Assembly (NCBI GenBank): GCA_964622235.1
Contig: CAZUNB010000001.1
Span: forward strand, 9,360 to 73,359
DNA length: 64,000 nucleotides
Source: an uncultured Candidatus Saccharibacteria bacterium
GTDB lineage: Bacteria; Patescibacteriota; Saccharimonadia; Saccharimonadales; JAGPDM01
Direction of reading: 5' to 3'
How positions within the stretch are numbered: position 1 is the first letter of the stretch; each line of letters starts with the position of its first letter. Below, piece after piece: positions 1-64,000 of this stretch. The translations under genes were made by a program, and so were the position numbers. The notes below the pieces were generated by a model that saw nothing but the letters and a program-made list of their open reading frames with translations, was not told where the DNA came from and did not search any database.

Positions 1-29
1 CACTCGGATATACAATTCTAACTGGTTTC

Positions 30-437
30 ATGATCTTTTTTGGTTTTTTATTTTTTATTATCCCAGGTATCTTTTTGGCTGTAGTATTCAGCCTCGGCAT
101 CCCATTAATGGTATACAAAAAAATTGGTCCAATTGAAGCTATCGGCCAAGCACTGCGAATTGGTAAAACACGTTTTTTTGAGTTGTATGCAATTCTATTT
201 TTTGCTGGAATGATTGGTTCTTTCACGGGTGGAGTTACAAGTCTCGTAGCAAAAACTGCTACGTACTCGAGTATTTTAGCTGATTTTACATACCGAGACG
301 ACAACAATATACAGAGGCCACAGCTGCACTGGACTAATTGGCTGGCTGTTGGAATCTCTATTTTCTTTATTCTGCTATTATTAAGCTTATTCGCATTCTT
401 AATAATCGCATTGATAGCAATTGCAGCTAATTCATGA
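30..437 (+). CDS. Hypothetical small integral membrane protein (about 3 hydrophobic helices)
   Basis: 135-aa ORF with hydrophobic N- and C-terminal segments. Its stop overlaps the next gene's ATG (ATGA). No recognisable motif. Confidence 0.4.
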   Translation: MIFFGFLFFIIPGIFLAVVFSLGIPLMVYKKIGPIEAIGQALRIGKTRFFELYAILFFAGMIGSFTGGVTSLVAKTATYSSILADFTYRDDNNIQRPQLHWTNWLAVGISIFFILLLLSLFAFLIIALIAIAANS

Positions 438-1225
438 TCAACAGAGGTCAATCATGGGCATTAATCACAGGTGCATCAAGCGGATTTGGAGTAGAATTTG
501 CTAAACTTGCTGCAAATGATGGATACAATCTTGTTATTGCTGCTCGTCGCATCGATAAGCTAGAAGAGTTAGCGAAAGAAATTAAAAAATCACACAATGT
601 TGAAGTTGTCGTAGTAGAAATTGATCTAAGTATGGCTGAGAATATTAATAACTTTTATCGGCGGTATCGCCAAAAAAATGGTTTTGATATGGTCATTAAT
701 AACGCAGGCTTTGGTGATAATAATTTTTTTGTTGATAGTAATACAAATCGAAACAGACAGATGATAGAGCTAAATATTACGTCATTAACTGAGTTGTCAC
801 AATTAGCACTAAAAGATTTCGCTCATAAAAAGGCTGGCTATTTGATGAATGTTGCATCAATTGCAGGTTTTTTTTCAGGTCCAGGTATGGCAGTCTACTA
901 TGCTACAAAAAATTACGTTTTATCTCTGACTGAAGCTATTGCTGCTGAAAATAATAATTCTGGGATTAAGATCTCAGCTCTCTGCCCTGGCGCTACACGG
1001 ACTGGTTTTGAGTCAAATGCAAATATAAGAGGCCAATCAATTTTCGACAGCAATAAAAAACTTCCGCATGCTGCTGAAGTTGCTAGCTACGGATATAACA
1101 AACTAAAACAAGGTAAAATCGTCGCAGTATATGGATTGCAAAACAAATTTGTCACCCACGTCGCTCGTCGTTTTATGACAAGAGCAGTTACAAGAAAAAT
1201 CATCAAGAAGATTTCGGAAAAATAA
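434..1225 (+). CDS. Short-chain dehydrogenase/reductase (SDR) family oxidoreductase
   Basis: N-terminal Rossmann TGASSGFG glycine motif, NNAG motif, and a catalytic Y-x3-K (YYATK). Length is 263 aa, typical of classical SDRs. Confidence 0.8.
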   Translation: MINRGQSWALITGASSGFGVEFAKLAANDGYNLVIAARRIDKLEELAKEIKKSHNVEVVVVEIDLSMAENINNFYRRYRQKNGFDMVINNAGFGDNNFFVDSNTNRNRQMIELNITSLTELSQLALKDFAHKKAGYLMNVASIAGFFSGPGMAVYYATKNYVLSLTEAIAAENNNSGIKISALCPGATRTGFESNANIRGQSIFDSNKKLPHAAEVASYGYNKLKQGKIVAVYGLQNKFVTHVARRFMTRAVTRKIIKKISEK

Positions 1226-1328
1226 ATATTAAAATGACTCCCAGATTCCGAAGGTGTATATCGAAACTTGCTGAATTAATAAACGTCGCACAATATTTAA
1301 TTATTTTAACTATTCTCATGAAGCCAAG

Positions 1329-2177
1329 CTACTGGTCTAAACGAAATGGTACCTGTGCTTCATTGGCGAATAATAGCGCTGCATATAGACGTTCCGTCAA
1401 CAGTGGCTGTTCAGAGCTCAATTGCACTAGCCAACGTGAAAATCCAGATTGCAGCTTTTTTTGCTGTAAAACAGCACTGACTGAGACTGTTTCAGAAATG
1501 GTTGCGCCTATATCGAGCTTGATTAACGCCTTCATGACAGCAACCGGGTCTCTAGTGTAAAGCACTGCTAAACGGTCAGCCGACATAATCGCTCGTCGTG
1601 ACCAAAAACCAAACATTGATTCGATAAATGTTCCTATTCCAAAAAATGAGAATGCTTCCGAGAAACGACGGACGAAAGACAGCAATGGTGCCGAACCAAA
1701 AACTATCATTCCTACTTCGCGAGTTAGTAAAATTCTTAACTCAGCATCATCCATGTCTGACAGTAGGCTATCATCAAGCAGTATCAAAAATCGTTTTCCA
1801 CTTCCTAGTGTTTCAATGCGGCGCGTGTCGAGATCATCAGTTACGAATAACTCAATCGGTGGTGATTGTAAATTAATTGAAATTTCTTGTAGAAGATTTT
1901 GGACATTGTAGTGTCGCGTCGCCATGATTGATATCCCGTTAGCAACCACGCGACGCTGTTGAAGTTTAATCTTAATAAAACCAAAAATAATTAATCCGAC
2001 AAACACCGCCAAAGCACGAATGTCAGTTAATAATACTACTGTGAGGATAAATAACCCAAGCGCAAGCATTGTCATAAGCAGGACAGTAGTATCCACCGAT
2101 TTTTTAGCGGTAGCAATTGACTGCAGAAAGTATTGCTGGACGTTTCGCTCCTTGCTTACTTCTGCTTGAGGCTGCAT
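1329..2177 (-). CDS. Membrane protein, M48 (HtpX/Ste24)-like fold with degenerate zinc motif (putative pseudo-peptidase)
   Basis: Two N-terminal TM helices followed by a C-terminal ADRLAV...DPVAVMKALIKL segment resembling the M48 C-terminal helix. The position expected for HExxH reads T-R-E-V-G-M (RExxM), so both zinc-ligand histidines are missing. Confidence 0.4.
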   Translation of the reverse strand: MQPQAEVSKERNVQQYFLQSIATAKKSVDTTVLLMTMLALGLFILTVVLLTDIRALAVFVGLIIFGFIKIKLQQRRVVANGISIMATRHYNVQNLLQEISINLQSPPIELFVTDDLDTRRIETLGSGKRFLILLDDSLLSDMDDAELRILLTREVGMIVFGSAPLLSFVRRFSEAFSFFGIGTFIESMFGFWSRRAIMSADRLAVLYTRDPVAVMKALIKLDIGATISETVSVSAVLQQKKLQSGFSRWLVQLSSEQPLLTERLYAALLFANEAQVPFRLDQ

Positions 2178-2179
2178 GA

Positions 2180-3433
2180 CTAATTAAAAATCTTTAGTTT
2201 ATCAAAAATTGATTGATCAGCACTATCAAAATCAAATTTTTTGTACTCATCAAAGACTGCCTTTTGAGCTGGGCTATCGTAACAAATTTTGTTTATATTG
2301 TTATAGAAAGATTTCGTTTTTTCTACATCACTCTGATCGAAATACGAACCAGAATCGAACAAGACATCCCCTAGTTTTGAGTTAGCACTGCTATAACTTG
2401 TACCACTAGAGTCAGCACCATCTATGGCAGACTGTATTGACACTATATCTGCAGTAAATCTATCTACATAGAACTTACGTAGCTCTACGAGGTCAGTATC
2501 TTTTAGTGATAATTTAGCTAAATCATCTTTGAACTTTGTTAGTTCACTTATATATTGTTTGCCAGCTACTATATTAGAATTAACTTCGTAATCAGCATTT
2601 TTTCGATCATTATAAATTTTCGTCATAGCCTTTGAGTGCGGCCTAGTAACATCTCCAAGCAGAGCAAGATCTGCTTGTGCAACTGTTAGCTTACCAATGC
2701 ATTGGCTCTGAGAAGCATCGAATGCAGCAATATTTTTACCGAACTCATCATTGTGGATTGTAGTATATGGCTTAGCAAGCTTATGAAACTCTTGATAATT
2801 GTTACCAGCACGCTGGAGCGCAGATGTGATATCTTCGTTTAAACTTGCGCTTGGTTCTAGTAGTTCCTCACCACCGCCCGTATAGACTATACTATCACTC
2901 AGATGCCCATAAATCATTAAATCAGTTACGTCATTAATGCTTGATGATGATTGACTGGCCGCCTGTAGAACCTCAGGTTTTTTATCTTTGAAGTAGGTAG
3001 AGTAAAGATAACCGCTCAGACCAACTACCGCAAAAATTGCTAGACCTGCCACGATCACAAACCACTTTTTCTCGAGTAGCTTATCGAACCAACTCTTACG
3101 TTGTTGTTGCAACACTGTGTTATTAACGGTTAAATTATCAAGCCCCTCCGGAATGAAAACGTTTTGTGTCATATTATTCGGTATATTTGGTGGTTGAACA
3201 GGGGCTTGGTGTGGCTGCATTTGAGGTTGGTTAGTTTCATAAGTTGTTTGTGCTGGCTGAGCTGTCTGAGTTATTGTTTGATTAAACTGATTGTTATCGC
3301 TATCAATTGCTGTGAACTGTTGGAGTGTAGACGCAGCGGGCTGAGGGTTCGCCGGTGGACCTACGTTAACTTGGACCGGTATTGAACCATCAGTATTAAC
3401 ATCCCCACCACTCTGCTGATTTTGATCATCCAT
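2180..3433 (-). CDS. Hypothetical type II membrane protein: Q/P/N-rich disordered N-terminus, single TM helix, about 260-aa extracytoplasmic domain
   Basis: Low-complexity Gln/Pro-rich first about 130 aa, then a KKWFVIVAGLAIFAVVGLSGYLY hydrophobic helix, then a non-repetitive domain. No catalytic motifs recognised. Confidence 0.45.
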   Translation of the reverse strand: MDDQNQQSGGDVNTDGSIPVQVNVGPPANPQPAASTLQQFTAIDSDNNQFNQTITQTAQPAQTTYETNQPQMQPHQAPVQPPNIPNNMTQNVFIPEGLDNLTVNNTVLQQQRKSWFDKLLEKKWFVIVAGLAIFAVVGLSGYLYSTYFKDKKPEVLQAASQSSSSINDVTDLMIYGHLSDSIVYTGGGEELLEPSASLNEDITSALQRAGNNYQEFHKLAKPYTTIHNDEFGKNIAAFDASQSQCIGKLTVAQADLALLGDVTRPHSKAMTKIYNDRKNADYEVNSNIVAGKQYISELTKFKDDLAKLSLKDTDLVELRKFYVDRFTADIVSIQSAIDGADSSGTSYSSANSKLGDVLFDSGSYFDQSDVEKTKSFYNNINKICYDSPAQKAVFDEYKKFDFDSADQSIFDKLKIFN

Positions 3434-3478
3434 CGTTAAACTTTAGTATATCATAAGCAGTTTAGGCTTTCGCTCGTT

Positions 3479-4249
3479 TTAAGCCTTTAGGGTTGGTAAG
3501 ATATCGGCAAGCTCACTTGCTAGTGCGCCGAACTTGAGTTTTTGACCAGCCTTCGAGTGAAGTTGAACCGCTTGCTTAGCAATATCAAATGCCAACGAAT
3601 TCGGTGTCTGCGCCCAAAGCCCAGCGATTATACCGGCCAAAACATCACCACTGCCAGCAACCGCAAGTTTTCGGTTTGGTTTATTAATTTTCCAAGATTT
3701 ATCATCACAAAAAATCATCGTTGTACTACCCTTTTCTATAATTGTCGCTTCGGTTGTTTTGGCAAGGTCAGACATATTGACCTCTCCGCGCGACTCAAGC
3801 AAGCGTTTAGCTTCGCCACCATGTGGCGTTAAAATACACTTCTCGTGCAGCATACTCCAAAGATCATCATTGCTGGCAATAAGATCAATAACAGCCGCAT
3901 CAATGACAAATGGGTGTTTTGATAACAGTAGCTTATCTAATAAATTTTTAGCTAAAAGAGCACTGTTTCCAACAAACCAACCTGGTCCACAAACCAACAC
4001 GCCTTTTCCCTTAAGAAAATTATCTACCTGTTCAAAATTACCGACAACGACTTCAGGCAAAACAATACTTTGAGCTATTGGTAATAGCTTCTCATCAACA
4101 CATAAAAAGATTATGCCTGCTCCAACTCGAAAAGATGCTAGGCTAACGAGTGAAGTTGCACCCAATCCAGTATCGGGTTGGTCTGGGTCGGACAAAATCA
4201 TTACGCTTCCACGCTGATATTTGTGTACAGATTGATCGTTCATATACAT
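3479..4249 (-). CDS. ADP-dependent NAD(P)H-hydrate dehydratase (YjeF C-terminal / carbohydrate-kinase-like family)
   Basis: HKYQRGSV...GATSLVSLASFRVGAGII start matches the YjeF-C HKGxxG...GA...AAlraGaGlv signature. PHGGE and the GSGDVLAGIIAGL glycine-rich ATP motif are present. Confidence 0.65.
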   Translation of the reverse strand: MYMNDQSVHKYQRGSVMILSDPDQPDTGLGATSLVSLASFRVGAGIIFLCVDEKLLPIAQSIVLPEVVVGNFEQVDNFLKGKGVLVCGPGWFVGNSALLAKNLLDKLLLSKHPFVIDAAVIDLIASNDDLWSMLHEKCILTPHGGEAKRLLESRGEVNMSDLAKTTEATIIEKGSTTMIFCDDKSWKINKPNRKLAVAGSGDVLAGIIAGLWAQTPNSLAFDIAKQAVQLHSKAGQKLKFGALASELADILPTLKA

Positions 4250-4264
4250 TTACGATAGCACAAC

Positions 4265-6055
4265 TCAATCTTCAAGAAAGTCACCAGACTGATGTTTCCA
4301 CAACTCCTGATATAGTCCACTTTTTTCAATCAACTCATCGTGAGTTCCCTGTTCGATAATTGAGCCATTATCAACCACAACAATCCGATCGAGCTTCCGA
4401 ATCGTGCTTAATCGGTGCGCGATGACGATGGTTGTGCGCTCGCGCATCAGATTATCGAGTGCCTCAATAATAAGTTTTTCACTTTTGCTATCGAGTGCCG
4501 ACGTCGCTTCATCAAGTAGCAGAATCGGTGCTTCAACTAGCATTGCTCGTGCAATTGCCACGCGCTGCTTCTGACCACCGCTGAGCTTGATTCCCCGCTC
4601 ACCCACCAGCGTGTTATAGCCGTCAGGCAACTTGTCGATGAACTCAGCGGCATAGGCAAGCTTTGCAGCCTGCTTCATGTCAATATCACTGGCAGATGGC
4701 TTACCATAGCGAATATTCTCTTCCAGAGTTCGGTGAAACAAGATTGGCTCTTGTGACACATAAGCAATCTTACGACGTAATTCTTCTTGTGATACTCTCG
4801 AAATATCCTGACCATCAATTGAGATCGTACCACTTTTAATATCTGCAAAGCGTAGAAGTAATCGTGTTAATGTTGTTTTCCCGCCTCCGCTAGGGCCGAC
4901 TAGCCCGACTTTCTCACCAGCTTTAATACCGAGATTAAGCCCCGAAAAAACTGCCTCGTCTGTATCATCATAGGAAAATGTAACATCATTGAATGAGATA
5001 CTTCCTTCTGAAAATCTAACTGGCTCTGGGTTTTCACTATCTAGAACACCATGATCTTGAGCAAGTATTTCTGTCATCTCTGCAGCTTCAGAAACTAATA
5101 TCTCGGCTCTCTCCACTGTTTGGTTGAAATTAAATAAGTTCTGATAAATAGAAATCATATACAGTTGTGCAGCCAAAACTACTCCTACGCCGACCAACCC
5201 GTTAACAATTAAATAAACCGATATGAAAACATACGATGCTACGAAGAGGACTACCATAGCCCATCGAAAACTTCGAATATGTGCGCCAAAAGTCCAGGCC
5301 TTGCGACGCTTATCGGATCGCTCTTGGCTAATCTTTATAAACTCATTTTTTTCAAATTCGCTACGTCCGAAAGTTTTTACCGTCATAATATTTGCTAAAA
5401 CATCTGCTACGCGCCCAGTAACCTTCGAATCTGCTTCGGCTTCAATCCGTGTATACTTTGATTTTTTACGCGTTAAATAAATAACACTAATCAAAAAAAC
5501 AACAACCCAAGCGATGAGATAGTATGCTAATTCAGGTGCAATGAATAATAAAACAATTATCGAGCTTAGAATATTAATAACCAGCGTATAAGTTTCAAAC
5601 AAAATCACTTTTTCGAGCTCTTGATAGCTTCGCAAAAATCGGTTGAATTGAGTAACGAGCGATCCAGAAAAACTATTACTAAAAAACTCATAACTATGAC
5701 CAATCAAACGGCCAAAAACTCTTCTTTCAAGTTGCTTAAGACTCTCGCGAGACCGAAAGATAAATGTAAAATCATTCGCTCGCCACATTGCCATTTCGAA
5801 TACGGTGAGACCGACTACAAGCAGGGCAAGCCTATATAACACATCGGAGTCTTGTCCAGGAGTAAATTCAGCTAAAGCTTGGAATAGTTGAGCTAGATAA
5901 TACCTAACAGCTGCACCACCCGCCAAAACTGCAAAAAAAATAACAACAAAATGAAGCGAAAATAGCCACTTATACAACTTAGCTATATCTAGGTAAAATC
6001 TCATCGTTTTACGGAAAGTATTTTTATCAACTTTTATCACTTCGTTCTCATTCAT
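4265..6055 (-). CDS. ABC exporter, fused permease + ATPase (type I exporter, MsbA/MdlB-like), subunit B of a heterodimeric pair
   Basis: Six N-terminal TM helices. Walker A GPSGGGKTT, ABC signature [15 protein letters not shown], Walker B ILLLDEATSALD, H-loop IAHRLST. Confidence 0.85.
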   Translation of the reverse strand: MNENEVIKVDKNTFRKTMRFYLDIAKLYKWLFSLHFVVIFFAVLAGGAAVRYYLAQLFQALAEFTPGQDSDVLYRLALLVVGLTVFEMAMWRANDFTFIFRSRESLKQLERRVFGRLIGHSYEFFSNSFSGSLVTQFNRFLRSYQELEKVILFETYTLVINILSSIIVLLFIAPELAYYLIAWVVVFLISVIYLTRKKSKYTRIEAEADSKVTGRVADVLANIMTVKTFGRSEFEKNEFIKISQERSDKRRKAWTFGAHIRSFRWAMVVLFVASYVFISVYLIVNGLVGVGVVLAAQLYMISIYQNLFNFNQTVERAEILVSEAAEMTEILAQDHGVLDSENPEPVRFSEGSISFNDVTFSYDDTDEAVFSGLNLGIKAGEKVGLVGPSGGGKTTLTRLLLRFADIKSGTISIDGQDISRVSQEELRRKIAYVSQEPILFHRTLEENIRYGKPSASDIDMKQAAKLAYAAEFIDKLPDGYNTLVGERGIKLSGGQKQRVAIARAMLVEAPILLLDEATSALDSKSEKLIIEALDNLMRERTTIVIAHRLSTIRKLDRIVVVDNGSIIEQGTHDELIEKSGLYQELWKHQSGDFLED

Positions 6056-7829
6056 CTAGAAAATCTCCTGACTGATGGCTCCAAAGTTTAGCATAGAGAC
6101 CTTTTTCGGCAAGAAGATCATCGTGGCTACCCTGCTCGACAATCTTACCGTCGTTCATGACAATAATCCGATCGAGTTTCCGAATGGTACTTAATCGGTG
6201 GGCAATTACGATTGTAGTTCGTTCTTCCATCAAGGTATCAAGTGCATCGGCAATCAAAGCCTCACTCTCGCTATCGAGTGCAGAGGTAGCTTCGTCGAGT
6301 AAAAGAATCGGTGCTTCGACTAACATGGCACGCGCGATTGCCACACGTTGCTTCTGACCACCACTAAGCTTCATACCACGTTCGCCTACCAAAGTTTCAT
6401 AACCTTTGGGTAGTTTGTCGATAAATTCCGCAGCGTGCGCGAGCTTGGCGACTCTTTTAATCTCATCCAGGCTAGCATCAGGATTTCCGTAAGCAATATT
6501 TTCACGAATACTACGGTGAAATAGTATCGGCTCTTGGCTAACGAACGCAATATTTCGACGTAGCTCGTCTTGGACAAGCTCTGATATATCTTGGTCATCA
6601 ATCAAGATTTTCCCAGAATTAATATCCATGAATCGTAGCAAGAGTTTTGTTATGGTTGTTTTCCCGCCTCCGCTAGGGCCAACCAGCCCGACTTTCTCAC
6701 CAGCCTTAATATCAATTGATAGATTTGAGAAGAGATTGCTATTTGCTTCATCATATTGAAATGAGACATTATCAAATTGAATTTTTCCCTTCGCAAAGTT
6801 TGGTGATATTGCATCTTTGTCATCCTCTAAGTCAGGAGAAGTTCGTAAAATTTTTGTCATTTCAACAGCATCACTAATCGCCTTTTCTAATCGTCTTGTG
6901 ATATTTCCAATTTCCCAAAAATCACCAAATAAACGAAATAAATAGTAGGTTGTTAGCAGTAAGACCCCAACACTAACTGTGCCGGCAATTGCTGATTTAA
7001 TTGACCAATATATAACAAAAAACTCTAGAGATATCATTAGAATACTTTGAATGAAGCGTAGATGTTCATCCCAAAACCAGCTTGTTGAGCGTTTTTTATA
7101 TCTATCTTGGCTAACTGATTCATAGCGTTTTTGTTCAAACTTCCTACGACCGAAAATTTTAATATTGGCTGTGTTTGTGATTGCATCGGCGAGCTCTGCT
7201 GTGACCGAACTATCAGCAATCGCCGCGATGCGCGAGAACTTGCTCTTATACGAACTAAGGGCAACGATTACAGACACGAATACGATAGCCCAGACAAGCA
7301 AAGTGAATCCAACAACAGGGAAGATTACTAATAAAATAATAATAAAACTAACACCTCGAATAACCATAGGCGCCAGATCCCAAAAGAATATATCTTGAAC
7401 TGATTCGAGGCTGTTAACGAACCGATTGGTCTGCGTAACTAGCGCTCCACCAAAACGATTTGAGAAAAACGAGTATGAACGTTTCTGTAATTCCGAAAAT
7501 GTTTTCTGCTCTAAATCTCTCATTGCTTTTGCCTGGAATGCAATATACGTATACGTAACAATTCTCCATAGAGCAAAAATCGCAAACAGTGATATTCCAA
7601 TATAAATTAGTAGCTGCCATAATTCATCCGCCAGTCCTGGGTTAGCGGCAAGCTGTGAAATCTTATCGAATACCTGACTATATAAATATGGTAACAGTAC
7701 TCCTTGAATTAGCACTGTGACTACCATGAGCCCTACAGATAGATAGAATGCCAGTTTATACTTATTAGCTGCATTCAAATAGTAGCGCATGGTTTCAGCT
7801 GTAATTCGTCGATTTGTTATTTTTTTCAT
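6048..7829 (-). CDS. ABC exporter, fused permease + ATPase, subunit A of a heterodimeric pair
   Basis: Same architecture and motifs as the neighbour ([35 protein letters not shown]). The two genes overlap by 8 nt, suggesting co-translation. No N-terminal C39 peptidase domain. Confidence 0.85.
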   Translation of the reverse strand: MKKITNRRITAETMRYYLNAANKYKLAFYLSVGLMVVTVLIQGVLLPYLYSQVFDKISQLAANPGLADELWQLLIYIGISLFAIFALWRIVTYTYIAFQAKAMRDLEQKTFSELQKRSYSFFSNRFGGALVTQTNRFVNSLESVQDIFFWDLAPMVIRGVSFIIILLVIFPVVGFTLLVWAIVFVSVIVALSSYKSKFSRIAAIADSSVTAELADAITNTANIKIFGRRKFEQKRYESVSQDRYKKRSTSWFWDEHLRFIQSILMISLEFFVIYWSIKSAIAGTVSVGVLLLTTYYLFRLFGDFWEIGNITRRLEKAISDAVEMTKILRTSPDLEDDKDAISPNFAKGKIQFDNVSFQYDEANSNLFSNLSIDIKAGEKVGLVGPSGGGKTTITKLLLRFMDINSGKILIDDQDISELVQDELRRNIAFVSQEPILFHRSIRENIAYGNPDASLDEIKRVAKLAHAAEFIDKLPKGYETLVGERGMKLSGGQKQRVAIARAMLVEAPILLLDEATSALDSESEALIADALDTLMEERTTIVIAHRLSTIRKLDRIIVMNDGKIVEQGSHDDLLAEKGLYAKLWSHQSGDFLDE

Positions 7830-8093
7830 ATTTCCTTCTTTTTATCGTACTACTTTTTCTGAGGATTTTTCGCCTCTGTTACAAAAAATCTATATGTTAT
7901 TGTATTTAGGCGAATAGCGCTGTTTGAACACAATTGTGCAACGACCTACTAGCTCCTGTGTTTTTTATTTTTGTTATTTTAATCATAATATAAATATTTT
8001 ATCACAATAAGTAATTTTATGCAAAATATTTTTTATTAGATATGAACACTTGTGTTAAAAAATACACTACCGCAAATTAAAATTCTGTACTTA

Positions 8094-8747
8094 TTATTTA
8101 ATGCTCTTTTTATTTTTTTTAGTTTGTTTAGTCTTTTGAGTAGTGGCTGGTGCAAGATACTGTGCCAGTGCAATGCCGATGATACCACCAATCATTGGGC
8201 TCAGGATGTAAACAACTGAAAAACTATTCGCGGCATATGCTACGGCCGGATTAAGCATACCGTTGGAAGCAACCGCCATACTTAGACCAACCAAAAGTCC
8301 AAAACCTATAACCACACCAGATAGTTCTGAACGAACCGTTTCAAATACAACTGAGCCAACCGCAAATGCAAAAATACCGGTACCGAGAATTTCACTGACA
8401 ATTACTGGCCATTGTGTCATCAGTGGAAGATCGACTGCTGGGTTGACCAACAGATAGCTTGCCATCGCAAGCGCGGCAATTCCACCAAGCATTTGGGCGA
8501 TCACATAAAAAATAGCTTTTTTCAAACCTATTTTTCGAGCTACAAATAATCCAGTCGTAATTGCAGGATTAAGGTGTGCTCCAGAAATAGGACCAACCGC
8601 ATAGACCATAACCATAAGAACAATACCTGCCATCAATGGTGTTGCTATCGGGAATACTTGACTAGATAATGTTAAAACAACAACAGCAGCCAGTGCGAAC
8701 GTACCGATAAATTCTGCAATTACTGCTTTAAAGTCTTTACTGTCCAT
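8094..8747 (-). CDS. Aquaporin / MIP-family channel
   Basis: Two NPA boxes (SGAHLNPAIT and NGMLNPAVAYA) in a 217-aa protein with six hydrophobic helices. Confidence 0.85.
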   Translation of the reverse strand: MDSKDFKAVIAEFIGTFALAAVVVLTLSSQVFPIATPLMAGIVLMVMVYAVGPISGAHLNPAITTGLFVARKIGLKKAIFYVIAQMLGGIAALAMASYLLVNPAVDLPLMTQWPVIVSEILGTGIFAFAVGSVVFETVRSELSGVVIGFGLLVGLSMAVASNGMLNPAVAYAANSFSVVYILSPMIGGIIGIALAQYLAPATTQKTKQTKKNKKSIK

Positions 8748-8830
8748 TTTTCAACTCCTATTAGTTACGCTAAGCATAACCTATTTATAGCAACTTTTTC
8801 AAGAGAAACTATGATTAGAAGCTAAACTTA

Positions 8831-11389
8831 CTACTCACGTGAAAACAGTTTTGCAACTATCTGTGCTAGAGATACACCAGCACTAAGCGTAAGTAGGGCT
8901 GATGATAAAACTATGAATATCTCTTGGTTACTACCTGTTTTTGCAAGCGAGGATGTCGAGTTCGAAAGATTTTTCACTTCACTTAGGTTATTAATACTAA
9001 GACCTACTGGATCAACAATTGTACCATTTGCTAAGTTGTCTTCATCACCGTCGCCACCATCTTGAACAGAGTATTGGAGCAGCAATGCAGGCACTCCACC
9101 GACAGTACTTTCAGTGATGACTGAACCCGGTAAATCTGAATATTTGCTAGTATTAGATTCGAACTTACGTGCAGTAAAACCGTCTTTTGCTAGATCAGTG
9201 AAGAAGTAAGCCTGCATCTCAACCATTTCCCCTGACATAACTCCTTCTACCGTGAAGCTGAGCAGGCCAAAAGGATAATTCTTCCCGATATCTTCAAAAG
9301 CTGCCGCTGCAACTGAAGTTGAAATGATCGTCGTTCCGGCAGGAGAAACCAGTGTGACATACTTATTTGTCTGCGTATTAACAAAGCTAGTAACATTGCT
9401 TTGAGTTGAATCTTTAGCACCATCATCATTACCGTCTCCAGCATTAGGCGCAGCGTCTTCAACTCCGCTCACTATGCCGTCGCCATCAGTGTCGACATTT
9501 GTATACGAGAAAACCTGTATACGATTATTGGCCTGATCAGTAACATAGAATTTTGAGCCGTCATTATTGATAGTGATAGACACCGGAACGTTGAACTCTC
9601 CGTTCCTAGAGCCGAACCGGCCAAATTTGCCGACATAGCTGTAATCGCTCGTATTGAATGCCTGAATACGATTGTTATCCCTTTCAGTAACATAGATTGT
9701 CGAACCATCGGGACTCGTCGCGAGACCACGTGGGTTGCTAAGTTGACCATTGGCGCTACCAATCCCACCAAATTGACCGAGATAGGTATTATCCGCAGCG
9801 TCGAAAACCTGCACACGATTATTGCCAGTATCTGACACAAATATTTTTCCACCTGATATCAGAATTGCTCGCGGAGTACTTAGCTGGCCATCACCAGCAC
9901 CTGCTGAGCCAAATTTGCCAACATAGCTGTTGTCACTAGTGTTGAATATTTGAATGCGGTTGTTGGATAAATCTACAACATAGAATTTCGACCCATCTTC
10001 CGAAAACGTGACACCATAGGGATTGCTGAACTGCCCATTGCCACTACCAGTTACACCCAAGGAACTAACAAAACTATTATCAGAAGTATTAAATATCTGG
10101 ATGCGGTTGTTGGATAAATCGGCTACATATAATTTTGTACCATCTGGCGAGACGGTTAGCGCGTAGGGAGTACTGAATTGTCCAGGAGCACTACCGAGTG
10201 AACCAAACTCACCAACATAGCTGTTGTCACTAGTGTTGAATATCTGAATGCGGTGATTTCCAGAATCTGCAACATATAGTTTAGTATTGTCTTTACTAAG
10301 TGCAGTTTGGTAAGGATTTAAAAACCCTCCAGATTGTTGGCTAGAGCTACCAAATTTAGCCTGGAAGCTGTTGTCACTGGTGTTGAATATTTGGATACGG
10401 TTGTTATAGGTATCCGCGACATATAATTTACTACCGTCAGGACTCACCGCAATACCTTGGGGGTCTTTAAACTGCCCATCACCTGTGCCGTATTCACCAA
10501 TTACAGGTGGAAGCTCTACACCGTCTAAGCCAAACTTTTTCACTTGAGCAAAGCTTCTAGTTGGCCGGACGTTCATCACATGAATTATGTCATTATTATC
10601 GATAACAACATCTGTCGGATATCGCAGCTGATTCAATCCGCCACCCCAATTGCCTATTTGCTTGACATAAGATCCATTGCTATCAAAGACGAGGACTCTT
10701 GCTACCTCTTCTTGAACGTATATATTGTCACTAGAATCAACGGCTACTCCAGTTAGGGAGTGGAAGTCGGGGTCTGGGTTAGAAGCATTTGATACAAACT
10801 GCAAAATATAATTACCTGCGCTGTCAAACTTTTGTATTCTAATATTAGGGTCATCAGCAACAATCACATTACCTTGGCTATCAACGACAATCGCTTTTGG
10901 AAAACAAAAGTTACCGTCTGTTATAGTCTCCTCAGACTTACAGCTGCGTTCGCCAAATTGTCCAATATAAGAATTATTTGTTCCGTTAAAAATCTGAACT
11001 CGGCTGTTTCCAGTATCAGCAACGTAGAGCTTTGAGCCGTCATTATTAAAAGCTAAGTCACTTGGATTAGCAAACTGACCATTTCCACTACCCGAAGTTC
11101 CGAATTTTCCGATATATGAGTTATCCGATGTTTTAAAAATTTGAATTTGGTTGTTGCCTGTGTCCAGTACGTAGAGTTTGGATCCATCTGGCGAAACAGT
11201 AGTCGCCATCGGTTTATCAAATTTCCTATTTTCAGTAACGCCACTCTTTCCGACGACACTATCGAACTCAGGCATAGCCAAAGACGCGTTAGCTGATGAT
11301 GAGTTAATTGACACCACGATAACAACTACTAGAAGTATGACACTGAAAAACGCAATCCTGTAGTTATTTAATAGGGACTTCAGATTCAT
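8831..11389 (-). CDS. Cell-wall-anchored NHL-repeat (beta-propeller) surface protein with LPxTG-type sorting signal (LAKTG)
   Basis: Signal peptide, then at least 12 copies of an NHL-type repeat (GxxGxGxGQFxxPxGvAvxxDGskLYVADtgNNRIQIF). C-terminal LAKTGS motif followed by a hydrophobic stretch and a charged tail (KLFSRE). Confidence 0.75.
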   Translation of the reverse strand: MNLKSLLNNYRIAFFSVILLVVVIVVSINSSSANASLAMPEFDSVVGKSGVTENRKFDKPMATTVSPDGSKLYVLDTGNNQIQIFKTSDNSYIGKFGTSGSGNGQFANPSDLAFNNDGSKLYVADTGNSRVQIFNGTNNSYIGQFGERSCKSEETITDGNFCFPKAIVVDSQGNVIVADDPNIRIQKFDSAGNYILQFVSNASNPDPDFHSLTGVAVDSSDNIYVQEEVARVLVFDSNGSYVKQIGNWGGGLNQLRYPTDVVIDNNDIIHVMNVRPTRSFAQVKKFGLDGVELPPVIGEYGTGDGQFKDPQGIAVSPDGSKLYVADTYNNRIQIFNTSDNSFQAKFGSSSQQSGGFLNPYQTALSKDNTKLYVADSGNHRIQIFNTSDNSYVGEFGSLGSAPGQFSTPYALTVSPDGTKLYVADLSNNRIQIFNTSDNSFVSSLGVTGSGNGQFSNPYGVTFSEDGSKFYVVDLSNNRIQIFNTSDNSYVGKFGSAGAGDGQLSTPRAILISGGKIFVSDTGNNRVQVFDAADNTYLGQFGGIGSANGQLSNPRGLATSPDGSTIYVTERDNNRIQAFNTSDYSYVGKFGRFGSRNGEFNVPVSITINNDGSKFYVTDQANNRIQVFSYTNVDTDGDGIVSGVEDAAPNAGDGNDDGAKDSTQSNVTSFVNTQTNKYVTLVSPAGTTIISTSVAAAAFEDIGKNYPFGLLSFTVEGVMSGEMVEMQAYFFTDLAKDGFTARKFESNTSKYSDLPGSVITESTVGGVPALLLQYSVQDGGDGDEDNLANGTIVDPVGLSINNLSEVKNLSNSTSSLAKTGSNQEIFIVLSSALLTLSAGVSLAQIVAKLFSRE

Positions 11390-11529
11390 AATTTCTTGCC
11401 TTTCTTGGCTATTATTGACTTTGTTAAATTCGTTTTTTTGTTTTTTGTTTGGTAACTACATTATATCACAAAAAAACATGAGCATTATCTATTTTAATAT
11501 CAACTCAAACGAAAAAAGATACAAAAATA

Positions 11530-12639
11530 TTACTCCCAGCGGAAGACGCGGAAGGCGATGACGTAGATAATTACTAGCCAGATGCCAATTAGTCCAAGCT
11601 GCGGACCAATTTCCCAGAGATGCTTGCCCTCGGTAGCAATCAAACGAATACCATCGATAATCGGAGTTAGAGGAATAAACGCCGAGATATTCTGTAGCCA
11701 TTCTGGCATTAGGAACCGCGGGAAAAATGTGCCTGACAAGAACATCATCGGAAAAACGATTATGTTACCGAGCGGAGCGACCTGGCGCTCATTCTTTGCC
11801 CAGCCACCGAGGGCTAGACCAATACCGAGAATTGTTACCGTTCCAAGTACTAGGAATAAAGCTAATTCAAATGGGTTACCAACTACCTTCAAATTAAAAA
11901 CAAGAATTGCTACAGCAAACTGAATCGCAAAAGCTACTAATCCGATGATCCCTTGAGAAATAACGTTCGACAAAAAGTACTGCCAAACACGGAGGGTAGT
12001 TGTGTGGAATCGCCGTAGTATTCCTTGTTTTTTTAATTCAGGGAAGACATTCATAGGACCAAAAATACCGATACCGATAATAGAAAATCCAAGCAAGCCA
12101 GAGAATATGTAGTCGAACGAAGATAGTCCTCGATCGTTAGTCTGCTTTGCTTTGACTGAAAAAGGTGTTTGCTGCTGCACAAACGAAGCGTTTATAGCCT
12201 GGAATTGACCAGTCAAAATTGAGCTTAATGTCTGGCCAGCTTGCTGGTTATTTTGTGAGTAAATTACTTCAGCTTTTCCTGTGGGATAGCCTTTTGTTTG
12301 ATCAATCTCACCAAAGCCTTTAGGTAAGATAATTGCGGCATCTAGTTCGCCTCTATTCATAGCGTCTTTAGCCGCATCGATAGTTTTAATGTTCTCATCA
12401 ACTTTCAAAGAATCGCTTTTCTTGGTTTCTTTGACGTACTTTTGAGAGAACTCAGATTTTGACTGGTTAATTAATCCTACATTAAAGTTGGCATCACCTG
12501 AGTTTCCAAAAATTCCACCAAAAACGAATAAAAAAATCAGTGGAAAGGCAATCGTGAAAAATATTGCTAGCTTATCGCGGAAGAATCGTCTGGTATTAAT
12601 TTTTGTAAAAATAAAAACCGTAAATAATTTTTTGCGCAT
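11530..12639 (-). CDS. ABC-2 family transporter permease
   Basis: 369 aa with an N-terminal TM helix, a large extracytoplasmic loop and five C-terminal TM helices. Sits immediately downstream of an ABC ATPase with a 1-nt gap. Confidence 0.7.
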   Translation of the reverse strand: MRKKLFTVFIFTKINTRRFFRDKLAIFFTIAFPLIFLFVFGGIFGNSGDANFNVGLINQSKSEFSQKYVKETKKSDSLKVDENIKTIDAAKDAMNRGELDAAIILPKGFGEIDQTKGYPTGKAEVIYSQNNQQAGQTLSSILTGQFQAINASFVQQQTPFSVKAKQTNDRGLSSFDYIFSGLLGFSIIGIGIFGPMNVFPELKKQGILRRFHTTTLRVWQYFLSNVISQGIIGLVAFAIQFAVAILVFNLKVVGNPFELALFLVLGTVTILGIGLALGGWAKNERQVAPLGNIIVFPMMFLSGTFFPRFLMPEWLQNISAFIPLTPIIDGIRLIATEGKHLWEIGPQLGLIGIWLVIIYVIAFRVFRWE

Positions 12640-12640
12640 A

Positions 12641-13423
12641 TTAAACTCTCAGCTCTTTTCCAGTTAGATCGATAAATACGTCCTCAAGATTTGCCTGCTC
12701 TACATGTTGTTCCTTCTTAAACCCACGATCAAGCAATTGTTTAATTAAATTCTTTGGTGTGTCGAGCGCAATAATCTTACCCTCGTCCATAACTGCAACT
12801 CGGTCACAGAGGATTTCTGCTTCATCCATGTAGTGAGTTGTAATGATTACGGTAACACCACGATCGCGTACCTGACGTACCAAATCCCAAAGGTTTCGAC
12901 GAGCTTGTGGGTCCAATCCTGTGGTTGGCTCATCTAGGAAAAAGACAGTCGGATCATGGACGAGCGCAGCAGCTATCGAAAACCGTTGTTTTTGACCTCC
13001 AGATAGATTCTCAACAAAACTATTTTTCTTTTGGAGCAGGTCAACATCTTCAAGAAATGTATCGACATCGACTTTTTCACCATAAGCGGCCGCAAATAAC
13101 TCTATCAATTCAGATAACTTAGTCTTGTCCTGAAAACTTGGACTCTGCGGTTGCACTCCGATAATCTTACGGATTTCATACGGATTTTTTGAAACATCAA
13201 TTCCGTCAATCGTCGCACTACCACCATCGATTGGCCGCAGAGCTTCGAGCATTTCCAGGGTTGTGGTTTTACCGGCACCATTTGGACCCAAGATTCCGAA
13301 GACTTCACCTTTTTTAACAGCAAAGCTAATGCTTTTAACGGTCTTCTCACCATCATAAACTTTCTCAAGATTTTTGACCGTAACAATATTCTTTTTAGCA
13401 ATAACTTTCGTTTTTTTAATCAT
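12641..13423 (-). CDS. ABC transporter ATP-binding protein (ABC-2 type partner)
   Basis: Walker A GPNGAGKTT, signature [15 protein letters not shown], Walker B FFLDEPTTGLD, H-loop TTHYM. Confidence 0.85.
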   Translation of the reverse strand: MIKKTKVIAKKNIVTVKNLEKVYDGEKTVKSISFAVKKGEVFGILGPNGAGKTTTLEMLEALRPIDGGSATIDGIDVSKNPYEIRKIIGVQPQSPSFQDKTKLSELIELFAAAYGEKVDVDTFLEDVDLLQKKNSFVENLSGGQKQRFSIAAALVHDPTVFFLDEPTTGLDPQARRNLWDLVRQVRDRGVTVIITTHYMDEAEILCDRVAVMDEGKIIALDTPKNLIKQLLDRGFKKEQHVEQANLEDVFIDLTGKELRV

Positions 13424-13470
13424 AGGAATATATTATACGCCTGTCAAAAATTGGTGTCGATAGACTTTGG

Positions 13471-15000
13471 CTATTTGATTAACCGTAAACGACGAACCAA
13501 AAATATTGATGTGGCAACTGACACAAGTGAGATAGCGATGAGCACTGTCTCTGATTGTCCTGTCTTTGGTAGCGTATTAGCTGCTCCAGAAATACCCAAG
13601 CTATTCACCGCCGTCGTGAACGGTGATTCGTAAGCACCAGAATCATAGGCTAGGCCTTGAGGGCGAACAGAGCCTCTGGCGTCTTGCGTCAGACCAGCTA
13701 TAGTGACACCTGAGTCTATAGCGGGAGAACCAGACATAAGAGCCATGGTTGGAACGTAGCCACCGTTGTTTTGGAGTGGGCCGAGAGTGGAGCCAAGGGC
13801 TGTGAGGTTGTTTTGGTCTTTAACGTGATTAAAATATGTTGAGCAAGTAGTATCGTCACTTAAATTCCCACCGCCACTGGTTAAAGAGCCGTTGAATCCA
13901 CCGCTACCACCAAAAAGTGGCGTGTAGTCGAAGAAACCCTCACAAGCATTAGGCACGCCTAAGCTTTTAATATCAGCGAGTAGTAGATTATCAGTCTCTA
14001 ACGATACGTTTGCAGTACCGCTCACTCCACCACCAGCGACGACTAAACTCGTCGAACCAAAACCGGAGGCTTGTGAACTTTCACCTCCTGCAATATCCGT
14101 AATAGTGGAGTTATTAATCTTGGCAGTTGTGGTAGAATCTTCTGCCCCGGTGTAACTTATTAAGCCGAGACCGATTGCAATTGAGGAAGTCCTGATATTG
14201 GAAATCGTTACATTTTCAAAGTTAGCATTAAGCGTGCTTGGACTTCCACCCGCTATAATGCCCCCCATAACCATAATCCCACTAGCCGTGGCTTCGCTGT
14301 CGGTGTTTTCGATATCGCTCACTGTCGTATTAGAGACAGATAGATTAAGTATGGCCTTATTATTTGTGTATACAAGAATCCCAGGTAATCCTATGCCTGC
14401 AGCTGAACTATTAAATCGGTGCACATAAGAGTTGTTTATCGAAATAGAGGTCATCACGCCGTCTACTCCATTTTCTACTCCGAAACCCGAAAGAGCCAGC
14501 GAAGCCCCCACACTAGTAGCGTTCAAGCCGTCTATCTCAATTCGATCAGCGTCTAGGTTAGCATCTTGAACACCGATACCAAACCCTCTAAAACCCGTCA
14601 CAGTGAAATCAGAAACAGTCAGCATCTCACTGGCAGTCGCTGTTATTTGAATAGTCTGATACTGGCCGTCTCCATCGATAATCGATTGCCCCGCACCAGC
14701 ACCCTTGAATGTTGCAGTTTTAGTCAGTACTGGTAGATCGGCTACCAGCGTTATCGTCCCAGCCGGAAGGTTGATAGTATCATTTACACCATCGCCAGCA
14801 GGACAATCACTACTTGTAGCAGCTTGGTCGTTAATGTTCTGGATAGCTTCACTCAGTGAGCAAGAGCTGTTTGTAGTTGTCTCGTCGTTGCCGACAGCAA
14901 CGTTGAAGCTAGCTGCGTGAGCAGGTGCTGACTGAGCAACTGAAATAATTACAGTGGCGAGCACAGCTAACGGCAAACGTACGAGATTGATATTTTTCAT
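13471..15000 (-). CDS. Secreted right-handed beta-helix surface protein with CSLREA-like N-terminal motif and LPKTG sortase anchor
   Basis: Signal peptide (AHAASF). CSLSEAIQNIN...CPAGDG motif resembles the CSLREA N-terminal domain. Gly/Ser/Thr/Asn-rich repeats typical of parallel beta-helices. C-terminal NNGGYVPT...DQRG...R..G.DSGAYES (choice-of-anchor-type segment). LPKTG plus hydrophobic helix plus RRLRLIK tail. Confidence 0.6.
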   Translation of the reverse strand: MKNINLVRLPLAVLATVIISVAQSAPAHAASFNVAVGNDETTTNSSCSLSEAIQNINDQAATSSDCPAGDGVNDTINLPAGTITLVADLPVLTKTATFKGAGAGQSIIDGDGQYQTIQITATASEMLTVSDFTVTGFRGFGIGVQDANLDADRIEIDGLNATSVGASLALSGFGVENGVDGVMTSISINNSYVHRFNSSAAGIGLPGILVYTNNKAILNLSVSNTTVSDIENTDSEATASGIMVMGGIIAGGSPSTLNANFENVTISNIRTSSIAIGLGLISYTGAEDSTTTAKINNSTITDIAGGESSQASGFGSTSLVVAGGGVSGTANVSLETDNLLLADIKSLGVPNACEGFFDYTPLFGGSGGFNGSLTSGGGNLSDDTTCSTYFNHVKDQNNLTALGSTLGPLQNNGGYVPTMALMSGSPAIDSGVTIAGLTQDARGSVRPQGLAYDSGAYESPFTTAVNSLGISGAANTLPKTGQSETVLIAISLVSVATSIFLVRRLRLIK

Positions 15001-15133
15001 AGATAGACTTTCGTATTTTGGTTAGAGGAAAATGTTTTTTTACATATTTTTGCTTTGATTATGAGTATACATGAGCATATTGAAGAAATATATAGCTAGT
15101 ACTGCTCCTCGGGTGACTATATCTAGGAATTTA

Positions 15134-15292
15134 CTATTTAAGCTTCAAACCAAGCCAAATACCTAAAATTCCGCCGATAAAGCCACCAATCACTGTCCAA
15201 CCAGACATACTAGCCGAGCCAAACAAAACTGGAATGTAGCCACCAATATAAGTTCCTGCGATTGACGTTAATAGAACTGGTTTATTGCCCAT
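15134..15292 (-). CDS. GlsB/YeaQ/YmgE-family small membrane protein (start re-assigned to the internal Met)
   Basis: MGNKPVLLTSIAGTYIGGYIPVLFGSASMSGWTVIGGFIGGILGIWLGLKL matches the Gly-rich two-helix pattern of the transglycosylase-associated (YeaQ/YmgE) family. The upstream 34 codons of the predicted ORF look non-coding. Confidence 0.45.
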   Translation of the reverse strand: MGNKPVLLTSIAGTYIGGYIPVLFGSASMSGWTVIGGFIGGILGIWLGLKLK

Positions 15293-15416
15293 ATTACATA
15301 TTCTAAACCCATATTCCTCACAGCACAAAGCTCTTTTCAGATTCAGCAAATCATAAATATGATGCATAATTTTGTAGCTAAAAAGACAATCCACGGATCA
15401 GCTGGATTTTCTATTT

Positions 15417-15534
15417 GGCTGAGAAAGGGATGAACACTCAACGATAGACTAGCTAACGCTATTCCGTCATCTCGCTAGAAGCTGTCAAATCATAGATTAT
15501 GACAACTATCTAAACCCTCTGTCGGGTTCGCATC
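15417..15534 (-). pseudogene. Degenerate tRNA-Ser-derived repeat, copy 2 (pseudo-tRNA fragment)
   Basis: Minus-strand reading ends ...GTTCATCCCTTTCTCAGCCA, mimicking the T-arm, acceptor and CCA of the adjacent tRNA-Ser. It shares the GGGATGA...CTATTCCGTC core with copies at 15591-15695 and 52022-52118, plus a CTAAACCCTCTnnCGGGTTCG motif also at 52223-52241. No 5' acceptor strand, so it cannot fold as a tRNA. Confidence 0.4.
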
Positions 15535-15590
15535 TTTTTCTCAGAAAAGAGAAAAACGCCCAAAGTCTAAAGACTTGGAAGCTCTTCTCC

Positions 15591-15695
15591 TGGCGGAGAG
15601 AGAGAGAGAGGGATGACGCTCGCTTCGTTCACTATTCCGTCGCTAAGCTCCTTACGAACCCTTTTTGCTTCGCAAAAGTCGGGTTCGAACGCTCA
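15591..15695 (-). pseudogene. Degenerate tRNA-Ser pseudogene fragment, copy 1 (3' half with (CT)n-expanded acceptor)
   Basis: Minus-strand reading is ...CAAAAAGGGTTCGTAAGG-AGCTTAGCGACGGAATAGTGAACGAAGC-GAGCGTCATCCCTC-TCTCTCTCTCTCC-GCCA. It aligns to the tRNA-Ser(CGA) segments ...TCGTGTAAGG-variable arm-GAGGGTTCGAATCCCTC-TCTCTCC-GCCA with a corrupted T-loop. It lies about 35 nt downstream of the intact tRNA. Confidence 0.5.
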
Positions 15696-15731
15696 ACAAA
15701 CTAAAAACAGCCCAAAGGGCTGCGTTTAGTT

Positions 15732-15825
15732 TGGCGGAGAGAGAGGGATTCGAACCCTCGAAGATGATTACTCACCTTACACGATTTCGAGTCGTGCGCC
15801 TTCAACCAGGCTCGGCCACCTCTCC
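15732..15825 (-). tRNA. tRNA-Ser (anticodon CGA), type II with long variable arm
   Basis: Reverse complement folds as acceptor GGAGAGG/CCTCTCC, D-arm, anticodon stem CACGA/TCGTG with loop CTCGAAA (anticodon CGA), a 20-nt variable arm, T-arm GAGGG-TTCGAAT-CCCTC, discriminator G, encoded CCA. It is followed by a CCA-rooted bipartite hairpin at 15690-15734. Confidence 0.8.
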
Positions 15826-15890
15826 ATAGCTTATGAAATTATATCAGCCTATTTCATTCACGACTATCTTGGAATCTATCGAACAAAAGC

Positions 15891-16895
15891 CTATTTATTC
15901 GAATGCCGATGTGGTAAAAACAATTTTGCGCTCAGGCCGATTCCAATAAGTGCTGGAAACCAAAATGACAAAATCCGAAAAGCTAGCACAGCGGCTAATA
16001 TCGTCGACAAAGGATGCCCGTAACTGACAAAAAATGAAGCCGTGATCGTCTCGCTCTCACCTACGCCACCAGGTATTAATGGTACAAATACTGCTAATCG
16101 CGAGAAAAAGTAACCATAGAGGCCTAGTAGATAACTAATGTCTAAATCAAATGCTCGTAAGATAAACCACAATGCTGTCCCTTCAAATATCCAAGTAGCT
16201 GAGAAAAAGAATGCCAACTGCAAAATGTCTCTAGTTTTATAACCTGACTTTTTAACCAGTTGCCAAGGCGCTAAACTAGTTTCACCGACGAACCGTTCAG
16301 AAAATTTCTGAACTTTTTCTTGTACAAAACGAGAATTCCGAGCGAGGAAAATGATTATCACACCAATAGCTAAAATAATCGGTAGAAATCCGATAATACG
16401 ACTGACAGGACTATCTCCGGGTAGTCCGTAAAATATTGTGCTTATAAGTACTGCAAATAAGAACAGTATATTCAGTGTTACAATTGCGACCGAGTAAAGA
16501 ACAACTAGAAATTTTCCAGCCAATTCAACTTGTCGATTTTCTTGCCTCATAATTCGACGCCAAACTAACAGATCACCGAGGATGATAATTTTACTAACGC
16601 CAAGCCCAGCTAGTGATTCAACCAAAGACTGCCAAAAACTGATGTGGATATCTTGGCGTTTAAAAAATTTTTGATATGGAATTACTAGCGTTGAGATTGC
16701 TAGAAGTTCACTTACGATTGCCGCAAGTAAGTAATCAAGTCTGATACTAGCTAAAATCTGGCGATTGTTGGAAAAAAACCATGCTTGATAAGCAATCGTA
16801 ATAATACCGAAAAAAATCAGGGTTATTGTCGCGCCCCGCGTGAAAAATTGTTTTTTGGACGTTGCTTTTTTGGCTTTAAGCATACCTTCTATCAT
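15891..16895 (-). CDS. Polytopic membrane protein (about 8 TM), possibly UPF0104 / lysylphosphatidylglycerol-synthase-TM-like flippase-type domain
   Basis: 334 aa and almost entirely hydrophobic helices separated by short basic loops. No soluble domain. The family call rests on topology only. Confidence 0.4.
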   Translation of the reverse strand: MIEGMLKAKKATSKKQFFTRGATITLIFFGIITIAYQAWFFSNNRQILASIRLDYLLAAIVSELLAISTLVIPYQKFFKRQDIHISFWQSLVESLAGLGVSKIIILGDLLVWRRIMRQENRQVELAGKFLVVLYSVAIVTLNILFLFAVLISTIFYGLPGDSPVSRIIGFLPIILAIGVIIIFLARNSRFVQEKVQKFSERFVGETSLAPWQLVKKSGYKTRDILQLAFFFSATWIFEGTALWFILRAFDLDISYLLGLYGYFFSRLAVFVPLIPGGVGESETITASFFVSYGHPLSTILAAVLAFRILSFWFPALIGIGLSAKLFLPHRHSNK

Positions 16896-16926
16896 ACGCT
16901 AGTTTTTTGAATGCTATACTCCATAT

Positions 16927-17316
16927 ATGAGTGAACAATCCTATCAACCTGGAGTCTGCAATATCAACACCGATGAAATTACCTATCGACGTAAGGCTGG
17001 CTATATAAGCCTTGGAATTACTATTATAATTTTTGTAACTGCAGTTTTATTGAGAAACACTACTATCGCTGGAGCTGTCGCCATTTTTGCTTCAATTTCT
17101 GCTATCAGTTTCCTGCAAGCTCAAAATAAATTCTGCGTGGCATATGCTGGCAGCGGCAAACAAAATGCCACCGAAGGTGAAAAAGAAGCTACGGAGATTA
17201 AAAGTGCTAAAAATCGCGCACTCGATAAAGCCAAAGCCAACAAAATGTATCTTCAAGCCGCGGCTGTCGGCATCCTCGCCGGTGGTATGAGCTTCACATT
17301 AGTCACTCTGCTCTAA
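16927..17316 (+). CDS. Hypothetical small membrane protein (2 TM)
   Basis: 129 aa with two hydrophobic helices (res about 28-60 and about 108-128) and a Lys/Ala-rich soluble middle. Confidence 0.35.
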   Translation: MSEQSYQPGVCNINTDEITYRRKAGYISLGITIIIFVTAVLLRNTTIAGAVAIFASISAISFLQAQNKFCVAYAGSGKQNATEGEKEATEIKSAKNRALDKAKANKMYLQAAAVGILAGGMSFTLVTLL

Positions 17317-17332
17317 AATCGCTTAAGAGTTC

Positions 17333-18430
17333 CTACCTGAGCTGGAGAGTTTCGGCAGAAAAGGTGATATTGAGTGGTTTGATCTCGACCGCTCGTTCGC
17401 CTTCGGCCACGTAACCCGCATCGTAAGCTTTAATTCCATGCTTTTCGCTGGTCTCGATAACTATCTTGGCATGTTCAGCAGGAACGTAAACCGCAAAGCC
17501 AGCGCCCATATTGAACGTGCCGTAGGCTTCTTCGTCGCTGTATTCATTTTGCTCTTGAATAAATGATAGCACCTCCGGGACAGGCGGAAGCTTTTCAATG
17601 ACATATCGTAAATCTTTAGTGTGTCGCATAATTTTGCGCCAACCGTGTCCAGTAATGTGTGCCATGTAGTGGATTGGAACGTTTTGCTCGAACAACTCTG
17701 CGACAACACTAGGATACAAATGTGAAGCTGCCAATAATCCTTGGCCAAAAGTCTGTCCACTTGGAAGCTTAGTTTGATAACCTTCCGGCAACCCCGCAGC
17801 AATTTCACGTGCCAATGAAATTCCATTGGTTTGAATACCAGTTGATTCTAAAAAGACAATTCGATCACCAGAACTGAGCTCATCACCTAAAACCAGTCGA
17901 GATTTTGGTTCTATTAAACCAACACCCGAACCAGCTAACTCGAGTGCACCATCTACAACCATATCTTTTAAGCTTTGGGTCTCGCCCCCTCCCCAAGTTG
18001 CACCAACCAATTCGCAGGCCTGTTGCCAGCCATTAATAAGATCACTGGCTAACTTGTTATCTTCCAACCAATCGTAGCTACTGCTCGACCAATAAGCATT
18101 AATTATCGTTGGTAGCGCACCCACAGTCACCAGGTCATTAGCAATCGTCGAAACAGTGTCAATTGCCGTCTGGCGGAAAAAAGACTCTCCTGTCTGCTCA
18201 TATACGGCCTGAGTAATTAGGCTTTTTGTTCCCAAACCTTCCTGGGTCAAAGCGATATAACCTGTTGATGTCTCAGCTAAAAAGGCACTCTCACCCCGGC
18301 TAGCCGCCATTGCGCTCCAGCCGTGTTTATCGAGTTGTCCAGAAGTTGCTGCAGCAGCTTTTTGTGCCAAAACTTTAACAGGGTCAGCTGCATCGTAATT
18401 TACTGCCTTGTGATAATCATACTTTGCCAT
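17333..18430 (-). CDS. purM: AIR synthase-related (PurM-like) protein, likely phosphoribosylformylglycinamidine cyclo-ligase
   Basis: PurM-superfamily pattern: GLGTKSLI, ANDLVTVGALP (compare CVNDLVVQGAEP), GGGETQSLKD, LAGSGVGLIEPKSRL, SSGDRIVFLESTGIQTNGISLARE (compare SSGPHSNGYSLVRK). purD also lies in the window. It could instead be another PurM-fold enzyme. Confidence 0.6.
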   Translation of the reverse strand: MAKYDYHKAVNYDAADPVKVLAQKAAAATSGQLDKHGWSAMAASRGESAFLAETSTGYIALTQEGLGTKSLITQAVYEQTGESFFRQTAIDTVSTIANDLVTVGALPTIINAYWSSSSYDWLEDNKLASDLINGWQQACELVGATWGGGETQSLKDMVVDGALELAGSGVGLIEPKSRLVLGDELSSGDRIVFLESTGIQTNGISLAREIAAGLPEGYQTKLPSGQTFGQGLLAASHLYPSVVAELFEQNVPIHYMAHITGHGWRKIMRHTKDLRYVIEKLPPVPEVLSFIQEQNEYSDEEAYGTFNMGAGFAVYVPAEHAKIVIETSEKHGIKAYDAGYVAEGERAVEIKPLNITFSAETLQLR

Positions 18431-18468
18431 TTCAGTACTAGTATACCAGATTAAACTAGTATTCTAAG

Positions 18469-18708
18469 TCAGACAATTGGTCGACGCCAGAGACCAATCC
18501 CGAAATTTTTCCCAGCACACAGACTTGGTCCAATAAAATAGCGCTGAGGATTCATTTGTAACAAATTCCGAATACGGGGTGATTTTTGACATTCCTCTCT
18601 ACTTACCCCATACATTGACTCAATACAAACACAGCCTTGTTCTTTCAATTGTTTAATTACAACCTTGGCATCATTTTCAACCGTACTGATGGTAGCTGTT
18701 GCAGACAT
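18469..18708 (-). CDS. Hypothetical small protein
   Basis: 79-aa ORF upstream of, and on the same strand as, the purM-like gene. No motif recognised, so it may not be a real gene. Confidence 0.3.
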   Translation of the reverse strand: MSATATISTVENDAKVVIKQLKEQGCVCIESMYGVSREECQKSPRIRNLLQMNPQRYFIGPSLCAGKNFGIGLWRRPIV

Positions 18709-18816
18709 CTGCTTCTCCTTACTTAACTAGTTCTGGTACTATATCGCAGAAGAATACAAAAATGAAAAATATATAAGAAAACGTCAAATACATATAGTTT
18801 ATGTTATATTTATAAC

Positions 18817-19476
18817 ATGATCAGTGTTTCCCAAGCTTTGGAAGACGTTCTTGAACGCTCGCCTAACCTCAAAGGTTCTCTGATTGGTGGTATCTTGAAC
18901 GTGACAGCCTTAGCCCGCAGGATACAGCCAGAACTCGTCGCTAGCCTACAGAAACCTGTCAGTGTCGCTAGTATTGTTATGGCTCTGAATCGGCTAGAGA
19001 AGAAGCACAAGGACTATAATATGGCCGATGTGCGCGATTATATCGGTGATATGACAATCAAAAGTTTAGTTACAGTAGCGAAATTCCCAAACAGTAAATA
19101 CAGCCTAAATATTTCCGCAAACATTATGCAAGAAGCCCAGGATATCGGTGCATACCTTTCGTTAGTGAAGGGCGTTCGAGAAACGACCATTATAACCGAC
19201 CCAATGATGCGTTCGATGATCGATGATCAGCTTGCAACGATTGAAGACAAGCATTTTATCGAAGGTCTGGGTGCATTAATGATTCGACTAATTGGAAAAC
19301 ACCATAGAACTCCAGGAATTTTTCAGTTTATGGTGCAATTACTAGCATGGCGCGGAATTTCAATTGTTGAGATGCTTTATATCGAAGAAGACGTGGTCTT
19401 AATCGTCGATCAAACAGAGGTAGATAAAGCTTTTGAAGCCTTACGTCGTGCTAGCCAGAGCAAAGTCAACTATTGA
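18817..19476 (+). CDS. Hypothetical protein
   Basis: 219-aa ORF directly upstream of the HIT gene and on the same strand. Soluble with mixed alpha/beta character. No family recognised. Confidence 0.4.
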   Translation: MISVSQALEDVLERSPNLKGSLIGGILNVTALARRIQPELVASLQKPVSVASIVMALNRLEKKHKDYNMADVRDYIGDMTIKSLVTVAKFPNSKYSLNISANIMQEAQDIGAYLSLVKGVRETTIITDPMMRSMIDDQLATIEDKHFIEGLGALMIRLIGKHHRTPGIFQFMVQLLAWRGISIVEMLYIEEDVVLIVDQTEVDKAFEALRRASQSKVNY

Positions 19477-19511
19477 AGTTAACCAATATAATCGTTAGGC
19501 TATAAAGTGAT

Positions 19512-19901
19512 ATGGCAACAATTTTTGAAAAAATAATTGCACGTGAAATCCTAGCACAGATTGTTTACGAAGACGAGAGAACTATCGCATTCCTCGACAT
19601 AGCTCCGGTGAGCCGCGGCCACACACTGGTCGTACCAAAGACAGTTGTTGATCAGATTGATGATCTATCAGAAAATGATTATCAGAACCTCATGCTCGTC
19701 AGCCGAAGAATTGCTCGTAATTTGCGAGTAAAACTAGCTCCATTGCGAATTGGCCGTTTAGTGTACGGCCTCGACGTTCCACACGTCCATATTCATTTGA
19801 TTCCACTTTATACTGGAAAAGAGATGCAACTTGAGAACAAGGGAGAGCCTGTCGAGAGCACCGAACTTTTAGCAACGCTTCAAGAGGTAAAAATCTCGTA
19901 G
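19512..19901 (+). CDS. HIT-family (histidine triad) nucleotide hydrolase
   Basis: N-terminal IFxKII motif and the histidine triad HVHIHLIP. Confidence 0.8.
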   Translation: MATIFEKIIAREILAQIVYEDERTIAFLDIAPVSRGHTLVVPKTVVDQIDDLSENDYQNLMLVSRRIARNLRVKLAPLRIGRLVYGLDVPHVHIHLIPLYTGKEMQLENKGEPVESTELLATLQEVKIS

Positions 19902-20073
19902 GATTAATATTCTTCCGTCATTTTAAATCTATCCCAACTTTGGCAGCAAGCTCAAAGAAAAACTAGATTTTATTATTATAAAAACTCATAAGAAAGTTAG
20001 ACCAGATTATATAAGTCTGATTTTATACTATTTGATAGAAGGTTTTGATTAAGGATGGAGTCGTCAAGAAGCC

Positions 20074-22713
20074 TTATTCTTCAATTTTAACTAAACTGCC
20101 TTCGATAGATTCAATTTGCTTAGTAAGACGTTCAATCTGGGTGACTAGCTCAGCTAACTGAGTGCGGCTCTCTTCTATTAGTTGTGGTGGCGCCTTCTCT
20201 AAGTATTTCTTGTTCTCAAGTCTAATAGCGATATTTTTGTGCTGTTTGCTAATCTCCGACTTTTTCGTAATTAGACCAAAAAGATACTGTTTCGTCACAC
20301 CAGTCGCAACATCGAGCCAACAGTTGATATCAGTCGATACTAAATGAAGTCCATGACCATCTCGAACTTCTACGACATCAGAGACCAGGGTCATACCAAT
20401 AACAACATCTTTATACTCATCCAGAAACCGACTACCTTTATGATAAAGAGTATTATCTTCGAGCTGCAACTCACTGCGAAGGTTGCGAATTTCGGAAACA
20501 ATATTTATGATTTGTTCAAAACCACTAGCAGCTTGCTGATCAAAATTAACTGGAGCAACTGGCCACTGACTTGAAATTAGCAACTTGTCAGCTTGAGCTT
20601 GATTAAGGTAGCTCCACAAAGTTTCGGTCACAAAAGGCGCTAGTGGATGTGCAAGTTGTAGTACTTGACGGAAAACAGCAATTAACAGAGGTGGATTTGA
20701 TTGTATCTTGCTAACCTCAACATACCAGTCAGCCAAATCATCCCACAAAAACCGATATAATTCTGCGCCAGCATCACTCAGTCTATGGTTCTCGAATGAT
20801 GCGGTAATAAGTTCAGTTGTTTGTGCTAGTTTATGCAAAATCCAGTGATCTGCTGAAGACTGAGCAACTGCCACAGTTTGATAATCCTCACGCTGAGCCT
20901 TATTAGCGATGTAGCGTCCGACATTCCAAAGCTTGTTGCAGAAATTACGATAGCCAGCAATCTTCTCTTCATAAAGTCGACTATCGTTACCAGGTGTTTG
21001 CCCAATCAACATTGACAAACGCAGCGCATCAGCACCAAACTTATCAATCATCTCAATCGGATCAATCGTACCCTTTGGGTTACTTTTACTCATTTTTTTG
21101 CCATCGCGACTACGCACTAAGCCATGGAAGTAAACTGTTTTGAACGGTACTTGGCCTGTAGCATAGGTTGTCATCAATATCATCCTAGCGACCCAGAAAA
21201 AGATAATGTCGTAGCCAGTTTCAAGCAAAGTCGCTGGGTGAAACCGCTGGTAGTCGGGGCTTTTCTCGAGTAATTCTTGCAAGCTAACGTCTGGGTTGCG
21301 AGCTAGATCTTTGTCAAGCAAGGTTGCAAACGTCCATAGCCCTGAACTGAACCACGTATCGAGAGTATCCTCGTCTTGATGCCAATTCTCAGGGTCGTCC
21401 GGACCGCTAACTGAAACATGCGTCTCGCCGCCCTTGTACCACACAGGAATTCTGTGGCCCCACCAAATCTGGCGACTAATGCACCAGTCGTGCAGGTTAT
21501 CAATCCAGTTGTAATACGTTTTATCCATCCGCTCAGGCAATAGAGCAATTTCTTTTTCTGCAACTACAGCTTTCATGACTTGTTTCAAGCTCATCAACTT
21601 GTCATTCCATTTGACGACCTCTTTATTGACATCGACCCACCACTGGTTCATGATCTGTGGCTCGATAATACCTTTGCCACGTTCATTCAGACTAAGGTTA
21701 TGGACATAGTCGCTTTTAGTTTCAAGTAATAATCCCATATCACTGAGTTTTTGAACGATTTGTGGCCGTGCTTCTTCGATGCGCATGCCTGCAAATTCTT
21801 TAGCTATTGGTAAAAGCTTGCCAGTTTCGTCGATAATTTGCTGTTTATCGAGGTTGTGCCTCTCGGCAATCTCGAAATCGGTGGCATCATGCCACGGGGT
21901 GATAGTCATAGCACCGGTACCGAACTCAGGATCAGCTGCTTTGTCTTTGATCACCGTACCGGTTATTGGACCGTTAAGCCACTCCAGCTCAAAGGTTTGC
22001 CCATGTTCAAACTGTTTATAGCGCTCATCATCTGGATGAACTACTACATATTTATCGCCAAATTTCGTCTCTGGCCGAGCCGTACTTATCTGGAATGGAC
22101 CGTATTGAAGTGTATAAAGATTAGTCGTTTCTTCGCGTCTTTCGACTTCATCGTCTGATACAGTTGTCTGGAGATTTGGGTCCCAGTTAACGATTCGGTT
22201 CCCGCGGTAGATTAAGCCATCATTAAACATCTGAACAAAGACATCGTTAACCACTCGATTCATCTCTGGCTCCATAGTGTAGCGCTCACGACTCCAGTCA
22301 ACAGATGAGCCCATAGCCCTTATTTGGTTTCGAATTTGGTCACGACTTGACTCGACGAAGCTTTGAATTTCCTCGAGAAGTTTTTCACGGCCGAGCTGCT
22401 CGCGCGGGTTTACAATACCTCGCTCCTCGATCAGTTTCTTAATAACCACACTTTCAGTAGCAATAGCGGCGTGATCGGTACCTGGTAGCCAGAGTGCTGC
22501 CTTGCCATTCATCCGGGCATAGCGGGTGAATGCGTCTTGAACAGCAGCACCGATACTATGGCCAACGTGTAGCACGCCGGTAGCATTGGGTGGTGGAAGC
22601 GGGATATAGAAGGTCTCGGCACCATCTCCAGGTTGAAAGGCACCAGATTCTTCCCAGCGGCGGTAAATATCTTCTTCATACTGGGCAGGATTATAGGTTT
22701 TTGGTAAATTCAT
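20074..22713 (-). CDS. valS: Valine--tRNA ligase
   Basis: Class I HIGH motif (LHVGHSIGA), KMSKS motif (KKMSKSNPKG), the ValRS-specific DWCISRQIWWGHRIP segment, and a C-terminal coiled-coil. Length is 879 aa. Confidence 0.9.
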   Translation of the reverse strand: MNLPKTYNPAQYEEDIYRRWEESGAFQPGDGAETFYIPLPPPNATGVLHVGHSIGAAVQDAFTRYARMNGKAALWLPGTDHAAIATESVVIKKLIEERGIVNPREQLGREKLLEEIQSFVESSRDQIRNQIRAMGSSVDWSRERYTMEPEMNRVVNDVFVQMFNDGLIYRGNRIVNWDPNLQTTVSDDEVERREETTNLYTLQYGPFQISTARPETKFGDKYVVVHPDDERYKQFEHGQTFELEWLNGPITGTVIKDKAADPEFGTGAMTITPWHDATDFEIAERHNLDKQQIIDETGKLLPIAKEFAGMRIEEARPQIVQKLSDMGLLLETKSDYVHNLSLNERGKGIIEPQIMNQWWVDVNKEVVKWNDKLMSLKQVMKAVVAEKEIALLPERMDKTYYNWIDNLHDWCISRQIWWGHRIPVWYKGGETHVSVSGPDDPENWHQDEDTLDTWFSSGLWTFATLLDKDLARNPDVSLQELLEKSPDYQRFHPATLLETGYDIIFFWVARMILMTTYATGQVPFKTVYFHGLVRSRDGKKMSKSNPKGTIDPIEMIDKFGADALRLSMLIGQTPGNDSRLYEEKIAGYRNFCNKLWNVGRYIANKAQREDYQTVAVAQSSADHWILHKLAQTTELITASFENHRLSDAGAELYRFLWDDLADWYVEVSKIQSNPPLLIAVFRQVLQLAHPLAPFVTETLWSYLNQAQADKLLISSQWPVAPVNFDQQAASGFEQIINIVSEIRNLRSELQLEDNTLYHKGSRFLDEYKDVVIGMTLVSDVVEVRDGHGLHLVSTDINCWLDVATGVTKQYLFGLITKKSEISKQHKNIAIRLENKKYLEKAPPQLIEESRTQLAELVTQIERLTKQIESIEGSLVKIEE

Positions 22714-22938
22714 GATTATTAGACCTCAGACTTGTCAAACTGACATAATTATATTAAAAGAAATTATAAATCAAAAAACTTCACGTGAATTGATTTTTCC
22801 GTGATTCTTGCATCCCACAACTGTTATTTATTTGAACAAAACTTGAACAAATAGTTTCTAACATTTTTGTTTTCATGTGCAATTATACCCGACGATTCAC
22901 TAAATTACCAGAAACGTGTTCGGAGCCTACTCAGGTGT

Positions 22939-24021
22939 TTATAATGCCCAATTTGGTTTAATAATTATCGAATCCTCTGAGGTGGGTGAAATATTTAACG
23001 ATAAAGCAGCGGCGGCGATCATAGCCGCGTTGTCAGTGCAATAATGAGGATCGATGAACTGTACGCTGGTGGAAATATTTCGCATCATTTCTTCTCTCAG
23101 TAGCTTATTTGCAGCAACACCACCACCGATAATTACGCTCTTTGGTTTAAATTCCTTTTCTGCTTTTTGCATTTTTCTGATCAATATTTTAATGGCTGTC
23201 ATTTGAAAGCTAGCAGCCATATCGTTAATTTGTTGTTGGTTAAGTCTTGTCGCTAACTGGTAGCTTGGAAATGTATAATCTTCCCCGATGGCTTTTTGTA
23301 GTAGTCGCAGAACGGCAGTTTTTAATCCAGAAAAGCTAAAGTCATATGGAGTATCAACTTTTGGAATTGGCAACTTGAAAGTGTCAGAATTACCGTGCTC
23401 TGCGGCTTTTGTTATTGAAGGACCGCCCGGATAAGCAAGCCCTAGCATCTTGGCAACTTTATCAAAAGCCTCACCAACAGCATCATCTCGGGTTTGTCCC
23501 AGTAGCTTAAAATTATCTACCGACTGAAACAACATAATATTGCTATGGCCACCACTAACAACGAGTGCCAAACAAGGAAACTCTGGTGGTTTTCCTTCCT
23601 TCAGCCACTGCGCTGAGGCGTGACCGATAATATGATGAACCGGAATGATAGGCTTATCGATTACCGTGGCCAGCGTTCTGGCGCTCAGTGTACCCATCAA
23701 CAAGCTACCAGACAAACCAGGTCCTTTTGTAACCGCAATTGCGTCGATTTTCCGCCAAACAGGGTGCTGAGAGTCAAGCAACTCGAGAAGGGATTTATTT
23801 GTTGGTTCATCTGGAAAGGCTTTGTGTAGACTCTCGGCAATTGTGGGTAAAATTGCTTCAAGGTGGGAACGGGAAGCTATCTCTGGAACAACACCACCAT
23901 ACTGTTTCTGAATATCTATCTGACTCGAAACAGCCGAGCTAAGCACTGTTGGCAGCGAATCATCACGTACAACCGCTGCAGCAGTATCGTCACAACTAGT
24001 CTCTATACCTAAAATCGTCAT
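22939..24021 (-). CDS. tsaD: tRNA N6-adenosine threonylcarbamoyltransferase TsaD (Kae1/Gcp family); start set at MTILGIETSCDD
   Basis: MTILGIETSCDDTAAAVV N-terminus, the HxxGH metal-binding motif (HHIIGHA), and the GGVAAN segment. The 23 codons upstream in the ORF track look like a non-coding extension. Confidence 0.85.
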   Translation of the reverse strand: MTILGIETSCDDTAAAVVRDDSLPTVLSSAVSSQIDIQKQYGGVVPEIASRSHLEAILPTIAESLHKAFPDEPTNKSLLELLDSQHPVWRKIDAIAVTKGPGLSGSLLMGTLSARTLATVIDKPIIPVHHIIGHASAQWLKEGKPPEFPCLALVVSGGHSNIMLFQSVDNFKLLGQTRDDAVGEAFDKVAKMLGLAYPGGPSITKAAEHGNSDTFKLPIPKVDTPYDFSFSGLKTAVLRLLQKAIGEDYTFPSYQLATRLNQQQINDMAASFQMTAIKILIRKMQKAEKEFKPKSVIIGGGVAANKLLREEMMRNISTSVQFIDPHYCTDNAAMIAAAALSLNISPTSEDSIIIKPNWAL

Positions 24022-24063
24022 TGATGATAGTATAACCGATGGAAGATTAAACAAGGAAAAACT

Positions 24064-24381
24064 ATGGATCCATCTCAACAACAGCCACAACTTTCAGCAG
24101 AGCAAGTGCAGAGCCAACAACTAGGATTGATTATAAGTGAGTTGGCACAGCTCAAACAAATATCTACAGCAATCTGGGGCAAGGTCGATAGTGAGATTGA
24201 TCAGATCCGGGCTGACCTTTCTCGGGTGAGTAGCGAAGTCAACCAACTTGGAACTGGCATTCGAAATGTCGAAGTTAAACTCCGTGAAACTGATGGACAA
24301 ATCGACCGCATCGAACGTTTCGAGACAATGCTTCGAAATATCGAGAAGCAAATCAACAATGTCTACTCTAAAATCCGTTAG
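24064..24381 (+). CDS. Hypothetical small coiled-coil protein
   Basis: 105 aa with a Gln-rich start and heptad-like hydrophobic spacing throughout. Confidence 0.35.
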   Translation: MDPSQQQPQLSAEQVQSQQLGLIISELAQLKQISTAIWGKVDSEIDQIRADLSRVSSEVNQLGTGIRNVEVKLRETDGQIDRIERFETMLRNIEKQINNVYSKIR

Positions 24382-25394
24382 CGCCGAAGCCTCTTATAGA
24401 AATTAAAGACCGAATACGATGGTCTGTCAAAAACCATATCTAGCATAGGATTATGCACTTTAATCTCACCGCCGAAGCCTTGCTTATACTTGGTAACTTT
24501 TTTAATAGTTGGGTAATCATCATCTGATGAACTAGCGCCGCCAATACTGTAATATTTAAGGTCCCTGCGCATGGCCTCTCTCATTGACTCCCACTGTACA
24601 AAGCTTGGCACTCGGAGCTTACGACCTTCGTCGTCTGTTCCTGAGAGGAGGGAGTGGGCGATTGGGCCGTAACTAACAATTAACTTACTACTGATTACCT
24701 TATCCTCTTTGCGAGCTTCGACAAGATAGGCATGCTTGAGCTTATCTGAAATATCGAACAAATTCTGATAATAATCCTTTTTAAAAATCGCAAAACCTTG
24801 TTTCTGTGCGGTAAATTCGAGTAACCGAAAAAAATCATCCAAGCCGGATTTTATATCTGGCTGGATGCTAACTTCAACGCCTTTTTTTGCGCCGTAACGA
24901 ACTGAATAGCGGGTGTTTTTATCAAAACGTGCAAACACCTCATCTTCATTGCTCAAAGGAACGATCATCTCACCACGCGGTCGAAAAGAAGCTTCGGATG
25001 TTACAAACTTTGGTACATCGCGCCAACCACCATCACTCATCATTGAGAAATCGCCATCAACGTCTAGGCGTGAAAAAACAACTTTTCTTTGACTGTTCTT
25101 TGCGTAAAATTCTTTCAGTTTTTTACTGATAAAATTTTGTTGCTGTCTATTTGGAGCTTGTTTAAAAACTTGACAGAAAGGAATATACAGTTAGCTTCGT
25201 CTAGATGGCAGAGGGTGAGATATTGCTTGAAAACAACTCAAGACCTCATCATCTTCACGGAAAACAAACCGATGAACTTCAGATTTATACGACTGCCACT
25301 GCCCATAAAACCAGGCCTGGGTAAACATAGTGCGATCATAAATTTCAAGAGGTCGATAGTCCTGTTCGTTTGTAATTTCATCGAGATAATACAT
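24378..25394 (-). pseudogene. FemAB-family (peptidoglycan interpeptide-bridge aminoacyltransferase) paralogue interrupted by one in-frame TAA
   Basis: The 67-aa ORF at 25191-25394 and the 221-aa ORF at 24378-25043 are in the same frame. They are separated only by a TAA at 25191-25193 (...PSRRS*LYIPFCQVFK...). The combined length is about 339 codons. Fem-like motifs include QAWFYGQW and SYGPIAHSLLSGTDDEGRKLRVPSFVQWESMREAMRRDLKYYSIGG. Confidence 0.55.
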
Positions 25395-25437
25395 CGAATG
25401 AATACTAGCAAAAAAACCATGCTACTGATAGTCAGCA

Positions 25438-26484
25438 GTGATTTATGGCATACTAAAGCGCATGAGCTCGACACAGACAATTGATCAAATCGGTAAGGAA
25501 GATTGGAATCAGTTTGTCGCATCTACGGATAACGGCTCAATTCACCAGACAACTATGTGGGCAGACTTTCAAAAAACTTTAAAAAACCGCGGCGAAGTTA
25601 TTGGGGTTGGCTTATTAAAAAATGACAAAGTAGTCGCAACAGCATTGGCGGTTCGGATGCAAACGCGGCTGCCTAACCTATATTGGTACTACTGTGCGCG
25701 TGGGCCAGTCTATACCAGTACAGATGAAGGTAGTGAGATTTTAGCAGCACTTGAAAAAACTGTAGCTCAAAAGAGAGGAGCGTTCCTGCGCTATGACCCC
25801 TATGTTCTGAGCGATGACGAGTTTGATTACAAGACCAGTAAAACCCAGATTGCTGACAAACAAAACTTTCACCCACTCGACAGCTTACTGCTCGATATTT
25901 CACCACCAACAAACGAGATCTTTGCAAGCATGAAGAAAAGAACCAGGTACAACATTCGCATGTCAGAAAAACACGGAGTCACGGTAAAAAGCTACGATGG
26001 TGAAAGCGCTCAGCCAAAACAAATTGATAGTTTCTATAAGCTACTAACCAGAACTGCTGATCGTGATAATTTCACTTCACACAGTAAAAGTTATTATGCT
26101 AATTTTATGAGCTCACTTGGCGCTAATGCGCAGCTATTTATCGCATCACTTGATGATCAGCCAATTGCAGCTAGCATCTTAACGACTTTCGGTGATACTG
26201 CAATCTACTATTTTGCAGCTTCGTCTGATAAGCCTGAACATCGTAAGATTATGCCGAATTATTTACTTCAAGCCGAAATGATACGACACGCAAAAATGAA
26301 GAATTGCACAGACTATGACCTATTTGGCATTGCGCCGGAGAATGAGCCAAATCATAAATATGCTGGCATTGGTCACTTTAAAATGATGTTTGGTGGTCGG
26401 CGAGTCAAGTATCAAGCAGGCAAAGATATCATACTAAGCAAAGCTAAAACTAAGCTGTACTGGGCTGCAAAGCGTATACTGTAA
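25438..26484 (+). CDS. FemAB-family aminoacyltransferase (FemX/MurM-like, peptidoglycan bridge formation)
   Basis: 348 aa. QTTMWADFQK N-terminal motif, AIYYFAASSDKPEHRKIMPNYLLQAEMIRHAKMKNCTDYDLFGI core (compare YYGGSDDEYRNLMPNYLLHWEAI...YDFGG). Transcribed divergently from the interrupted paralogue. Confidence 0.75.
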   Translation: MIYGILKRMSSTQTIDQIGKEDWNQFVASTDNGSIHQTTMWADFQKTLKNRGEVIGVGLLKNDKVVATALAVRMQTRLPNLYWYYCARGPVYTSTDEGSEILAALEKTVAQKRGAFLRYDPYVLSDDEFDYKTSKTQIADKQNFHPLDSLLLDISPPTNEIFASMKKRTRYNIRMSEKHGVTVKSYDGESAQPKQIDSFYKLLTRTADRDNFTSHSKSYYANFMSSLGANAQLFIASLDDQPIAASILTTFGDTAIYYFAASSDKPEHRKIMPNYLLQAEMIRHAKMKNCTDYDLFGIAPENEPNHKYAGIGHFKMMFGGRRVKYQAGKDIILSKAKTKLYWAAKRIL

Positions 26485-26486
26485 CT

Positions 26487-27794
26487 ATGGAAAGTCTGAA
26501 GAAAAACTTAAAAAAAGTACTACCAAGATCGCTCATCCAGCTCCTGGTCAATCCTTTTCACTTGCTTGAGGCAATAGTTGCAACGATTGTCTATGGTTAT
26601 CCAGCACGAAATCTTGAATTTATAGGTATTACCGGAACTAAAGGAAAAACAACCACTGCAAATATGCTGTCAGAGATTCTAGTTAAAGCCGGCCATAAAG
26701 TGGGGCTGAATTCAACGGCAGTTTTGCGTGTCGATGATGAGGTTTGGGAGAATGACCTCGGCTTAACTACTGCTAACGCCTTTAAACTACAAAAACTTCT
26801 CGCCAGAATGAAAAGAAGCCATTGCGATATTGTAGTTATGGAGGTCAGTAGCCATGCCCTAATTCAACATCGAGTGCTTGGGCTACGGTTTGACACTGTA
26901 GTTTGGACGAATCTTCAGCGGGACCACCTCGACTACCACCACACGATGGAGAAATACGCCAAAGCTAAGGCAAAGCTATTCTCAAAAAACCCGCGACTTG
27001 CTGTAATGAATGCTGATGATTCCTGGGTTGACTACTTTTCTTCAAAACGAGCTGACTCTCAATTATTCTTCGGGTTAGAGCCCGGTAAAGATTCGACAAT
27101 CGTTAAAGCCAAGCTCGGTGCCAGTGGCAGTGCTGCCACCCTAAGAATCGCCGAGCATGAACTAGATATAAGACTTAATTTGCCAGGCAAATTTAATGTT
27201 ATCAATGCTCTGGCAGCCGCCACAACCGCTTATGGAATGGGAGTCAGCCTAGAACACATCAAAGCGGGTATAGAGGCCGTCAAAGCTGTCCCCGGACGCA
27301 TGGAGGTCATCGATGAAGGGCAGGACGCAACGGTGATCGTAGATTTCGCCCACACTGAAGAAAGTCTACGAAATGTGTTAGAAACTATTCGCACAACGCT
27401 GCAAGGACGTTTAATCACTGTACTAGGAGGAGATGGGCAGCGTGATGCCGGCAAAAGAACACCGCTTGGCGAAGTTACAGCGGAGCTTAGTGAGATGGTG
27501 GTCGTTTGCGACCAGGAGCCGTATGATGATGATCCAGATGAGATCCGTGAGCACATATTAGCCGGCGTCAAAAAAGCCCAGACAAAGAAACCCGGCGTTA
27601 TCTACAAGACAATTTTAAATCGTCGTGAAGCGATCCGAGAAGCGCTCAAGTATGGCAAAAAAGGCGACGTTATCGTTGTGACTGGTCTCGGCTGTCAGCC
27701 ATATAGGCAAATGGCTGGCGGTAAGATTGATTGGGACGAACGAAAAGTCGTGCGTGAAGAGCTCCAGAAACTGCAAAAGACGAGAGATAAATAA
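26487..27794 (+). CDS. murE: Mur ligase family protein, MurE-like (UDP-MurNAc-L-Ala-D-Glu:diamino acid ligase) with short N-terminal domain
   Basis: GITGTKGKTTT P-loop at residue about 48, MEVSSHAL, the DHLDYH motif and KAKLF. Only about 35 aa precede the P-loop where MurE normally has about 100. Starts 3 nt after the Fem gene. Confidence 0.7.
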   Translation: MESLKKNLKKVLPRSLIQLLVNPFHLLEAIVATIVYGYPARNLEFIGITGTKGKTTTANMLSEILVKAGHKVGLNSTAVLRVDDEVWENDLGLTTANAFKLQKLLARMKRSHCDIVVMEVSSHALIQHRVLGLRFDTVVWTNLQRDHLDYHHTMEKYAKAKAKLFSKNPRLAVMNADDSWVDYFSSKRADSQLFFGLEPGKDSTIVKAKLGASGSAATLRIAEHELDIRLNLPGKFNVINALAAATTAYGMGVSLEHIKAGIEAVKAVPGRMEVIDEGQDATVIVDFAHTEESLRNVLETIRTTLQGRLITVLGGDGQRDAGKRTPLGEVTAELSEMVVVCDQEPYDDDPDEIREHILAGVKKAQTKKPGVIYKTILNRREAIREALKYGKKGDVIVVTGLGCQPYRQMAGGKIDWDERKVVREELQKLQKTRDK

Positions 27795-27827
27795 CAGCTC
27801 AGCCGATGAGAGGCCGGTGGCGAGAGT

Positions 27828-29129
27828 TTAACCTCTCTTATTTGTTCGGCTGCCACCACGAGCCCTAGGGACACCAACCCCTCCTCTGTTGTTGCCATTT
27901 CTATAATTATTCGGCTGTTTTATCCGCTGCGTTACACTAGGATCGGCTGGCAACTCGCGGCCGTGAAATGGATACGAATGACGTTGTCTTGATTGTATTA
28001 CCCCTCTGTATCGCTTTTCAGAAGGCAAGTAAGCTACAAGATCAATCGACGGAGTTATCGGGGCGGGCAACTCTACTGTTATGGTTTTAGTGGTAACACC
28101 AGTCTCTTGTTTTACATCTGGCACCTCAAATGTTACTTCAGCCCTCTGGCCCCTTTTGTCGCCACCAATCACTCTATCTAGAACCCCAGATTGAACATCA
28201 CCATTATTATAGGATTCTACCAGTCGCTGTATAGTAGTTTTTTGATTCTCTGCCTCTCTAGAAACTGCCATGTAGTCTGGTTGAGATAAGACGTCACCTT
28301 CTGGTGCAGTAATCGTAAATTTTTCAGGAAGATCTTTTAAGACACCTTCGCCGTGTAGTTCAGCGATATCTGTCAGCAACACGGCAGCTAACGCGTCTGC
28401 TCTTTCCATTCCAAGATCCTGGTTGGACTCACTTTCTTTTAGTAGTCCTGCGTCTGGGTTTAACTCATCTTCGGCAGAAACAAGTCCTGTTATTGTGATC
28501 TCTTTTATCGAACCGCCTTCTTTGATAGTTTCGACAATTCTTGATAACAATTCAGCATAACCCTCAGGGTTAACAAACCGACTTTCGGCTGAATCACTAA
28601 ATTCTTCAGCATACTCACCAACTGGTAGCTGCGTCTCAACTCGTTCTTCTGTGACGATCCGCTCAACAGGTTGGGATATCGGTACATTACGTTCGACTGT
28701 TGTGATGGTGTTACCAACACCTGGCAAGCGAGCGAAGACGGGGTTTAAGGCCAACCCAGCCGCGACTGCTCCCATTCGTCTCCTTATCTTGTCGGTAACT
28801 CTTACGCGAGGTAAATTCTCGAGTTTACCATCTTCATCTCGATCTGGTCCGACAATACCTTTGTGCTCTCTTTCTGTTCTTGCTTGCTCGACAGAAAAGT
28901 CTGGCAACCTGCCACTATAGGCATCTCGCTGAAAAGTCACACTACCTTCTCCCGCGCTCAAAACCGAATATCCTGCTTTAGCTAGAAGTTCAATAGGCGC
29001 ACCGAAATCTACTGCAAGCTTTTCAACCAAGTGATGTTCACCGTCGCCACCGTTCAACTGATCGTGTGTCATAGCTGGGTCAACTTTAAAGTGTGCCGTA
29101 TCTTCGTGGCTAAGATTTTCTGTTGACAT
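27828..29129 (-). CDS. Hypothetical acidic protein with C-terminal Arg/Gly-rich tail
   Basis: 433 aa, Glu/Asp-rich, with no TM helix or signal peptide. The C-terminus is NGNNRGGVGVPRARGGSRTNKRG. Convergent with the murE-like gene. Confidence 0.45.
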   Translation of the reverse strand: MSTENLSHEDTAHFKVDPAMTHDQLNGGDGEHHLVEKLAVDFGAPIELLAKAGYSVLSAGEGSVTFQRDAYSGRLPDFSVEQARTEREHKGIVGPDRDEDGKLENLPRVRVTDKIRRRMGAVAAGLALNPVFARLPGVGNTITTVERNVPISQPVERIVTEERVETQLPVGEYAEEFSDSAESRFVNPEGYAELLSRIVETIKEGGSIKEITITGLVSAEDELNPDAGLLKESESNQDLGMERADALAAVLLTDIAELHGEGVLKDLPEKFTITAPEGDVLSQPDYMAVSREAENQKTTIQRLVESYNNGDVQSGVLDRVIGGDKRGQRAEVTFEVPDVKQETGVTTKTITVELPAPITPSIDLVAYLPSEKRYRGVIQSRQRHSYPFHGRELPADPSVTQRIKQPNNYRNGNNRGGVGVPRARGGSRTNKRG

Positions 29130-29287
29130 TTTTTGATTCCTTTTTGTTGTGAATTTTTGTTTATTTTATGTAATATATATGTTTAACATTAACACTAAGT
29201 TTATTATTTGTCAATAATATTCATCAAGAATTTGCCATGATTGTTTATAGCCTGTTGATCTAAACATATAAAATAGGGGGTTTCGTA

Positions 29288-29623
29288 ATGAACACTAGAT
29301 CATTAGCAATCAATTTACTAAACTTTTTCACTTCACTTGTAGAGGGGTTTTTGGCGCTTCGTTTTGCAACTAAACTAATGGGTGCAAACCCTAACAATGG
29401 CTTTATAGCATGGCTCTACGAGATGAGCGGCGTTCTACTCGATCCATTTCAAGGTATTTTCCCAGCTACAGTCTTTGAAAATCGATTTGTGAATGAATTC
29501 TCAACTCTATTCGCTATGTTGATTTATGCCATTATTGCAGTTTTAATAGTTACACCAATTGATACTGTGACCCCATCTAAAAAAGTCTTCTCGCAAATAA
29601 TCGTTGGAGATAAACGAATGTAG
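29288..29623 (+). CDS. Hypothetical small membrane protein (2 TM; YggT-like topology)
   Basis: 111 aa with hydrophobic helices at about 10-30 and about 75-97. The YggT call is tentative. Confidence 0.3.
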   Translation: MNTRSLAINLLNFFTSLVEGFLALRFATKLMGANPNNGFIAWLYEMSGVLLDPFQGIFPATVFENRFVNEFSTLFAMLIYAIIAVLIVTPIDTVTPSKKVFSQIIVGDKRM

Positions 29624-29783
29624 CGAATCATTCTTTCTCGTCTATTTTATTCTAAAATGAAGCTTTAATGATACGACATTAGTAAAGATTATATGAATAG
29701 AAATCAAATTATATATTTACATTTGCATTTACATTATATATTTATATTACATTTTAGTATATAATATGATATAATATAGTATT

Positions 29784-32207
29784 ATGACTACCAGAGAACT
29801 AGGGCATGATACAGACCCACAGCTTGAAAATATTGGAGACAAATTAGTTTTTGACCTTGAAAAAGATCTTGAATCTAAACGTGGCTTCGTGGCTCACAAA
29901 GACCGAATGCTCGGAATCCTAACTAATTTTCCAAGAATAGATACAGAGGGTATGCGACTGGCGATTGCACTACATGATGTTGTTTCTCATTCCATAATCA
30001 ATGCAGCAAACGAAGATATAGCCGATGCTACAAACGTAGGGCTCAATAGTATATATGCCCAACTGGAGGAACCCGATTCAAAGCATTTATTTACGTACTC
30101 ACTTGGGATTGGTACTTCGGTTGAACGATGGGAACAAGTTGCAGAGCGGTGGAGGGAACCTACTAAAAATGAGGTCCAGAGTTTTATTACCTCACTCGAA
30201 AGTATTGATTCAACTGCCGAAATAGTAGGCATAACTACTAAACATATTAAAGATGTTGCAGAAGAGCACAATGTTGAAATGGAGGTAGTTGCAGAGCAGT
30301 TACTGGCGGCCCTAACAAAGGATGAAACAGTTAGCGTTGACCCATCATTGCTTACTAAATTACGCCCTCGAGTAATTTCTCTGGATGACTTCCTGGAGGC
30401 GTCCGAAAGTCTCGACGTTGAAGGTTTGATTATAAAAACCATCGAGACTGTCGACAACCTACAGAACCCGAAACCAGGAGCTAAAGCTTCTGCTTGGCGT
30501 GATTCTATTGAGGTCCTTTCTTTCTATGGACCAGCCTTAGAGCTGTTTGGTTTTGAAGATTTAGCAGCAACTGCGAGAGGCGTTGCTTTAGAATATGTTT
30601 ACTCAGCAGATGAATATGATGATGTCCGAGATAAGGCTCGGGCAATCAATGAAGATGCTAAAAAACGCATAGACTCCATCGGTGAAAAAGCCCGCATAGC
30701 AATTGCTACAGTTGTGAAGGATACTGACTTTCTCGAAGAGGATGACATAAAGGATATAAGCATTAAGGGCAGGCCAAAATCTGTCGGTGGAATCATGGAA
30801 AAAATGATTACTAAATACAAATCTTCTCTTGATATTTCTGACGCCATAGGCCTACGCTTGACCATCAGCGATACGTTGATGCAGAGAATCATAAATGACG
30901 TTACAAGAAACCTGGGTCCTGATGTTGATCAAGAGTTTATTGACCATAAAGTAAAGCTTAGGGTTGAATCAATTTCTGAAAAACTACACACTGCAATTGG
31001 TTCTTCTACGGATGTATCGTATCTTAACACTAAAAGTGAATCTATAGATCTTACAGTTATTCAGCCTCGAAGATCTGGATATAAAGCTGTTCACCTCAAC
31101 TATGAATTGAATTGGAGCGATGATGAAGAAGGAACTACACCTTTTGAAGTTCAGGTCACCACCGATAAATATCATAAGAACAATACTTACGGTCAGCCAT
31201 CTCACTATATCTACAAAATGTTCGGAGGGAAAGAACCTACCCGAGACCAGCTAGCAGCACTAGACAAACTCGGCAAAAAATCAGAATACCTCATTGAAAG
31301 CCCCGACCGACCAGTCCTTGCCCCACAAGCTTGGTTCGATATCCTTCACTATATGCCGGAGCTTCCAACAGAATTTCATAGGACCCACCATTATGTTTCT
31401 CTCAATGATGGGGATACCGAGCTAGCAATACCACACAATCTAACACCAGACTTATTAGAAGGTGTTGAATTCCAAGGATCTGCAATTCTGCCGGCCTACC
31501 AAGCAGAGCTATCTAACTTCCTCCATCTGCTAAAACATCTTGTACCAGATATCAATATAGAAACCTTTGGAGACGTAGGTGAGGTCGCAGAATACGCAGC
31601 TATGAAGCACAGTGGACAAACTCGCAGGAGCTCGGGTAATAAGTATTTTTCAGGGCATATATTACCCACCACCCAGTTTCTTTTATTAAATTTACACCAA
31701 GATGGTTGGCTACACGACAAATCAAAAGATGGCAGTACAAGCAAACATGATGACGCAATCATTCTACTGAAGGCATCGTTGTTACATGACACGGTTGAAG
31801 ATACACCAACAAGTATTGAAGAAATCCGACGCATTCACGGTGATAAAGTTGCCGATCTGGTTAAAATACTCTCCAAGAACCCAAAGCCAGAATCAGGAGA
31901 GACAAAGGCCGAGAGAGACTTACATGAGAGTGAGTATTTAGAACAAGTAATGAAAAGCCCTGATGCATTACGGATTAAGTTTGCCGATAGGATACAGAAC
32001 ACATTGACTGATATCGTTGACGGACTAGAAGGTAGACTAAGCAGTGGAGTCCTAGAAAAGGCAATCAAATCATGGCAAGAGACAATCAAATTCTTAATTA
32101 AACCAATGATTGTTCAGGGCAAAATCAGCGATAATCAACTAAAAACAGCACTTGCAACAGATGGATTGATGAAGCTACTTCAACAAAAAAATGAGCAAGC
32201 AGTATAG
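29784..32207 (+). CDS. RelA/SpoT-homologue (RSH) with non-canonical domain order: N-terminal HD-like remnant, (p)ppGpp synthetase (NTase) domain, then complete C-terminal HD hydrolase domain; no TGS/ACT
   Basis: Synthetase motifs at res about 325-470: KGRPKSVGGIMEKM (compare GRxKxxxSIxxKM), DISDAIGLRLTI (DxxDxxGxRxI), SGYKAVHLNY (GYxSxH), FEVQVTTDKYHK...GQPSHYIYK (ExQIRTxxMH...AxHWxYK). HD domain at res about 590-740: AMKHSGQTRRSSGNKYFSGHILPT, LLHDTVEDTPTSIEEIRRIHGDKVADLV, ALRIKFADRIQNTLT. The N-terminus carries a weaker H...(26 aa)...HD pair (VAHKDR...IALHDVVS). Confidence 0.6.
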   Translation: MTTRELGHDTDPQLENIGDKLVFDLEKDLESKRGFVAHKDRMLGILTNFPRIDTEGMRLAIALHDVVSHSIINAANEDIADATNVGLNSIYAQLEEPDSKHLFTYSLGIGTSVERWEQVAERWREPTKNEVQSFITSLESIDSTAEIVGITTKHIKDVAEEHNVEMEVVAEQLLAALTKDETVSVDPSLLTKLRPRVISLDDFLEASESLDVEGLIIKTIETVDNLQNPKPGAKASAWRDSIEVLSFYGPALELFGFEDLAATARGVALEYVYSADEYDDVRDKARAINEDAKKRIDSIGEKARIAIATVVKDTDFLEEDDIKDISIKGRPKSVGGIMEKMITKYKSSLDISDAIGLRLTISDTLMQRIINDVTRNLGPDVDQEFIDHKVKLRVESISEKLHTAIGSSTDVSYLNTKSESIDLTVIQPRRSGYKAVHLNYELNWSDDEEGTTPFEVQVTTDKYHKNNTYGQPSHYIYKMFGGKEPTRDQLAALDKLGKKSEYLIESPDRPVLAPQAWFDILHYMPELPTEFHRTHHYVSLNDGDTELAIPHNLTPDLLEGVEFQGSAILPAYQAELSNFLHLLKHLVPDINIETFGDVGEVAEYAAMKHSGQTRRSSGNKYFSGHILPTTQFLLLNLHQDGWLHDKSKDGSTSKHDDAIILLKASLLHDTVEDTPTSIEEIRRIHGDKVADLVKILSKNPKPESGETKAERDLHESEYLEQVMKSPDALRIKFADRIQNTLTDIVDGLEGRLSSGVLEKAIKSWQETIKFLIKPMIVQGKISDNQLKTALATDGLMKLLQQKNEQAV

Positions 32208-32462
32208 TACAAGTCTGTTAACTTTGCTAAAACTACACGTGAATAATTTATTGTAAAAAGTATTTCTTTTGTCGTTTTTTTATACTCAAAAATTATTTTA
32301 TGATGAATTCAGTTTATGAATTCGAGCTAGAGTGGCGATCTTCTCAATATATAAAAGATTGCTTAGCTCTTTGATTTCGATCATTATTTCATTAACTATT
32401 CTGAAAAAGAGAAATCGAATATTGTGGCGCACACAATTCGTACCATGATGCAGTAGTCTATG

Positions 32463-32487
32463 CTTATCTTATCTTATCTTATCTTAT
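32463..32487. repeat. Pentanucleotide microsatellite (CTTAT)x5
   Basis: Perfect tandem cttat x5 in the 300-nt gap between the convergent RSH and histidine-phosphatase genes. Confidence 0.9.
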
Positions 32488-32511
32488 CTCATAAATCAGT
32501 CAGCGCCAAAG

Positions 32512-33189
32512 CTACCAGTCAGATTGAGGCACAGGCAACCATAAACTATCATTTGGATTGTTGTGCCATGGAGTTATCGTTCTTCGATCGACCGGCGAGT
32601 TAGCATCGCGATAATCATCAGAGAATCTATACATCAACAGAGAAGCATTGTTAAAATGCAGCTCTCCACTGGCTACTTGATGATTGAAGTCGTCGTCCGG
32701 AATTCTTTCAACCCTTGCTGCAAAGGCAAGCATTGTGTCGTGATGAGTAATAATCTTTATACTTTGTCGAAGGGGAAGTATCCCTGATAGAAACTCAGCA
32801 ACTCTACCATCCCTCATCTCGCGTATAGTCTCACCACCCTGAGGCCTCCAATCAAGTGCATCTTGTTTGCGTTTAATTTTAGAGGCGGCATCATATTCTA
32901 TCCCTTCCAAATCTCCGTTATCTCTTTCGACGAGTCGAGAGTCGATTTGCCAATTACTTTGCTGTGAACCGCTATGTTCTGCCGACTGAATAGTTCGACG
33001 CATAGAAGATACACACACAAGCCCATAGCTAAATCCCTGATCTCGCTCCCATTCAGATGTAGCTTCTACCTGCACGATACCGTCAGGGTGTAATTTGGCA
33101 TCTACAATATCATCATCTTCTACTCGCTCGCCATCGAAAAATGCGTTTTGGTTGCTCCTACCATGCCGCATTATTGTTAAGGTGTACAT
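32512..33189 (-). CDS. Histidine phosphatase superfamily protein (phosphoglycerate-mutase-like)
   Basis: N-terminal LTIMRHGRS (RHG catalytic motif), a second conserved His in ITHHDTM, and a 225-aa length. Confidence 0.7.
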   Translation of the reverse strand: MYTLTIMRHGRSNQNAFFDGERVEDDDIVDAKLHPDGIVQVEATSEWERDQGFSYGLVCVSSMRRTIQSAEHSGSQQSNWQIDSRLVERDNGDLEGIEYDAASKIKRKQDALDWRPQGGETIREMRDGRVAEFLSGILPLRQSIKIITHHDTMLAFAARVERIPDDDFNHQVASGELHFNNASLLMYRFSDDYRDANSPVDRRTITPWHNNPNDSLWLPVPQSDW

Positions 33190-33210
33190 GATAATATATT
33201 ATCTTAAAAA

Positions 33211-34290
33211 CTATTTTTCTTTAGGTTTTTCTAGCGTAAGAATTGACGAGTTGCCAAAAACAGCTGCAGGATTTGACTCATAGCCTAACAGCCCGCGCTG
33301 AACAATTTCAGCAACGTCGTCACTGATTCTTAAATCCGCAATACATACTAGCATTTGATCTATTGCATCGTTCCGTTGCGTAATTCCTGTTCCAGGCGAA
33401 TAAAGAGCGTCCTCGTATGCAGCAGCAAATTCTTTCATGTCAACAGCCATCAATGATCTCCATAGCGCATCTAGAACATCAGTTTGCGCAGGAAGCGCTC
33501 TGTCTATTTCACGATCATGTATCCCAATGGTTTTTTTAGCTAGCTTGTGCACCTTCGAGGCTTCATTTGTTTCACCATCCTGGCCGATTTGACTACGGGG
33601 AGTTATAAACTGACCATCTAACCATAGAACATAACTTAAGCCTGAACCAATTGCTAATGGCTTTACACCATCATGATCCATGGTAAATCCACTTGCTTCG
33701 GCTATTTGATACCACTCATCTGGCAAGAGCTTGTTGACATGACTTGACCGTCGAATCGCATCAACGTGTGGTAGGTCTAATGCATCAAGTTTATACAAAG
33801 TGGGCACAACAACTGTAAATTTTCCGCCAGGTTTAAGGGCCTGGAAAGCACCGTCAAACACTCTCCCTGGATCAGGAATGTGCTCGATAACGTCAGCGCA
33901 AAGAAAGCGATCAATGGCGTCCTCTCGAAAAGGCATTACAGCACCATCTGCAACAACTCCTCTTGCTTCAGCATACGTATTTAGACTTGGGTTAGCTCGG
34001 TGCGCTATTTCATTTGAGAAATAAGCGGTTGATAAATCTAGTCCTACATATTCGGCACTATGTTCAGCAAATTCATGTCGTAATGAGCCCGGTTCATCCA
34101 CAACTGCATTTACGTTCCCCCCAATATCTACAACCATCCCATTTCCATCTTCCGACATAAGCTCCGCTAGTCTACGGTTTTTGTAAGCCGTGTAGCCACC
34201 TTGTTGAGTCGTACTGAAAAATCGTTCTGCGTAGTCTTCATCGTAAACTGCAGCCACATCTGGTCCACCAGAAATACCTAATCCACTCAT
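33211..34290 (-). CDS. Class I SAM-dependent methyltransferase with C-terminal extension
   Basis: Motif I MVVDIGGN, acidic motif II ending D-V, post-II ADVIEHIPDP, and LKPGGKFTVVVP (type-11 methyltransferase pattern). About 150 extra C-terminal residues of unknown function. Confidence 0.6.
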   Translation of the reverse strand: MSGLGISGGPDVAAVYDEDYAERFFSTTQQGGYTAYKNRRLAELMSEDGNGMVVDIGGNVNAVVDEPGSLRHEFAEHSAEYVGLDLSTAYFSNEIAHRANPSLNTYAEARGVVADGAVMPFREDAIDRFLCADVIEHIPDPGRVFDGAFQALKPGGKFTVVVPTLYKLDALDLPHVDAIRRSSHVNKLLPDEWYQIAEASGFTMDHDGVKPLAIGSGLSYVLWLDGQFITPRSQIGQDGETNEASKVHKLAKKTIGIHDREIDRALPAQTDVLDALWRSLMAVDMKEFAAAYEDALYSPGTGITQRNDAIDQMLVCIADLRISDDVAEIVQRGLLGYESNPAAVFGNSSILTLEKPKEK

Positions 34291-34432
34291 AGACTCAGCG
34301 CTTTTTTATCTTTAACAAATATAACTAAGCAATTCATTAGTATACAATAACATACCTTTGTAATAATAGCTATACTAAGTATTGAAGTAATTAAGTGTAA
34401 TAATTCCTATAATTTCTTTATACTTTAAATGT

Positions 34433-35704
34433 ATGAATATTCTAATCATTGGTTCCGGCGGACGTGAACATGCCCTGGGGTGGAAGCTTTCTCAGTCGCC
34501 AGAAGTGAGTAAAGTTTTTTTTGCTCCTGGGAATGGTGGCACAAGCTTAGTCGGGGAGAATGTCGATATCGGTGTGTTGGAAATTGATAGGCTTCGCGAA
34601 TTCGCAATCGAAAATGGAATTGGATTTACAGTTGTTGGCCAAGAAGCTTCGTTAGAAGTTGGGATTGTCGATAGCTTCACTCGAGCTGGACTGGCTATTT
34701 TCGGCCCAACTAAATCGGCCGCTCAACTAGAAACCTCAAAAGTATTCATCGACCAGCTACTGGAAAAACATGACATTCCACGGCCGGAAAGCGTAGCGGT
34801 CGACAATATCGAGGATGGATTACGCTATATTAAAAATCGTGAACCAAGTAGCTACGTCATTAAAGCCGACGGGTTGGCCACCGGCAAAGGCGTAATTTTA
34901 CCAGACAGTGAAGAGGAAGCCTTGCGCGAATTAACGCGGATGATGAGTGGTGAGTCATTTGGAAAAGCGGGTGAGTCTGTCGTATTCCAGGAAAAGCTAG
35001 TTGGTCAAGAAGTTAGTGCTTTTGCCCTAAGTGATGGTGCCGACATCATTATGCTGCCATTCTTCCAGGACCACAAACAAGCTTACGACGGCGACACCGG
35101 ACCAAACACCGGTGGAATGGGCGCCTACACACCAGTTCCATTTTTAACAGATGAAATCAAACAGAAAATCCAAACCGAAATTATGCAAAAAACCGTCAAC
35201 GGAATGAAGACTGATGGCCACGAGTATCGCGGAGTTGTCTATGCTGGACTGTTCGTGAACGGGGAAGACGTCAAAGTAATTGAGTTCAATGCTCGTTTTG
35301 GTGACCCTGAGTGTCAACCGATGATGATGTCACTCGAGGAAGATCTTCTACCACTCCTACAGCAAGCTGCAGCTGGCAAATTCACTCAAACTGAGATTAA
35401 AACCAGTAGCGAAGCGATTGCGACAGTTTGCCTCGCTAGCGGCGGCTATCCATATGAGTATGAAAAAGGTAAAGAGATTTTTGGTCTTGATGGCGTCAGC
35501 AACACTGATATTGTCATCTTTCATGCTGGAACGAAGTTTGAAAATGATAAGTTTTATACCAATGGTGGGCGAGTGCTCAACGTAACTGCTCGAGCCGACT
35601 CAATGAAAGCCGCACTCAACAAAGCCTATTCGAAAATCGGTGAAAACGGTATCCATTTTGACCAAATGCATTTCCGATCTGACATCGGCTTCCGCGTTTT
35701 ATAA
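34433..35704 (+). CDS. purD: Phosphoribosylamine--glycine ligase (GAR synthetase)
   Basis: MNILIIGSGGREHALGWKL N-terminus, ATP-grasp core (IKADGLATGKGV...EFNARFGDPECQ) and a 423-aa length. Confidence 0.9.
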   Translation: MNILIIGSGGREHALGWKLSQSPEVSKVFFAPGNGGTSLVGENVDIGVLEIDRLREFAIENGIGFTVVGQEASLEVGIVDSFTRAGLAIFGPTKSAAQLETSKVFIDQLLEKHDIPRPESVAVDNIEDGLRYIKNREPSSYVIKADGLATGKGVILPDSEEEALRELTRMMSGESFGKAGESVVFQEKLVGQEVSAFALSDGADIIMLPFFQDHKQAYDGDTGPNTGGMGAYTPVPFLTDEIKQKIQTEIMQKTVNGMKTDGHEYRGVVYAGLFVNGEDVKVIEFNARFGDPECQPMMMSLEEDLLPLLQQAAAGKFTQTEIKTSSEAIATVCLASGGYPYEYEKGKEIFGLDGVSNTDIVIFHAGTKFENDKFYTNGGRVLNVTARADSMKAALNKAYSKIGENGIHFDQMHFRSDIGFRVL

Positions 35705-35772
35705 TCTGACAAGATATTGACAAATATGCATTTTTAATATATTGTTTACATAGTTTATAAACAAAAATAAAA

Positions 35773-38700
35773 ATGCAAACAATCGAACAAAATCAACCTG
35801 AGACTATGCAACACCCTGACCACAGTGGTATCACTGCTGAAATCATCGCAGGAATCGGAGCCCTTGCCAGTCTTGATTTAGCAGTCAATAAACCTGGGTG
35901 GATTCGAAACATATCACCGCAGGATGTTATTGCTGGAGACTCTTTATCAGAATCTCTCGGTTTGCCCGGCGAGAGAGAGCCGCATACAGACGACTGGCTA
36001 ACGGACGAGGACCGAACTGCAACTCAGGCAGCAATTAAGCGCATAACTAAGGAACAAAAAGAACACCAGAAAAAGCGGTTAGCCGAAGCCGAGCAAGAAG
36101 AAAACCCGGAAGCAAGAAGGGCACTAGTTCTAGACGCGTGGACACACAACCCAGACACAGCTAAAAGAGTGGTGGGTTTTTTAAACGAAAGAGCAAAGCG
36201 AACACCTTCAAGCCGCCCATACTCAAGTCCAGACAATCCGGTAATGTCTGACGATGAAATTATTGAAGCAAGCGAATCTTCAAAAGGATTTCAAAGAGCG
36301 GTTGAATGGTGTACGACTCTTCGACCTCGTTTAATTCTAGAACGCGGGACGAAAGAAATCCTTGAGAGTATGGTTGATAAAAATGCTCTCACCCAGTCTG
36401 TTGTTAGTATGGCTGATGCCGATCCTGATTCTTTTGTATATCACCTCGAAGATATCCGAGACATAATTGATGACCCAGAGGCATTCGAAGGTGCCGTCCA
36501 AAAGGCGGAGAGAAACCTACCAGAACAAACGCTAGAACGACTTACTCAAATGGTTATTGACGAAAAAGCAGCAGGCAAGCCATCAAGCCAAATGGAGGAT
36601 CTTGCAAGATCAATGCTTGTACGCATGCGTGATAAACCATTAAATGCAGAGACGCTAGCAAACATTATTCAAGCCAAAATATGGACAAAAGAGGAGGTAA
36701 CTAAGCAAGTTTCTGGCGTTGCATCAACAGCACACGGTATTAGCTACTATAACGACTTCGGCTACGACAGACTATCCAAAGTAATTTCACCAGAGATGGC
36801 TGAAACAGCTAAACAGGCAGCCATAACCGCGATTGAAGACAACCCCAAAATGCTTTGCAGAGTGGCAGAAATAGATAGCAACCAGTTTCATAACGATGAA
36901 CTGGTTACTAATGGCGGGGTCATGAGCCCTGAACTACTCAACAAAACTGCAGAAAAACTACTGACCGATCCAACGCAATCATTTGGATTTTTCACTGGAG
37001 AATATCTCTCAGAACTAACCCCCGAAATAGGAAGCAGGGTAATTGATCGAATTATCGAGCTCAGCACCGACTACTATCCGTCAGAAGAAATCATGGAAAA
37101 AGCAAGCGATGAACAGCTCGGTTCAATTCTTGGTAACTTTACCCAGCATAAGCCCGGATTTTTACTTTCAGTGGTGGAAAATAATGAACGAGCGCTGGCG
37201 ATAGTCTGTGCAATGCCGCCGGACAATAAGCTAGAAATAATGGGTAGATTAAGCACGTATAACTTAATTAAATCGTCTGAAACATTGGAAACAATTGGGG
37301 TCCCAGCTGAAATAGTCGCTCAACAAATCAAATACTCATTTGACCGTAGCCCAGACATGAGTAGCCTGGTCTCAATTACAGATAAAGGCTTGCTCCCTCC
37401 TGACGACATTAGTGGGATGCGCGATCGACTAGTCGAAGCAGTAGCATCCGGCGAGACACGACCAGAGCAGTTTGTTGCAAACCGCGACCTCGATATTGAG
37501 GTTTTTAGCGATGAAGAATTAACGGCAGCAATAGCTGCAATAGGTGAAGCTAATCCTGCGGCTGGTTTTGCTTGCGCACTTAAGAACCGGGGATATTATT
37601 CAAAAACTGAGATTGAAAAGATTATCAGTACCGCAATATCTGATCATCTCGATGATGATTTATTGTTAAGTGAAGTCTTTGCGAATGTCTACAGCGGTAA
37701 AGAACCTATAGTCAGCATTGTTGGTGGTTCTCGAGTTGCAGATTTCGTCCAAGGACTATCAAGCAAGCAGCTTGACGGCATAGCCTACCGCCAAAACAAG
37801 ATCGCTGCGACGATAGGGGTAGAGGGAACGAAAGCCTTAGCTCATAAAATTGTACAAGAAAATCCAGCTAGCTTACTACTTGAAGAGTTCCGTGATTTCT
37901 ATGCGTCATTTTATCCTGATTTTGACCCAGATAGTTTTAAGGTAGAAGATTTACCAGAAAACACCGAAGTAAAAGATCTAGGTGGAAAATATCTAGTCGA
38001 TAAATGGAAGAAATTACAAAGTTCAACTTCCGAAATTAGGAGGTCAGAGATAGCAACTGAACTATCCTCATTGTATCAAAAAATTAATGACATAAAACTT
38101 AATGGCAATGCAGAAGGCGCCCAAAAAATAGTTGACTCGCTTAATGGCACCAAGGTAAGCCGGAGAGAAGTAATTGGATCTCTTTGGCTGTTTACTGAGC
38201 TGGGTGAAAATATGCCAGAATCAGTTGAAGCTTACAGTGATTTAGAAGAAATGCTAGTTGTCTCACTTGCAGATAAACTCGGTATGGAGGAGCCCAATAA
38301 AGAGCAGGTCAAACTATTAGTTGAAAGTGGTTTCCGCGTGTATAGCTTTGGTGTTTACGCCAACGAACACATGAACCCAGCACATAAAGAGGTGCTAGGT
38401 GCAATCCTAAAGTCTAGCTTGGATGAGAATTTTACAGAATGGAAATACGGTGGGGATACTGAAGACGATCTTGAGCATCTTAAGTCTAGCGGTCTCGTAC
38501 CCGAGAGTTTAACGTTAGACCAGTACCTAGCTTGGCAACATGACGAAACCACCGAAACGAGCATCGGGCTAGAACTTGGAGCATCAACAGCGCTTGCAGC
38601 CATCTCAGACACCATGACCGGCTACCAACCAGAACTCTTAATGACAGCTGCAGAAACAGACTATCAAGAGATAAAAGGTGAACTGCAAAGTATGGGGAAA

Positions 38701-39576
38701 ACTTTTGGACAAGTCCACGGAAAGCTTAAAAGGCTAAGAGTACTGAGAGATGATGCTCTAGAGGGAAGCAGAGAATACTCAAGAATTTCACTTAGTATAG
38801 ACGAACTTGACGAAGAGATTAAAGACCTCAACCAAGAAAAGTCTCAACTGCAACAATTGTTTGACGTGAAAACTTTACTAGATTTGTCGCTTAATCAGAT
38901 AAATGCAGGGAAAGTACAGGATGAAAAGGGAAGAGACAGAGACATTGGCGACCTACTAAATCGTTTATCAAAAAATACGCCGAAGTCTTACGCATTTATT
39001 ATCGGGTCCGTCGAAGATACCCTGGAGAACTTTAGAAAACAAAATAGCGGTGTAATGAATGTCTCCGTGGTAGACACTGCTGATTTATCAACAACCATCG
39101 AAATTGGGGCCTATCCTGCCGCATCGTGTCAACACTTTGATGGTGGTGTGGTAAATGAAGCCCTACTTGGATACACGGAGCCAACAACAAAACTATTGGT
39201 CGCCAAGAACGACAAAGGCACCCCAGTAGCAAGATCCGTCTTTAGGCTCATGACCAACAGTGAAGGCCAAACGTCTCTTCATCTTGAAAATGTGTATGCG
39301 GCGGAGCTAAGTGATGGAGTAATTTCCGCCATACTTATGGCAGCACATGCAAAAGCACAGGCAATGGGAGTCTCTCTTTTCGTCTCTTCAAAATCACAAG
39401 ATGCGGCCGGGAATATGATTCCAAATATTTTTGCGACATCTCCGATCCCACAAAAATCTACCGATACAAAGCTACGATCTACGGCAAGTATTCGCGCTCC
39501 ATCTATCTATGTAGACTCGAACGGAGGCTCAACGCAAAGACAGTACACATTAAATAAACTAGCTCTAATAGAGTAA
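35773..39576 (+). CDS. Large (1267 aa) soluble hypothetical protein, predominantly alpha-helical, no recognisable catalytic motif
   Basis: Uninterrupted 3.8-kb ORF with no TM helix, signal peptide or P-loop. It is acidic with a coiled-coil stretch around res 1020-1060 (EIKDLNQEKSQLQQLFD). Flanked by AT-rich promoter-like DNA upstream. Confidence 0.5.
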   Translation: MQTIEQNQPETMQHPDHSGITAEIIAGIGALASLDLAVNKPGWIRNISPQDVIAGDSLSESLGLPGEREPHTDDWLTDEDRTATQAAIKRITKEQKEHQKKRLAEAEQEENPEARRALVLDAWTHNPDTAKRVVGFLNERAKRTPSSRPYSSPDNPVMSDDEIIEASESSKGFQRAVEWCTTLRPRLILERGTKEILESMVDKNALTQSVVSMADADPDSFVYHLEDIRDIIDDPEAFEGAVQKAERNLPEQTLERLTQMVIDEKAAGKPSSQMEDLARSMLVRMRDKPLNAETLANIIQAKIWTKEEVTKQVSGVASTAHGISYYNDFGYDRLSKVISPEMAETAKQAAITAIEDNPKMLCRVAEIDSNQFHNDELVTNGGVMSPELLNKTAEKLLTDPTQSFGFFTGEYLSELTPEIGSRVIDRIIELSTDYYPSEEIMEKASDEQLGSILGNFTQHKPGFLLSVVENNERALAIVCAMPPDNKLEIMGRLSTYNLIKSSETLETIGVPAEIVAQQIKYSFDRSPDMSSLVSITDKGLLPPDDISGMRDRLVEAVASGETRPEQFVANRDLDIEVFSDEELTAAIAAIGEANPAAGFACALKNRGYYSKTEIEKIISTAISDHLDDDLLLSEVFANVYSGKEPIVSIVGGSRVADFVQGLSSKQLDGIAYRQNKIAATIGVEGTKALAHKIVQENPASLLLEEFRDFYASFYPDFDPDSFKVEDLPENTEVKDLGGKYLVDKWKKLQSSTSEIRRSEIATELSSLYQKINDIKLNGNAEGAQKIVDSLNGTKVSRREVIGSLWLFTELGENMPESVEAYSDLEEMLVVSLADKLGMEEPNKEQVKLLVESGFRVYSFGVYANEHMNPAHKEVLGAILKSSLDENFTEWKYGGDTEDDLEHLKSSGLVPESLTLDQYLAWQHDETTETSIGLELGASTALAAISDTMTGYQPELLMTAAETDYQEIKGELQSMGKTFGQVHGKLKRLRVLRDDALEGSREYSRISLSIDELDEEIKDLNQEKSQLQQLFDVKTLLDLSLNQINAGKVQDEKGRDRDIGDLLNRLSKNTPKSYAFIIGSVEDTLENFRKQNSGVMNVSVVDTADLSTTIEIGAYPAASCQHFDGGVVNEALLGYTEPTTKLLVAKNDKGTPVARSVFRLMTNSEGQTSLHLENVYAAELSDGVISAILMAAHAKAQAMGVSLFVSSKSQDAAGNMIPNIFATSPIPQKSTDTKLRSTASIRAPSIYVDSNGGSTQRQYTLNKLALIE

Positions 39577-39645
39577 GGGTTATGGGATCTAGTAGATTGA
39601 TGCATTTGCTATACTTTTATAAACAGTAAATTAAACGGGGAAAAT

Positions 39646-40401
39646 ATGAAAAAATTTATTGCATTTGATATTGATGACACTTTGGCGGTCAGTAAACAGC
39701 CGATTAGCGAGCAGATGAACGGACTGCTTGATAAATTAATGGAAAAATATGAGGTTTGCGTAATTTCTGGCGGGATTTTCAGCGTCCACAAACAGCAAAT
39801 CATTGATCCTATGACGTCGGCAGGCACAGGTAATCTCGGAAAACTACACGTTTTATCTACTTGCGGAACACAGTACTTCAAACAGCAAGATGATAAGTCC
39901 TGGGACACAATCTATAAACAAGCTATCCCCGAAACAGACCGCAAGAAAATTGCCGAAACGCTCGAAAGTGTCGCTCGTGAGCTCGGCTATTGGGAAGAAA
40001 ATCCAGCTGGTGAGATTATCGAAGACCGTGAAACTCAAGTAACTTTCAGCGCACTTGGTCAAAAAGCCAGCCCCGAAGATAAATACGCCTGGGACCCAGA
40101 CCATATCAAGAAATATGCACTCCGAGACAAAGCTCAAGAACTAGTGCCAGAATACGAATTCCGCGCAGGTGGCACGACTAGCATTGACGTGACACAGAAG
40201 GGTGTTGATAAAGCTTTTGGCATGAGAGAACTAATGCAATTAAATAACCTCGATAAATCTGACATCTTGTTCATCGGCGATAACCTCAAACCAGGTGGTA
40301 ATGATTATCCGGTCAAAGAAATGGGGATCGATACAATTGCGGTTGAGCGCTGGGAAGACACCGCATTAGTTATAGAAACTATTTTAAAGATTACAAACTA
40401 A
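39646..40401 (+). CDS. HAD-superfamily hydrolase, subfamily IIB (Cof/phosphomannomutase-like phosphatase fold)
   Basis: Motif I FDIDDTL at the N-terminus, motif III/IV LFIGDNLKPGGNDYPV, a cap region between them, and a 251-aa length. Confidence 0.65.
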   Translation: MKKFIAFDIDDTLAVSKQPISEQMNGLLDKLMEKYEVCVISGGIFSVHKQQIIDPMTSAGTGNLGKLHVLSTCGTQYFKQQDDKSWDTIYKQAIPETDRKKIAETLESVARELGYWEENPAGEIIEDRETQVTFSALGQKASPEDKYAWDPDHIKKYALRDKAQELVPEYEFRAGGTTSIDVTQKGVDKAFGMRELMQLNNLDKSDILFIGDNLKPGGNDYPVKEMGIDTIAVERWEDTALVIETILKITN

Positions 40402-40979
40402 TGAATGATCCATTTTCCCACAAAAGCTTTACTGTTCGCCGTAAGTTTTGGCAGTTTCTAGGTGCCACTATTCATATCCGTAGTTTTGACGGACAACTGA
40501 TTGGCAACGCCAAGCTCAAAGCGTTTAAGCTACGCGAGGCTATCACCTTGTTCGCCGACGATGCTCGGACTATCCCACTGCTAAGTATAAAGGCGCGAAC
40601 TATTCTCGATTTTGGCACAGTTTATGATGTTTTAGATCTTGATAATAAACGAATTGGTAGCCTAAAACGACAGGGATGGAAAAGTATAGTATCTGACCAA
40701 TGGCAAATTTGGGATGCAGACGAGCAAGTTATTGGAGAAATCAATGAAGATAACGTTGCACTCGCACTAGTACGACGGTTTTTAACTAACCTTATACCGC
40801 AAAAATTTACTCTTACGGATAAGTCTGGAAAAGTGTATGGAAATGTTTCACAACGATTCAACCCCCTTATCGTTGAGCTAGATGTAAAGCTCGAATCAGA
40901 AATCGAGACTGGAATAGACCCTCGCTTAACCATGGTCGCAACACTAATGCTTGCCGCTATAGAAGGCAGACAGGGCTAA
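40401..40979 (+). CDS. Hypothetical protein, LURP-one-related / tubby C-terminal-like (scramblase-fold) candidate
   Basis: 192 aa. Alternating beta-strand-like pattern FTVRRKFWQ...IHIRSFDGQLIGNAKLKAFKL...GTVYDVLDLDNKRIGSLKRQGW...WQIWDADEQVIGEINED resembles LOR/DUF567 family spacing. Start overlaps the upstream stop (TAATG). The call is weak. Confidence 0.35.
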   Translation: MNDPFSHKSFTVRRKFWQFLGATIHIRSFDGQLIGNAKLKAFKLREAITLFADDARTIPLLSIKARTILDFGTVYDVLDLDNKRIGSLKRQGWKSIVSDQWQIWDADEQVIGEINEDNVALALVRRFLTNLIPQKFTLTDKSGKVYGNVSQRFNPLIVELDVKLESEIETGIDPRLTMVATLMLAAIEGRQG

Positions 40980-41340
40980 AGCCCTAGTTTATTATTAAAA
41001 AATTCATTTTTCTAACCTATTACTTTGCACCAGCAAAGCAGTACAAAGCTCTCTCTCACCCTCAAAAGCTACTGCCCGATGCAGCAGTCGATTTGCAGGC
41101 TTTTGGGTCTGGGCATAAGAAAACCAAAGCCTGGGTGTGAATGTAAAATAAACAATCTCAGGATAGGTGTGTTTGAGTGAGTGGAGCGAACGAGTTCGCC
41201 TATCCATTGTTTATCTTTACAATGAGCACGCCAAGCGACGTGACAGCCCAGCACTTTGCTCAACCTTGGTGACAAAGTTGAATGGGGTAAAAAAGGAATA
41301 TAGTGCTTTGTTACTTTTGACAGCAAAAGTAAGGGAAGAT

Positions 41341-41592
41341 TTATTTTTTGAAAATAGCTTTATAGATAGCAATAACGATTACTGCGCCAACCGTAGCAAC
41401 CATAAGGCTGTAGAGGTTGAAGCCAGTTACCGGTGTGCCTCCAAAGAAGTTGAAAACTGCGCCACCAACGACTGCACCTAGGACACCAGCGATAATATTA
41501 CCGATTATTCCTTGTGATTCGTTTGTTTTTGCGATCATCGAAGCTATCCAGCCTGCGATTCCACCTAGAATTATTGTTGCTAAAATGCCCAT
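41341..41592 (-). CDS. GlsB/YeaQ/YmgE-family small membrane protein
   Basis: 83 aa: GILATIILGGIAGWIASMI...GIIGNIIAGVLGAVVGGAVFNFFG...LMVATVGAVIVIAIYK. Gly-zipper helices typical of the family and a paralogue of the 15134-15292 gene. Confidence 0.7.
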   Translation of the reverse strand: MGILATIILGGIAGWIASMIAKTNESQGIIGNIIAGVLGAVVGGAVFNFFGGTPVTGFNLYSLMVATVGAVIVIAIYKAIFKK

Positions 41593-41654
41593 AAAAAAAC
41601 TCCTTTTATTAGTTAGGATGTATTTTTATTATACACGATTAAAATATTTGTCTA

Positions 41655-41682
41655 TTGAATTTATATATGTTTATGTTATAAT
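41655..41682 (+). promoter_or_regulatory. Sigma-70-like promoter candidate (TTGAAT-16 nt-TATAAT) upstream of the 41749 gene
   Basis: TTGAAT at 41655-41660, a 16-nt spacer, TATAAT at 41677-41682, sitting about 65 nt upstream of the ATG in an AT-rich gap. Confidence 0.3.
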
Positions 41683-41748
41683 ATAATTATAAGTATCGAG
41701 AATGAACTTAATTTTGATAGTAGTGACAGTAGATTTTGTTCGTTACAA

Positions 41749-42051
41749 ATGCCTATAGACATGGCACTAAAAAGAAACCCTCCTATTAGCGAAGAAGTTG
41801 TTGTTGATGCGGATATAACTGTAGAAGGGGAAAATTTTTCCGCCTACTTTGTAAACTTAAACGAACTAGGCTGTTCCGAGTTAAAAGGATCTCAAGAGAC
41901 GCTGGCAATTGACTCCTCGCCACAAGATGGTGGAAGAATGTGTATTGTTATCGAAACCCCTAAAGTAAGCGGCATTGATACGACTTTCAAGGAAATAGAT
42001 GCGAAAAAAGCAACAGAAATCGGTGCGTTGATACGCAACTTCAAGATATAA
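41749..42051 (+). CDS. Hypothetical small acidic protein
   Basis: 100-aa ORF with a promoter-like element upstream. No motif recognised. Confidence 0.35.
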   Translation: MPIDMALKRNPPISEEVVVDADITVEGENFSAYFVNLNELGCSELKGSQETLAIDSSPQDGGRMCIVIETPKVSGIDTTFKEIDAKKATEIGALIRNFKI

Positions 42052-42070
42052 CAACTAACACCGAGATTTT

Positions 42071-42946
42071 TTATTTTGATTCAAGTCTTTTTTTGCTGAA
42101 TGCAATGAACACTATTGATAAAAATGCTAATCCAGCACTAGCTAGGTAGAGATGAGCAATGTTTGAACCAGTGGCTGGTAGCTGGGCGGAGGTTGGAGCG
42201 TTTCCCTCTGGTGCAGAAGAAGTAGTTTGGCTAGCAGATGCTTGACTAGCACAGCCAGCATCATCGTAAGTTAGCTCGGCAGTTTCGATTGTTGTTTGGG
42301 CGGTTGTGGTTTGACCACCAATCCATTGTTGAATGTAAATTCCAATGTCGTCCTGATTGTAGCCCGTAATATCCCAAGTTGCGTCAAGTCGACCTGCGTA
42401 GCCAAGACTGGCTGGGAAAAAATTAACACCATCACCTAAACCACGATCAACAGTAGCAAATGATGATTGGCCAAAGGCCACTGGAAGCCAAGTGTTTCCA
42501 TCCTCGCCAGTGGCAATCGTATAGTTATTAAGTAAAACCAAATCATTTGTGTTGTATAGACCCAGAAAAACACCTCCAACTGCTGCTTCATTTTGAGCTA
42601 TTGTGTTTGTTGTTAGCCGAATATTTTGTATTTGTGCTCCAGTGCAAAGAGAGGAGAGGTCGGCCCTCCAGCTATATCCAGCAGGAGGTTCAGCTGAGCT
42701 ACGGTCATCTAGATTTGTCGCTATATTGTTAGACGGATCTGTGATTACCACGCCAAGTTCAGAGACCAATTGCGAGCTTTCATCTGCAATGTGGATATCG
42801 TCATTGGCGGTAGTCGTATTAAGCTGAAGAGTCTGAGTAGCTGCCGAAACATTGATACCGCTTATACTGAAAATCAATAAAATACTTACAAACACTACAC
42901 CGCTAAGTTGTTTGATTCTTGTTGTTGAATGGTTTTCCACGCCCAT
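42071..42946 (-). CDS. LPxTG (LPATG) cell-wall-anchored surface protein
   Basis: N-terminal signal-anchor, then a Thr/Asn/Gly-rich beta-rich domain. C-terminal LPATGS plus hydrophobic helix plus KKRLESK tail. Confidence 0.6.
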   Translation of the reverse strand: MGVENHSTTRIKQLSGVVFVSILLIFSISGINVSAATQTLQLNTTTANDDIHIADESSQLVSELGVVITDPSNNIATNLDDRSSAEPPAGYSWRADLSSLCTGAQIQNIRLTTNTIAQNEAAVGGVFLGLYNTNDLVLLNNYTIATGEDGNTWLPVAFGQSSFATVDRGLGDGVNFFPASLGYAGRLDATWDITGYNQDDIGIYIQQWIGGQTTTAQTTIETAELTYDDAGCASQASASQTTSSAPEGNAPTSAQLPATGSNIAHLYLASAGLAFLSIVFIAFSKKRLESK

Positions 42947-43033
42947 ATAGATGACCTCACTTATTAATATAATTAATTTGCAAAAATCATAACATATGAT
43001 GACGCTTAAGGCAATGTATTAAAGTAGATAAAA

Positions 43034-43060
43034 CTAGCACTTGCATGGTGAGAGTGCCAA
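43034..43060 (+). promoter_or_regulatory. CIRCE (HrcA operator) inverted repeat upstream of groES
   Basis: cTAGCACTt-N9-GAGTGCcAA versus consensus TTAGCACTC-N9-GAGTGCTAA (15/18 matches with correct 9-nt spacing), about 45 nt upstream of the groES ATG. Confidence 0.6.
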
Positions 43061-43104
43061 TGCTATGATTTTAAGTACCAATAATTAGCAAACAAAGGAG
43101 GAGA

Positions 43105-43374
43105 GTGCCAATGGCCAAAATTACACCATTGAAGGATCGCGTAGTCGCTGTTCGCGAAGTAGCGGAGAGCAAGACTAAGTCGGGGCTATATCTGCCAGAC
43201 AACGCCAAAGAATCACCAAAAACAGCGGTGATAGAGTCTGTCGGTAAAGAAGTGAAGTCAGTTAAAAAAGGCGAGAAAATCGTCTTTAAAGAATACACTG
43301 CAACTGAACTCAAAATCGACGGAACTGAATATCTTGTCATTAAAGAAGAGGATATTTTAGCTACGGTTGCGTAG
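43105..43374 (+). CDS. groES: Co-chaperonin GroES
   Basis: MAKITPLKDRVVAV...GLYLPDNAKE...GEKIVFKEY...DGTEYLVIKEEDILA over 89 aa. Strong SD (AAGGAGG) upstream. Confidence 0.9.
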   Translation: MPMAKITPLKDRVVAVREVAESKTKSGLYLPDNAKESPKTAVIESVGKEVKSVKKGEKIVFKEYTATELKIDGTEYLVIKEEDILATVA

Positions 43375-43401
43375 TTAAAATTTATAGAAAGGAAATTATT
43401 T

Positions 43402-45039
43402 ATGGCTAAAAAAATGTTTTACGATGACGAAGCTCGACGACGAGTTTTGGCTGGAGCACAGAAACTGTATGATGCAGTAAAAGTAACGATGGGACCAAAA
43501 GGTCGCAACGTTGTAATCAGCAAAAGCTTCGGCAACCCAACCGTTACACACGATGGTGTTACCGTCGCTAAAGCGGTTGATCTTCCCGAAGACAATGATG
43601 AAAACCTTGGTGAAAAGGTTGGCGCAGAGCTAATCAAGCAAGCTGCGAGCAAGATGAACGACGTCGCCGGTGATGGTACAACTACTGTTACTGTTCTGAC
43701 TTACCACATCCTAGCTGAAGCTAACCGTCTTATCGCGGCTGGCCATAACCCAATGGATCTCCGTAAGGGTGTTGAAAAAGCTGGACAAGAAGCCCTCGAA
43801 GCTCTTTCAAGTATGCGCGTCGATATCGCCGCTAAAGCAGACAAGGTTGCTCAAGTTGCAACAATTAGTGCAGGTGACGAAGAAATTGGGGAAATGATTG
43901 CTGATGTTATCGGCAAAGTTGGCAAAGATGGTGTTGTTACTGTCGAAGAGGGCCAAAGTCTTGGCTTAGAGAGTGAAGTTGTTGAAGGTTTCAATATGGA
44001 CCGTGGATTTGTCAGCCCCTACATGGTTACCGACAGCGCTCGCATGGAAGCAAGCTACGATAAGCCAGCAATTCTCGTTACAACTCAAAAAGTCAGTAGC
44101 ATCCAAGAATTCCTACCACTACTTGAGAAACTAGCTCAATCTGGCAAAAAAGATCTCGTGATTATCGCTGAAGATATCGATGGTGAAGCACTCGCGACAC
44201 TAGTGTTAAACAAGCTGAAAGGTACGTTCAACACTCTCGCACTGAAGGCTCCAGCTTTCGGTGATCGTCGAAAAGCTATTCTCGAAGACATTGCTATCCT
44301 AACCGGTGCAACTGTTATCGACGAAGAGCGCGGCTACACCTTCGAAAATGCTGAGCTCGATATGCTCGGGTCAGCTCGAAGAGTGATTGCCGACAAAGAT
44401 CAGACAACTATCATCGAAGGCGCCGGAAGTGCAGCTGATGTGGCTTCACGAATTGATCAAATTCGTACTCACATCGACAATGCTACTAGCGAATATGACA
44501 AAGAGAACCTAGAGAAACGACAAGCTGCCCTTAGTGGTAAAGTCGCCGTTATTAAAGTCGGCGGCGCAACTGAAACTGAAATCGAAGAGAAGAAATTCCG
44601 AGTCGATGACGCAGTTGCTGCTACAAAGGCTGCTCTCGACGAAGGTATCGTCCCAGGTGGTGGCATCACACTGATTAACATCGCCAACAAGATCAGTGAT
44701 GAAAACAGTGCTGGGTATCAGCTGCTTAAGAACGCACTGGTCCAACCGTTTAAACACCTGATGGCAAATGCTGGGCTTAACCCAGACGAGAAGCTACCTC
44801 AGGTTCGTAGCGCTGCTAAAGCCGGACAAGGCTTCAACGTTAACAGCCCTGAAGAATTGGTCGACATGATCAAAGCTGGAGTCATTGACCCAGCTCGTGT
44901 GACCAAAGAAGTTATTCAGAATGCAGTTTCGATAGCTGCAACTGCTATGACAATGGGCGGCCTTGTGGTCGAAATCCCAGAAGCTGAAGCTCCAATGCCA
45001 GGTGGTGGTATGGGCGGCGGCATGCCTGGAATGATGTAG
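43402..45039 (+). CDS. groEL: Chaperonin GroEL
   Basis: Canonical GroEL throughout (AGDGTTTATVL, GGGxxLI equatorial motifs) with a C-terminal GGM repeat tail ([12 protein letters not shown]). Length 545 aa. Confidence 0.95.
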
Positions 45040-45046
45040 TTTATAA

Positions 45047-45075
45047 GGGGAGAGAACAACTCCCTCTCCCCTTAA
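45047..45075 (+). terminator. Rho-independent terminator-like hairpin after groEL
   Basis: GGGGAGAG-loop-CTCTCCCC GC-rich stem immediately after the TAG stop, followed by a T-containing tract (TTAATT). Confidence 0.5.
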
Positions 45076-45343
45076 TTAGTTACACTCAGAGCCCTTCTCA
45101 AATAAGGCCAAACAGACCAGCAAGCAATTGCTGGTCTGTTTGTATATGTGGCAGATTTTGTCTGTTATTTTAAAAATAGATGAGTAGTTTTCTCATTGTC
45201 CGCTTTTTGGACTGCCCATCTGTCAAACTATAAAAAAGATGCCTGGGTTACTCAGACATCTTTTTTGTTATTACCTCACCATATTCAAAAGTCTTTTTAC
45301 GAAAAATATGGTTTGGAACTGTGATACGTGCATCTTTTAAGTA

Positions 45344-46043
45344 TTATTTTATCGATACGGTGTAGTCGGTACCATTACGACTAAAACTTACTACCCAAGT
45401 TCCCTGGTCGTAAAGTTCTTTGCTTACTTCAAAAACTTTTGCACCCTGTACTTTGATTCCTGGGTTTAGATCACTCAAAATTTTATCGTTCGGGTCAATC
45501 TCCGTTGAGTAGGTACTAGATGCATCTATGTCAGAATCATATTTAACATCGTTTTTTTGTATCAACCAGGTTAAAGGTTGTTGTAGAAAATGAGCTTATC
45601 GGTTCCTTGCTAGTATTTTTAAGCGAATACTTCACGGCAACGAAGACACCGCCATCAGCAGGAGTTTTTTCAACGTACTGTCCGCCCACAACTGTCTTTT
45701 CCTCTACTGAGTCAATGGTTACTTCTAGCCCGTCTGCATCTATTGCTTCACCAAGGCCAAACTTTTTACTTTCTTCGACCTTTGTCGTTGGAGTTTTATT
45801 TAGCTCTTTATTCACTGCATCACCAGCTGCAAACAAGCCACCAAGGAGCATCAATACAGTCAAAATCCCTAGTATTGAAATAATCATGGCAGTTATAGCC
45901 AGTCCTTTACTTTGTTTTTTACTTAAAGCAACTATACTGAGTATGAATCCAACTGGCGCAAACAAAAATGCAAAAACTAGCGCTAAGACTGCAATAGTAT
46001 TACTACCTGACTGCTGTTTATCGTTACTAATATTATTTTCCAT
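45344..46043 (-). pseudogene. DUF4352-like (N-terminal TM anchor + Ig-like fold) lipoprotein-type gene split by a frameshift at an A7 homopolymer
   Basis: The 166-aa ORF (TM anchor, then ...KFGLGEAIDADGLEVTIDSVEEKT...FVAVKYSLKNTSKEP...FNLVD) ends TKKRC*. The overlapping 73-aa ORF continues the same domain in another frame (...KYDSDIDASSTYSTEIDPND...PGIKVQGAKVFEVSKELYDQGTWVVSF). The two frames rejoin if the aaaaaaa run at 45553-45559 (minus strand) loses one A. Confidence 0.55.
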
Positions 46044-46227
46044 ATAAAACTCCTCATTTTAATACTGCTTAAACTTAACTATAATACCAACAAACCACTA
46101 TGCCTCCATAAGGATAAATCTCTTAATTATCAACGATATTAACTTACACAAAGAAATCAGTTTGTTTTTTTATGATTTTTTTTCTATACTAGCCCCATAA
46201 GCACAAGCATAAAAGGGTGGAAACTAT

Positions 46228-46740
46228 ATGGCAAATGAACAGAATACTAATGAACCGTTGATTCAGGCCCCGGCTGGTATGGCACCACCGCCGGCACAAT
46301 CTCCTTTGAACACAACACCAAGCATTATAAAAAAACCTGAGAACGCACGAGCAGGATCAGTCACGGATAACAATAATGTAGCAACCCCTCCACGACCTAC
46401 CTTTAACCCACCAAAGAACGACACTACTACTGTTACCGTAAACACCAATACTCCTAATAGCGTGGCTAGTTCTGGTGGTGATGACAATGGTGGCTTAGCT
46501 AATCTTCGAGAACAAGCACTTGAGCAGCTCCGTCCACTCCTCGATGAAGCTACTCTCGATGCAACTGAGAAGTTTGACATCTACATGCGCCTAATTCACA
46601 CCTCAAACGACTCAGGTCTACTGGCTAAAGCTCACGAAGTTGCCGCCCAAATTGAAGATAATGATGAGCGCGCTAGAGCCTTGTTTGACGTGGTAACCGA
46701 AATTGATTTCCAGTTGCACGACCAAAACCAACCTGAGTAA
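46228..46740 (+). CDS. Hypothetical protein with Pro/Thr/Asn-rich disordered N-terminus and helical C-terminus
   Basis: 170 aa. The N-terminal about 90 aa are low-complexity (PPPAQSP, TPPRPTFNPP, TTTVTVNTNTP). The C-terminal about 70 aa are helical. Confidence 0.4.
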   Translation: MANEQNTNEPLIQAPAGMAPPPAQSPLNTTPSIIKKPENARAGSVTDNNNVATPPRPTFNPPKNDTTTVTVNTNTPNSVASSGGDDNGGLANLREQALEQLRPLLDEATLDATEKFDIYMRLIHTSNDSGLLAKAHEVAAQIEDNDERARALFDVVTEIDFQLHDQNQPE

Positions 46741-46771
46741 GCCTATAATTTAATCAAGCTTATATTGGTGA

Positions 46772-48277
46772 TTATATGTTTTTAGCTAGTTCTTTACCAA
46801 GCTCAACACCAAACTGATCGAAACTATTTATATTCCACAGTGCTCCAAGGCAGAAAATTTTGTGTTCATATAAGGCAACAATACTGCCAAGAATCTTTGG
46901 TGTAAGCTTGTCGGCTGTAATTGTTGTGCTCGGCCGGTCTCCTGAAATCTCACGAAACACCGCTAAACTATCTTCGCTCAAAGCCTCAAGTGGTCGACCA
47001 ATCGTCAGTGCTTCAGCTTGAGCCTTCATATTTGCTAATAAGAGTTTATGCTGCGACTGGTTAGCCGACGTGCTCTGCTCAAAACCAATAAAATCAACTG
47101 GGACCACCGTTGTTCCTTGATGTAGGAGCTGTATAAATGAATGTTGCGCGTCAGTCCCTGCCGCACCCCACAAGACGGGCGCAGTATCGTAGTCAACAGC
47201 ATGGCCGTCACGGCTAACGTGCTTGCCATTACTCTCCATACTCAGCTGCTGCAGATATGAGGGTAGTAGTTTTAGTTCATAGCTGTATGGCAAGACTGCT
47301 TCGGTTTGTAGTCCTTGGACGTTTCGATACAGGATTGATAACATCGACAAAAGCAGGGGAGCATTCAAATTGTCTGGAGAAGTTGAGAAGTGCTCGTCCA
47401 TCTCGTGAGCACCGGCAAGCATTTCAGAGAAGTTTTCCACACCGATAGCAAGCATAACGGATAGTCCAATCGAGCTCATCAGACTAAAGCGGCCGCCCAC
47501 CCAATCCCAGAATCCGAAGATGTTCTCCCCGGGGATACCGAAGTCTTTTGCAGTGATTACGTTCGTGGTGACCGCTACAAAGTGCTGTGCAAGGCTAGCC
47601 TCAACACCAAGGCTATCTCTAACCCAGGCTTGGGCTAGACTAGCATTAGTCATTGTTTCTTGAGTAGTAAAGGTTTTGCTAGCGACAACAAACAGTGTCG
47701 AAAGAGGGCTGAGTGGCTTAACTACATTTTCAAATTCAGTTGGATCTACATTGCTAATAAAATGGACGTTAATGCCCTTCTGACGATAAGCTGACAGTGC
47801 TTGCACTGCCATACGAGGACCGAGGTCTGAACCGCCAATACCAATGTTTACAATATCAGTAATTCTCTCCCCGTTGCTGCCAGTGAAGCTCCTGTCATGT
47901 ACGGTCCTCACAAACTGTTTCATTTTCTCGAGTTCAGCTTGAATTAAAGGAGCAATATTTTCACCATTTACAAATATTGGTTTTTCGGCAGGTGAGCGTA
48001 GTGCAGTATGCAATACAGCGCGATCCTCGGTGTTATTAATCACATCACCTTTAAAAAGGTTATCCCTCAATTCTGAAAACCGGCTCTTATCAACAAGATC
48101 GAGCAATTGGCTATAGGTATTTAGATCTAGCCAGCTATGACGAGCATCCACGATTAGCCCAGCAGCATTGATCGTCAACTGATTGTTCCTGTCGACATCC
48201 CTTATGAGTTCAACAATTGGTCTATGCGAGGAATCGATAGCTGAAATTCTTTGACCGATAGCAGTTTTGTTTTCCAT
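46772..48277 (-). CDS. pgi: Glucose-6-phosphate isomerase; start set at MENKTAIGQRI
   Basis: PGI signatures GIGGSDLGP, FWDWVGGRFSLMSSIGLS (compare DWVGGRYSLWSAIG) and GxVxYD...QH. The 22 upstream codons in the ORF track overlap the divergent neighbour and look non-coding. Confidence 0.85.
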   Translation of the reverse strand: MENKTAIGQRISAIDSSHRPIVELIRDVDRNNQLTINAAGLIVDARHSWLDLNTYSQLLDLVDKSRFSELRDNLFKGDVINNTEDRAVLHTALRSPAEKPIFVNGENIAPLIQAELEKMKQFVRTVHDRSFTGSNGERITDIVNIGIGGSDLGPRMAVQALSAYRQKGINVHFISNVDPTEFENVVKPLSPLSTLFVVASKTFTTQETMTNASLAQAWVRDSLGVEASLAQHFVAVTTNVITAKDFGIPGENIFGFWDWVGGRFSLMSSIGLSVMLAIGVENFSEMLAGAHEMDEHFSTSPDNLNAPLLLSMLSILYRNVQGLQTEAVLPYSYELKLLPSYLQQLSMESNGKHVSRDGHAVDYDTAPVLWGAAGTDAQHSFIQLLHQGTTVVPVDFIGFEQSTSANQSQHKLLLANMKAQAEALTIGRPLEALSEDSLAVFREISGDRPSTTITADKLTPKILGSIVALYEHKIFCLGALWNINSFDQFGVELGKELAKNI

Positions 48278-48324
48278 ACTACTAACGCTATCATAGTAGG
48301 AGACTAAATGGGAGCAGCAACAAC

Positions 48325-48795
48325 ATGACAGATGAAGAAACAAAGATATATGAAGACCTACGAGCGCAAATTAATGTATCAGATTTTAGTACTCAGAGTT
48401 ATGTTAGAAAAGTTGAGAAACCTTGGGGATATGAGCTACATTTCCTGCCCGACAATCTTCCATATATGGGGAAAATGCATCATATCTACGCCGGCAAACG
48501 ACTTAGTCTACAGGCGCATGACCAAAAGCAGGAATCATATATATTACTCGATGGTGACGGTTGGGTCTTACTAGAAGATTCAGACGGCAAAATGCAGAAA
48601 GTAAAACTATTAAAAAATGAAGGAATAACCACTTTACTCGGACAAAAGCATCGTTTGTTCGCCGGTGAAAGCGATGCGAATATTATCGAATTTTCATCGC
48701 AAGAAATCGGAAATACCTTCCGACTGGAGGACGATTACGGTCGTGAGACCGAGACCGAGCAAGCACGAGCTGAGCGGAACGATTCAGCCAAGTAA
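48325..48795 (+). CDS. Cupin-domain protein (type II mannose-6-phosphate-isomerase-like small cupin)
   Basis: KPWGYELHF...GKRLSLQAHDQKQESYILLDGDGWV fits the cupin G(X)5HxH...E...G / PMI-type beta-barrel pattern. Divergent from pgi with about 47 nt between starts. Confidence 0.55.
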   Translation: MTDEETKIYEDLRAQINVSDFSTQSYVRKVEKPWGYELHFLPDNLPYMGKMHHIYAGKRLSLQAHDQKQESYILLDGDGWVLLEDSDGKMQKVKLLKNEGITTLLGQKHRLFAGESDANIIEFSSQEIGNTFRLEDDYGRETETEQARAERNDSAK

Positions 48796-48804
48796 ACAAT
48801 TAGC

Positions 48805-50046
48805 TTACTTTCCTTCGAAACGAAGTGCATCGATTGGGTGCTTACGGGAGGCTTTCAAAGCCGGCCAGAGACCACTAACAACTCCTATCAACCCAGACCC
48901 AACCATGGCCGTGACCGCCACCACAATAGTTATCTTTGGCTCAATATCAAAGTAATAGCCACCAACAAAACTGACCAACCAAGCTAACCCGAGGCCGATA
49001 CCCCCGCCGACTAGACTCAAAACGACGGCTTCTATTAGAAACTGAGTCAAAATGTGGAACTCGGTTGCTCCGATAGCTTTACGAAGCCCAATCTCCTGCG
49101 TGCGCTCAGTAACGCTCAAAAGCATAACGTTCATTATCCCGATACTACCAACTACAACTGAGATCATGGCAACAAGAGCCACGAAGCCGGTTAGATAATT
49201 GAAGACACTGTTAGTTACATCTAGTATCTCGTCCTGCTTAATAACCGTAAAATCTTGTTGTCCCTTATGATTATTTTTAATAGTCGCATTGATTTTATCG
49301 CTAATCATCGCAACATCAACGCCCTCTTTGATAATTACATCGATTTCGGCTATCTGAACGTTGTCGTTGTTGAGTTTCTTAGCTTGTGGAAGTGAAATAA
49401 ATATCGCATTATTAACAGCTGCGCCCAGATCGACACCGCCGCTACCAAGTTGCTTGTCGTTCATCACGCCAGTGACAACAAATTTTTCTCCTTTAATTGT
49501 AATTGGTCGACCAATCGGGTTTTCTCCACGGAAATATTTCTGATTGACGCTCTGACCAATGGTGGCAATTTTAGCGTTTTTGTCATCGTCACTAAAGAAA
49601 CTGCCACTCTGAACTTTATGTTGCAATGCCTTTTGGTAGTCTTCTGAAGTTGCAATAATAAAGCTATTATCGACTTTCTGGTCTTTGATCTCGGCATTTC
49701 CAGTCAAAATCATAATTGGGGCAGCACCAGACACCTCTGGTAATTTTTTAATACTATCGACATCTTTTTCGCTTAAGGTCGACGCGCCATACGAGGCAAG
49801 TAGGTTGTAGCCTGCAATGTTGCCACTCTTGTCTTTCTTGACAGTTTCACCGGGACTAATGTTGACTAGCCGGCTACCGAGATCATCGACACTACCCGAG
49901 ACCGAGCGTTTAACACCTTCACCGAAGGCGACAATTGTCACGACCGAAAAAACTCCGATGATAATACCGAGCAAAGTCAATAAACTACGAGTTTTTGCCC
50001 GTGAGATCGAAAGCAGGGCGATGCGAGTATTCTCGAGGATCATCAT
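48805..50046 (-). CDS. ABC transporter permease, MacB/FtsX family (periplasmic core domain + 4 TM)
   Basis: N-terminal TM, an extracytoplasmic MacB-PCD-like domain of about 230 aa, then a C-terminal FtsX-type 3-TM bundle (...SVTERTQEIGLRKAIGA...). Overlaps the upstream ATPase by 4 nt. Confidence 0.8.
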   Translation of the reverse strand: MMILENTRIALLSISRAKTRSLLTLLGIIIGVFSVVTIVAFGEGVKRSVSGSVDDLGSRLVNISPGETVKKDKSGNIAGYNLLASYGASTLSEKDVDSIKKLPEVSGAAPIMILTGNAEIKDQKVDNSFIIATSEDYQKALQHKVQSGSFFSDDDKNAKIATIGQSVNQKYFRGENPIGRPITIKGEKFVVTGVMNDKQLGSGGVDLGAAVNNAIFISLPQAKKLNNDNVQIAEIDVIIKEGVDVAMISDKINATIKNNHKGQQDFTVIKQDEILDVTNSVFNYLTGFVALVAMISVVVGSIGIMNVMLLSVTERTQEIGLRKAIGATEFHILTQFLIEAVVLSLVGGGIGLGLAWLVSFVGGYYFDIEPKITIVVAVTAMVGSGLIGVVSGLWPALKASRKHPIDALRFEGK

Positions 50047-51197
50047 GATATTGCTTTCTTCTTATTTGTGCTATTTTTTTTCTTAGTAGCCGGATTTTTT
50101 TTCTTAGTTGAAGTTGTGACACCTCGGCGATTCTTGCGCGACAGCTCGCGGACAGTCTTTGACTTACGATAAGTACGGACTTTTTTTGCAACAGAACTAG
50201 TCTGATGCACCGGTATGGCAATTCGGTCTATAGAGTCGTCTATTTCGGTAGGTGCTGCTGGTAACGCAGCCATATTTTCTGAGTCTGAATCGACATGAAT
50301 AACTAGTGGCGCAATTGGTGCTGGCACTTGCGCGAGCTGTAAGACATTGAGTTCTGTATCACGTGTTCCTGCCACAAAGTCCTCGTGGATATTCGCCTGG
50401 TACTCAATTGCATCGATGGCTGGCATAGTTCGCTCTTGATCACTCTCAACTAGTATCTTCGCAGCTGGCTCATTCGAGCGGTACGCTTGGCGATTAGTCC
50501 GAAAGTCATAATTATTCGTTTGACTTTTGTCGCTAACCAACTCACCGTCAACGATATGAATTGTACGCTGAGCTTGTTTTGCGATCACCTCGTTATGTGT
50601 CACGATGATCACTGTATGACCTTTCTTGTTTAGCTCACGTAATAAATCAATAATCTGTTGGCCAGTCTCCTGATCGAGATTACCAGTTGGCTCGTCAGCT
50701 AAAATTAAACTCGGGTTATTAGCCAGCGCTCGTGCCACCGCTACCCGCTGTTTTTGGCCACCAGAAAGTTGGCTAGGCATGTAGTACCCGCGATCAGTTA
50801 GACCAACCTGCTCGAGTAATTCATGAGCTCGTTTTTCGCGCTGGATTTTTGATGTCCCGAAATACACCATTGGTAAGATGATGTTATCAATAACATGTTG
50901 ACGGGGAAGCAGATTAAAGCTCTGAAAGATAAAACCAATTTTTTGACGACGAATCTTTGCGGCCCTTCGGCTACTAAGACTAGCTGTATCGATATCGTCA
51001 AGTATATACTCACCATTAGTGGGTACATCAAGCAGACCCAACAAATTCATAAGTGTGGATTTGCCTGAACCACTCGGGCCAGTCACTGCTAAGAATTCAC
51101 CGTGCTCAACACTAAAATTAACGCCACGAAGCACGGGCGTGGCACCATTACCACTACCGTAGATTTTATGAATACGCTTAATTTCAATTTCAGCCAT
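50043..51197 (-). CDS. ABC transporter ATP-binding protein (MacB/LolD-like) with about 170-aa C-terminal extension ending in a Lys-rich tail; start set at MAEIEIKRI
   Basis: Walker [10 protein letters not shown], signature [15 protein letters not shown], Walker [13 protein letters not shown]-loop VTHN. Beyond the NBD is a non-conserved segment terminating in [20 protein letters not shown]. Confidence 0.8.
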
Positions 51198-51259
51198 CAC
51201 CCTATAATATAGCCGAGAAGTAACAGACATGGAAGTGCTTAAGGTAAAAAAACCAAAAG

Positions 51260-51931
51260 CTACAGCTTACCGAGCAAGTCCTCTAGTGCACTTACGTTCT
51301 CGATAATGTGTTTTACTCTCAATTTTTCGGCTTCATGTGTGTTTAAGTGGCCAGTTAGAACAACAACCGCCTCAACTCCTGCAGCTTGAGCCATAAGTAC
51401 ATCATTTTTTGCATCACCAACCATAACAGTCTCTTCTGGTAAAATATTCTGTTCTTTTAAAATTCGATTTATACCTTCAGGGTGCGGCTTGGCATAAAGT
51501 GCGCTGCTGAGATCATGTGGTGTAACTATTTGAGAGAATACCTGTGGTATATTAAAATTTGGAAAAATTATTTCTCGTAGTAGCTTTGAACTAGCACCAG
51601 TTGCAATCGCAATCTTGTATTTTCTAGATAGACGCTTTAAGACTCCAATAGAGCCTGGAACTAGCGTCAAACAATCTACAAAGCTGTTTCCAAAGAGGTG
51701 CTCCTCGTAGATAACGATTGCCTCGGCTAGTAGTTCAGGACTGTCTTTAAGCAGCTCGGCCAACTCTTCTTGGTGTGAAGATCCCCACTTTGCCTCAATC
51801 CGTTTTTTCTCTTCTTTTTGAGATAAATGTATACCCACACTTAGCAAAGCTTGGTGGTAACACTTATAATATCCCTCGGTTGAGCCAAGTGTGAAGACAT
51901 CATCCCAGTCAAAAATTATTAGTTTAATCAT
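51260..51931 (-). CDS. HAD-superfamily hydrolase, subfamily IA (phosphoglycolate-phosphatase-like)
   Basis: Motif I IIFDWDDVFT, motif II ATGAS, motif IV VMVGDAKNDVLMAQAAG. Length 223 aa. Confidence 0.7.
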   Translation of the reverse strand: MIKLIIFDWDDVFTLGSTEGYYKCYHQALLSVGIHLSQKEEKKRIEAKWGSSHQEELAELLKDSPELLAEAIVIYEEHLFGNSFVDCLTLVPGSIGVLKRLSRKYKIAIATGASSKLLREIIFPNFNIPQVFSQIVTPHDLSSALYAKPHPEGINRILKEQNILPEETVMVGDAKNDVLMAQAAGVEAVVVLTGHLNTHEAEKLRVKHIIENVSALEDLLGKL

Positions 51932-52021
51932 TTATCCAATAATATCACGCAACTAACATTGATATGTCTCCTGAGAAGGGTTGTACTTTTAACGGATGAA
52001 TAGAATACAGATTTTTAACAA

Positions 52022-52241
52022 AGGAGAGAGGGATGACGCTCGATTCGCTCACTATTCCGTCGGCCCGAGTCTCACAAGTAAACTTGCTCGATTATCCTTC
52101 CTTGCGAACCCTTTTTTGACTTTGTTAAATGAGAGGTATAACACTGCGATGTTAGACTATGGCTCATCGCCATATTCCAACATCTTCGCTATGCTGCTCA
52201 AATCAAATAGATTTGAGCTAGTCTAAACCCTCTCGGGTTCG
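52022..52241 (-). pseudogene. tRNA-Ser-derived degenerate repeat (same family as 15417-15695)
   Basis: GAGAGAGGGATGACGCTCGaTTCGcTCACTATTCCGTCG...CTTgCGAACCCTTTTTTG (52022-52118) is about 85% identical to 15601-15675. CTAAACCCTCTCGGGTTCG at 52223-52241 matches 15510-15530. It lies 3' of tRNA-Ser(GCT) on the same strand. The ORF-track hit 51996-52226 (+) lies over it and is regarded as spurious. Confidence 0.45.
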
Positions 52242-52296
52242 TAGCCTGAACAATCCCAACCAATGTAAAAGCCCACCATTTGGTGGGTTTTTACAT

Positions 52297-52389
52297 TGGC
52301 GGAGAGAGAGGGATTCGAACCCTCGCGGGGCCGTGAAGCCCCCTACAGCTTTAGCAAAGCCGCCCCTTCAGCCACTTGGGTACCTCTCC
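52297..52389 (-). tRNA. tRNA-Ser (anticodon GCT), type II
   Basis: Reverse complement: GGAGAGG-TA-CCC...GGG-G-CGGCT-TTGCTAA-AGCTG-(21-nt variable arm)-GAGGG-TTCGAAT-CCCTC-TCTCTCC-G-CCA. Followed in minus orientation by the hairpin CCAATGTAAAAaCCCACCaaatGGTGGGcTTTTACATTGG (52259-52299). Confidence 0.8.
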
Positions 52390-52507
52390 TCGTCGTCACA
52401 TCAAGCTTCTGTGGTTTCGTTTTAGTCGTCGACTAAAAACTACTCCGCTGATGCTCCTCTTGAATTTTCAAACAGCTTCGCTTGGTTTGAAAATTCATGG
52501 CTGTACG

Positions 52508-52584
52508 TGGTGTACCCGGGGGGATTCGAACCTCCGACCTCTTGTACCGCAAACAAACGCTCTATCCAGCTGAGCTACGGGTAC
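52508..52584 (-). tRNA. tRNA-Arg (anticodon GCG), 77 nt
   Basis: Reverse complement: GTACCCG-TA-GCTC-AGCTGGATA-GAGC-G-TTTGT-TTGCGGT-ACAAG-AGGTC-GGAGG-TTCGAAT-CCCCC-CGGGTAC-A-CCA. The T-stem has one A-C mismatch (GGAGG/CCCCC) and GCG is an uncommon bacterial Arg anticodon, so confidence is moderate. Confidence 0.6.
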
Positions 52585-52645
52585 ACGCAAGCGTAGCAAC
52601 TATTGTAGCGCTAAACTACTGATAATAAAAGCAATCTGCGCATAT

Positions 52646-53260
52646 TTAGAGGTGTAGTTGGTTGATGGTTTTATCAATAAAATTCATTTCACGCTCTTCA
52701 AGTGGCAGATGGCGTTGTAAAATCGCGACAACTAGATCAACCTCTGCCTTCGTCATGTAAGCTTCGGTAGGCAAGCCAAAGCGTTTCAAAGGCCGGAAAG
52801 TTAGCAAATACAATCCACGCTCAGCTTGAATTGAAAATGAACGAAATGTTTCGAACGGAAACAAGGCATCGCCGATGGAGATCCCATCATCGTCGATGAT
52901 ATATGTTCGACTATTCGGCTTAGCATTGATAAAATACAATAAACCACCACTTAAGAGTAGTAAAACAACGACACTAAAGATGTCACGTTGCCAGTAAATT
53001 ATACCCGCGCTGATTGCAAAAACCACTGACACGAAGCCTGCGTACCACCCTATACCTCGTTGATGTGAAATATACTCGCTGGCTTGCCAGCTAACTTCTT
53101 GCGGTTGATCCGGCCCCTTGACATCTGGCATTTCTGTTTGCAAATTGTCGTTACTGTTGTCATCATCTTCAGCTTCAAAACTCCAGCCAGCAGAATCATC
53201 CTGTTGATTGTCGGCAACTTTTGCATCCTCAGCTTGGTTGTTTGTCTTTTCCTCTGCCAT
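52646..53260 (-). CDS. Hypothetical membrane protein (acidic disordered N-terminus, 2 TM, C-terminal soluble domain)
   Basis: 204 aa. Asp/Glu/Gln-rich first about 60 aa, two hydrophobic helices (GWYAGFVSVVFAISAGIIYW, FSVVVLLLLSGGLLYF), and a C-terminal about 90 aa with possible bacterial-PH-like character. Confidence 0.4.
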   Translation of the reverse strand: MAEEKTNNQAEDAKVADNQQDDSAGWSFEAEDDDNSNDNLQTEMPDVKGPDQPQEVSWQASEYISHQRGIGWYAGFVSVVFAISAGIIYWQRDIFSVVVLLLLSGGLLYFINAKPNSRTYIIDDDGISIGDALFPFETFRSFSIQAERGLYLLTFRPLKRFGLPTEAYMTKAEVDLVVAILQRHLPLEEREMNFIDKTINQLHL

Positions 53261-53475
53261 ATCATAAGCAGTATAACAAAACTAGACAAAAACCACACTA
53301 GCAAGAGTACCGTTATATCCTTTGAGATGATATAATCCAATGTACGTTTCGTTCGAGCGAAATACATCAAACTGAAAAGGTGACCAGACTAGTGTCAGGT
53401 AAAACTTGATCTAAATAGCGAACTGGTATACTTAACCAGTGAGTGTCGCGGAGCGAGGTCAACTCGCAACAACGT

Positions 53476-53566
53476 GGAGAGGTGACCGAGCGGTTGAAGG
53501 TACCGGTCTTGAAAACCGGCAAGGCGTAACCCGTCTTCGAGGGTTCGAATCCCTCCCTCTCCGCCA
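53476..53566 (+). tRNA. tRNA-Ser (anticodon TGA), type II
   Basis: GGAGAGG-TG-ACC-GAGCGGTTGAA-GGT-A-CCGGT-CTTGAAA-ACCGG-(19-nt variable arm)-GAGGG-TTCGAAT-CCCTC-CCTCTCC-G-CCA. ORF-track entries 53367-53567 and 53395-53580 (-) overlap it and are spurious. Confidence 0.85.
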
Positions 53567-53605
53567 ATTAGATAGCCCACCGCTTAGGTGGGTTCTCTAA
53601 TTGGC
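53564..53605 (+). terminator. CCA-rooted bipartite hairpin (terminator-like) after tRNA-Ser(TGA), followed by a truncated pseudo-tRNA-Ser repeat (53606-53675)
   Basis: CCAATTAGAtagCCCACCgcttaGGTGGGttcTCTAATTGG: an outer 9-bp stem beginning with the tRNA CCA, plus an inner GC stem CCCACC/GGTGGG. The same architecture follows the other two tRNA-Ser genes. Downstream GCGCAGCAAAAAGGGTTCGgtgg matches the CAAAAAGGGTTCG core of the pseudo-tRNA family. Confidence 0.45.
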
Positions 53606-53721
53606 GTTTAGCAATCCGAGAACCCGTATTTTGCGCAGCAAAAAGGGTTCGGTGGAGTGATCAGAATCGAGAGACAAAAAAAGTTTACTTTTTCCAGAGA
53701 TGATTGAATGAAAGTTCGTAG

Positions 53722-54165
53722 GTGCAAGCCGAAGAATCAACACCTCATGTATTAATACCGTATACTAAACCAATGCCAAAAAAACCAATCCAAAAGCGCT
53801 ATGTTGCGCTAGCCTGGGGAACAGTACTATTACACACAGCAATCATGACTTGGTTTTGGATCGGGGCATTCTTGGTCTTTAACGGCTATCCCGAATTTGC
53901 ACTACAGCAAGTCGCCTACGTTGTCATAGTCGTTGGGGTTCATGAACTGTATGGCAGCTGCCCGTTCACAGTACTCGAGATTTGGGCACGTAAAAAATCA
54001 GGTATCAAAGACCGAGAAGTAGAGACATACTACGGATACTACATCTTCTGGAAGTTGTTTCACTATAAAGCCAGTATCCCGTTTCTAAGGCGATTCGTCA
54101 TCTTGTTCAAAATTTTACCTGGTATTTCACCACTTGTTCTAATAATCCAGCAAATATTGAACTAG
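53722..54165 (+). CDS. Hypothetical integral membrane protein (3-4 TM)
   Basis: 147 aa with hydrophobic helices at about 30-55, 62-82 and 120-145. No motif recognised. Confidence 0.4.
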   Translation: MQAEESTPHVLIPYTKPMPKKPIQKRYVALAWGTVLLHTAIMTWFWIGAFLVFNGYPEFALQQVAYVVIVVGVHELYGSCPFTVLEIWARKKSGIKDREVETYYGYYIFWKLFHYKASIPFLRRFVILFKILPGISPLVLIIQQILN

Positions 54166-54169
54166 AACG

Positions 54170-54832
54170 TTACGGACGAGCAAATACAGCTGCCTCAACA
54201 CGCTTTGCACCGGCTCCATCTAAAACGGCAGCGGCGGCTTCAAGTGTAGCGCCGGTACTGATTACATCATCAATCAGAAGGATTTTTTTATTTTCGATCT
54301 TTCTAGGATGCCTGGAATAAAAAGCATTTGCGAGTTGCTGTCGGCGCTTTTTGGCAGACTGGCCGACTTGTCGTTTATGACCTTGTTTTCCAAGCAGCTC
54401 AGCGTAGGGAATTTTTAACTGACGAGCAACGTGCTTAGCAATAATGCCAGGCGGGTTATATCCGCGCATGCGGTAGCGCTGCGAATCAGGTGGAATAGGG
54501 CAGACAACATCATAATCATCAGAAAGAATCACGTCTGCCAACTGTTTACCTAAAACTTTACCAGCGGCACAAGCACGTTCAAACTTATATTTACGTATTA
54601 GCTCCTTACCCAAACCTTCGTAGCGAGCTGCCACCCAGACACGTTTAACTGAGCTTTTACGACGACAAGTCGGACAAGTGGCATAATCATCACTCAGCGC
54701 CTTGCAGCGATAACAAGCCGATACGGGATGATGTAAAAAACTCAACAGACAAACTTCACAAACAATTGCACCTTCTGCACCACAACCAACACAGGTGTGT
54801 GGCGCAACAACAGAGATGATTGACTCAAACAT
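54170..54832 (-). CDS. comFC: ComF family protein (ComFC-like: N-terminal Cys4 zinc finger + phosphoribosyltransferase domain)
   Basis: N-terminal CxxC...CxxC pairs (CVGCG...CEVC...CYRC...CPTC), a C-terminal PRTase PRPP-binding motif (KKILLIDDVISTGATL), and a 220-aa length. Confidence 0.75.
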   Translation of the reverse strand: MFESIISVVAPHTCVGCGAEGAIVCEVCLLSFLHHPVSACYRCKALSDDYATCPTCRRKSSVKRVWVAARYEGLGKELIRKYKFERACAAGKVLGKQLADVILSDDYDVVCPIPPDSQRYRMRGYNPPGIIAKHVARQLKIPYAELLGKQGHKRQVGQSAKKRRQQLANAFYSRHPRKIENKKILLIDDVISTGATLEAAAAVLDGAGAKRVEAAVFARP

Positions 54833-54874
54833 AACCTTATCGTAGCAAAACCAGTTGTAGTTTTACCAACACCC

Positions 54875-54904
54875 TTGAGTTAGGTGATAGTTTTTGTGTA
54901 TACT
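54875..54904 (+). promoter_or_regulatory. Sigma-70-like promoter candidate for the Hsp20 gene (TTGAGT-18 nt-TATACT)
   Basis: TTGAGT at 54875-54880, an 18-nt spacer, TATACT at 54899-54904, about 65 nt upstream of the ATG at 54971. No CIRCE element is present here. Confidence 0.25.
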
Positions 54905-54970
54905 ACTGATAATACAAAGACCAAAAAACTTTTCAGGTGGAAAAACAAGACAACTAATGGGGGAGAGTGC

Positions 54971-55423
54971 ATGGCACGTAAACAACAGAATGATGATTTA
55001 TTAATCGATGATGAGCTAACAGCAGCTTTTCTGGGTGATGATCAGTCAGTAACCGCTGACGACAATAGTACAAACGATGACTGGAATGAAGAAGAAAGTA
55101 TTCCGGGGCAACTAGCCGTTGACGTTTATGAGACTCGTGAGAAGGTTTTTGTGATTGCGCCGATTGCTGGCGTTAACAAAGGTGATCTCGACGTTAGTAT
55201 CTCTGACAATACGCTGACTATCCAGGGAACTCGTTCGGTCAATACTGACGGGGCAGAGAACTTTTACCTGCAGGAAAGTTACTGGGGAGATTTTTCGCGA
55301 AGCATCACAATGCCAGTACCGGTTAAAGAGGACGAAATCGATGCAGTCCTCAAGGACGGTGTCTTGACAATTAGCTTTACCAAAGTCAAACAAGACACAA
55401 TTAAGAAGATTGAGATTAAGTAA
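54971..55423 (+). CDS. Hsp20/alpha-crystallin family small heat-shock protein; start set at MARKQQ
   Basis: Alpha-crystallin domain (LAVDVYETREKVFVIAPIAGVNKGDLDVSISDNTLTIQG...FSRSITMPVPVKEDEIDAVLKDGVLTISFTK). GGGGGA-type SD 8 nt upstream of the ATG at 54971. The 29 codons upstream in the ORF track lack an RBS. Confidence 0.85.
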   Translation: MARKQQNDDLLIDDELTAAFLGDDQSVTADDNSTNDDWNEEESIPGQLAVDVYETREKVFVIAPIAGVNKGDLDVSISDNTLTIQGTRSVNTDGAENFYLQESYWGDFSRSITMPVPVKEDEIDAVLKDGVLTISFTKVKQDTIKKIEIK

Positions 55424-55450
55424 AACTACTTATTTCGATTCAGTATTTAA

Positions 55451-55486
55451 TGTAAATAATCTGCTCAATCGAGCAGATTATTTACA
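55451..55486 (+). terminator. Rho-independent terminator after the Hsp20 gene (perfect 16-bp stem)
   Basis: TGTAAATAATCTGCTC-aatc-GAGCAGATTATTTACA followed by TTAATAACAGTTTTTTT. Confidence 0.55.
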
Positions 55487-55564
55487 TTAATAACAGTTTT
55501 TTTATTTGCGAAAAAGAAAATAAGAGTAGAATTTATACTATTATCAAACTAAATTTGACTCTAC

Positions 55565-56005
55565 TTATGATTGAGGAGCAAGGCTTGATGTCAGGAAGTT
55601 GACAGCACCAAAAGCTATGAAAGAAATGATAAGGCCGATAATCGCATACAAAATTGTATTCTTAGCTCCGGTAACTGCATTTTGGTCGCCGGCACTGATA
55701 ACATAACGGAAACCACCAACAATCAACATGATGACACTAACAGCGCCAACCAAAAAGAGCAAAATATTGACTACCTTGTTGAAAATACCATCCGCCCCGA
55801 AAAGTGTGTTCGCGTCTTGACCGGCTCTAGTGCTACCAATCGTGCATTTGGTTCCATTCACTAGTGGGTTTGTGTCGGTACCGATGCTAAGACATTCATC
55901 AGCTGCGGCAGCAGGAACAACGTATGTCATAAAACCAACAAACCCCATAGTTGTAGCTAGGCTAATCTTGCCAGTGGTTGATTGATAAAGTGTTTGTATA
56001 GTCAT
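55565..56005 (-). CDS. Secreted protein ending in a two-helix pilin-like module (TrbC/VirB2-type topology), paralogue 6 of 6
   Basis: Signal peptide (…VVPAAAADEC), a Cys-containing 55-aa segment, then VVNILLFLVGAVSVIMLIVGGFRYVISAGDQNAVTGAKNTILYAIIGLIISFIAFGAVNFLTS (helix-loop-helix). The loop GDQNAVTGAKN is shared across paralogues. Confidence 0.5.
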   Translation of the reverse strand: MTIQTLYQSTTGKISLATTMGFVGFMTYVVPAAAADECLSIGTDTNPLVNGTKCTIGSTRAGQDANTLFGADGIFNKVVNILLFLVGAVSVIMLIVGGFRYVISAGDQNAVTGAKNTILYAIIGLIISFIAFGAVNFLTSSLAPQS

Positions 56006-56089
56006 TAAATTTTTTCCTGTTTATGCTTATTGTTAAATGTATCAAAAATTCATACTGGGTGCAAGAGATATATAGGCGGGCGCCTGATT

Positions 56090-56497
56090 TTATAGACTGC
56101 TAACTATAAAGCTCACAGCGGCACGACCAAGGAAAGCAATTACTAATCCGATTACTGCATACAAAATTGTATTCTTAGCTCCGGTAACTGCATTTTGATC
56201 ACCAGCACTAGCAACATAGCGAAAACCACCAAGAACAATCATGATAACTGAGACTGCACCGACTAAGAACAGTAAGATATTGATAATACTCTGCATGATA
56301 GTCCCTATGTTGCGGCTGTCTCCTGAAGTACAAGTTCCTCCGGAGTATGTCCCGCCCGTTCCCTTACAGAGCTGCTCCTTAGAGTCGGCAGCACTTACTA
56401 TGCTGTGCTGACCGCTGGGGGTAGTGACTGGAAGAATAACCGATGCTATTAATAGAGAAAATGCGAACATAAATGTAAATAATGATATTTTTTTCAT
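56090..56497 (-). CDS. Secreted protein with C-terminal pilin-like module (TrbC/VirB2-type), paralogue 5
   Basis: Signal peptide, CKGTGGTYSGGTCTSGD Cys/Gly segment, then IINILLFLVGAVSVIMIVLGGFRYVASAGDQNAVTGAKNTILYAVIGLVIAFLGRAAVSFIVSSL. Nearly identical to the module of paralogue 6. Confidence 0.5.
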   Translation of the reverse strand: MKKISLFTFMFAFSLLIASVILPVTTPSGQHSIVSAADSKEQLCKGTGGTYSGGTCTSGDSRNIGTIMQSIINILLFLVGAVSVIMIVLGGFRYVASAGDQNAVTGAKNTILYAVIGLVIAFLGRAAVSFIVSSL

Positions 56498-56509
56498 CTC
56501 TTATCCTTT

Positions 56510-56899
56510 TTATATGTTACTTAATACGAATGATACGATAGCTTGAGCTAGAAGCGCAACCACTAAACCGACTACAGCATACAGAATAGTGTCTTTGCTC
56601 TGTTTGACGGCATTCTGATCACCATTACTAATCACAAAACGAAACCCACCGTATATCATGGCGATGACCGATACACTACCAACAATGAAGGCGAGGGCAC
56701 TAATTACCTTGTCGCGAAGTGGGGTAACGGCAGTTTCAACGGTATCGCTACAGGTTGCATCAGGATCTACCAGCTGCAATTTAGCACACGCATCATCTGT
56801 AGCAGCACTTGCAAACACGGCAGGAGCGGGTGCGACTGCTAGAAGAGCCAACTGCGCCAGCATCACAAACCCTAGCAATAAAAATGTCGGTGTTTTCAT
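56510..56899 (-). CDS. Secreted protein with C-terminal pilin-like module (TrbC/VirB2-type), paralogue 4
   Basis: Signal peptide (…AVFASAATDDAC), then VISALAFIVGSVSVIAMIYGGFRFVISNGDQNAVKQSKDTILYAVVGLVVALLAQAIVSFVLSNI. A 4-nt ATGA overlap with the upstream gene. Confidence 0.5.
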   Translation of the reverse strand: MKTPTFLLLGFVMLAQLALLAVAPAPAVFASAATDDACAKLQLVDPDATCSDTVETAVTPLRDKVISALAFIVGSVSVIAMIYGGFRFVISNGDQNAVKQSKDTILYAVVGLVVALLAQAIVSFVLSNI

Positions 56900-57699
56900 C
56901 CAAAGACTCCCTTCATAAATCCTATAACTACTCGAATAATAAAAGGCACAAGGAAGACAAGCGCAAGACCGATTGAACCATAAATGATAGTGTTTTTAGC
57001 GGCAACTATCTTTTCTGGGTTGCCGGCCGACAACACATAGCGCAGCCCACCCGAGAGAACGATGATAACACCAATGCTGCCAGCCAAAAGATAAACAACC
57101 GGTATAACCTTGCCGAGGAATGTTTTGTCGTCTACATTGGGTAGACTTAACTCATCAGCCGTTCCAAGCTTAACAATACCAGCAGGCGGTGCTTTCTTTG
57201 CAGGGGTTTTCGGGGTAGGAGAGGTGGGAGCCTCCGGAGCAGCACCGCCACCCCCGCCACCAACCGATTTTTTACAAACATCAACCTTAGTCTTGCCTGT
57301 TAGTTTCTCGCATTTTACATATTCTTCCGCAACACACGTAAGTTTTTTACTGTCGGTATCGAACGGTGGATTCTTCGTGCAATCTCGTGGCTTATACTCA
57401 CTGCCGACAGTGAATGGCTTACCAACAGTAAGAGATTTGCAGTCCTCAGTTTTTACCCCGGCACCTCCAGCAGTTGCAAACAGAACATAGCACTTTTTTG
57501 GATCTTGTTTACCTTTGTCTTTGAAGTAGGATTTAAAGACAGCGTTATTACAATCTCCAGCCGTAACTTTATCACCAGATAGATAGCAACCAGGTGATGA
57601 TGCTGCGGATACCTTTACTCCGCTAGCAAAAAGTGAAAGTGTGGCAATCGCCACTACCATCAATAGCAGCATGCTGCTTAGGCGTGAAATATTTTTCAT
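56896..57699 (-). CDS. Pilin-module fusion protein: signal peptide + Cys-rich ectodomain + poly-Gly/Pro linker + C-terminal pilin-like module (start set at MKNISRL)
   Basis: 267 aa. About 10 Cys in the ectodomain, a GGGGGAAPEAPTSPTPKTPAKKAPPAG linker, then VIPVVYLLAGSIGVIIVLSGGLRYVLSAGNPEKIVAAKNTIIYGSIGLALVFLVPFII. The ATG at 57699 forms an ATGA overlap with the stop of the upstream gene. Confidence 0.5.
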   Translation of the reverse strand: MKNISRLSSMLLLMVVAIATLSLFASGVKVSAASSPGCYLSGDKVTAGDCNNAVFKSYFKDKGKQDPKKCYVLFATAGGAGVKTEDCKSLTVGKPFTVGSEYKPRDCTKNPPFDTDSKKLTCVAEEYVKCEKLTGKTKVDVCKKSVGGGGGGAAPEAPTSPTPKTPAKKAPPAGIVKLGTADELSLPNVDDKTFLGKVIPVVYLLAGSIGVIIVLSGGLRYVLSAGNPEKIVAAKNTIIYGSIGLALVFLVPFIIRVVIGFMKGVFG

Positions 57700-58067
57700 T
57701 TGAAGGTCCCGAGAATCGTACCGACGGCAAAAGTGGCGCCAACACAAATCACCAAGCCAATCACCGCATTGACGATGGTGTCCTTGCCGCTCTTGACTCG
57801 CTCTGGGCTTCCGCTACTAATAAGAATTAGAAACGCGCCATAAAATGTAAAGCCAATCGCAACATATATGCCAGCACCGAGCAATGCCTGAACTATATTG
57901 CCGGCTATCCGCCAAATATTGTCAAAGTCTTCGATGATTACGCCGCACGGGTTCGATCCACCAGAGTCCCGCGGCAATCCATTATGCCATGCAGGAAGTA
58001 ACAAGAAGGTATTGTCGCACGCGTCAGCGGCGAACAAAGATAGTTTAGTTAATACGACGTGCATCAT
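57696..58067 (-). CDS. Small protein with C-terminal pilin-like module (divergent paralogue 2)
   Basis: 123 aa: ...IVQALLGAGIYVAIGFTFYGAFLILISSGSPERVKSGKDTIVNAVIGLVICVGATFAVGTIL. Same helix-(S/A)G(D/N/S)P/Q...K(N/D/T)TI-helix logic. ATGA overlaps on both sides. Confidence 0.45.
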   Translation of the reverse strand: MMHVVLTKLSLFAADACDNTFLLLPAWHNGLPRDSGGSNPCGVIIEDFDNIWRIAGNIVQALLGAGIYVAIGFTFYGAFLILISSGSPERVKSGKDTIVNAVIGLVICVGATFAVGTILGTFK

Positions 58068-59095
58068 CCGATTATACCCCCTGGTATTAGGAAGTTCACC
58101 AGCGCAGCGAACAATAAGTAGATTGCCAGTCCGCCGAGAGCAGCTAATATTTTAGTTTTTGCACCAGCAATCGCCTGAGGGTTACCACGAGCTGAAGCGT
58201 ACTGGATTCCCGCTATACCGAGCACCCCAGAGATGATGATGCCAACACCAACTGCAGTGACTTTAACGGCAAGTTTAAGCATTTTAACGATACTATTTCC
58301 CTCAAGCCCCGCGTCTGGGTCGCTACAAGTAAGATCTTTTAACGGCCCAAAAGCCGCTTGAGCACACTTATCTTGTTCAAGCTTGCGCGCACAACTTTGT
58401 TCATCGCCAGCAGCTAAGCTCCCGTCTTTGTCTTTATCACAAACGCTATGTTGTTTAGTTAACGGATGCACAGCCTTCTCGCCTTCATCTTCTGGCCCAG
58501 CAGGGTCATCACCCTCAGGTGTCGTTGCACCTCCGCCGCTGTCTTCACCACCGCCGCCGGGGGTGGGTGAAGTGATCGGATCAGTGGTGCCAGGACCAAC
58601 GCCGGTTGACGCTAAGCAGGCCGAAATTAAAACTTTCGAGACCTGCTTCATGCACGTAACATTAGAAGCCGCGACACAGCCGGCACTTGATCCTCTATCG
58701 CTGGTACATTTTTCAACACCAAAAAGCTGATGGTAGCAGCTCTCGGTTTGAATTGAGCCTTTACTGACATTGGGTATGTTCGTACAGTAAGCAATAAGCT
58801 TCCATGCGCAGGTTTCATATTTTTTTGCATCGTCTTTTTTAGGCTTTTGAGCTAAAAGCCTACTGCGTATCGCGCGACAATCATTTGCGGTCTTTTCACC
58901 AACACCAAAGTTCTTATCAACCTTGCCGCTTGGCCCTGAAGTTGTGGGGGTACTTGTATCACCACTGCCATTGCTACCACCGCCGAAAGAAACTCCCGGA
59001 ACTTGTGCAGAAACTTGTGCAGCTAAAAAGAACATCCAAAATAAAGATATCAAAAAAACCGATACAAAAACTGATTTACGCAATGAGCCCATCAT
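58064..59095 (-). CDS. Pilin-module fusion protein: signal peptide + Cys-rich / Gly-Pro-rich ectodomain + C-terminal pilin-like module (paralogue 1)
   Basis: 343 aa. Signal peptide (…AAQVSAQVPG), about 12 Cys, the TSPTPGGGGEDSGGGATTPEGDDPAGPEDEGE acidic/Gly linker, then VTAVGVGIIISGVLGIAGIQYASARGNPQAIAGAKTKILAALGGLAIYLLFAALVNFLIPGG. Confidence 0.5.
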   Translation of the reverse strand: MMGSLRKSVFVSVFLISLFWMFFLAAQVSAQVPGVSFGGGSNGSGDTSTPTTSGPSGKVDKNFGVGEKTANDCRAIRSRLLAQKPKKDDAKKYETCAWKLIAYCTNIPNVSKGSIQTESCYHQLFGVEKCTSDRGSSAGCVAASNVTCMKQVSKVLISACLASTGVGPGTTDPITSPTPGGGGEDSGGGATTPEGDDPAGPEDEGEKAVHPLTKQHSVCDKDKDGSLAAGDEQSCARKLEQDKCAQAAFGPLKDLTCSDPDAGLEGNSIVKMLKLAVKVTAVGVGIIISGVLGIAGIQYASARGNPQAIAGAKTKILAALGGLAIYLLFAALVNFLIPGGIIG

Positions 59096-59634
59096 CTGTA
59101 TCCTACTTTCTGACCATCTTCATCAGTGAAATACATAGCTTTGATCTTTTTTGGACTCGAAAACTCCATCGTAATCAGCTGATTATCAGCATCCTCGAAT
59201 ACATTAGAGTTCGAACAGAAAATCTGAACTGTTTGTCTGTCCGCTGCCGGCTCACTGCAGTCTTCAAGGTTAAATCTACCGAGGAGCGTAGACAGAAAAT
59301 ATGCTGGCTGATAAAAGGGAATATCTTCACCGATTTCAAATTCAGGATTATAGTTCATGGTCGAGTAGTCGTTAATGCGCGCAGTGTCTAGATTCACAAT
59401 TGCATCGATCATTTCTTTTGATGTGTTTATTTGATCAAGCTCCTGAAGCGCTAAACTATCCTCGATTTTGGCTTGTTTAGCTTCAGCGGCGAGCTCAGCT
59501 TTAGTCGGCTGCTGTAAATACCAAGCTAAAAAACCGATTCCTCCAACCAAAATGATTGCCAATAAGATAAAAGGCCAACGAGGGACCTTCTGCGATGTCA
59601 TCAGTGCTTGTGAGTTATTTTTATTTTTGAACAT
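59092..59634 (-). CDS. Hypothetical bitopic membrane protein (first gene of the coupled pilin-module operon)
   Basis: 180 aa. N-terminal basic segment, one TM helix (WPFILLAIILVGGIGFLAWYL), then an about 130-aa extracytoplasmic domain. VirB8-like topology but smaller, with no motif. Confidence 0.4.
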   Translation of the reverse strand: MFKNKNNSQALMTSQKVPRWPFILLAIILVGGIGFLAWYLQQPTKAELAAEAKQAKIEDSLALQELDQINTSKEMIDAIVNLDTARINDYSTMNYNPEFEIGEDIPFYQPAYFLSTLLGRFNLEDCSEPAADRQTVQIFCSNSNVFEDADNQLITMEFSSPKKIKAMYFTDEDGQKVGYR

Positions 59635-59711
59635 TTTTATAATTCAACCATGAATTTAGTGCTATTGTAGCGCTTGTGGTATAAAGCCGCAAGCTAGAAA
59701 AAATTTAGCAC

Positions 59712-59740
59712 TTGACAATACTGAACTAATGTAAGATAAT
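59712..59740 (+). promoter_or_regulatory. Sigma-70-like promoter candidate (TTGACA-17 nt-GATAAT) in the divergent region between the pilin operon and the 59770 gene
   Basis: TTGACA at 59712-59717, an exact 17-nt spacer, GATAAT at 59735-59740, 30 nt upstream of the ATG at 59770. Confidence 0.35.
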
Positions 59741-59769
59741 GCATAGATTAAACAGGAATAACCATAGCT

Positions 59770-60711
59770 ATGACAATCACTCCAACAGACATACCACTAT
59801 CTGGAGAAGGCGGCGAAGAGCAAGTGCCACCTATAGGTGAACAAGGGCAGCAGCCTGACGGACAACCATTTGATGGCATGGGTGATGCGCTGGATGGTGA
59901 TGCTGCCGAGCTACGAACCGATAGTGTGAGTGAGCAGCCGCCAGACGATTCAGCTGAAGAGATTGTCGTTAGCCCAAGCAATAGAAGGATGTCTCGTCGA
60001 GGATTCTTAGGAGCTGGAGCTGCGATCGTTGGTCTGACAGTAATTTTTGGCCCTAAAGTCGTCGACTCCTTTTCCCAGCCATCCGAACCAATCGCCCCAA
60101 CTGATGGATCTGATACAGACAATAGCCCGACTGACACGAGCGACACAGCGAAAGACACCTTACCCCAAATGGAAGAGTGGGACGGCACAAAAGAAGATCT
60201 GTGGGAGGTTGCTCCGGGGGATGCAAATAGGAACTTCTTCCTAGATCCATACGCCCCAAATTCATTCGACGCGGAGCAAGTTACTAAGAGAAACTTTGTT
60301 CGGTCCTTCGACCATATCGTTCTTGGGCTTCTTTACCAAGATAAACTAGGCAAAGACCCTAATGAATACGCAACTTTTTTCGCCAGTTCAGACGTAGCGA
60401 ATCAAGCTCGTGAATTTTTCGGTGACGGTGAAGGCACACATTCGGGTGCATACATCAGGGGCTTTAATGAAAATGTCGAGACGAAGGGTGAAGACCCGAA
60501 CGGTTTAGAAAAGTTAATGCTTGATGTTGTTCCGCCCCCTGGGAAAGAGGGCGCTGTTCAAATTGGGCTATTCGATCCAAAAAATGGAGAGAGATACAAA
60601 CCAGCTTGGGCTACTTTTGGTTATAGCAATAAAGGCCACTATGTCCTAACAGGCATTTTCGACCATGATCCAACAGATGAAGACTTTCTGTCTACGCCAC
60701 CGCTAGAGTAG
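59770..60711 (+). CDS. Hypothetical exported/membrane-anchored protein with internal twin-Arg motif (SRRGFLGAGAAIVGL)
   Basis: 313 aa. Acidic 73-aa N-terminus, then RRMSRRGFLGAGAAIVGLTVIFG (Tat-like S-R-R-x-F-L-G plus hydrophobic core), then an about 220-aa Asp/Thr-rich domain. An alternative start at ATG 59989 (MSRRGFLG, GAAGGA SD) would make the RR motif N-terminal. Confidence 0.45.
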   Translation: MTITPTDIPLSGEGGEEQVPPIGEQGQQPDGQPFDGMGDALDGDAAELRTDSVSEQPPDDSAEEIVVSPSNRRMSRRGFLGAGAAIVGLTVIFGPKVVDSFSQPSEPIAPTDGSDTDNSPTDTSDTAKDTLPQMEEWDGTKEDLWEVAPGDANRNFFLDPYAPNSFDAEQVTKRNFVRSFDHIVLGLLYQDKLGKDPNEYATFFASSDVANQAREFFGDGEGTHSGAYIRGFNENVETKGEDPNGLEKLMLDVVPPPGKEGAVQIGLFDPKNGERYKPAWATFGYSNKGHYVLTGIFDHDPTDEDFLSTPPLE

Positions 60712-60959
60712 AAAGCTCAAAGTTCATCCTTAGCGCTAGATCGGCATAGGCGTCAACGCACACAACTACCCTGAAAAAGAACCATGAAGTGAATCTATGT
60801 TCAGCTGTTTAATCTAGCGCAAGTTACAGTAGCCCTCCAAGCCCATACTTTAATATAGAGCTACAACTATTATGTCCATAGCCCAAACCAACACATTATA
60901 TTAGTTATTGCTTTTTATATTCTGACGATGTTATCATTTGTCCATAAGCATAATGAATT

Positions 60960-62276
60960 ATGTTAGGTGAAATGAAAAAAATAAAAAAGATTATCTTTAC
61001 TGGTCTTGGAACATTTGTCGTATTGTTTTCTACAATCGTAGCTCCTTTGAGTCCATTGATAATAACGATTGATGCCGCGCCATATGATGATGCTATTGAT
61101 ATAACCACTAAAGAATACAAAGCATGGCGATCATGGCTAGTACTTGAAAAGTGCATAAACTTTAGTGGCAACAAGGGTGGCGACAAGGTCAAAAATGCTA
61201 TATTTGAGCACCCGAACTCAGGAACGATTCCGGCCAACTCGTTCGGTTGGCATAACACGAACTCGCTCGGTGGTGGAAATGGCGCGACGGATGGAGTTGG
61301 GAGATTTATCGATAAAAAGGACGGTGAGATTGACTGCAACACTGAGGCAGATCTTGAGATTGCCATGGCGAACCTCGGTTACAAGAAATATGGGGACTTC
61401 ATGAAAGCAATAACTTCTGATCAAAGACTCCCTGATGATATGTTTAAGCTTAAGTACTCTTCCGAAAAAGCTATTGGCGCGGCAGTAGCTAAACACGCTA
61501 AAGAAGAAGGCTTAATTAGGAGTGAAAGCAATCTCTTTACACTACCGGCCGAGTCAGTTTGGGTTTATTGGGCGTCACTCGCAATTGCAAAGGTTGAGAA
61601 CTCTGCATTTGGCAACACCGAAGGAACCTGTAAAGGAAAATTTGGTACTGAAGCGGACTTAAAAAAAGACAAGACCAGTGAGTCAAGTATTGTAAGGCCC
61701 GGCTTAATCGACAAGGACGCCAAAGAGATCGATGGCTGGAGCGATAAAGCTACAGAAAAAGGCTGGGAGTACCTTCTGCTGCCAGAGAAAAAAGCTAATG
61801 CTGCAGCTAATGCAATTGACGGAAGAATGACATCAGGCAAGTCGACATCATGCACCGAGATAGCCAAAGAAGCAACCAAGGATTTTCGGGTTGCAGCCTT
61901 CGCAAACTTGGTTAAAAAAATCAAAATAGAGTGTGAAAAAGATCCAAATGCCGACTGTGAAAGTAGTATCAAAGATTCCTCAGATGCCGCACTTCAAGAA
62001 GATGGGGCTGGTGACGATGACGTAGAGAGCTGCGAAGTTGGTTCGGGGTTATTTGCGAAAGCACTTGGTTTCGTTGTCTGCGCCGTTGTTGATATCACCT
62101 TCAGTATCGTTGACTGGGCAGAGAACAATATCATCATCCCATATCTTATCGTTTCTCCTCTAGAACAAGGCTCAGATTCGCCAGCCTATACAATGTGGGG
62201 CTATATGCGCGATATCTCTAATGTGATGCTGGTACTAGCCTTGCTATACTTAGCCTACTTAAAGGCGATGTCGTAA
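60960..62276 (+). CDS. Hypothetical membrane protein: signal/anchor + Cys-containing Lys-rich ectodomain + 2 C-terminal TM helices
   Basis: 438 aa. N-terminal hydrophobic helix (IIFTGLGTFVVLFSTIVAPL), an about 330-aa ectodomain with about 10 Cys, and C-terminal helices (LFAKALGFVVCAVVDITFSIV and MLVLALLYLAYL). The stop overlaps the next start (TAATG). Confidence 0.45.
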   Translation: MLGEMKKIKKIIFTGLGTFVVLFSTIVAPLSPLIITIDAAPYDDAIDITTKEYKAWRSWLVLEKCINFSGNKGGDKVKNAIFEHPNSGTIPANSFGWHNTNSLGGGNGATDGVGRFIDKKDGEIDCNTEADLEIAMANLGYKKYGDFMKAITSDQRLPDDMFKLKYSSEKAIGAAVAKHAKEEGLIRSESNLFTLPAESVWVYWASLAIAKVENSAFGNTEGTCKGKFGTEADLKKDKTSESSIVRPGLIDKDAKEIDGWSDKATEKGWEYLLLPEKKANAAANAIDGRMTSGKSTSCTEIAKEATKDFRVAAFANLVKKIKIECEKDPNADCESSIKDSSDAALQEDGAGDDDVESCEVGSGLFAKALGFVVCAVVDITFSIVDWAENNIIIPYLIVSPLEQGSDSPAYTMWGYMRDISNVMLVLALLYLAYLKAMS

Positions 62277-64000
62277 TGGGTGGCGGAAACGCAGCATACA
62301 ATCTTAGAAAGATGGCTCCGAGAATCTTGATTGCATTTATCGGGGTGCAATTGTCATTCTTTTTATCTTCACTAATGATCGATATTTTCAATGGGCTTGG
62401 TAGTGGTGTTGCCAACCTTTTTTACCAAATCGCTGACGCCAACAACATTCCGATTGTTGACACCACCGCAATACAAGGCGGTCAGCTCGGTCAAGGAGCG
62501 GCAATTTTGGGTCTGGGAACAGCGGCGGCGGCTGGAATCTTGACTACAGCCGCCGCGGGCGGTGGCATCATACCAGCCATGGTTGGGTTTGGCGTTATGG
62601 CCTTGATTGTTGTTATCGTGGCTGGCTTAACGTTGGTCCTGCGCCAAATCCTTATTATCGGATTAGTCATTGTATCCCCACTAGCATTTGTGGCCTACCT
62701 CATACCAAACCTCGAGCAATACTTCAAAAAATGGTGGTCATCCTACCTAAAACTACTGATGATGTATCCGCTAATCGTTGGGCTTTTTGGTGTTGGTAAG
62801 ATTGCCGGACAAATTGCCAGCATCACAGCCGCAAACGCACAAGGCACACCAGGTAATGGCGGTATTGCTAGCAGTCCTACGATGATTTTAATGGCGTTCT
62901 TAGCCAATGTTATTCCGCTCGGTCTCGTTCCATATACCCTCAAGTTCGGAGGGGGAATTATGGCTGCTGGAGGTAACATCGGCCGACAGCTCGGATCGAA
63001 AACAGGCAAGACTTTGCGCGATCCAAACAGCCGATTCTTAAGAAGCTCAAAAGACAATGCCGCTAAAAAAGGACAGCTCAAAAGAGACAGGCGGGTTCAG
63101 GGCCAACAATCCGAGGACGCCACAAACTATGGGCTTGGTCGAGCGCTAAAGAAGCTGCCAGGTAAGGGCGGAATAGCTAACGCGTATGCGGGTGCGCACA
63201 AAGCCGTAACAGGCAAAGAGGGTTTACTCTCCAATTTCCGAAGCGCCACCGCTAAACAAGCGCGACACGAGCGCCTCGAGGCAGGCAACGATGAGGCAAT
63301 AAAGCGCAGAGACGAAGCTGCAGCAGCAGCATATCGACCAGAGAAAGCCGTTGGAGCTGGTATATTTGCGCAAACTGGCGGCGACCATGATCTTATAAAA
63401 AAGAAGAGAAATGAACTAGAGGCAGCTGTTGAAGCAGGCGAGCAAGATCAAGTAGTTTTGGATGGGTTCAACGAAATGGCGCAGTATGAAGGTAACGATG
63501 AGGCAGTCTTTGCGGCAGCTCGCTTTGCAATGCAACACGACAAAGCTGGATCCAACATGACGGAAAGAGGAGAATTCTTAAATAATGTCATTCAGAATGT
63601 TGATACTTCAACCGAGGGAGGCAAGGCACGAGCAGCGGCCTTTGTCGCTTCGACAGCAGGCATCGGACACCCATACAGTAAAGACATTGGCATGACCTTC
63701 GACGGAGAAGGCCCTGACGCCAAACCTGTTATTAACTTCGGCTCTAAGGCCGGCAAGGGCTATAACGCAGAACAAGGCTTCGCCTATGCAATGTCTAAAC
63801 ACCAAAGCTACAATCTTAGCAACCTCAACGATGGCCAGGTTACAGAACTGCTTGATCATAACGTACGCCTGGCGACAGACAGCTCCTATGCCACTATGGA
63901 GTCACTACGAACTGGCAAGTCAGTTAAAGCAGTTCAAGGGAATGCCGAGAAGAATATTCGGGATATGTACAGTTACAACGCCCAGTCTAGAGCTGGTCTC
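62276..64000 (+). CDS. Polytopic Gly-rich membrane protein with long hydrophilic C-terminal region, TrbL/VirB6-like candidate (partial, runs off the window end)
   Basis: My own translation from ATG 62276 stays open to the window end (at least 574 codons). The ORF track does not list it because there is no stop. N-terminal about 250 aa form 5-6 hydrophobic helices with Gly-rich loops (GGQLGQGAAILGLGTAAAAGILTTAAAGGGIIPAMVGFGVMALIVVIVAGL). The rest is charged and Ala/Lys-rich. Confidence 0.45.
   Translation, partial: MGGGNAAYNLRKMAPRILIAFIGVQLSFFLSSLMIDIFNGLGSGVANLFYQIADANNIPIVDTTAIQGGQLGQGAAILGLGTAAAAGILTTAAAGGGIIPAMVGFGVMALIVVIVAGLTLVLRQILIIGLVIVSPLAFVAYLIPNLEQYFKKWWSSYLKLLMMYPLIVGLFGVGKIAGQIASITAANAQGTPGNGGIASSPTMILMAFLANVIPLGLVPYTLKFGGGIMAAGGNIGRQLGSKTGKTLRDPNSRFLRSSKDNAAKKGQLKRDRRVQGQQSEDATNYGLGRALKKLPGKGGIANAYAGAHKAVTGKEGLLSNFRSATAKQARHERLEAGNDEAIKRRDEAAAAAYRPEKAVGAGIFAQTGGDHDLIKKKRNELEAAVEAGEQDQVVLDGFNEMAQYEGNDEAVFAAARFAMQHDKAGSNMTERGEFLNNVIQNVDTSTEGGKARAAAFVASTAGIGHPYSKDIGMTFDGEGPDAKPVINFGSKAGKGYNAEQGFAYAMSKHQSYNLSNLNDGQVTELLDHNVRLATDSSYATMESLRTGKSVKAVQGNAEKNIRDMYSYNAQSRAGL

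Follow-up and report, generated by a model that had tools for sequence, protein, structure and literature searches.

RtT repeats were first seen 45 years ago as 178-bp repeats in the tyrT operon of E. coli (rttR, RF00391), in an array that contains one Rho-dependent terminator. To our knowledge, neither the function nor the origin of these repeats is agreed on, and they are generally regarded as an enterobacterial curiosity; we know of no description of the tyrT operon as an att scar. Another E. coli RNA, 3'ETS-leuZ, is an sRNA cut from the 3' external transcribed spacer of a tRNA by the tRNA-processing machinery. The stretch from the T loop to CCA is said to be the classical identity block of T-loop-type att sites, a description attributed to Williams in 2002. 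The rtT RNA of E. coli is reported to be a product of the processing of the tyrT transcript (bioRxiv 10.1101/2024.07.17.603846; PMC7542023), and E. coli is the only species for which release of a discrete stable RNA is reported (Bösl and Kersten 1991, cited in PMC7542023). Among Erwinia strains, RtT copies have been gained, lost or swapped with tRNAs (bioRxiv 10.1101/2024.07.17.603846; PMC7542023). A literature search for RtT-like elements outside the enterobacteria gave mostly unrelated matches to 'RTT'.

In the 64-kb stretch of Saccharimonadales (CPR) DNA analysed here (the window), five units were found, every one at a tRNA-Ser gene, and all three tRNA-Ser genes carry them (Table 1). Units A and B lie in tandem behind tRNA-Ser(CGA), C and D behind tRNA-Ser(GCT), and E behind tRNA-Ser(TGA). 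As in the E. coli operon, the units follow a tRNA gene on the same strand and in tandem, and they end in the last ~19 nt of the tRNA, from the T loop to CCA. In their 5' part the T arm and acceptor 3' strand are present in inverted orientation, and this inverted part, complete in unit B and partial in unit A, pairs with the copy at the 3' end (P1 in Rfam). A AUGAGAAC-type motif is present, in unit B in the form AUGCGAAC, and ...GCGAAGCGA...ATCC is found near the 3' junction of type II units. On the other hand, the window units are tied to tRNA-Ser and not to tRNA-Tyr as in E. coli, their bodies have no homology detectable by RF00391 or profile HMMs, they have two distinct body types and mostly truncated copies, and each has its own terminator-like hairpin. 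The units are a divergent RtT-like tRNA-linked repeat and probably yield a processed small RNA. The full reading, in which they are RtT-type units trimmed to small RNAs by the machinery that matures tRNA ends, is held here with moderate confidence.

Table 1. Features at the three tRNA-Ser loci of the window, with the basis of each assignment
Feature	Position	Strand	Basis or remark
tRNA-Ser(CGA), intact, CCA encoded	15732-15825	-	ARAGORN; Rfam tRNA RF00005, 53.4 bits
Intrinsic-terminator-like hairpin 3' of tRNA-Ser(CGA), AACTAAACGCAGCCCTTTGGGCTGTTTTTAGTTT	15698-15731	-	Terminator scan; comparison with the L011 TGA locus and L010
Unit A, type II, 107 nt	15591-15697	-	Sequence; 95% identity to unit D over 39 nt
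Unit A, truncated inverted arm and T-arm-like hairpin, GTTCGAACCC...GGGTTCG	15655-15690	-	
Unit A, body	15615-15654	-	
Unit A, direct copy of tRNA 3' end, T loop to CCA, 24 nt including GCCA	15591-15614	-	
(CT)7.5 tract in the 3'-end copy of unit A	15596-15610	-	Sequence; identical in L147 and L148
Hairpin and U-rich tail 3' of unit A	15546-15590	-	Fold of 15550-15699; sequence
Unit B, type I, 129 nt	15416-15544	-	Fold; inverted repeat; CM R1, 93 bits
Unit B, inverted arm CTGAGAAAAAGATGCGAACCC	15524-15544	-	
Unit B, structured body	15432-15512	-	
Unit B, direct copy of tRNA 3' end, ATCCCTTTCTCAGCCA, 16 nt including GCCA	15416-15431	-	
Hairpin and T run 3' of unit B	15380-15410	-	Sequence comparison
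tRNA-Ser(GCT)	52297-52389	-	Terminator at 52262-52296
Unit C, type I, after tRNA-Ser(GCT) and terminator	52124-52261	-	CM R1, 137 bits
Unit D, type II, directly 3' of C, ends in ATCCCTCTCTCC	52023-52123	-	
tRNA-Ser(TGA)	53476-53566	+	Terminator at 53567-53602
Unit E, type II-like 5' half and degenerate 3' end, after tRNA-Ser(TGA)	53603-53746	+	

The initial annotation of the first locus had described an intact tRNA-Ser(CGA) on the minus strand, a hairpin behind it and two tandem downstream segments with tRNA-Ser-like ends, the first with an expanded CT tract, and all of this was borne out. ARAGORN and Rfam agree on the tRNA, and the terminator scan places a G+C-rich hairpin followed by a T run at 15707-15723. 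The first segment (unit A) ends in GAGCGTC-ATCCC(TC)7CGCCA and the second (unit B) in CATCCCTTTCTCAGCCA (15416-15432). Allowing at most one mismatch, ATCCCTCTCTC has six matches in the 64 kb against 0.85 expected, and these are the three tRNA-Ser 3' ends and units A, B and D, with no others. The (CT)7.5 tract of unit A is a slippage expansion of 6 nt relative to the (CT)4 of the tRNA. An assembly artefact is excluded, since the entire 450-nt region is identical at every base in two independent assemblies (L147 and L148). The hairpin behind unit A is terminator-like and was not flagged by the consensus terminator scan, and the one behind unit B has an ortholog 3' of a sister-species unit (L001, about 7350-7385). 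Coding units were considered and rejected, as the ORFs across the units are short and unconserved between copies or species. Among the homologs of the 52-aa membrane protein encoded downstream (P0012, P0013), none adjoins a tRNA-Ser gene, and they gave no further loci.

The resemblance of the units to a tRNA is short. An anticodon-arm remnant, a variable-arm-sized spacer and a corrupted T arm had been proposed for them, but the bodies without their last 20 nt align with the three tRNA-Ser sequences like shuffled sequence (59 of 300 shuffles score as well for A against tRNA-Ser(CGA), and 44 of 300 for B), so that these parts could not be upheld. The Rfam tRNA model at E<=10 and ARAGORN gave no second tRNA-like match beyond tRNA-Ser(CGA), and aligning A and B with the tRNA in MAFFT gave no useful information. 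Only the final 16-24 nt, between the T loop and CCA, are significantly similar. The idea of an att site in the anticodon loop was dropped because the alignment of the tRNA with unit B from the anticodon loop to the 3' end loses its significance without the terminal 20 nt.

A full unit may be read as five consecutive parts. It opens with the acceptor 3' strand and T arm of the neighbouring tRNA in inverted orientation, followed by a short loop. The T-stem 5' strand and the beginning of the T loop come next as a direct copy, and then a variable, hairpin-rich body. The unit closes with the remaining T loop, T-stem 3' strand, acceptor 3' strand and CCA, again in direct orientation. Unit B has the complete architecture. 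Its 5' part is an inverted copy of the 3' region of the neighbouring tRNA (0 of 500 shuffles), and the T-stem 5' half GAGGGTT stands between the inverted arm and the body. Neither segment was thought to have a 5' acceptor strand; this does not apply to unit B, in which 5'-CUGAGAAA (15537-15544) pairs over 8 bp with UUUCUCAG immediately 5' of CCA. A GAUG:CAUC pairing adjoins this helix, and the inverted and direct copies together form 8+4+5 bp in the MFE fold. In unit A the inverted copy is partial (2 of 500 shuffles), and in units C and E it was not significant in the shuffle test. The direct copy is reduced to 12 nt in unit D, and units C and E have degenerate 3' ends. Each of A, C, D and E lacks one or more of the defining parts, and A, D and E are deletion derivatives.

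Two unit families can be recognised. Exact GACGGAATAG and near-exact CGAACCCGAC motifs led to C and D at tRNA-Ser(GCT) and to E at tRNA-Ser(TGA), and BLAST joins A-D-E-E2 on the one hand and B/C-C2-L001u on the other, where E2, C2 and L001u are units of a sister species. Within the window, CM R1 matches B and C only. Unit E is 91% identical to A across 32 nt, and A and D have in common a 39-nt core of 95% identity that departs from every tRNA-Ser in the same way; A and D are therefore copies of each other and not separate products of decay. The two segments at tRNA-Ser(CGA) had been taken for progressively decayed copies. As a description this is wrong, as they are different unit types, each with closer relatives at other tRNA-Ser loci: D and E2 in the case of A, and C and the sister-species units in the case of B.

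The sister species is a Candidatus Saccharimonadales MAG with ~75% protein identity, and it was the sole result when a genome collection was scanned with the tRNA pattern. Units lie behind its tRNA-Ser genes at positions that are partly non-orthologous to those of the window, with type I units after tRNA-Ser(CGA) and (GCT) and type II after tRNA-Ser(TGA). The type II units there are preceded by the same type of terminator as the hairpin that follows tRNA-Ser(CGA) in the window. The module of terminator plus unit thus stands at different tRNA-Ser loci in the two species, which differ in the presence or absence of units as well as in their position. Gene conversion is indicated by the 98% identity, over 112 nt, between the two type I units of the sister species. 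In a species of 91% identity (L009) and in a third species (L010), the contigs end in or just past the tRNA. BLAST, CM R1 and nhmmer found no homolog of type I or type II at any of 120 metagenome loci matched by the common tRNA-Ser 3' end.

Between species the unit cores are 78-90% identical, while in five flanking genes the identity of the window and the sister species at four-fold degenerate sites is 39-56%. For example, C and its ortholog C2 are 82% identical, with about 90% in the 3' 75 nt, and D and E2 are 78-83% identical. Sequence outside the units gave no alignment between the species. The unit cores are conserved above the neutral level, and cores kept far better than synonymous sites are contrary to free decay. 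The retention of the orthologous pair C/C2 is accompanied by conservation that is patchy and domain-specific. The conservation could also be caused by recent exchange of a mobile element instead of host selection.

These results bear on the view taken in the initial annotation, that the segments are eroding, non-functional pseudogenes of whole tRNA-Ser copies in a tandem array decaying in situ. One part of it stood, namely the presence of tRNA-Ser 3'-end DNA in tandem: every unit ends in the 3'-terminal sequence of tRNA-Ser, and the distal copy B is more diverged. Other lineages commonly have intact tRNA-Ser genes in tandem, and two metagenomic loci, L059 with a body in a tRNA-Ser copy and L093 with a duplicated tRNA 5' part, suggest that tRNA duplicates can serve as starting material. 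However, the bodies are not significantly tRNA-like, with no match to the tRNA model at E<=10, and the segments are part of conserved non-tRNA units, as the paralogous and orthologous loci show. Moreover, A and D have derived sequence in common at 95% identity, two unit families are spread across three loci and both species, conservation of the cores clearly exceeds that of synonymous sites, and an inverted 5' copy with compensatory changes (see below) is unexpected under erosion. Decay in situ has largely been refuted already by the A/D comparison, the body similarities and the four-fold sites, and in essence also on the terms that the initial annotation had set for its own refutation. We consider it very unlikely.

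The RNA of unit B is predicted to fold stably (MFE -45.8 kcal/mol, z = -4.9, with none of 200 shuffles as stable). For unit A shuffled sequences were equally stable (z = -0.8), and a consensus fold was lacking for the type II units (-0.17 kcal/mol). Of the cells in the type I alignment, 95% are paired, and compensatory changes are seen at seven pairs, a number that none of 500 shuffles reaches and that compares with 0-2 in slid controls; this count comes from about three independent lineages, and the structure behind it was itself derived from these sequences.

The comparison with RF00391 was made in E. coli, in metagenomic loci and in the window. In the tyrT-tyrV region of E. coli, the model finds four units (1+3, in tandem) at 133-138 bits, and it matches a unit behind a metagenomic tRNA-Ser (L135) at 45.4 bits, the gathering score being 45. 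At 15250-15950 and 51900-53800 of the window it gave no match to units A-E at E<=10. Profile HMMs (nhmmer) built from RtT-like units miss the window units, and those built from the window units miss the RtT-like units. Membership of the window units in the RtT family is therefore not established at the sequence level. Pairwise scores between bodies are mostly marginal (A-L093, z = 5.1; A-Ec1, z = 3.5; C-Ec2, z = 3.8; the rest not significant), and together with the HMM results this means that the resemblance may be convergent, by the same generating mechanism, rather than homologous. Common descent with RF00391 is possible. The heterogeneous bodies of the metagenomic RtT-like units align too poorly for a trustworthy consensus structure.

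The architecture is found more widely. An inverted copy of the tRNA 3' region in the 5' part of the unit (0 of 500 shuffles in each case) was found in E. coli (tRNA-Tyr) and in the unrelated metagenomic lineages L135, L093, L139 and L064 (tRNA-Ser) and L058 (tRNA-Arg). All units end in ...|ATCC plus the acceptor strand, from the T loop onward, and the ends always correspond to the tRNA at the locus. At tRNA-Tyr, -Ser and -Arg in distant lineages, the same junctions GGTTCGA|C... and ...|ATCC are found again. Tandem units also occur in E. coli, L080 and L071. Unit B has AUGCGAACC at the place of the RF00391 consensus AUGAGAACC, and unit A and L093 have in common a 14-mer, GAGCGTTCGAACCC, which in both deviates in the same way from an exact inverted copy (z = 5.1, 0 of 400). 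In L059, an RtT-like body follows GGTTCGA of the T loop inside a tRNA-Ser copy that is otherwise complete and stands immediately upstream of an intact tRNA-Ser. In L093 the body follows GGTCGA of the D loop, and a duplicated leader and tRNA 5' part are joined to it. Target duplication was seen at neither of these two loci.

The last two loci are the basis for a further explanation, in which the units are selfish, non-autonomous insertions (MITE- or PATE-like) at GGTTCGA|A of the tRNA T loop, without host function, and their conservation reflects recent spread. The position of the bodies exactly after GGTTCGA and GGTCGA in recognisable tRNA-Ser copies suggests a GGTYCGA| target, the same junctions are found across three tRNA types and distant lineages, and units differ in presence and position between the sister species, just as Erwinia strains have gained and lost RtT copies (PMC7542023). 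The window units resemble REPIN and MITE repeats in being short, non-coding and multicopy, with inverted ends, strong hairpin potential and turnover between strains. They differ in that their ends copy the neighbouring tRNA, in their confinement to tRNA-Ser loci and in that no RAYT or transposase partner was seen; Pfam scans gave no candidate transposase near the units. Further points against insertions are that only five units exist in the 64 kb, all at tRNA-Ser, that the orthologous pair C/C2 is retained with its domain-specific pattern, that junk should be lost from a tiny CPR genome exposed to deletion pressure, and that the T-loop reading is based on two loci from unrelated lineages. Such insertions seem rather unlikely to us.

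Scars of tRNA-targeting integrative elements (attL/attR or CIME-like remnants) are another explanation. A tyrosine integrase with its crossover in the T loop would have acted repeatedly at tRNA-Ser, and internal deletions would have left element ends and displaced tRNA 3' ends with their terminators. The direct repeat from the T loop to CCA bounds the inserts as in T-loop-type att sites, several such repeats stand in tandem behind an intact tRNA as in attL/attR and CIME-type remnants, and tandem accretion, a separate terminator-like hairpin after each unit and the different tRNA-Ser loci occupied by the terminator-plus-unit module in the two species would all fit. The inserts here, however, are only ~100-130 nt long, no recombinase and no intact element were found, and the units contain the tRNA end in inverted form and are conserved between species. 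In Pfam scans, no integrase or transposase domain was detected in ~23 larger and 2-3 smaller ORFs within about 10 kb of each locus; two unit-core patterns had 0 matches in 2.9 million viral contigs; and no duplicated overlap sequence was seen at the body junctions. Scars would also leave unexplained the conserved inverted arm, the architecture of E. coli tyrT and the conservation above the neutral level, and we regard this origin as very unlikely.

The reading as RtT-type units processed to small RNAs accounts for the locus as follows. The units would be transcribed together with the tRNA-Ser genes or just behind them. A strong terminator follows each tRNA and no promoter is evident in front of the units, so transcription is something that we infer. 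In the unit RNA, pairing of the inverted and direct copies would give a compact, multi-branched structure whose tail, ...GCCA, is like that of a tRNA. As the units end like a tRNA, we propose that the tRNA end-maturation machinery trims them to RNAs of ~110-130 nt, by analogy with the rtT RNA of E. coli, and unit B, in which G and CCA come after a helix of 7-8 bp, is a possible substrate of RNase P. Such RNAs may have a cellular role. In yielding a non-coding RNA from sequence right behind a tRNA by tRNA processing, which is inferred here, the units would be similar to 3'ETS sRNAs. The 3'ETS trailers, in contrast, precede the terminator and have no copy of the tRNA end, whereas here a terminator stands between the tRNA and the unit. 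In the DNA, unequal crossing-over, gene conversion, deletion and (CT)n slippage could be driven by the repetition of tRNA ends and by the bodies that units have in common, and may in this way shuffle units among the three tRNA-Ser loci.

More speculatively, RtT-type units might be a pan-bacterial class, either structured RNAs that mimic tRNA ends or T-loop-targeted insertion modules domesticated by the host, with ends rebuilt from the local tRNA (Tyr in E. coli; Ser and Arg elsewhere) and under purifying selection even in a reduced CPR genome. We put this forward tentatively, as possible rather than probable. If it is true, E. coli rtT would be one member of an ancient and widespread system tied to the biology of tRNA 3' ends. 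The combination of inverted and direct copies in several lineages suggests a general phenomenon linked to tRNA genes and not a local oddity, and the new units provide comparative material for weighing the idea of a processed regulatory or decoy RNA against that of a mobile module targeting the T loop. For annotation, they are a warning that pseudo-tRNA 3' fragments beside tRNA genes need be neither decay products nor att sites.

The segments behind tRNA-Ser(CGA) had been described in the initial annotation as two progressively decayed pseudo-tRNA-Ser copies. The gene, its hairpin and two downstream segments with tRNA-like ends (units A and B) were confirmed by ARAGORN, Rfam and a count of the tRNA-end-like 11-mer ATCCCTCTCTC, which occurs six times in the window at ≤1 mismatch versus 0.85 expected, in three tRNA-Ser genes and units A, B and D. 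Since the motif is in such excess and the region showed no difference in two other assemblies, the observation is real. The proposed remnants of anticodon arm, variable arm and T arm gained no support: without their last 20 nt, units A and B aligned with the three tRNA-Ser genes at shuffle level, and the Rfam tRNA model (E ≤ 10) gave no further tRNA matches. The supposed lack of a 5' strand is untrue of unit B, in which CUGAGAAA pairs with UUUCUCAG immediately 5' of CCA; GAUG with CAUC and AACCC with GGGUU are also predicted to pair, and the entire unit reaches -45.8 kcal/mol (z = -4.9 against shuffles). The predicted fold of unit A was no better than shuffles (z = -0.8).

Positions of the tRNA-Ser genes, hairpins and units in the window
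Feature	Position	Strand	Remarks
Third hairpin	15380-15410	-	Followed by T run
Unit B	15416-15544	-	129 nt; 3' end ATCCCTTTCTCAGCCA
Second hairpin	15546-15590	-	U-rich tail; no consensus-scan flag
Unit A	15591-15697	-	107 nt; 3' end ATCCC(TC)7CGCCA
Terminator-like hairpin	15698-15731	-	G+C-rich stem, T run
tRNA-Ser(CGA)	15732-15825	-	Intact; ARAGORN and Rfam concordant
Unit D	52023-52123	-	After unit C
Unit C	52124-52261	-	3' of tRNA-Ser(GCT) terminator
tRNA-Ser(GCT)	52297-52389		Then terminator, units C and D
tRNA-Ser(TGA)	53476-53566		Then terminator, unit E
Unit E	53603-53746	+	3' of tRNA-Ser(TGA) terminator

Directly upstream of tRNA-Ser(CGA), a protein with LPG_synthase_TM (MprF flippase-like) as its sole domain is encoded (15891-16895, minus strand), and two genes of the FemAB family, whose transferases depend on aminoacyl-tRNA, are found ~9 kb from this area (24378-25043, minus; 25438-26484, plus). 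Any connection of these genes with the tRNA-Ser-like RNAs would be purely speculative. Downstream of unit B (15134-15292, minus) lies the gene for a conserved glycine-zipper membrane protein of 52 aa; the protein shows 92% identity to that of the sister species (a Candidatus Saccharimonadales MAG), and gene callers lengthened it to 77-86 aa, with an upstream start overlapping the hairpin 3' of unit B. A 509-aa LPKTG-anchored surface protein (13471-15000, minus) and a 1267-aa ORF (35773-39576, plus) had no Pfam match. T4SS_pilin gene arrays occur upstream of the HSP20 gene in relatives L011 and L019; the window HSP20 gene is at 54884-55423.

Units C-E were reached at the window's other tRNA-Ser genes via two motifs common to A and B. 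Two types were distinguished by BLAST and alignments, i.e., type I (B, C) and type II (A, D, E). A type I covariance model detected only B and C across the 64 kb, and A and D share a 39-nt core (95% identity), departing alike from every tRNA-Ser. Judged from their sequences, the units are a family and no local accident. Pure in-situ decay of tRNA-Ser copies is improbable, as it conflicts with this shared core, with bodies aligning to tRNA-Ser at shuffle level only, and with four-fold degenerate sites in five flanking genes, which at 39-56% identity between the window and the sister species fall below the unit cores.

Sister-species loci were obtained via flanking genes (five flanking proteins 73-92% identical). 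There, one type I unit follows tRNA-Ser(CGA) and another tRNA-Ser(GCT), and their mutual identity of 98% over 112 nt points to intragenomic conversion. The type II unit behind tRNA-Ser(TGA) was 78-83% identical to unit D of the window, whose locus differs. Across loci, the terminator type goes along with the unit type. Between tRNA-Arg(GCG) and tRNA-Ser(GCT), the window has a 118-nt spacer with two hairpins (52390-52507, minus), unalignable with the 39-nt sister-species counterpart (L011:4757-4795). In a third species (L010:1374-1422), GGTCTATCGTGATC comes after the tRNA-Ser(CGA) terminator and resembles the type I 3' part (TAGTCTATCGTTGA); this segment, right at the contig end, may be a deletion variant of a type I unit.

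Unit C and its sister-species counterpart were 82% identical overall and ~90% over the 3' 75 nt, and the sequences 3' of unit C were unalignable up to the next promoter. In the predicted type I structure, 95% of the cells were paired. Double changes were found at seven pairs (reached in 0/500 shuffles; 0-2 in slid controls), a result drawn from only about three independent lineages and a structure derived from the very sequences tested. No consensus fold was found for type II.

The 3' end common to the three tRNA-Ser genes, used as a query in metagenomes, matched 120 loci; these span many lineages, of which several are G+C-rich, and include no type I or II homologs. Several loci shared the order tRNA, terminator, 130-170-nt unit and partial tRNA-end copy from ...AATCC. 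The L135 unit (1124-1297) scored 45.4 bits (gathering score 45) against RF00391, the RtT RNA of the E. coli tyrT operon. The tyrT-tyrV-rttR region of E. coli K-12 contains four RF00391 units (133-138 bits), each built as GGGGAAGG-ATGAGAAGCTTCGACC-AAGGTTCGA, body and ATCCTTCCCCCACCACCA. The tyrT repeats are reportedly 178 bp long, each including the 3'-terminal 19 bp of tRNA-Tyr; for rtT RNA the reported length is 171 nt. The unit's 5' part matches the adjoining tRNA's 3' region as a significant inverted copy, with 0/500 shuffles as good in E. coli (tRNA-Tyr), in each of L135, L093, L139 and L064 (tRNA-Ser) and in L058 (tRNA-Arg). In the window, the corresponding values were 0/500 for unit B and 2/500 for unit A; units C and E showed no significance in this test.

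The L058 layout (plus strand, about 1123-1260) is RtT-like, its ends matching tRNA-Arg. L080 (plus, 1327-1700) and L071 (plus, 362-800) have two tandem units each, and in L080 the terminator is duplicated too. Sub-threshold matches to the Xanthomonas sRNA sX4 (RF02223; up to 51 bits, gathering score 70) were found in the window (53462-53660, plus; 15663-15827, minus) and in L080, L066, L134 and L093. Since they cover tRNA-Ser and the downstream region, the sX4 model seems to be tRNA-Ser plus trailer.

The RtT consensus AUGAGAACC has its counterpart AUGCGAACC in unit B, and unit A and L093 both carry GAGCGTTCGAACCC, with equal departures from an exact inverted copy. Based on the inverted-copy tests and these motif correspondences, the window units possess the RtT architecture, with ends rebuilt from tRNA-Ser. 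None of units A-E was reported in the RF00391 search (E ≤ 10), profile HMMs gave no link in either direction between window and RtT-like units, and pairwise body similarities between them were mostly marginal. The units are therefore called RtT-like in build and working, and membership of RF00391 is not claimed.

L059 (560-1000, minus) has a tRNA-Ser(GGA) copy that is complete apart from an RtT-like body exactly 3' of GGTTCGA in its T loop; an intact tRNA-Ser comes directly downstream of this copy. In L093 (7840-8160, minus), a duplicate of the leader and tRNA-Ser 5' part has a near-identical second body 3' of GGTCGA in its D loop. No target duplication was seen at either site. The body junctions of all units read GGTTCG(A)/.../ATCC (slashes mark the junctions). 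Together with these junctions, the two sites, in unrelated lineages, suggest that the body would enter as an insertion into GGTYCGA/A, the unit ends being supplied by duplicated tRNA pieces. This reading partly rehabilitates the earlier idea of tRNA copies. The units could also be att-site scars, with which the repeat from T loop to CCA agrees; this is unlikely, as integrase and transposase domains were absent from 23 larger ORFs around the loci, viral contigs gave no match, and the inverted arm and the conservation would be left unexplained. A selfish module targeting the T loop is possible and overlaps with the insertion origin.

In E. coli, rtT RNA is reported to be a product of tyrT transcript processing with unknown function, and Erwinia strains differ by gain or loss of RtT copies or their replacement by tRNAs (bioRxiv 10.1101/2024.07.17.603846; PMC7542023, citing Bösl and Kersten 1991). 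The feature studied here is real. It is a divergent repeat of RtT-like build, linked to tRNA genes of a CPR genome, and the window units are probably processed small RNAs. The RtT kind is already known yet unexplained, and the window units are a moderately interesting variant of it.

Follow-up and report, generated by a model that had tools for sequence, protein, structure and literature searches.

A predicted alarmone synthetase/hydrolase of Saccharibacteria with a second HD domain behind a RelA-like catalytic core

The RSH gene described here, located in a 64,000-nucleotide stretch of DNA from an uncultured Saccharibacteria bacterium (the window), probably encodes an alarmone enzyme that is self-contained and bifunctional, combining synthetase and hydrolase, with (p)ppGpp as the most likely alarmone. 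It belongs to a lineage found in Saccharibacteria and probably descends from a Rel-type long RSH, of which the catalytic N-terminal half was kept. The protein is composed of an HD-like pseudo-hydrolase domain (pseudo-HD), linker helices, a synthetase domain (SYN), a spacer, an HD domain, and C-terminal helices (Table 1). In textbook accounts, the stringent response is tied to ribosome status through long RSH enzymes, and to our knowledge their domain order (HD, SYN, TGS ... ACT) is regarded as near universal in bacteria.

RESULTS

Overall architecture of the RSH protein

The gene is a complete ORF at the position given in an earlier note on this DNA, and the sequence motifs quoted there are all present. 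The note had read the order, with the synthetase ahead of the hydrolase, as the reverse of that in canonical long RSHs. An intact HD domain does follow SYN, but residues ~1–480 retain the canonical long-RSH order and can be aligned collinearly with residues 31–382 of canonical Rel in a profile alignment. Residues 1–320 correspond collinearly to the HD and linker helices of long RSHs, so the domain order is not a plain reversal; the intact C-terminal HD has been added in place of the regulatory C-terminal half. Consistent with the earlier note, which found neither TGS nor ACT, a Pfam-A search of the 807-residue protein detects no TGS, ACT, or RelA_AH_RIS even at E ≤ 1. The protein contains the SYNTH domain with its motifs and, in its C-terminal domain, the HD hydrolase-type signature that mark the RSH superfamily. 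It also contains the HD or pseudo-HD, linker helices, and SYNTH in the order that marks the N-terminal half of long RSHs, and is devoid of their C-terminal regulatory half (TGS, helical/AH, RIS/ZFD, ACT/RRM).

The AF2 model of the protein (mean pLDDT 84.6, pTM 0.88) finds its best Foldseek matches in the catalytic halves of Rel, RelA, and SpoT, in Mesh1/SAH, and in SAS structures, and the alignments to the N-terminal structures of Rel, RelA, and SpoT span 380–495 columns. The domain order is kept across 39 aligned full-length homologues and is therefore neither chance nor a gene-call artefact. Measured by mean pairwise identity, the catalytic domains and the linker are the best conserved regions of the family, while the non-catalytic HD-like N-terminus, the spacer, and the tail are the least conserved.

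The AT-rich, 160-nt intergenic region upstream of the gene holds a promoter-like site, which is a pattern match only, such sites being no more frequent in the region than the shuffled expectation. There is no obvious Shine-Dalgarno sequence before the ATG.

Table 1. Coordinates of the RSH gene, its domains, and its surroundings in the window
Feature	Position	Strand	Basis or remark
RSH gene, complete ORF	29784..32207	+	ATG start, 807 aa; ORF list
Promoter-like site (ATTACA, 18 nt, TATAAT, with TG)	29746..29775	+	consensus scan; 8 nt 5′ of ATG
N-terminal HD-like pseudo-hydrolase domain, aa 1–235	29784..30488	+	hhalign, family pattern, PDB phmmer
Linker helices, aa 236–318	30489..30737	+	hhalign 99.6% vs canonical Rel 146–250
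SYN (RelA_SpoT) domain, aa 319–482	30738..31229	+	Pfam, conservation, PDB profile search
Spacer, aa 483–592	31230..31559	+	two helices, then a small alpha/beta unit; in place of TGS
C-terminal HD, aa 593–750	31560..32033	+	Pfam, hhalign, conservation, PDB profile
C-terminal helical tail, aa 751–807, and stop codon	32034..32207	+	AF2 helices 754–777, 783–806
Strain-specific cassette, 6.65 kb	27779..34430	.	between murE and purD; blastn vs sister contigs
Cassette gene, 433-aa hypothetical	27828..29129	-	
Cassette gene, 111-aa ORF	29288..29623	+	
Cassette gene, His_Phos_1	32512..33189	-	Pfam
Cassette gene, SAM methyltransferase	33211..34290	-	Pfam
Left anchor, Mur ligase (MurE-like)	26487..27794	+	Pfam Mur_ligase_M, Mur_ligase_C; 88–93% aa identity to sisters
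Right anchor, PurD (GAR synthetase)	34433..35704	+	Pfam GARS_N, GARS_A, GARS_C; 89–98.6% identity to sisters

The N-terminal domain is a predicted RelA-type pseudo-hydrolase

A weak pair of motifs at the N-terminus, VAHKDR (containing H38) and ALHDVV (containing H64-D65), had been suspected to be a degenerate HD, and the profile comparison bears this out: hhalign aligns the N-terminal 320 residues to canonical Rel with a probability of 92–97%. Specifically, H38 is paired with H67, H64-D65 with H91-D92, and D224/N228 with D158/N162 of P0099, so that the metal-site residues fall on the H, HD, and D..N positions of the canonical domain. Where canonical HDxxED has its catalytic Glu-Asp, the protein has S68-H69 (HDVVSH). 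The family consensus at this motif is HDxVDH, in the pattern H...LHDxVDH, with H64 kept in 32 and D224 in 27 of the 39 members. The pseudo-HD further carries an insertion of about 100–120 residues at residues ~85–205. These features are those of a RelA-type pseudo-hydrolase ([hS]), which would be expected to have lost its hydrolase activity.

The linker helices are the counterpart of the helical bundle that joins HD and SYN in Rel. In particular, hhalign aligns family columns 198–454, a stretch that runs from the ADRLHN-type helix through the linker helices and SYN, to residues 146–382 of canonical Rel at 99.6%, while phmmer against the PDB aligns residues 210–361 to residues 135–280 of T. thermophilus Rel. 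Residues 206–235 and the linker form the most conserved non-catalytic segment (WRDxIE...PALELFGF...LRGxALEY), and the mean pairwise identity of residues 206–318, 31.5%, is the highest among all regions.

The synthetase domain is of the long-RSH type

Pfam-A RelA_SpoT (PF04607) matches residues 329–478 (E 8.5e-11; 42.6 bits, cutoff 27), which, together with the 99.6% hhalign match to canonical Rel, substantiates the synthetase that the earlier note had recognised from its motifs. These motifs are GRPKSVGGIMEKM at residues 329–341, D353..G356-L-R358, GYKAVH at 432–437, and EVQVTT at 455–460, and they supply the predicted catalytic set R330, K332, K340, D353, G356, Y433, H437, E455, and Q457. K332, D353, and E455 are present in all 39 members, K340 in 38, R330 and Q457 in 37, Y433 in 36, and H437 in 32. 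The family motif SGYxAxH, comprising H437 and Y433, the stacking Tyr of the G-loop, aligns with canonical NGYQSxH. Searched against the PDB, the SYN profile scores 42 bits with RelSeq, 38.9 with RelA, 31.8 with RelQ/FaRel2, and 23 with CapRel-type entries, and it ranks RelSeq, RelA, and Rel-Mtb above RelQ, RelP, FaRel2, and CapRel.

The family does not conserve two arginines found throughout the canonical alignment, and the acceptor or the kinetics of SYN may therefore differ. The arginine of DxxGxR is present in only 19 of the 39 members, and most members have V, L, M, or T instead of the arginine of EIQIRT (T459 here). Furthermore, the stretch matching the canonical acceptor-side motif FKDYI shows no conservation in the family.

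The C-terminal HD domain bears a complete hydrolase signature

Pfam HD_4 (PF13328) matches residues 662–739 (E 8.1e-7; 29.3 bits, cutoff 27.2) and Pfam HD (PF01966) residues 655–739 (E 7.1e-5; 23.5 bits, cutoff 22). In addition, hhalign aligns the C-terminal profile to the whole canonical HD domain at 99.4–99.8% (best E 5e-27), indicating that the complete C-terminal HD proposed in the earlier note is genuine and not spurious. Its motifs are HSGQTRRSSGNKYFSGH at residues 609–625, LLHDTVEDT at 666–674, and KFADRIQN at 732–739. Judged by these motifs, the site is complete and of the (p)ppGpp-hydrolase type, being formed by R614, H625, H668-D669, E672-D673, D735-R736, and N739. R614, H625, H668, and E672 are conserved in 39 of 39 members, D669 in 38, D735 in 37, and R736 and N739 in 35, and R614 corresponds in the alignment to the conserved Arg in Q.R.SGEPY..H of canonical HDs.

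Profile searches of the PDB give 52.8 bits with SpoT, 49.7 with Drosophila Mesh1, and 45 with Rel-Mtb, and the domain also matches phrog_990, a metal-dependent phosphohydrolase (E 1.4e-19). SAHs are stand-alone HD proteins of ~180–200 residues; the domain is SAH-like but fused.

The spacer shows no Pfam family among 21 members, has an hhalign probability of 0.1% against canonical Rel including TGS/AH/ACT, and, modelled in isolation with AF2 (pLDDT 82.6), finds no matching fold in the PDB (Foldseek, best E 0.26). The tail is the least conserved region, with a mean pairwise identity of 19%. Neither spacer nor tail has profile similarity to the canonical C-terminal half; in a forced end-to-end alignment, the post-HD region pairs with the helices after the canonical HD, up to residue 250.

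The family is confined to Saccharibacteria among labelled members

The family comprises about 40 representatives at 50% identity, and every labelled member is from Saccharibacteria. Overall identity within the family is ~25%, and the conservation of the catalytic residues indicates purifying selection on both predicted active sites. Pfam detects RelA_SpoT in 32 of the 39 members, HD_4 in 14, HD in 14, and nothing else, so that most members would be annotated as synthetase-only; regulatory C-terminal domains are absent from the Pfam results for all 39. Other relatives consist of the pseudo-HD and SYN core alone or carry an intact HD ahead of it (P0069, P0084, P0111, P0114, and P0118, with HDW[LFY]ED and DRxxN). 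A hydrolase in cis thus seems to be wanted, as the core bears an intact HD at either the C-terminus or the N-terminus. The seemingly stand-alone representatives made of spacer and HD look like pieces of full-length genes. The 64-kb window contains no canonical Rel, SAS, or SAH, and the family was not found on viral contigs.

The gene occupies a slot with swapped alleles

The gene lies in a strain-specific cassette between murE and purD. In blastn comparison with sister contig L008, identity is 93.0% up to window position 27778 and 97.5% from 34431, with no match between, and the break points with a second sister contig, L013, are identical. The GC content of the cassette is 0.41, versus 0.435 in the flanks, and no integrase, transposase, or boundary repeat was found at it. 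The neighbouring cassette genes and the right (purD) junction recur at 99.96% identity in L021, which was assembled independently.

An RSH of the same family is always present in the murE–purD slot, a context shared by the window, L008, L013, and L020; the last is a more distant relative in which RSH still adjoins purD (PurD 59% identical). In sister strains with MurE, PurD, and ValRS 88–98.6% identical, the RSH alleles are 26–27% identical. The slot alleles are 807, 747, and 558 residues long, and one sister-strain allele is without the C-terminal HD. A second context, ATP synthase, cobA-like, RSH, and P-loop kinase, is found in L001, L003, and L005, and in this other syntenic group RSH is the fastest-evolving gene (36–44% identity, versus 55–82% for most neighbours). 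The contexts are chromosomal, of housekeeping type, and stable within lineages; the behaviour of the RSH locus itself is unlike that of a typical housekeeping gene.

PADLOC gives no match for RSH or the cassette genes apart from a weak methyltransferase one. No conserved bicistronic partner is found across contexts, in which the neighbours differ, and the conserved bicistronic or fused toxin-antitoxin architecture and known defence model that characterise toxSAS and defence RSHs are absent.

DISCUSSION

Proposed function and alternative explanations

We propose that loss of the catalytic Glu-Asp turned the ancestral N-terminal HD into a RelA-like pseudo-hydrolase, which may serve as an allosteric or structural partner of SYN through the conserved linker helices. 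The C-terminal half for ribosome and tRNA sensing (TGS, AH, RIS/ZFD, ACT) would have been lost, and a second, catalytically complete HD attached through the ~110-residue spacer. In such an enzyme SYN would move pyrophosphate from ATP onto the 3′-OH of GDP or GTP, the C-terminal HD would remove pyrophosphate at a metal-dependent site of the SpoT/Mesh1 type, and intramolecular contacts and ligands, not stalled ribosomes, would determine the balance between synthesis and hydrolysis. Regulation without ribosome sensing is the best reading of the architecture; what the two domains catalyse, on which substrates, and how they are regulated are predictions from sequence. (p)ppGpp synthesis is taken to be present in most Saccharibacteria on the basis of comparative genomics (PMC6031116).

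It is scarcely credible that the architecture results from a chimeric assembly or from a mis-called fusion of two neighbouring genes. Clustering at 90% identity leaves the exact protein as a singleton, and the contig index has no gene with an identical product, but the ORF is single and uninterrupted, the flanking sequence is contiguous with that of sister genomes to the left and right, the neighbouring cassette genes and the purD junction recur in L021, and the collinear architecture is found in about 40 independent representatives and in the intact loci L001, L003, L005, L006, and L013. The earlier note had offered two origins, a fusion of an SAS with an SAH and a rearranged Rel, and a plain gene fusion or circular permutation of this sort is highly improbable. 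The position of the intact HD behind SYN would fit either; a fusion would also agree with the comparable profile scores of the C-terminal HD against Mesh1/SAH and long-RSH HDs, and with the occurrence of an intact HD at either end of the core among relatives, which suits a modular SAH-like unit. An SAS, however, is a single SYNTH of ~200–300 residues without an HD-derived N-terminus, while here ~320 residues collinear with the HD and linker of long RSHs precede SYN. The fusion partner is therefore a RelA-like core of pseudo-HD and SYN and not an SAS, as the long-RSH order of residues ~1–480, the hhalign results, and the SYN profile scores all indicate. Since the HD-like domain still occupies its canonical position, there is no permutation, and a pure order reversal of Rel is ruled out by the collinear N-terminal HD-like domain, linker, and SYN.

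RSH-fold enzymes with alternative activities are known, namely Tas1 and FaRel2/CapRel, and FaRel2 and CapRel-type entries are among the PDB matches of SYN. SYN could make, and the C-terminal HD degrade, another nucleotide such as (p)ppApp, or SYN could pyrophosphorylate, for example, the tRNA 3′ end. The eroded DxxGxR and EIQIRT arginines and the unconserved FKDYI region would accord with such chemistry. We nevertheless consider it quite improbable, as the G-loop Tyr Y433 and H437 are largely kept, genuine (p)ppGpp synthetases are the best sequence matches, and the HD bears the full Rel/SpoT/Mesh1 signature including the invariant R614. It is also unlikely, on balance, that the gene is a conflict system in which a toxic synthetase is fused to a hydrolase "antitoxin" in cis, as in toxSAS plus SAH or fused CapRel, and acts in phage defence or in epibiont-host or strain-strain conflict, with a trigger uncoupling the hydrolase so that an alarmone burst or modification of another target arrests growth. 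Such a role would account for allele replacement with sharp, recombination-type boundaries in the murE–purD slot, where alleles are far more diverged than their flanks, and for the faster evolution of RSH than all or most neighbours elsewhere; the poorly conserved N-terminus, spacer, and tail could be sensor surfaces, and the C-terminal HD matches a phage phosphohydrolase PHROG. Furthermore, SAHs, both the antitoxin ATfaRel and phage-encoded ones, neutralise toxSASs (PMC7229694 and its preprint). On the other hand, PADLOC recognises neither RSH nor the cassette genes beyond the weak methyltransferase match, viral contigs are without the family, the cassette has no integrase, transposase, or boundary repeats, no bicistronic partner is conserved across contexts, and FaRel2 and CapRel are more distant from the SYN profile than the synthetases of long RSHs are. 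Moreover, the slot always holds a family RSH, which is still linked to purD where PurD is 59% identical; this pattern resembles a core function that was kept while its alleles were swapped, and not a sporadic island gene. More speculatively, and with considerable doubt, the slot might be a recombination hot spot that keeps deeply diverged, interchangeable alarmone modules (pseudo-HD and SYN with or without an in-cis hydrolase), each a single-chain toxin-antitoxin or sensor whose variable surfaces (HD-like insertion, spacer, tail) would detect phage or host cues and free the synthetase from its own hydrolase.

Significance

In Saccharibacteria, whose genomes are reduced, the family represents a different form of RSH: the sensing half is gone, the first HD has decayed, and hydrolysis would be supplied by a second HD, C-terminal here or N-terminal in relatives. 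If its activities are confirmed, the self-contained synthetase/hydrolase that we favour would be a minimal sensor-free alarmone switch and a natural experiment on antagonism in which the active HD does not share the linker of SYN. The allele swapping (~26% identity, versus 88–98.6% in neighbours) is unusual for a supposed housekeeping regulator and raises the question of diversifying selection or of a conflict role of alarmone enzymes in epibiotic CPR bacteria. A single-chain conflict module, if true, would add a new class to the conflict systems built on RSHs, here in epibiotic bacteria of ultra-small size.

Comparison with known systems

The closest parallel to the N-terminal part is E. coli RelA ([hS]-TGS-AH-RIS-ACT), whose pseudo-hydrolase is established as a switch for its synthetase (PMC8012599). 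As judged with hhalign and Foldseek, both proteins have an N-terminal HD fold without catalytic residues, linker helices, and an apparently active synthetase. The Saccharibacteria protein differs in that its pseudo-HD still keeps the H/HD/D metal-ligand positions and that a complete second HD is present at its C-terminus. It also lacks TGS, AH, RIS, and ACT, and so has no recognisable ribosome or deacyl-tRNA sensor.

In bifunctional Rel/SpoT enzymes (RelSeq, T. thermophilus Rel, A. baumannii SpoT), the antagonism between HD and SYN through their shared linker is well studied. These proteins likewise have, in one chain, a synthetase together with an HD that shows the complete signature (H, HD, ED, D..N), and both domains find their best matches in sequence and fold among them. 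In the Saccharibacteria protein, which has no regulatory C-terminal half, the intact HD lies about 120 residues downstream of SYN instead of directly upstream, and linker-shared antagonism would involve the pseudo-HD and not the active HD.

In size, fold, and motifs, the C-terminal domain (residues ~593–750 and two further helices) matches SAHs (Mesh1, P. aeruginosa SAH, phage PaSpo-type), with target-relative TM scores of 0.68–0.75 in Foldseek at 20–24% sequence identity. It is not stand-alone, being fused behind a spacer to a synthetase, and is ~19 residues longer between the first His and the HD motif.

CapRel is a fused toxin-antitoxin in one polypeptide, and the partner that neutralises FaRel, ATfaRel, is an SAH (PMC7229694). 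The Saccharibacteria protein shares with these systems the logic of an RSH synthetase with a neutralising partner, and its hypervariable locus may be counted as a further likeness. Its synthetase is of the long-RSH type with a pseudo-HD and not a small one, and it has neither a bicistronic partner nor a match in defence databases.

Plant RSH/CRSH proteins show a flexible domain complement, in which the C-terminal regulatory region is lost or replaced, for example by an EF-hand in Rsh4/CRSH (PMC3153485). They provide a precedent for a long-RSH catalytic half with an altered C-terminal region; in the Saccharibacteria protein, the replacement is a second catalytic-type HD rather than a sensor, and the lineage is bacterial (CPR).

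Domain layout of the window protein

The RSH ORF and all the motifs quoted for it were found as the earlier note described them, and the feature is real. Pfam-A annotation places a synthetase domain (SYN) upstream of an HD domain, as had been claimed, with RelA_SpoT, HD_4 and HD models all matching above their gathering scores (Table); no TGS, ACT or AH/RIS domain, nor any further Pfam-A match at E ≤ 1, was found. The spoT_relA models of NCBIfam match the protein partially, all below threshold. The intact HD does lie C-terminal to SYN, but the order is not simply 'SYN then HD', because profile and model matches make the N-terminal 320 residues an HD-like domain and linker preceding SYN. The layout is degenerate HD, linker, SYN, spacer, intact HD.

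The AlphaFold2 model of the protein (mean pLDDT 84.6, pTM 0.88) finds its best PDB matches in the catalytic halves of Rel, RelA and SpoT, over 380–495 aligned columns, while synthetase-only structures of small alarmone synthetases (SAS) align over fewer columns (~240). Structures of Mesh1 and of bacterial small alarmone hydrolases (SAH) also match the model, with TM scores of 0.68–0.75 relative to the target. The protein has the features that define the RSH superfamily and the long-RSH catalytic half, but lacks the TGS-to-ACT regulatory half required of a long RSH, and is neither an SAS nor a stand-alone SAH.

Coordinates of the features described (window nucleotides unless residues or a contig are named)
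Feature	Location	Description
RSH ORF	29784..32207 (+)	ATG start; 807-aa product
RelA_SpoT	residues 329–478	E 8.5e-11
HD_4	residues 662–739	E 8.1e-7
HD	residues 655–739	E 7.1e-5
Window R358 (R of DxxGxR)	30855–30857	
Window T459 (R of EIQIRT)	31158–31160	
Imperfect 25-nt tandem duplication (ATTATATATTTACATTTGCATTTAC)	29708–29757	76% identity; AT-rich; just 5′ of RSH start
Promoter-like hexamers	29746–29775	adjoined by the tandem duplication
CTTAT pentanucleotide repeat	32463–32487	5 units; convergent intergenic region between RSH stop and His_Phos_1 stop
Mur ligase gene (MurE-like)	26487–27794	
purD	34433–35704	
Slot, window	27779–34430	
Slot, sister-strain contig L008	L008:11293–14977	
Slot, sister-strain contig L013	L013:2582–4929	
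Second locally divergent stretch	16477–19843	79% identical to L008 vs 93% for adjacent 20074–27778; AIRS-domain protein and neighbouring small ORFs
1267-aa ORF	35773–39576	directly 3′ of purD; no Pfam domain; ~97% DNA identity in sister genomes
852-aa beta-propeller/NHL-type protein	8831–11389	
Internal DNA repeats in the 852-aa ORF	9873–10433	~70–210 nt, 71–79% identity; off-diagonal blastn vs L013
Split RSH frame	L020:1–2343	
CobA/CobO/BtuR-like gene (PF02572), RSH, ~170-aa Zeta_toxin/AAA_33 P-loop kinase, in that order	L001:6013–10799; L003:7407–10842; L005:7409–10783	

The N-terminal segment is a degenerate HD domain

In a PDB sequence search, window residues ~210–405 align with the HD end, linker and synthetase start of Rel enzymes. 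We compared two profiles, one built from 39 full-length homologues and the other from 12 canonical long RSH proteins, whose first member (P0099) carries HD_4, RelA_SpoT, TGS, AH_RIS and ACT. The two are collinear at 99.6% probability, with family columns 198–454 falling on canonical residues 146–382; the family motif ETVDNLQNP aligns on the canonical ADRLHNMRT, and the alignment goes on to cover the linker helices and the synthetase in full. Restricted to the N-terminal 320 residues, the comparison reaches canonical residue 31 at 92–97% probability.

Specifically, H38 coincides with the first His of the canonical enzymes, H64-D65 with their HD, and D224/N228 with their D..N; an insertion of ~100–120 residues separates the HD motif from the D..N helix. 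The Glu-Asp pair that is catalytic in HDxxED is replaced (HDVVSH in the window protein, HDxVDH in the family consensus), so that, as far as the sequence tells, the N-terminal HD has lost its catalytic pair. The weak N-terminal H...HD pair, tentatively taken for a degenerate HD in the earlier note, is upheld as such by its alignment with canonical metal-site positions.

The synthetase is of long-RSH type, with two arginines not conserved in the family

Against the PDB, a SYN-only profile scores highest with long-RSH synthetases (RelSeq 42 bits, E. coli RelA 38.9, Mtb Rel 35.8), followed by RelQ and FaRel2 (31.8), RelP (25) and CapRel-type entries (23). The synthetase half is nearer to the long-RSH enzymes than to RelQ and FaRel2, which speaks against the origin from an SAS that had been proposed. 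Two arginines invariant in the canonical alignment are not conserved among family members: only 19 of the 39 have the R of DxxGxR, and that of EIQIRT is V, L, M or T in most, with T in the window protein.

The C-terminal HD domain and the spacer

Residues 590–807 match a complete canonical HD domain in profile comparison (99.8% probability, E 5e-27). The profile of this domain scores nearly equally with SpoT (52.8), Drosophila Mesh1 (49.7) and Mtb Rel (45), values too close to tell a duplicated long-RSH HD from a captured SAH. The domain likewise has a match among phage PHROGs, to 'metal-dependent phosphohydrolase' (E 1.4e-19).

The spacer was considered as a degenerate TGS, a reading rejected since its profile resembles none of the canonical C-terminal regions and it has neither a Pfam match nor a PDB fold match. 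Stand-alone 'spacer + HD' proteins were likewise rejected as cases of gene fission; they are probable fragments, on contigs of 1–2.5 kb with starts missing or internal.

A family of Saccharibacteria with conserved catalytic residues

Word-indexed searches with the single protein or the 39-member alignment returned 3–4 proteins, and the family was detected only with an exhaustive profile search, which gave 552 representatives below 1e-10, 59 of them below 1e-30. Among the 151 representatives listed, sorted with domain-specific HMMs, 40 have the full layout (plus ~9 fragments), ~58 have the HD-like + SYN core alone (480–620 aa), ~5 have an intact HD ahead of the degenerate HD and SYN, and ~30 are canonical long RSH proteins. 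An NJ tree, distance-based and built on very divergent sequences, served for coarse grouping only. The intact-HD-first proteins (P0069, P0084, P0111, P0114 and P0118), with the motifs HDW[LFY]ED and DRxxN, contain the three modules of the window protein and have the active hydrolase at the opposite end; most of their domains escape Pfam.

The 39 full-length members are 19–28% identical to the window protein. In SYN, K332, D353 and E455 are conserved in 39/39, K340 in 38/39, R330 and Q457 in 37/39, and Y433 in 36/39; in the C-terminal HD, R614, H625, H668 and E672 are conserved in 39/39, D669 in 38/39, D735 in 37/39, and R736 and N739 in 35/39. Conservation is highest in the catalytic domains and linker helices (mean pairwise identity 29–32%) and lowest in the HD-like N-terminus, spacer and tail (19–23%). 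Pfam detects RelA_SpoT in 32/39 members, TGS or ACT in none, and the C-terminal HD (HD_4/HD models) in only 14/39 though its catalytic residues are conserved, so routine annotation will call most members synthetase-only.

Labelled family members belong to Candidatus Saccharibacteria or Saccharimonadales, and several lie on contigs of 0.72–0.90 Mb, a length usual for entire Saccharibacteria genomes. The window's own housekeeping proteins cluster at ≥90% with proteins assigned to Candidatus Saccharibacteria. No relatives were found in the viral contigs searched, a metagenome scan yielded just three loci, all short and distant, and a genome-collection scan seeded by one alignment (A1) matched solely a contig already known. 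The exact window protein is not on record in the contig index, and the 64-kb window contains no second RSH-type ORF.

Divergent alleles between murE and purD

The RSH gene lies between a Mur ligase gene and purD in a cassette (GC 0.41 vs 0.435 for the flanks). Sister contigs share 93.0% identity with the window as far as 27778 and 97.5% from 34431 onwards, with no DNA similarity between these positions; the comparison with L013 gives break points identical to those with the other sister contigs. The slot holds at least three alleles within flanks ~93–97% identical. In the window, the 807-aa protein is accompanied by four genes, encoding a 433-aa hypothetical protein, a 111-aa ORF, a His_Phos_1 phosphatase and a SAM methyltransferase, of which only the last two have a family match. 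In L008, L009 and L011, a 558-aa protein collinear with residues 28–527, and without the C-terminal HD, accompanies an unrelated 448-aa hypothetical protein with no similarity to the 433-aa one. In L013 and L014 (GCA_017991755), a 747-aa protein of full architecture is the sole gene in the slot. The three RSH alleles share 26–27% identity, against 88–93% for MurE, 89–98.6% for PurD and 95–98% for ValRS.

The closest relative of the window protein (P0002, 36% identity) comes from a more distant genome with a PurD 59% identical, in which RSH lies directly upstream of purD, indicating that the RSH–purD linkage is old. The window allele is nearer to this distant lineage's gene than to the alleles of the sister strains, a pattern that points to recombinational allele replacement or long-maintained allelic lineages and not to divergence in place. 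An independent assembly contains the right-hand junction of the cassette at 99.96% identity, which is evidence against a chimera. The cassette showed neither boundary repeats nor mobility genes. The slot between murE and purD is a hot spot of replacement, with no fewer than three unrelated gene contents.

On L020, the contig of this closest relative, the RSH frame is interrupted: an upstream ORF of 102 aa corresponds to residues 52–153 of the window protein, and the called 661-aa gene begins at the equivalent of ~171, indicating a frameshift or stop, by pseudogene formation or sequencing error.

Other genomic contexts

In a second lineage, RSH is found in a stably syntenic region with an ATP synthase operon, a cobA-like gene, RSH, a Zeta_toxin/AAA_33 P-loop kinase gene, glycosyltransferase genes and smpB, and is the fastest-evolving gene or nearly so (36–44% identity vs 55–82% for most neighbours). 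In L005, a locus of the CobA-like/RSH/kinase arrangement, the start of the kinase gene and the stop of RSH share 4 nt, an overlap suggestive of co-translation and perhaps of a functional connection, e.g. nucleotide phosphorylation. This arrangement is absent from the window. L006 and L007 present a third RSH context.

Discussion

The window protein is probably a homeostatic bifunctional alarmone enzyme, judging from its residues and domain arrangement. SYN would make an alarmone, most likely (p)ppGpp, and the C-terminal HD would hydrolyse the same alarmone. The pseudo-HD and the strongly conserved linker helices may form an intramolecular switch, by analogy with E. coli RelA, whose pseudo-hydrolase has been shown to act as a switch (PMC8012599), and control would come through ligands or intramolecular contacts instead of stalled ribosomes.

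An intact HD has been attached repeatedly, at either end of the pseudo-HD + SYN core, and the recurrence of this cis-fusion suggests that the synthetase may need a counterbalance, which fits a homeostatic enzyme and a self-neutralised toxin alike. A conflict or toxin–antitoxin-like role, for which allele swapping at the slot and fast evolution are the main support, is nonetheless unlikely, given a synthetase of long-RSH type and the lack of a defence-database match, mobile element or conserved partner. In PADLOC, the RSH alleles and cassette genes gave only a weak methyltransferase-mad2 match (E 4e-4), regarded as generic SAM-methyltransferase similarity. A different product chemistry is less likely still.

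Two points stand out: a pseudo-HD/SYN/HD layout that lacks ribosome sensors, and allele replacement at the level of strains. The available portions of two RSH census papers describe long RSH, SAS and SAH but no pseudo-HD/SYN/HD architecture; family members may stand unclassified in the supplementary tables of the 2020 census. Our literature search found nothing specific on an RSH with SYN upstream of HD, with two HD domains, or in Saccharibacteria/CPR, and no analysis of the SYN + HD combination in this family; the sole link between RSH and Saccharibacteria in the literature searched was a single comment, to the effect that (p)ppGpp can be made by most Saccharibacteria (PMC6031116). One IMG annotation string names both domains for a family member, so the combination has already been seen by automated pipelines.

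Among known systems, the window protein most resembles E. coli RelA in joining a pseudo-HD to SYN, Rel/SpoT in its probable bifunctionality, and Mesh1/SAH in its C-terminal domain. It recalls FaRel with ATfaRel, and CapRel, in pairing a synthetase with what may act as a neutraliser, and plant RSH proteins in the replacement of C-terminal regions (PMC3153485).

Follow-up and report, generated by a model that had tools for sequence, protein, structure and literature searches.

Islands and prophages with a tyrosine integrase insert at the T-loop/T-stem of tRNA genes, where they leave an intact tRNA and a 3' direct repeat (Williams 2002; Islander, PMC4383910). An integration is recognised by a regenerated target together with a displaced fragment, and arrays in tandem are known (PMC4383910). 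In these tDNA islands a block of identity extends between T-loop and CCA, the 3' end supplied by the element is followed by a terminator, and several blocks can be stacked 3' of one tRNA. The Prochlorococcus tycheposons, also in a streamlined genome, carry partial-tRNA scars: partial tRNAs accumulate as older remnants, and each new integration at a tRNA displaces the earlier elements outward (bioRxiv 10.1101/2020.12.28.424599). These traits recur, the outward displacement as our proposal, 3' of the three tRNA-Ser genes of the window, by which we mean the whole 64,000-nt stretch of Saccharimonadales DNA analysed here. CIMEs (cis-mobilisable elements) derive from ICEs of Streptococcus and consist of an attL-attR pair that lacks recombination genes. 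They too resemble the units described below, which have two attachment-derived ends around short DNA without an integrase that could potentially be mobilised in trans.

The differences are mainly of scale and content. Unlike tDNA islands, the units here are 110-190 nt long and carry neither integrase nor cargo, and a single cassette family occupies all three isoacceptor genes and is exchanged among them. Prochlorococcus has integrase-bearing elements and kilobase-scale islands, whereas in this member of the Saccharimonadales we found miniature scars alone. Compared with CIMEs, the cassettes are an order of magnitude smaller, their parent ICE is not known and their mobilisation in trans is hypothetical. 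The feature is of a known kind, found in a new lineage, and reveals no new mechanism.

The tRNA-Ser genes and the hairpins that adjoin them are as follows.

15732-15825, minus strand: tRNA-Ser(CGA), target gene of locus A (ARAGORN; Rfam tRNA, 53.4 bits)
52297-52389, minus strand: tRNA-Ser(GCT), target gene of locus B (ARAGORN; Rfam tRNA)
53476-53566, plus strand: tRNA-Ser(TGA), target gene of locus C (ARAGORN; Rfam tRNA)
15697-15734, minus strand: type A hairpin (hpA), its stem starting from the tRNA CCA (-21.7 kcal/mol, z -5.6)
52260-52299, minus strand: type B hairpin (hpB), rooted in the CCA (-25.2 kcal/mol, z -5.7)
53564-53604, plus strand: type C hairpin (hpC), rooted in the CCA, with a GC-rich inner stem (-26.5 kcal/mol, z -7.6)

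The sequence-only reading had described a hairpin and a repeat family at all three tRNA-Ser genes, and both are real: each of the three genes is followed by a strong hairpin that starts from its CCA and then by related repeat units. These cassettes, 110-190 nt long, are stacked 3' of the tRNA-Ser genes, each with a terminator hairpin, and most of them end in a copy of the tRNA's final 18 bases. The three isoacceptor genes have their last 28-44 nt in common, and the 3' ends of tRNA-Ser(TGA) and tRNA-Ser(GCT), 1.2 kb apart, form an inverted repeat (44 nt, 86%). The two repeat regions are the same base for base in independent assemblies, so they are not an assembly artefact; the same comparison showed no strain-level presence/absence polymorphism of cassettes. 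Contig JAGOPX010000003.1 of assembly GCA_017991755.1, assigned to the organism of the window, matched the window without a difference across the 4 kb compared.

For comparison we used about 75 kb from relatives, among them R1 (L143; assembly GCA_044227985.1), R2 (L018) and R3, which were reached via neighbouring proteins. In more distant relatives, with a HAD hydrolase about 62% identical to that adjoining locus B, synteny with the tRNAs was lost. The cassettes of the window and their parts are listed below.

15655-15687, minus strand: second hairpin (hp2) of cassette A1 (91% match to 53620-53651)
15615-15642, minus strand: conserved box of cassette A1, in tRNA sense CGACGGAATAGTGAACGAAGCGAGCGTC (repeat match; nhmmer 15609-15693, E 2.7e-22)
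15544-15578, minus strand: term2, a second terminator-like hairpin with a T-run, past the displaced tRNA 3' end (folding)
15416-15530, minus strand: older cassette A2, of the B1 type (nhmmer E 4e-19; alignment with R1)
52127-52241, minus strand: cassette B1 (nhmmer E 1.5e-28)
52035-52122, minus strand: cassette B2, long form (repeat match; nhmmer; alignment)
53620-53675, plus strand: cassette C1, a second hairpin (53620-53651) and a degenerate box GTGGAGTGATCAGAATCGAGAGAC (53652-53675) (nhmmer 53611-53683, E 1.7e-12)

In A1 the second hairpin reads CGAACCC-GAC-TTTTGC-GAA-GCAAAA-A-GGGTTCG, with arms that resemble T-arm half-sites. B1 consists of a second hairpin (52226-52241), two more hairpins and a degenerate 3' block (52127-52141). 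B2 holds half of a second hairpin, a 42-nt module and a box (52035-52062). C1 retains no tRNA 3' block. A2 ends in a degenerate tRNA 3' block, ATCCCTTTCTCAGCCA (15416-15431), and is orthologous to the sole cassette 3' of tRNA-Ser(CGA) in R1. The 77-nt body of B2 is missing from the corresponding R1 site, and the term2 hairpin is similar to one lying past the cassette at tRNA-Ser(TGA) in R1. Assemblies break at the cassette repeats.

The copies are closely related. Positions 15604-15642 and 52024-52062 are 95% identical across 39 nt, and a global alignment of 15601-15675 with 52022-52118 matched in 64 of 67 ungapped columns and contained an indel of about 30 nt. This amounts to 85% of the shorter copy, in line with the figure of about 85% claimed from the sequence. 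Long and short cassette forms differ by 30 nt. The CGAACCC..GGGTT motif, reported at 52223-52241 and 15510-15530, was found at 52226-52241 and 15513-15530, as well as at 15655-15687, at 53621-53651 and within the tRNA-Ser(TGA) gene itself (53528-47); the window has 6 matches against 0.06 expected. The copy that had been described 3' of tRNA-Ser(TGA) is present (91% over 32 nt compared with 15655-15686). It runs on, beyond the earlier description, into the degenerate box at 53652-53675, and two further degenerate units, in A2 (15421-15530) and B1 (52130-52241), had also escaped that description.

What had been called a pseudo-tRNA is less than the name implies. The tRNA-like part is an 18-nt 3' block only, ATCCCTCTCTCTCCGCCA, a direct copy of tRNA positions 59-76, from T-loop to CCA. 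ARAGORN and the Rfam tRNA model detected no tRNA, and no remains of a whole cloverleaf, at the displaced blocks, so that the label overstates what is a copied end and not a decayed tRNA. The block has 4 matches at 3 or fewer mismatches in the window, against 0.02 expected. The displaced blocks with feature entries of their own are the following.

15591-15614, minus strand: displaced copy of tRNA-Ser positions 59-76 (the 3' end), lengthened by three CT repeats and directly repeating 15732-15749
52023-52034, minus strand: displaced tRNA 3' block of B2, ATCCCTCTCTCC, 12 nt, exact match
51970-51983, minus strand: third tRNA 3'-like block, CAACCCTTCTCAGG, strongly degenerate; a weak match, from alignment only, that corresponds to the equivalent R1 site

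The blocks at 15591-15614 and 52023-52034 and the degenerate one at 15416-31 lie downstream of an intact tRNA, on its strand and in direct orientation, and, as in an integrated element, they begin in the T-loop and extend to the tRNA 3' end. Between tRNA and displaced block there are 116-190 nt of non-coding DNA, with neither integrase nor cargo at any locus. Blocks are near perfect where they adjoin the tRNA and more degenerate farther away, locus B excepted. Locus A has a proximal block that is perfect except for slippage in the CT repeat, and a degenerate distal one; this decay gradient, together with the extra tRNA-proximal cassette there, fits insertion at the tRNA. At locus B the better-preserved block (B2) is distal to the more degenerate one, which is the wrong order for simple accretion.

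The 18-mer points to an attachment core. ATCCCTCTCTCTCCGCCA is present in more than 120 viral contigs, and 45 of its 122 occurrences are partial copies. For 51 of the cut-off viral copies, identity with the tRNA begins 0-3 nt 5' of A59, and in all ten cases tested the 18-mer adjoins an ORF for a tyrosine integrase (Phage_integrase), at a distance of 60-220 nt. Several of these element-borne copies have a terminator hairpin directly 3'. The boundary of the blocks in the independent copies A1, B2 and A2, at position 58/59, is that of the viral integrase attachment cores. As this boundary is typical of such cores, a retroelement primer-binding site was rejected as an unnecessary reading of the 18-mer. 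An intron or insertion in the T-loop was set aside: L127 has a tRNA-Ser-like body with a 61-nt T-loop insert ending in CGAAGCGAG, but the copies in the window lack a tRNA body on their upstream side, and a viral scan designed for this reading matched L127 alone.

We consider it somewhat probable that integrative elements targeting tRNA-Ser left the repeats as remnants lacking an integrase, and that recombination among the three loci later homogenised and shuffled them. An element with a tyrosine integrase and an attachment core equal to tRNA-Ser positions 59-76 would recombine in the T-loop region of a tRNA-Ser gene. It would bring a replacement for the tRNA 3' end and, directly after it, the element's intrinsic terminator, the CCA-rooted hairpin, and the original 3' end would be displaced downstream as a direct repeat, the so-called pseudo-tRNA. 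Repeated events would pile up cassettes, the newest adjoining the tRNA, and the interiors would be lost, leaving the two ends, 110-190 nt altogether. With their last 28-44 nt in common, all three isoacceptors can be targets. Homologous recombination between the tRNA-Ser loci would then exchange and homogenise cassettes, and would have inverted the segment between the inverted genes. Since neither an integrase nor a full-length element was recovered, we infer the integrase origin of the first copies, the order of events and the loss of the interiors. Footprints of repeated site-specific recombination, proposed in the sequence-only reading as an alternative, are the best-supported explanation: the tRNA-like block is the segment that forms integrase attachment cores in viral contigs, the blocks are direct repeats that decay away from the tRNA, and relatives differ in cassette type at the same isoacceptor.

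The relatives also have cassettes 3' of their tRNA-Ser genes, but different types occur at the same isoacceptor, and the type of hairpin and cassette is independent of the anticodon. Type A lies 3' of the CGA gene in the window and in R3, but 3' of the TGA gene in R1; type B follows GCT in the window and R1, CGA in R1 and TGA in R2. R1 has a simpler locus A, with the distal-type cassette alone 3' of tRNA-Ser(CGA), and about 180 extra nt separate the tRNA from that cassette in the window. The window has an extra tRNA-proximal cassette compared with R1, with end points blurred by divergence and conversion. In R1 the CGA and GCT loci are identical at 163 of 165 positions from the T-arm on, after which identity collapses; on these alignments the pattern is best read as a recent exchange within R1. 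In R2 the gene order is that expected from inversion between the two inverted tRNA-Ser genes, and its tRNA is abnormal from position 59 onward. The R1 cassette 3' of tRNA-Ser(TGA) retains a second, term2-like terminator hairpin but has no displaced block, which means that the cassette boundary is not cleanly defined.

Some of these observations suit a different origin, free of site-specific recombination, in which unequal crossing-over or replication slippage between T-arm and T-arm-like sequences duplicated the tRNA 3' end with the DNA downstream, and gene conversion among the three tRNA-Ser loci spread and homogenised the copies. The identical, conversion-like R1 tract starts at the T-arm and stops inside a unit, not at its boundary, and mis-pairing could be promoted by the second-hairpin arms, GGGTTCG and CGAACCC, in which the T-arm half-site recurs. 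Internal junctions are common to the A1, B2 and R1 copies, so that the unit they come from was already miniature, and its spread could have been due to homologous recombination alone. The recurrence of the 58/59 boundary in A1, B2 and A2, as in the viral cores, is not expected from slippage, and the decay gradient and extra proximal cassette of locus A argue for insertion. We regard duplication and conversion as a possible but doubtful origin.

The hairpins are predicted intrinsic terminators with good covariation, a reading that we extend to hpC from its fold and covariation. The CCA-rooted hairpin claimed 3' of each tRNA-Ser gene held up in all three folds (z -7.6, -5.7 and -5.6), and the stems covary: 92% of cells are paired, 8 of 18 pairs are altered on both sides, and the score was reached by none of 500 shuffles. 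Pairing of the stem with bases of the tRNA's CCA is seen in 5-8 of the 8 homologues, according to the base considered. A consensus terminator scan flagged types A and B and not type C; hpA was flagged as terminator-like on both strands and covaries with its homologues in R1 and R3. The hairpins resemble intrinsic (Rho-independent) bidirectional terminators in their GC-rich inner stem, their U-tract, their covarying stems and an outer stem in which an A-tract pairs with the U-tract; they differ in that the stem extends back into the tRNA's CCA. The suggestion of an unusual shared 3' processing or termination signal is only trivially right as to terminators and fails as to a special serine-specific signal, because the hairpins are common to the three isoacceptors through exchange of the cassettes that carry them.

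The cassettes could instead be RNA genes, or cis-regulatory leaders of the co-oriented downstream genes, with the tRNA-like block as part of the RNA, and could have been retained beside the tRNA-Ser genes for co-expression. The units are chains of hairpins, with a few stems showing compensatory changes between paralogues; the box is at least 90% conserved among A1, B2 and the R1 copy; a second terminator lies past cassette A1, and for a streamlined genome the intergenic distances are large. Against this, no Rfam family matched the cassettes, even at E up to 5: at gathering and permissive thresholds only tRNAs were found, with weak sX4 and plastid matches that overlie the tRNA genes. RNAalifold found no conserved fold beyond the terminators, giving no consensus structure for the A1/B2 type and, for the B1 type, a weak one whose covariation term is positive (penalising). 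The B1 region of the window is about 82-85% identical to R1, no higher than the neighbouring genes. Furthermore, the copies are visibly decaying, close relatives differ in content, and a conserved promoter was not found. A functional RNA, whether gene or leader, and its retention for co-expression are both quite unlikely.

We also considered whether box and module form a small protein, relic or still encoded, on the strand opposite the tRNA (...DARFAHYSVGPSLTSKLARLSFLANPF...). One codon phase contains none of the 15 positions at which B2 and the R1 copy differ (P ~0.003-0.007), the 30-nt difference between long and short forms preserves the reading frame, and a gene caller predicted a 92-aa ORF across the R1 copy. 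The codon-phase test overcounts independent events, however, since the differing positions include four adjacent pairs that changed jointly, and a second frame is open too. No homologue was found among 1.84 billion representative proteins, and neither Pfam nor PHROG gave a match, even with E values as high as 10. The copies have no common start codon, and each has its own N- and C-terminal extensions. Such a protein is highly improbable, and the ORFs of 76-92 aa called across the repeats, which have no detectable protein homologue, are probably annotation artefacts.

Pattern and nhmmer searches of the 64-kb window and about 75 kb of relatives revealed no further copies apart from the tRNA-Ser loci, and none 3' of tRNA-Arg. 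Within these sequences a dispersed repeat (MITE, REP or PATE), which the sequence-only reading had allowed for, is not supported, as copies were seen solely 3' of tRNA-Ser. A search for an integrase, which the same reading had suggested, found no recombinase domain in the set scanned, ten otherwise unannotated ORFs of the window, a result that agrees with duplication and conversion. Pattern scans of viral, genome and metagenome collections gave chance-level matches and no full-length element, and similarity searches of phage and plasmid collections gave no match. The box pattern CTCGNTTCGNTCACTATTCCGT had no match in the viral contigs. In the genome collection its matches came to a single orthologous intergenic site, present in five Levilactobacillus species, where about 1 match was expected by chance, and in the metagenome collection it gave two chance matches within a gene. 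In the DNA collections scanned with CTCGNTTCGNTCACTATTCCGT, the lineage is evidently missing or without an exact match.

A more active role for the cassettes is conceivable, though we think it unlikely: they would be live, miniature, non-autonomous integrative elements of 110-190 nt, carrying a replacement tRNA-Ser 3' end and a terminator. If so, an integrase whose gene lies elsewhere, or is carried by a phage or plasmid, would mobilise them in trans among the three tRNA-Ser genes, as an integrase-based equivalent of a MITE in Saccharimonadales. As remnants, the cassettes account for the unusual length of intergenic regions in a streamlined genome of the Saccharimonadales, whose tRNA-Ser genes probably served as landing sites for mobile DNA. 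The cassettes also document rearrangement, including inversion, driven by common tRNA 3' ends, and provide a marker for locating the integrative elements of the poorly known Saccharimonadales.

The window derives from a bacterium of the Saccharimonadales (candidate phyla radiation); it has about 42% G+C, and the homologues of one neighbouring gene are named Saccharimonadales or Patescibacteria by their sources. The regions 3' of its three tRNA-Ser genes (loci A, B and C) carry repeat units of 110-190 nt, here called cassettes (A1, A2, B1, B2 and C1). The four tRNA genes of the window, and the repeat segments added to those already noticed in the sequence-only reading, are:

15732-15825, minus strand: tRNA-Ser(CGA), locus A
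52297-52389, minus strand: tRNA-Ser(GCT), locus B
52508-52584, minus strand: tRNA-Arg(GCG)
53476-53566, plus strand: tRNA-Ser(TGA), locus C
15421-15530: additional unit
52130-52241: additional unit
53652-53675: degenerate continuation

The repeat which that reading had proposed for loci A and B was recovered: 52024-52062 is 95% identical to 15604-15642 and, over the full extent claimed for it, 64 of 67 ungapped positions match between the copies, which differ further by an indel of some 30 nt. The CGAACCC..GGGTT hairpin motif, also proposed there, occurs six times compared to 0.06 expected, five times 3' of tRNA-Ser genes and once within the tRNA-Ser(TGA) gene. In the sense of the tRNA, the order at the loci is tRNA, CCA-rooted terminator hairpin, a second hairpin with the T-arm half-site repeated in its arms (CGAACCC and GGGTTCG), an optional 42-nt module found in the long forms, a conserved box (CGACGGAATAGTGAGCGAAKCGAGCGTC; in older, B1-type units a longer hairpin takes its place) and an 18-mer block. 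Most units carry a copy of this 18-mer (ATCCCTCTCTCTCCGCCA), exactly tRNA positions 59-76, from T-loop base A59 to CCA. Locus A has two units, the proximal A1, whose terminal block is perfect but for three additional CT repeats, and the distal A2, whose block is degenerate (ATCCCTTTCTCAGCCA); locus B has B1 and B2 plus a faint third block, and locus C one degenerate unit lacking the block. Since nothing beyond this 3'-end block resembles the remaining parts of a tRNA, the earlier label "pseudo-tRNA" is too strong.

The three CCA-rooted hairpins, types A, B and C after their loci, fold at -21.7 to -26.5 kcal/mol, with z-scores of -5.6 to -7.6. In a covariation alignment of eight homologous hairpins, 92% of the cells were paired and both sides had changed in 8 of 18 pairs; none of 500 shuffles scored as high for covariation, and the pairing was lost when the register was slid. 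The CCA lies within the stem, with A76 paired in all eight homologues, C75 in seven and C74 in five. In a consensus scan, terminators were called for types A and B but not for type C, which fits the same alignment. The tRNA-Arg hairpin begins 11 nt past the CCA, so the CCA-rooted form belongs with the serine cassettes. That the cassettes themselves are a structured RNA is argued against by the absence of a matching Rfam family, by the lack of a consensus fold in the A1/B2 type (the B1 type has a weak one) and by a conservation no higher than that of the neighbouring genes.

Three related genomes were found via neighbouring proteins: R1 (contigs L001 and L143-145; coding DNA about 75-85% identical to the window), R2 (L018) and R3 (L147). 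Across these and the window, hairpin type does not correspond with anticodon: type A follows CGA in the window and R3 and TGA in R1; type B follows GCT in the window and R1, CGA in R1 and TGA in R2; type C occurs in the window alone, after TGA. R1 carries only a B1-type unit at locus A, followed by the old terminator and the downstream gene that the window also has there; in the window, about 180 extra nt (type A hairpin, cassette A1, displaced 18-mer block and second terminator) separate the tRNA from the B1-type unit, as would be expected of a newer element inserting at the tRNA. R1 also lacks the 77-nt B2 body at locus B. The R1 CGA and GCT loci are identical at 163 of 165 positions from the T-arm, after which identity collapses, indicating a tract of recent conversion or exchange. 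In R2, tRNA-Ser(TGA) is joined to a type B hairpin and to the flank carrying the HAD hydrolase gene that neighbours locus B, the order expected if an inversion had occurred between the two inverted tRNA-Ser genes of loci B and C, which share a 44-nt inverted repeat. The T-arm 3' half of this R2 tRNA (L018 565-653) is abnormal from position 59 (TTCGA followed by TCTCTTCCTCTCCGCCA); because this breakpoint is the cassette boundary, the segment-inverting recombination may have damaged the gene.

The cassette regions are base-identical in independent assemblies and are therefore no assembly artefact. Four contigs from other assemblies (L150-L153) end 102-127 nt past a 334-aa gene, within or close to the 3' portion of tRNA-Ser(CGA) common to all three tRNA-Ser genes, suggesting that the repeat breaks short-read assemblies. 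The tRNA-Arg/tRNA-Ser(GCT) spacer (52390-52507) measures 118 nt versus 39 nt in R1 (L001 4757-4795), and its extra DNA contains two perfect palindromes (GAATTTTCAAAC..GTTTGAAAATTC and TTTTAGTCG.CGACTAAAA). A GCGAAGC/CGAAGCG motif occurs in its hairpin (52440-52460) as well as in cassette hairpin loops and the box (15668-15674, 15615-15642). The neighbours of locus C include an Hsp20 gene and type IV secretion pilin paralogues (gene array at 55596-56283), and an 852-aa ORF holds repeats with a 147-nt period (9510-11179), its R1 homologue giving faint Pfam matches of beta-propeller type.

A repeat-spanning ORF raised the alternative that the repeat is coding. Between long-form copies (52035-52115 and L001 3645-3725), 15 of 15 substitutions avoid one codon phase in the frame DARFAHYSV...LANPF (P about 0.003-0.007), a result weakened because four adjacent-position pairs changed together, and the ORF has neither a homologue among 1.84 billion representative proteins nor a Pfam or PHROG match. 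Against a dispersed repeat, nhmmer found no copy outside the tRNA-Ser loci in the window and about 75 kb of relatives; in that scope the feature is specific to tRNA-Ser, and it is both genuine and reproducible. In Levilactobacillus (L011-L015; e.g. L013 1444-1465), 24 nt that match the A1 box exactly (CGCTCGCTTCGTTCACTATTCCGT) are probably a coincidence, as about one chance match is expected for the box pattern. Beside them is a variable hairpin, which conserved complementary arms close; they lie in a conserved, structured-looking leader, matched by no Rfam family, 5' of a putative ATP synthase subunit a ORF.

Scanning viral contigs for the exact 18-mer, we found it in more than 120, with 45 of 122 occurrences outside any tRNA. 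In 51 cut-off copies, tRNA identity begins 0-3 nt 5' of A59, a boundary shared with the window. Most partial copies lie within 60-220 nt of an ORF of 300-440 aa, all ten such ORFs tested encode a Phage_integrase protein, and several element-borne copies have a terminator hairpin directly 3'. This pattern is the documented signature of tRNA-gene integration: T-stem-region sites are the most frequent class, tandem arrays are known (PMC4383910), and scattered partial tRNAs remain from older events that have degraded (bioRxiv 10.1101/2020.12.28.424599). One viral contig, L127 (IMGVR_UViG_3300048010_000613), carries a tRNA-Ser(TGA)-like sequence (2283-2436, reverse strand), not called by ARAGORN, with a 61-nt T-loop insert; the insert contains the GCGAAGC/CGAAGCG motif twice and ends in GAGCGAAGCGAGTCA immediately 5' of ATCCC..CCA, with the same CGAAGCGAG as the window's box. 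It lies about 2.3 kb from a tRNA-Pro, which a 429-aa ORF adjoins.

No integrase was found inside the cassettes or among ten unannotated window ORFs tested, and the viral, genome, metagenome, phage and plasmid collections searched yielded no full-length parent element. The decay order at locus B misfits simple accretion, one R1 cassette has no block, and the shared internal junctions show that an already miniature unit propagated, which homologous recombination alone could have done. We therefore favour an integrase origin to a modest degree only, and consider a purely homologous one, with no integrase involved, rather unlikely. The reading that fits best is that the units are decayed attachment-site cassettes with terminators, shuffled among the three isoacceptor genes; that they are still mobilised in trans seems improbable. 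The feature is of a well-known kind, in a new instance from a little-studied lineage.
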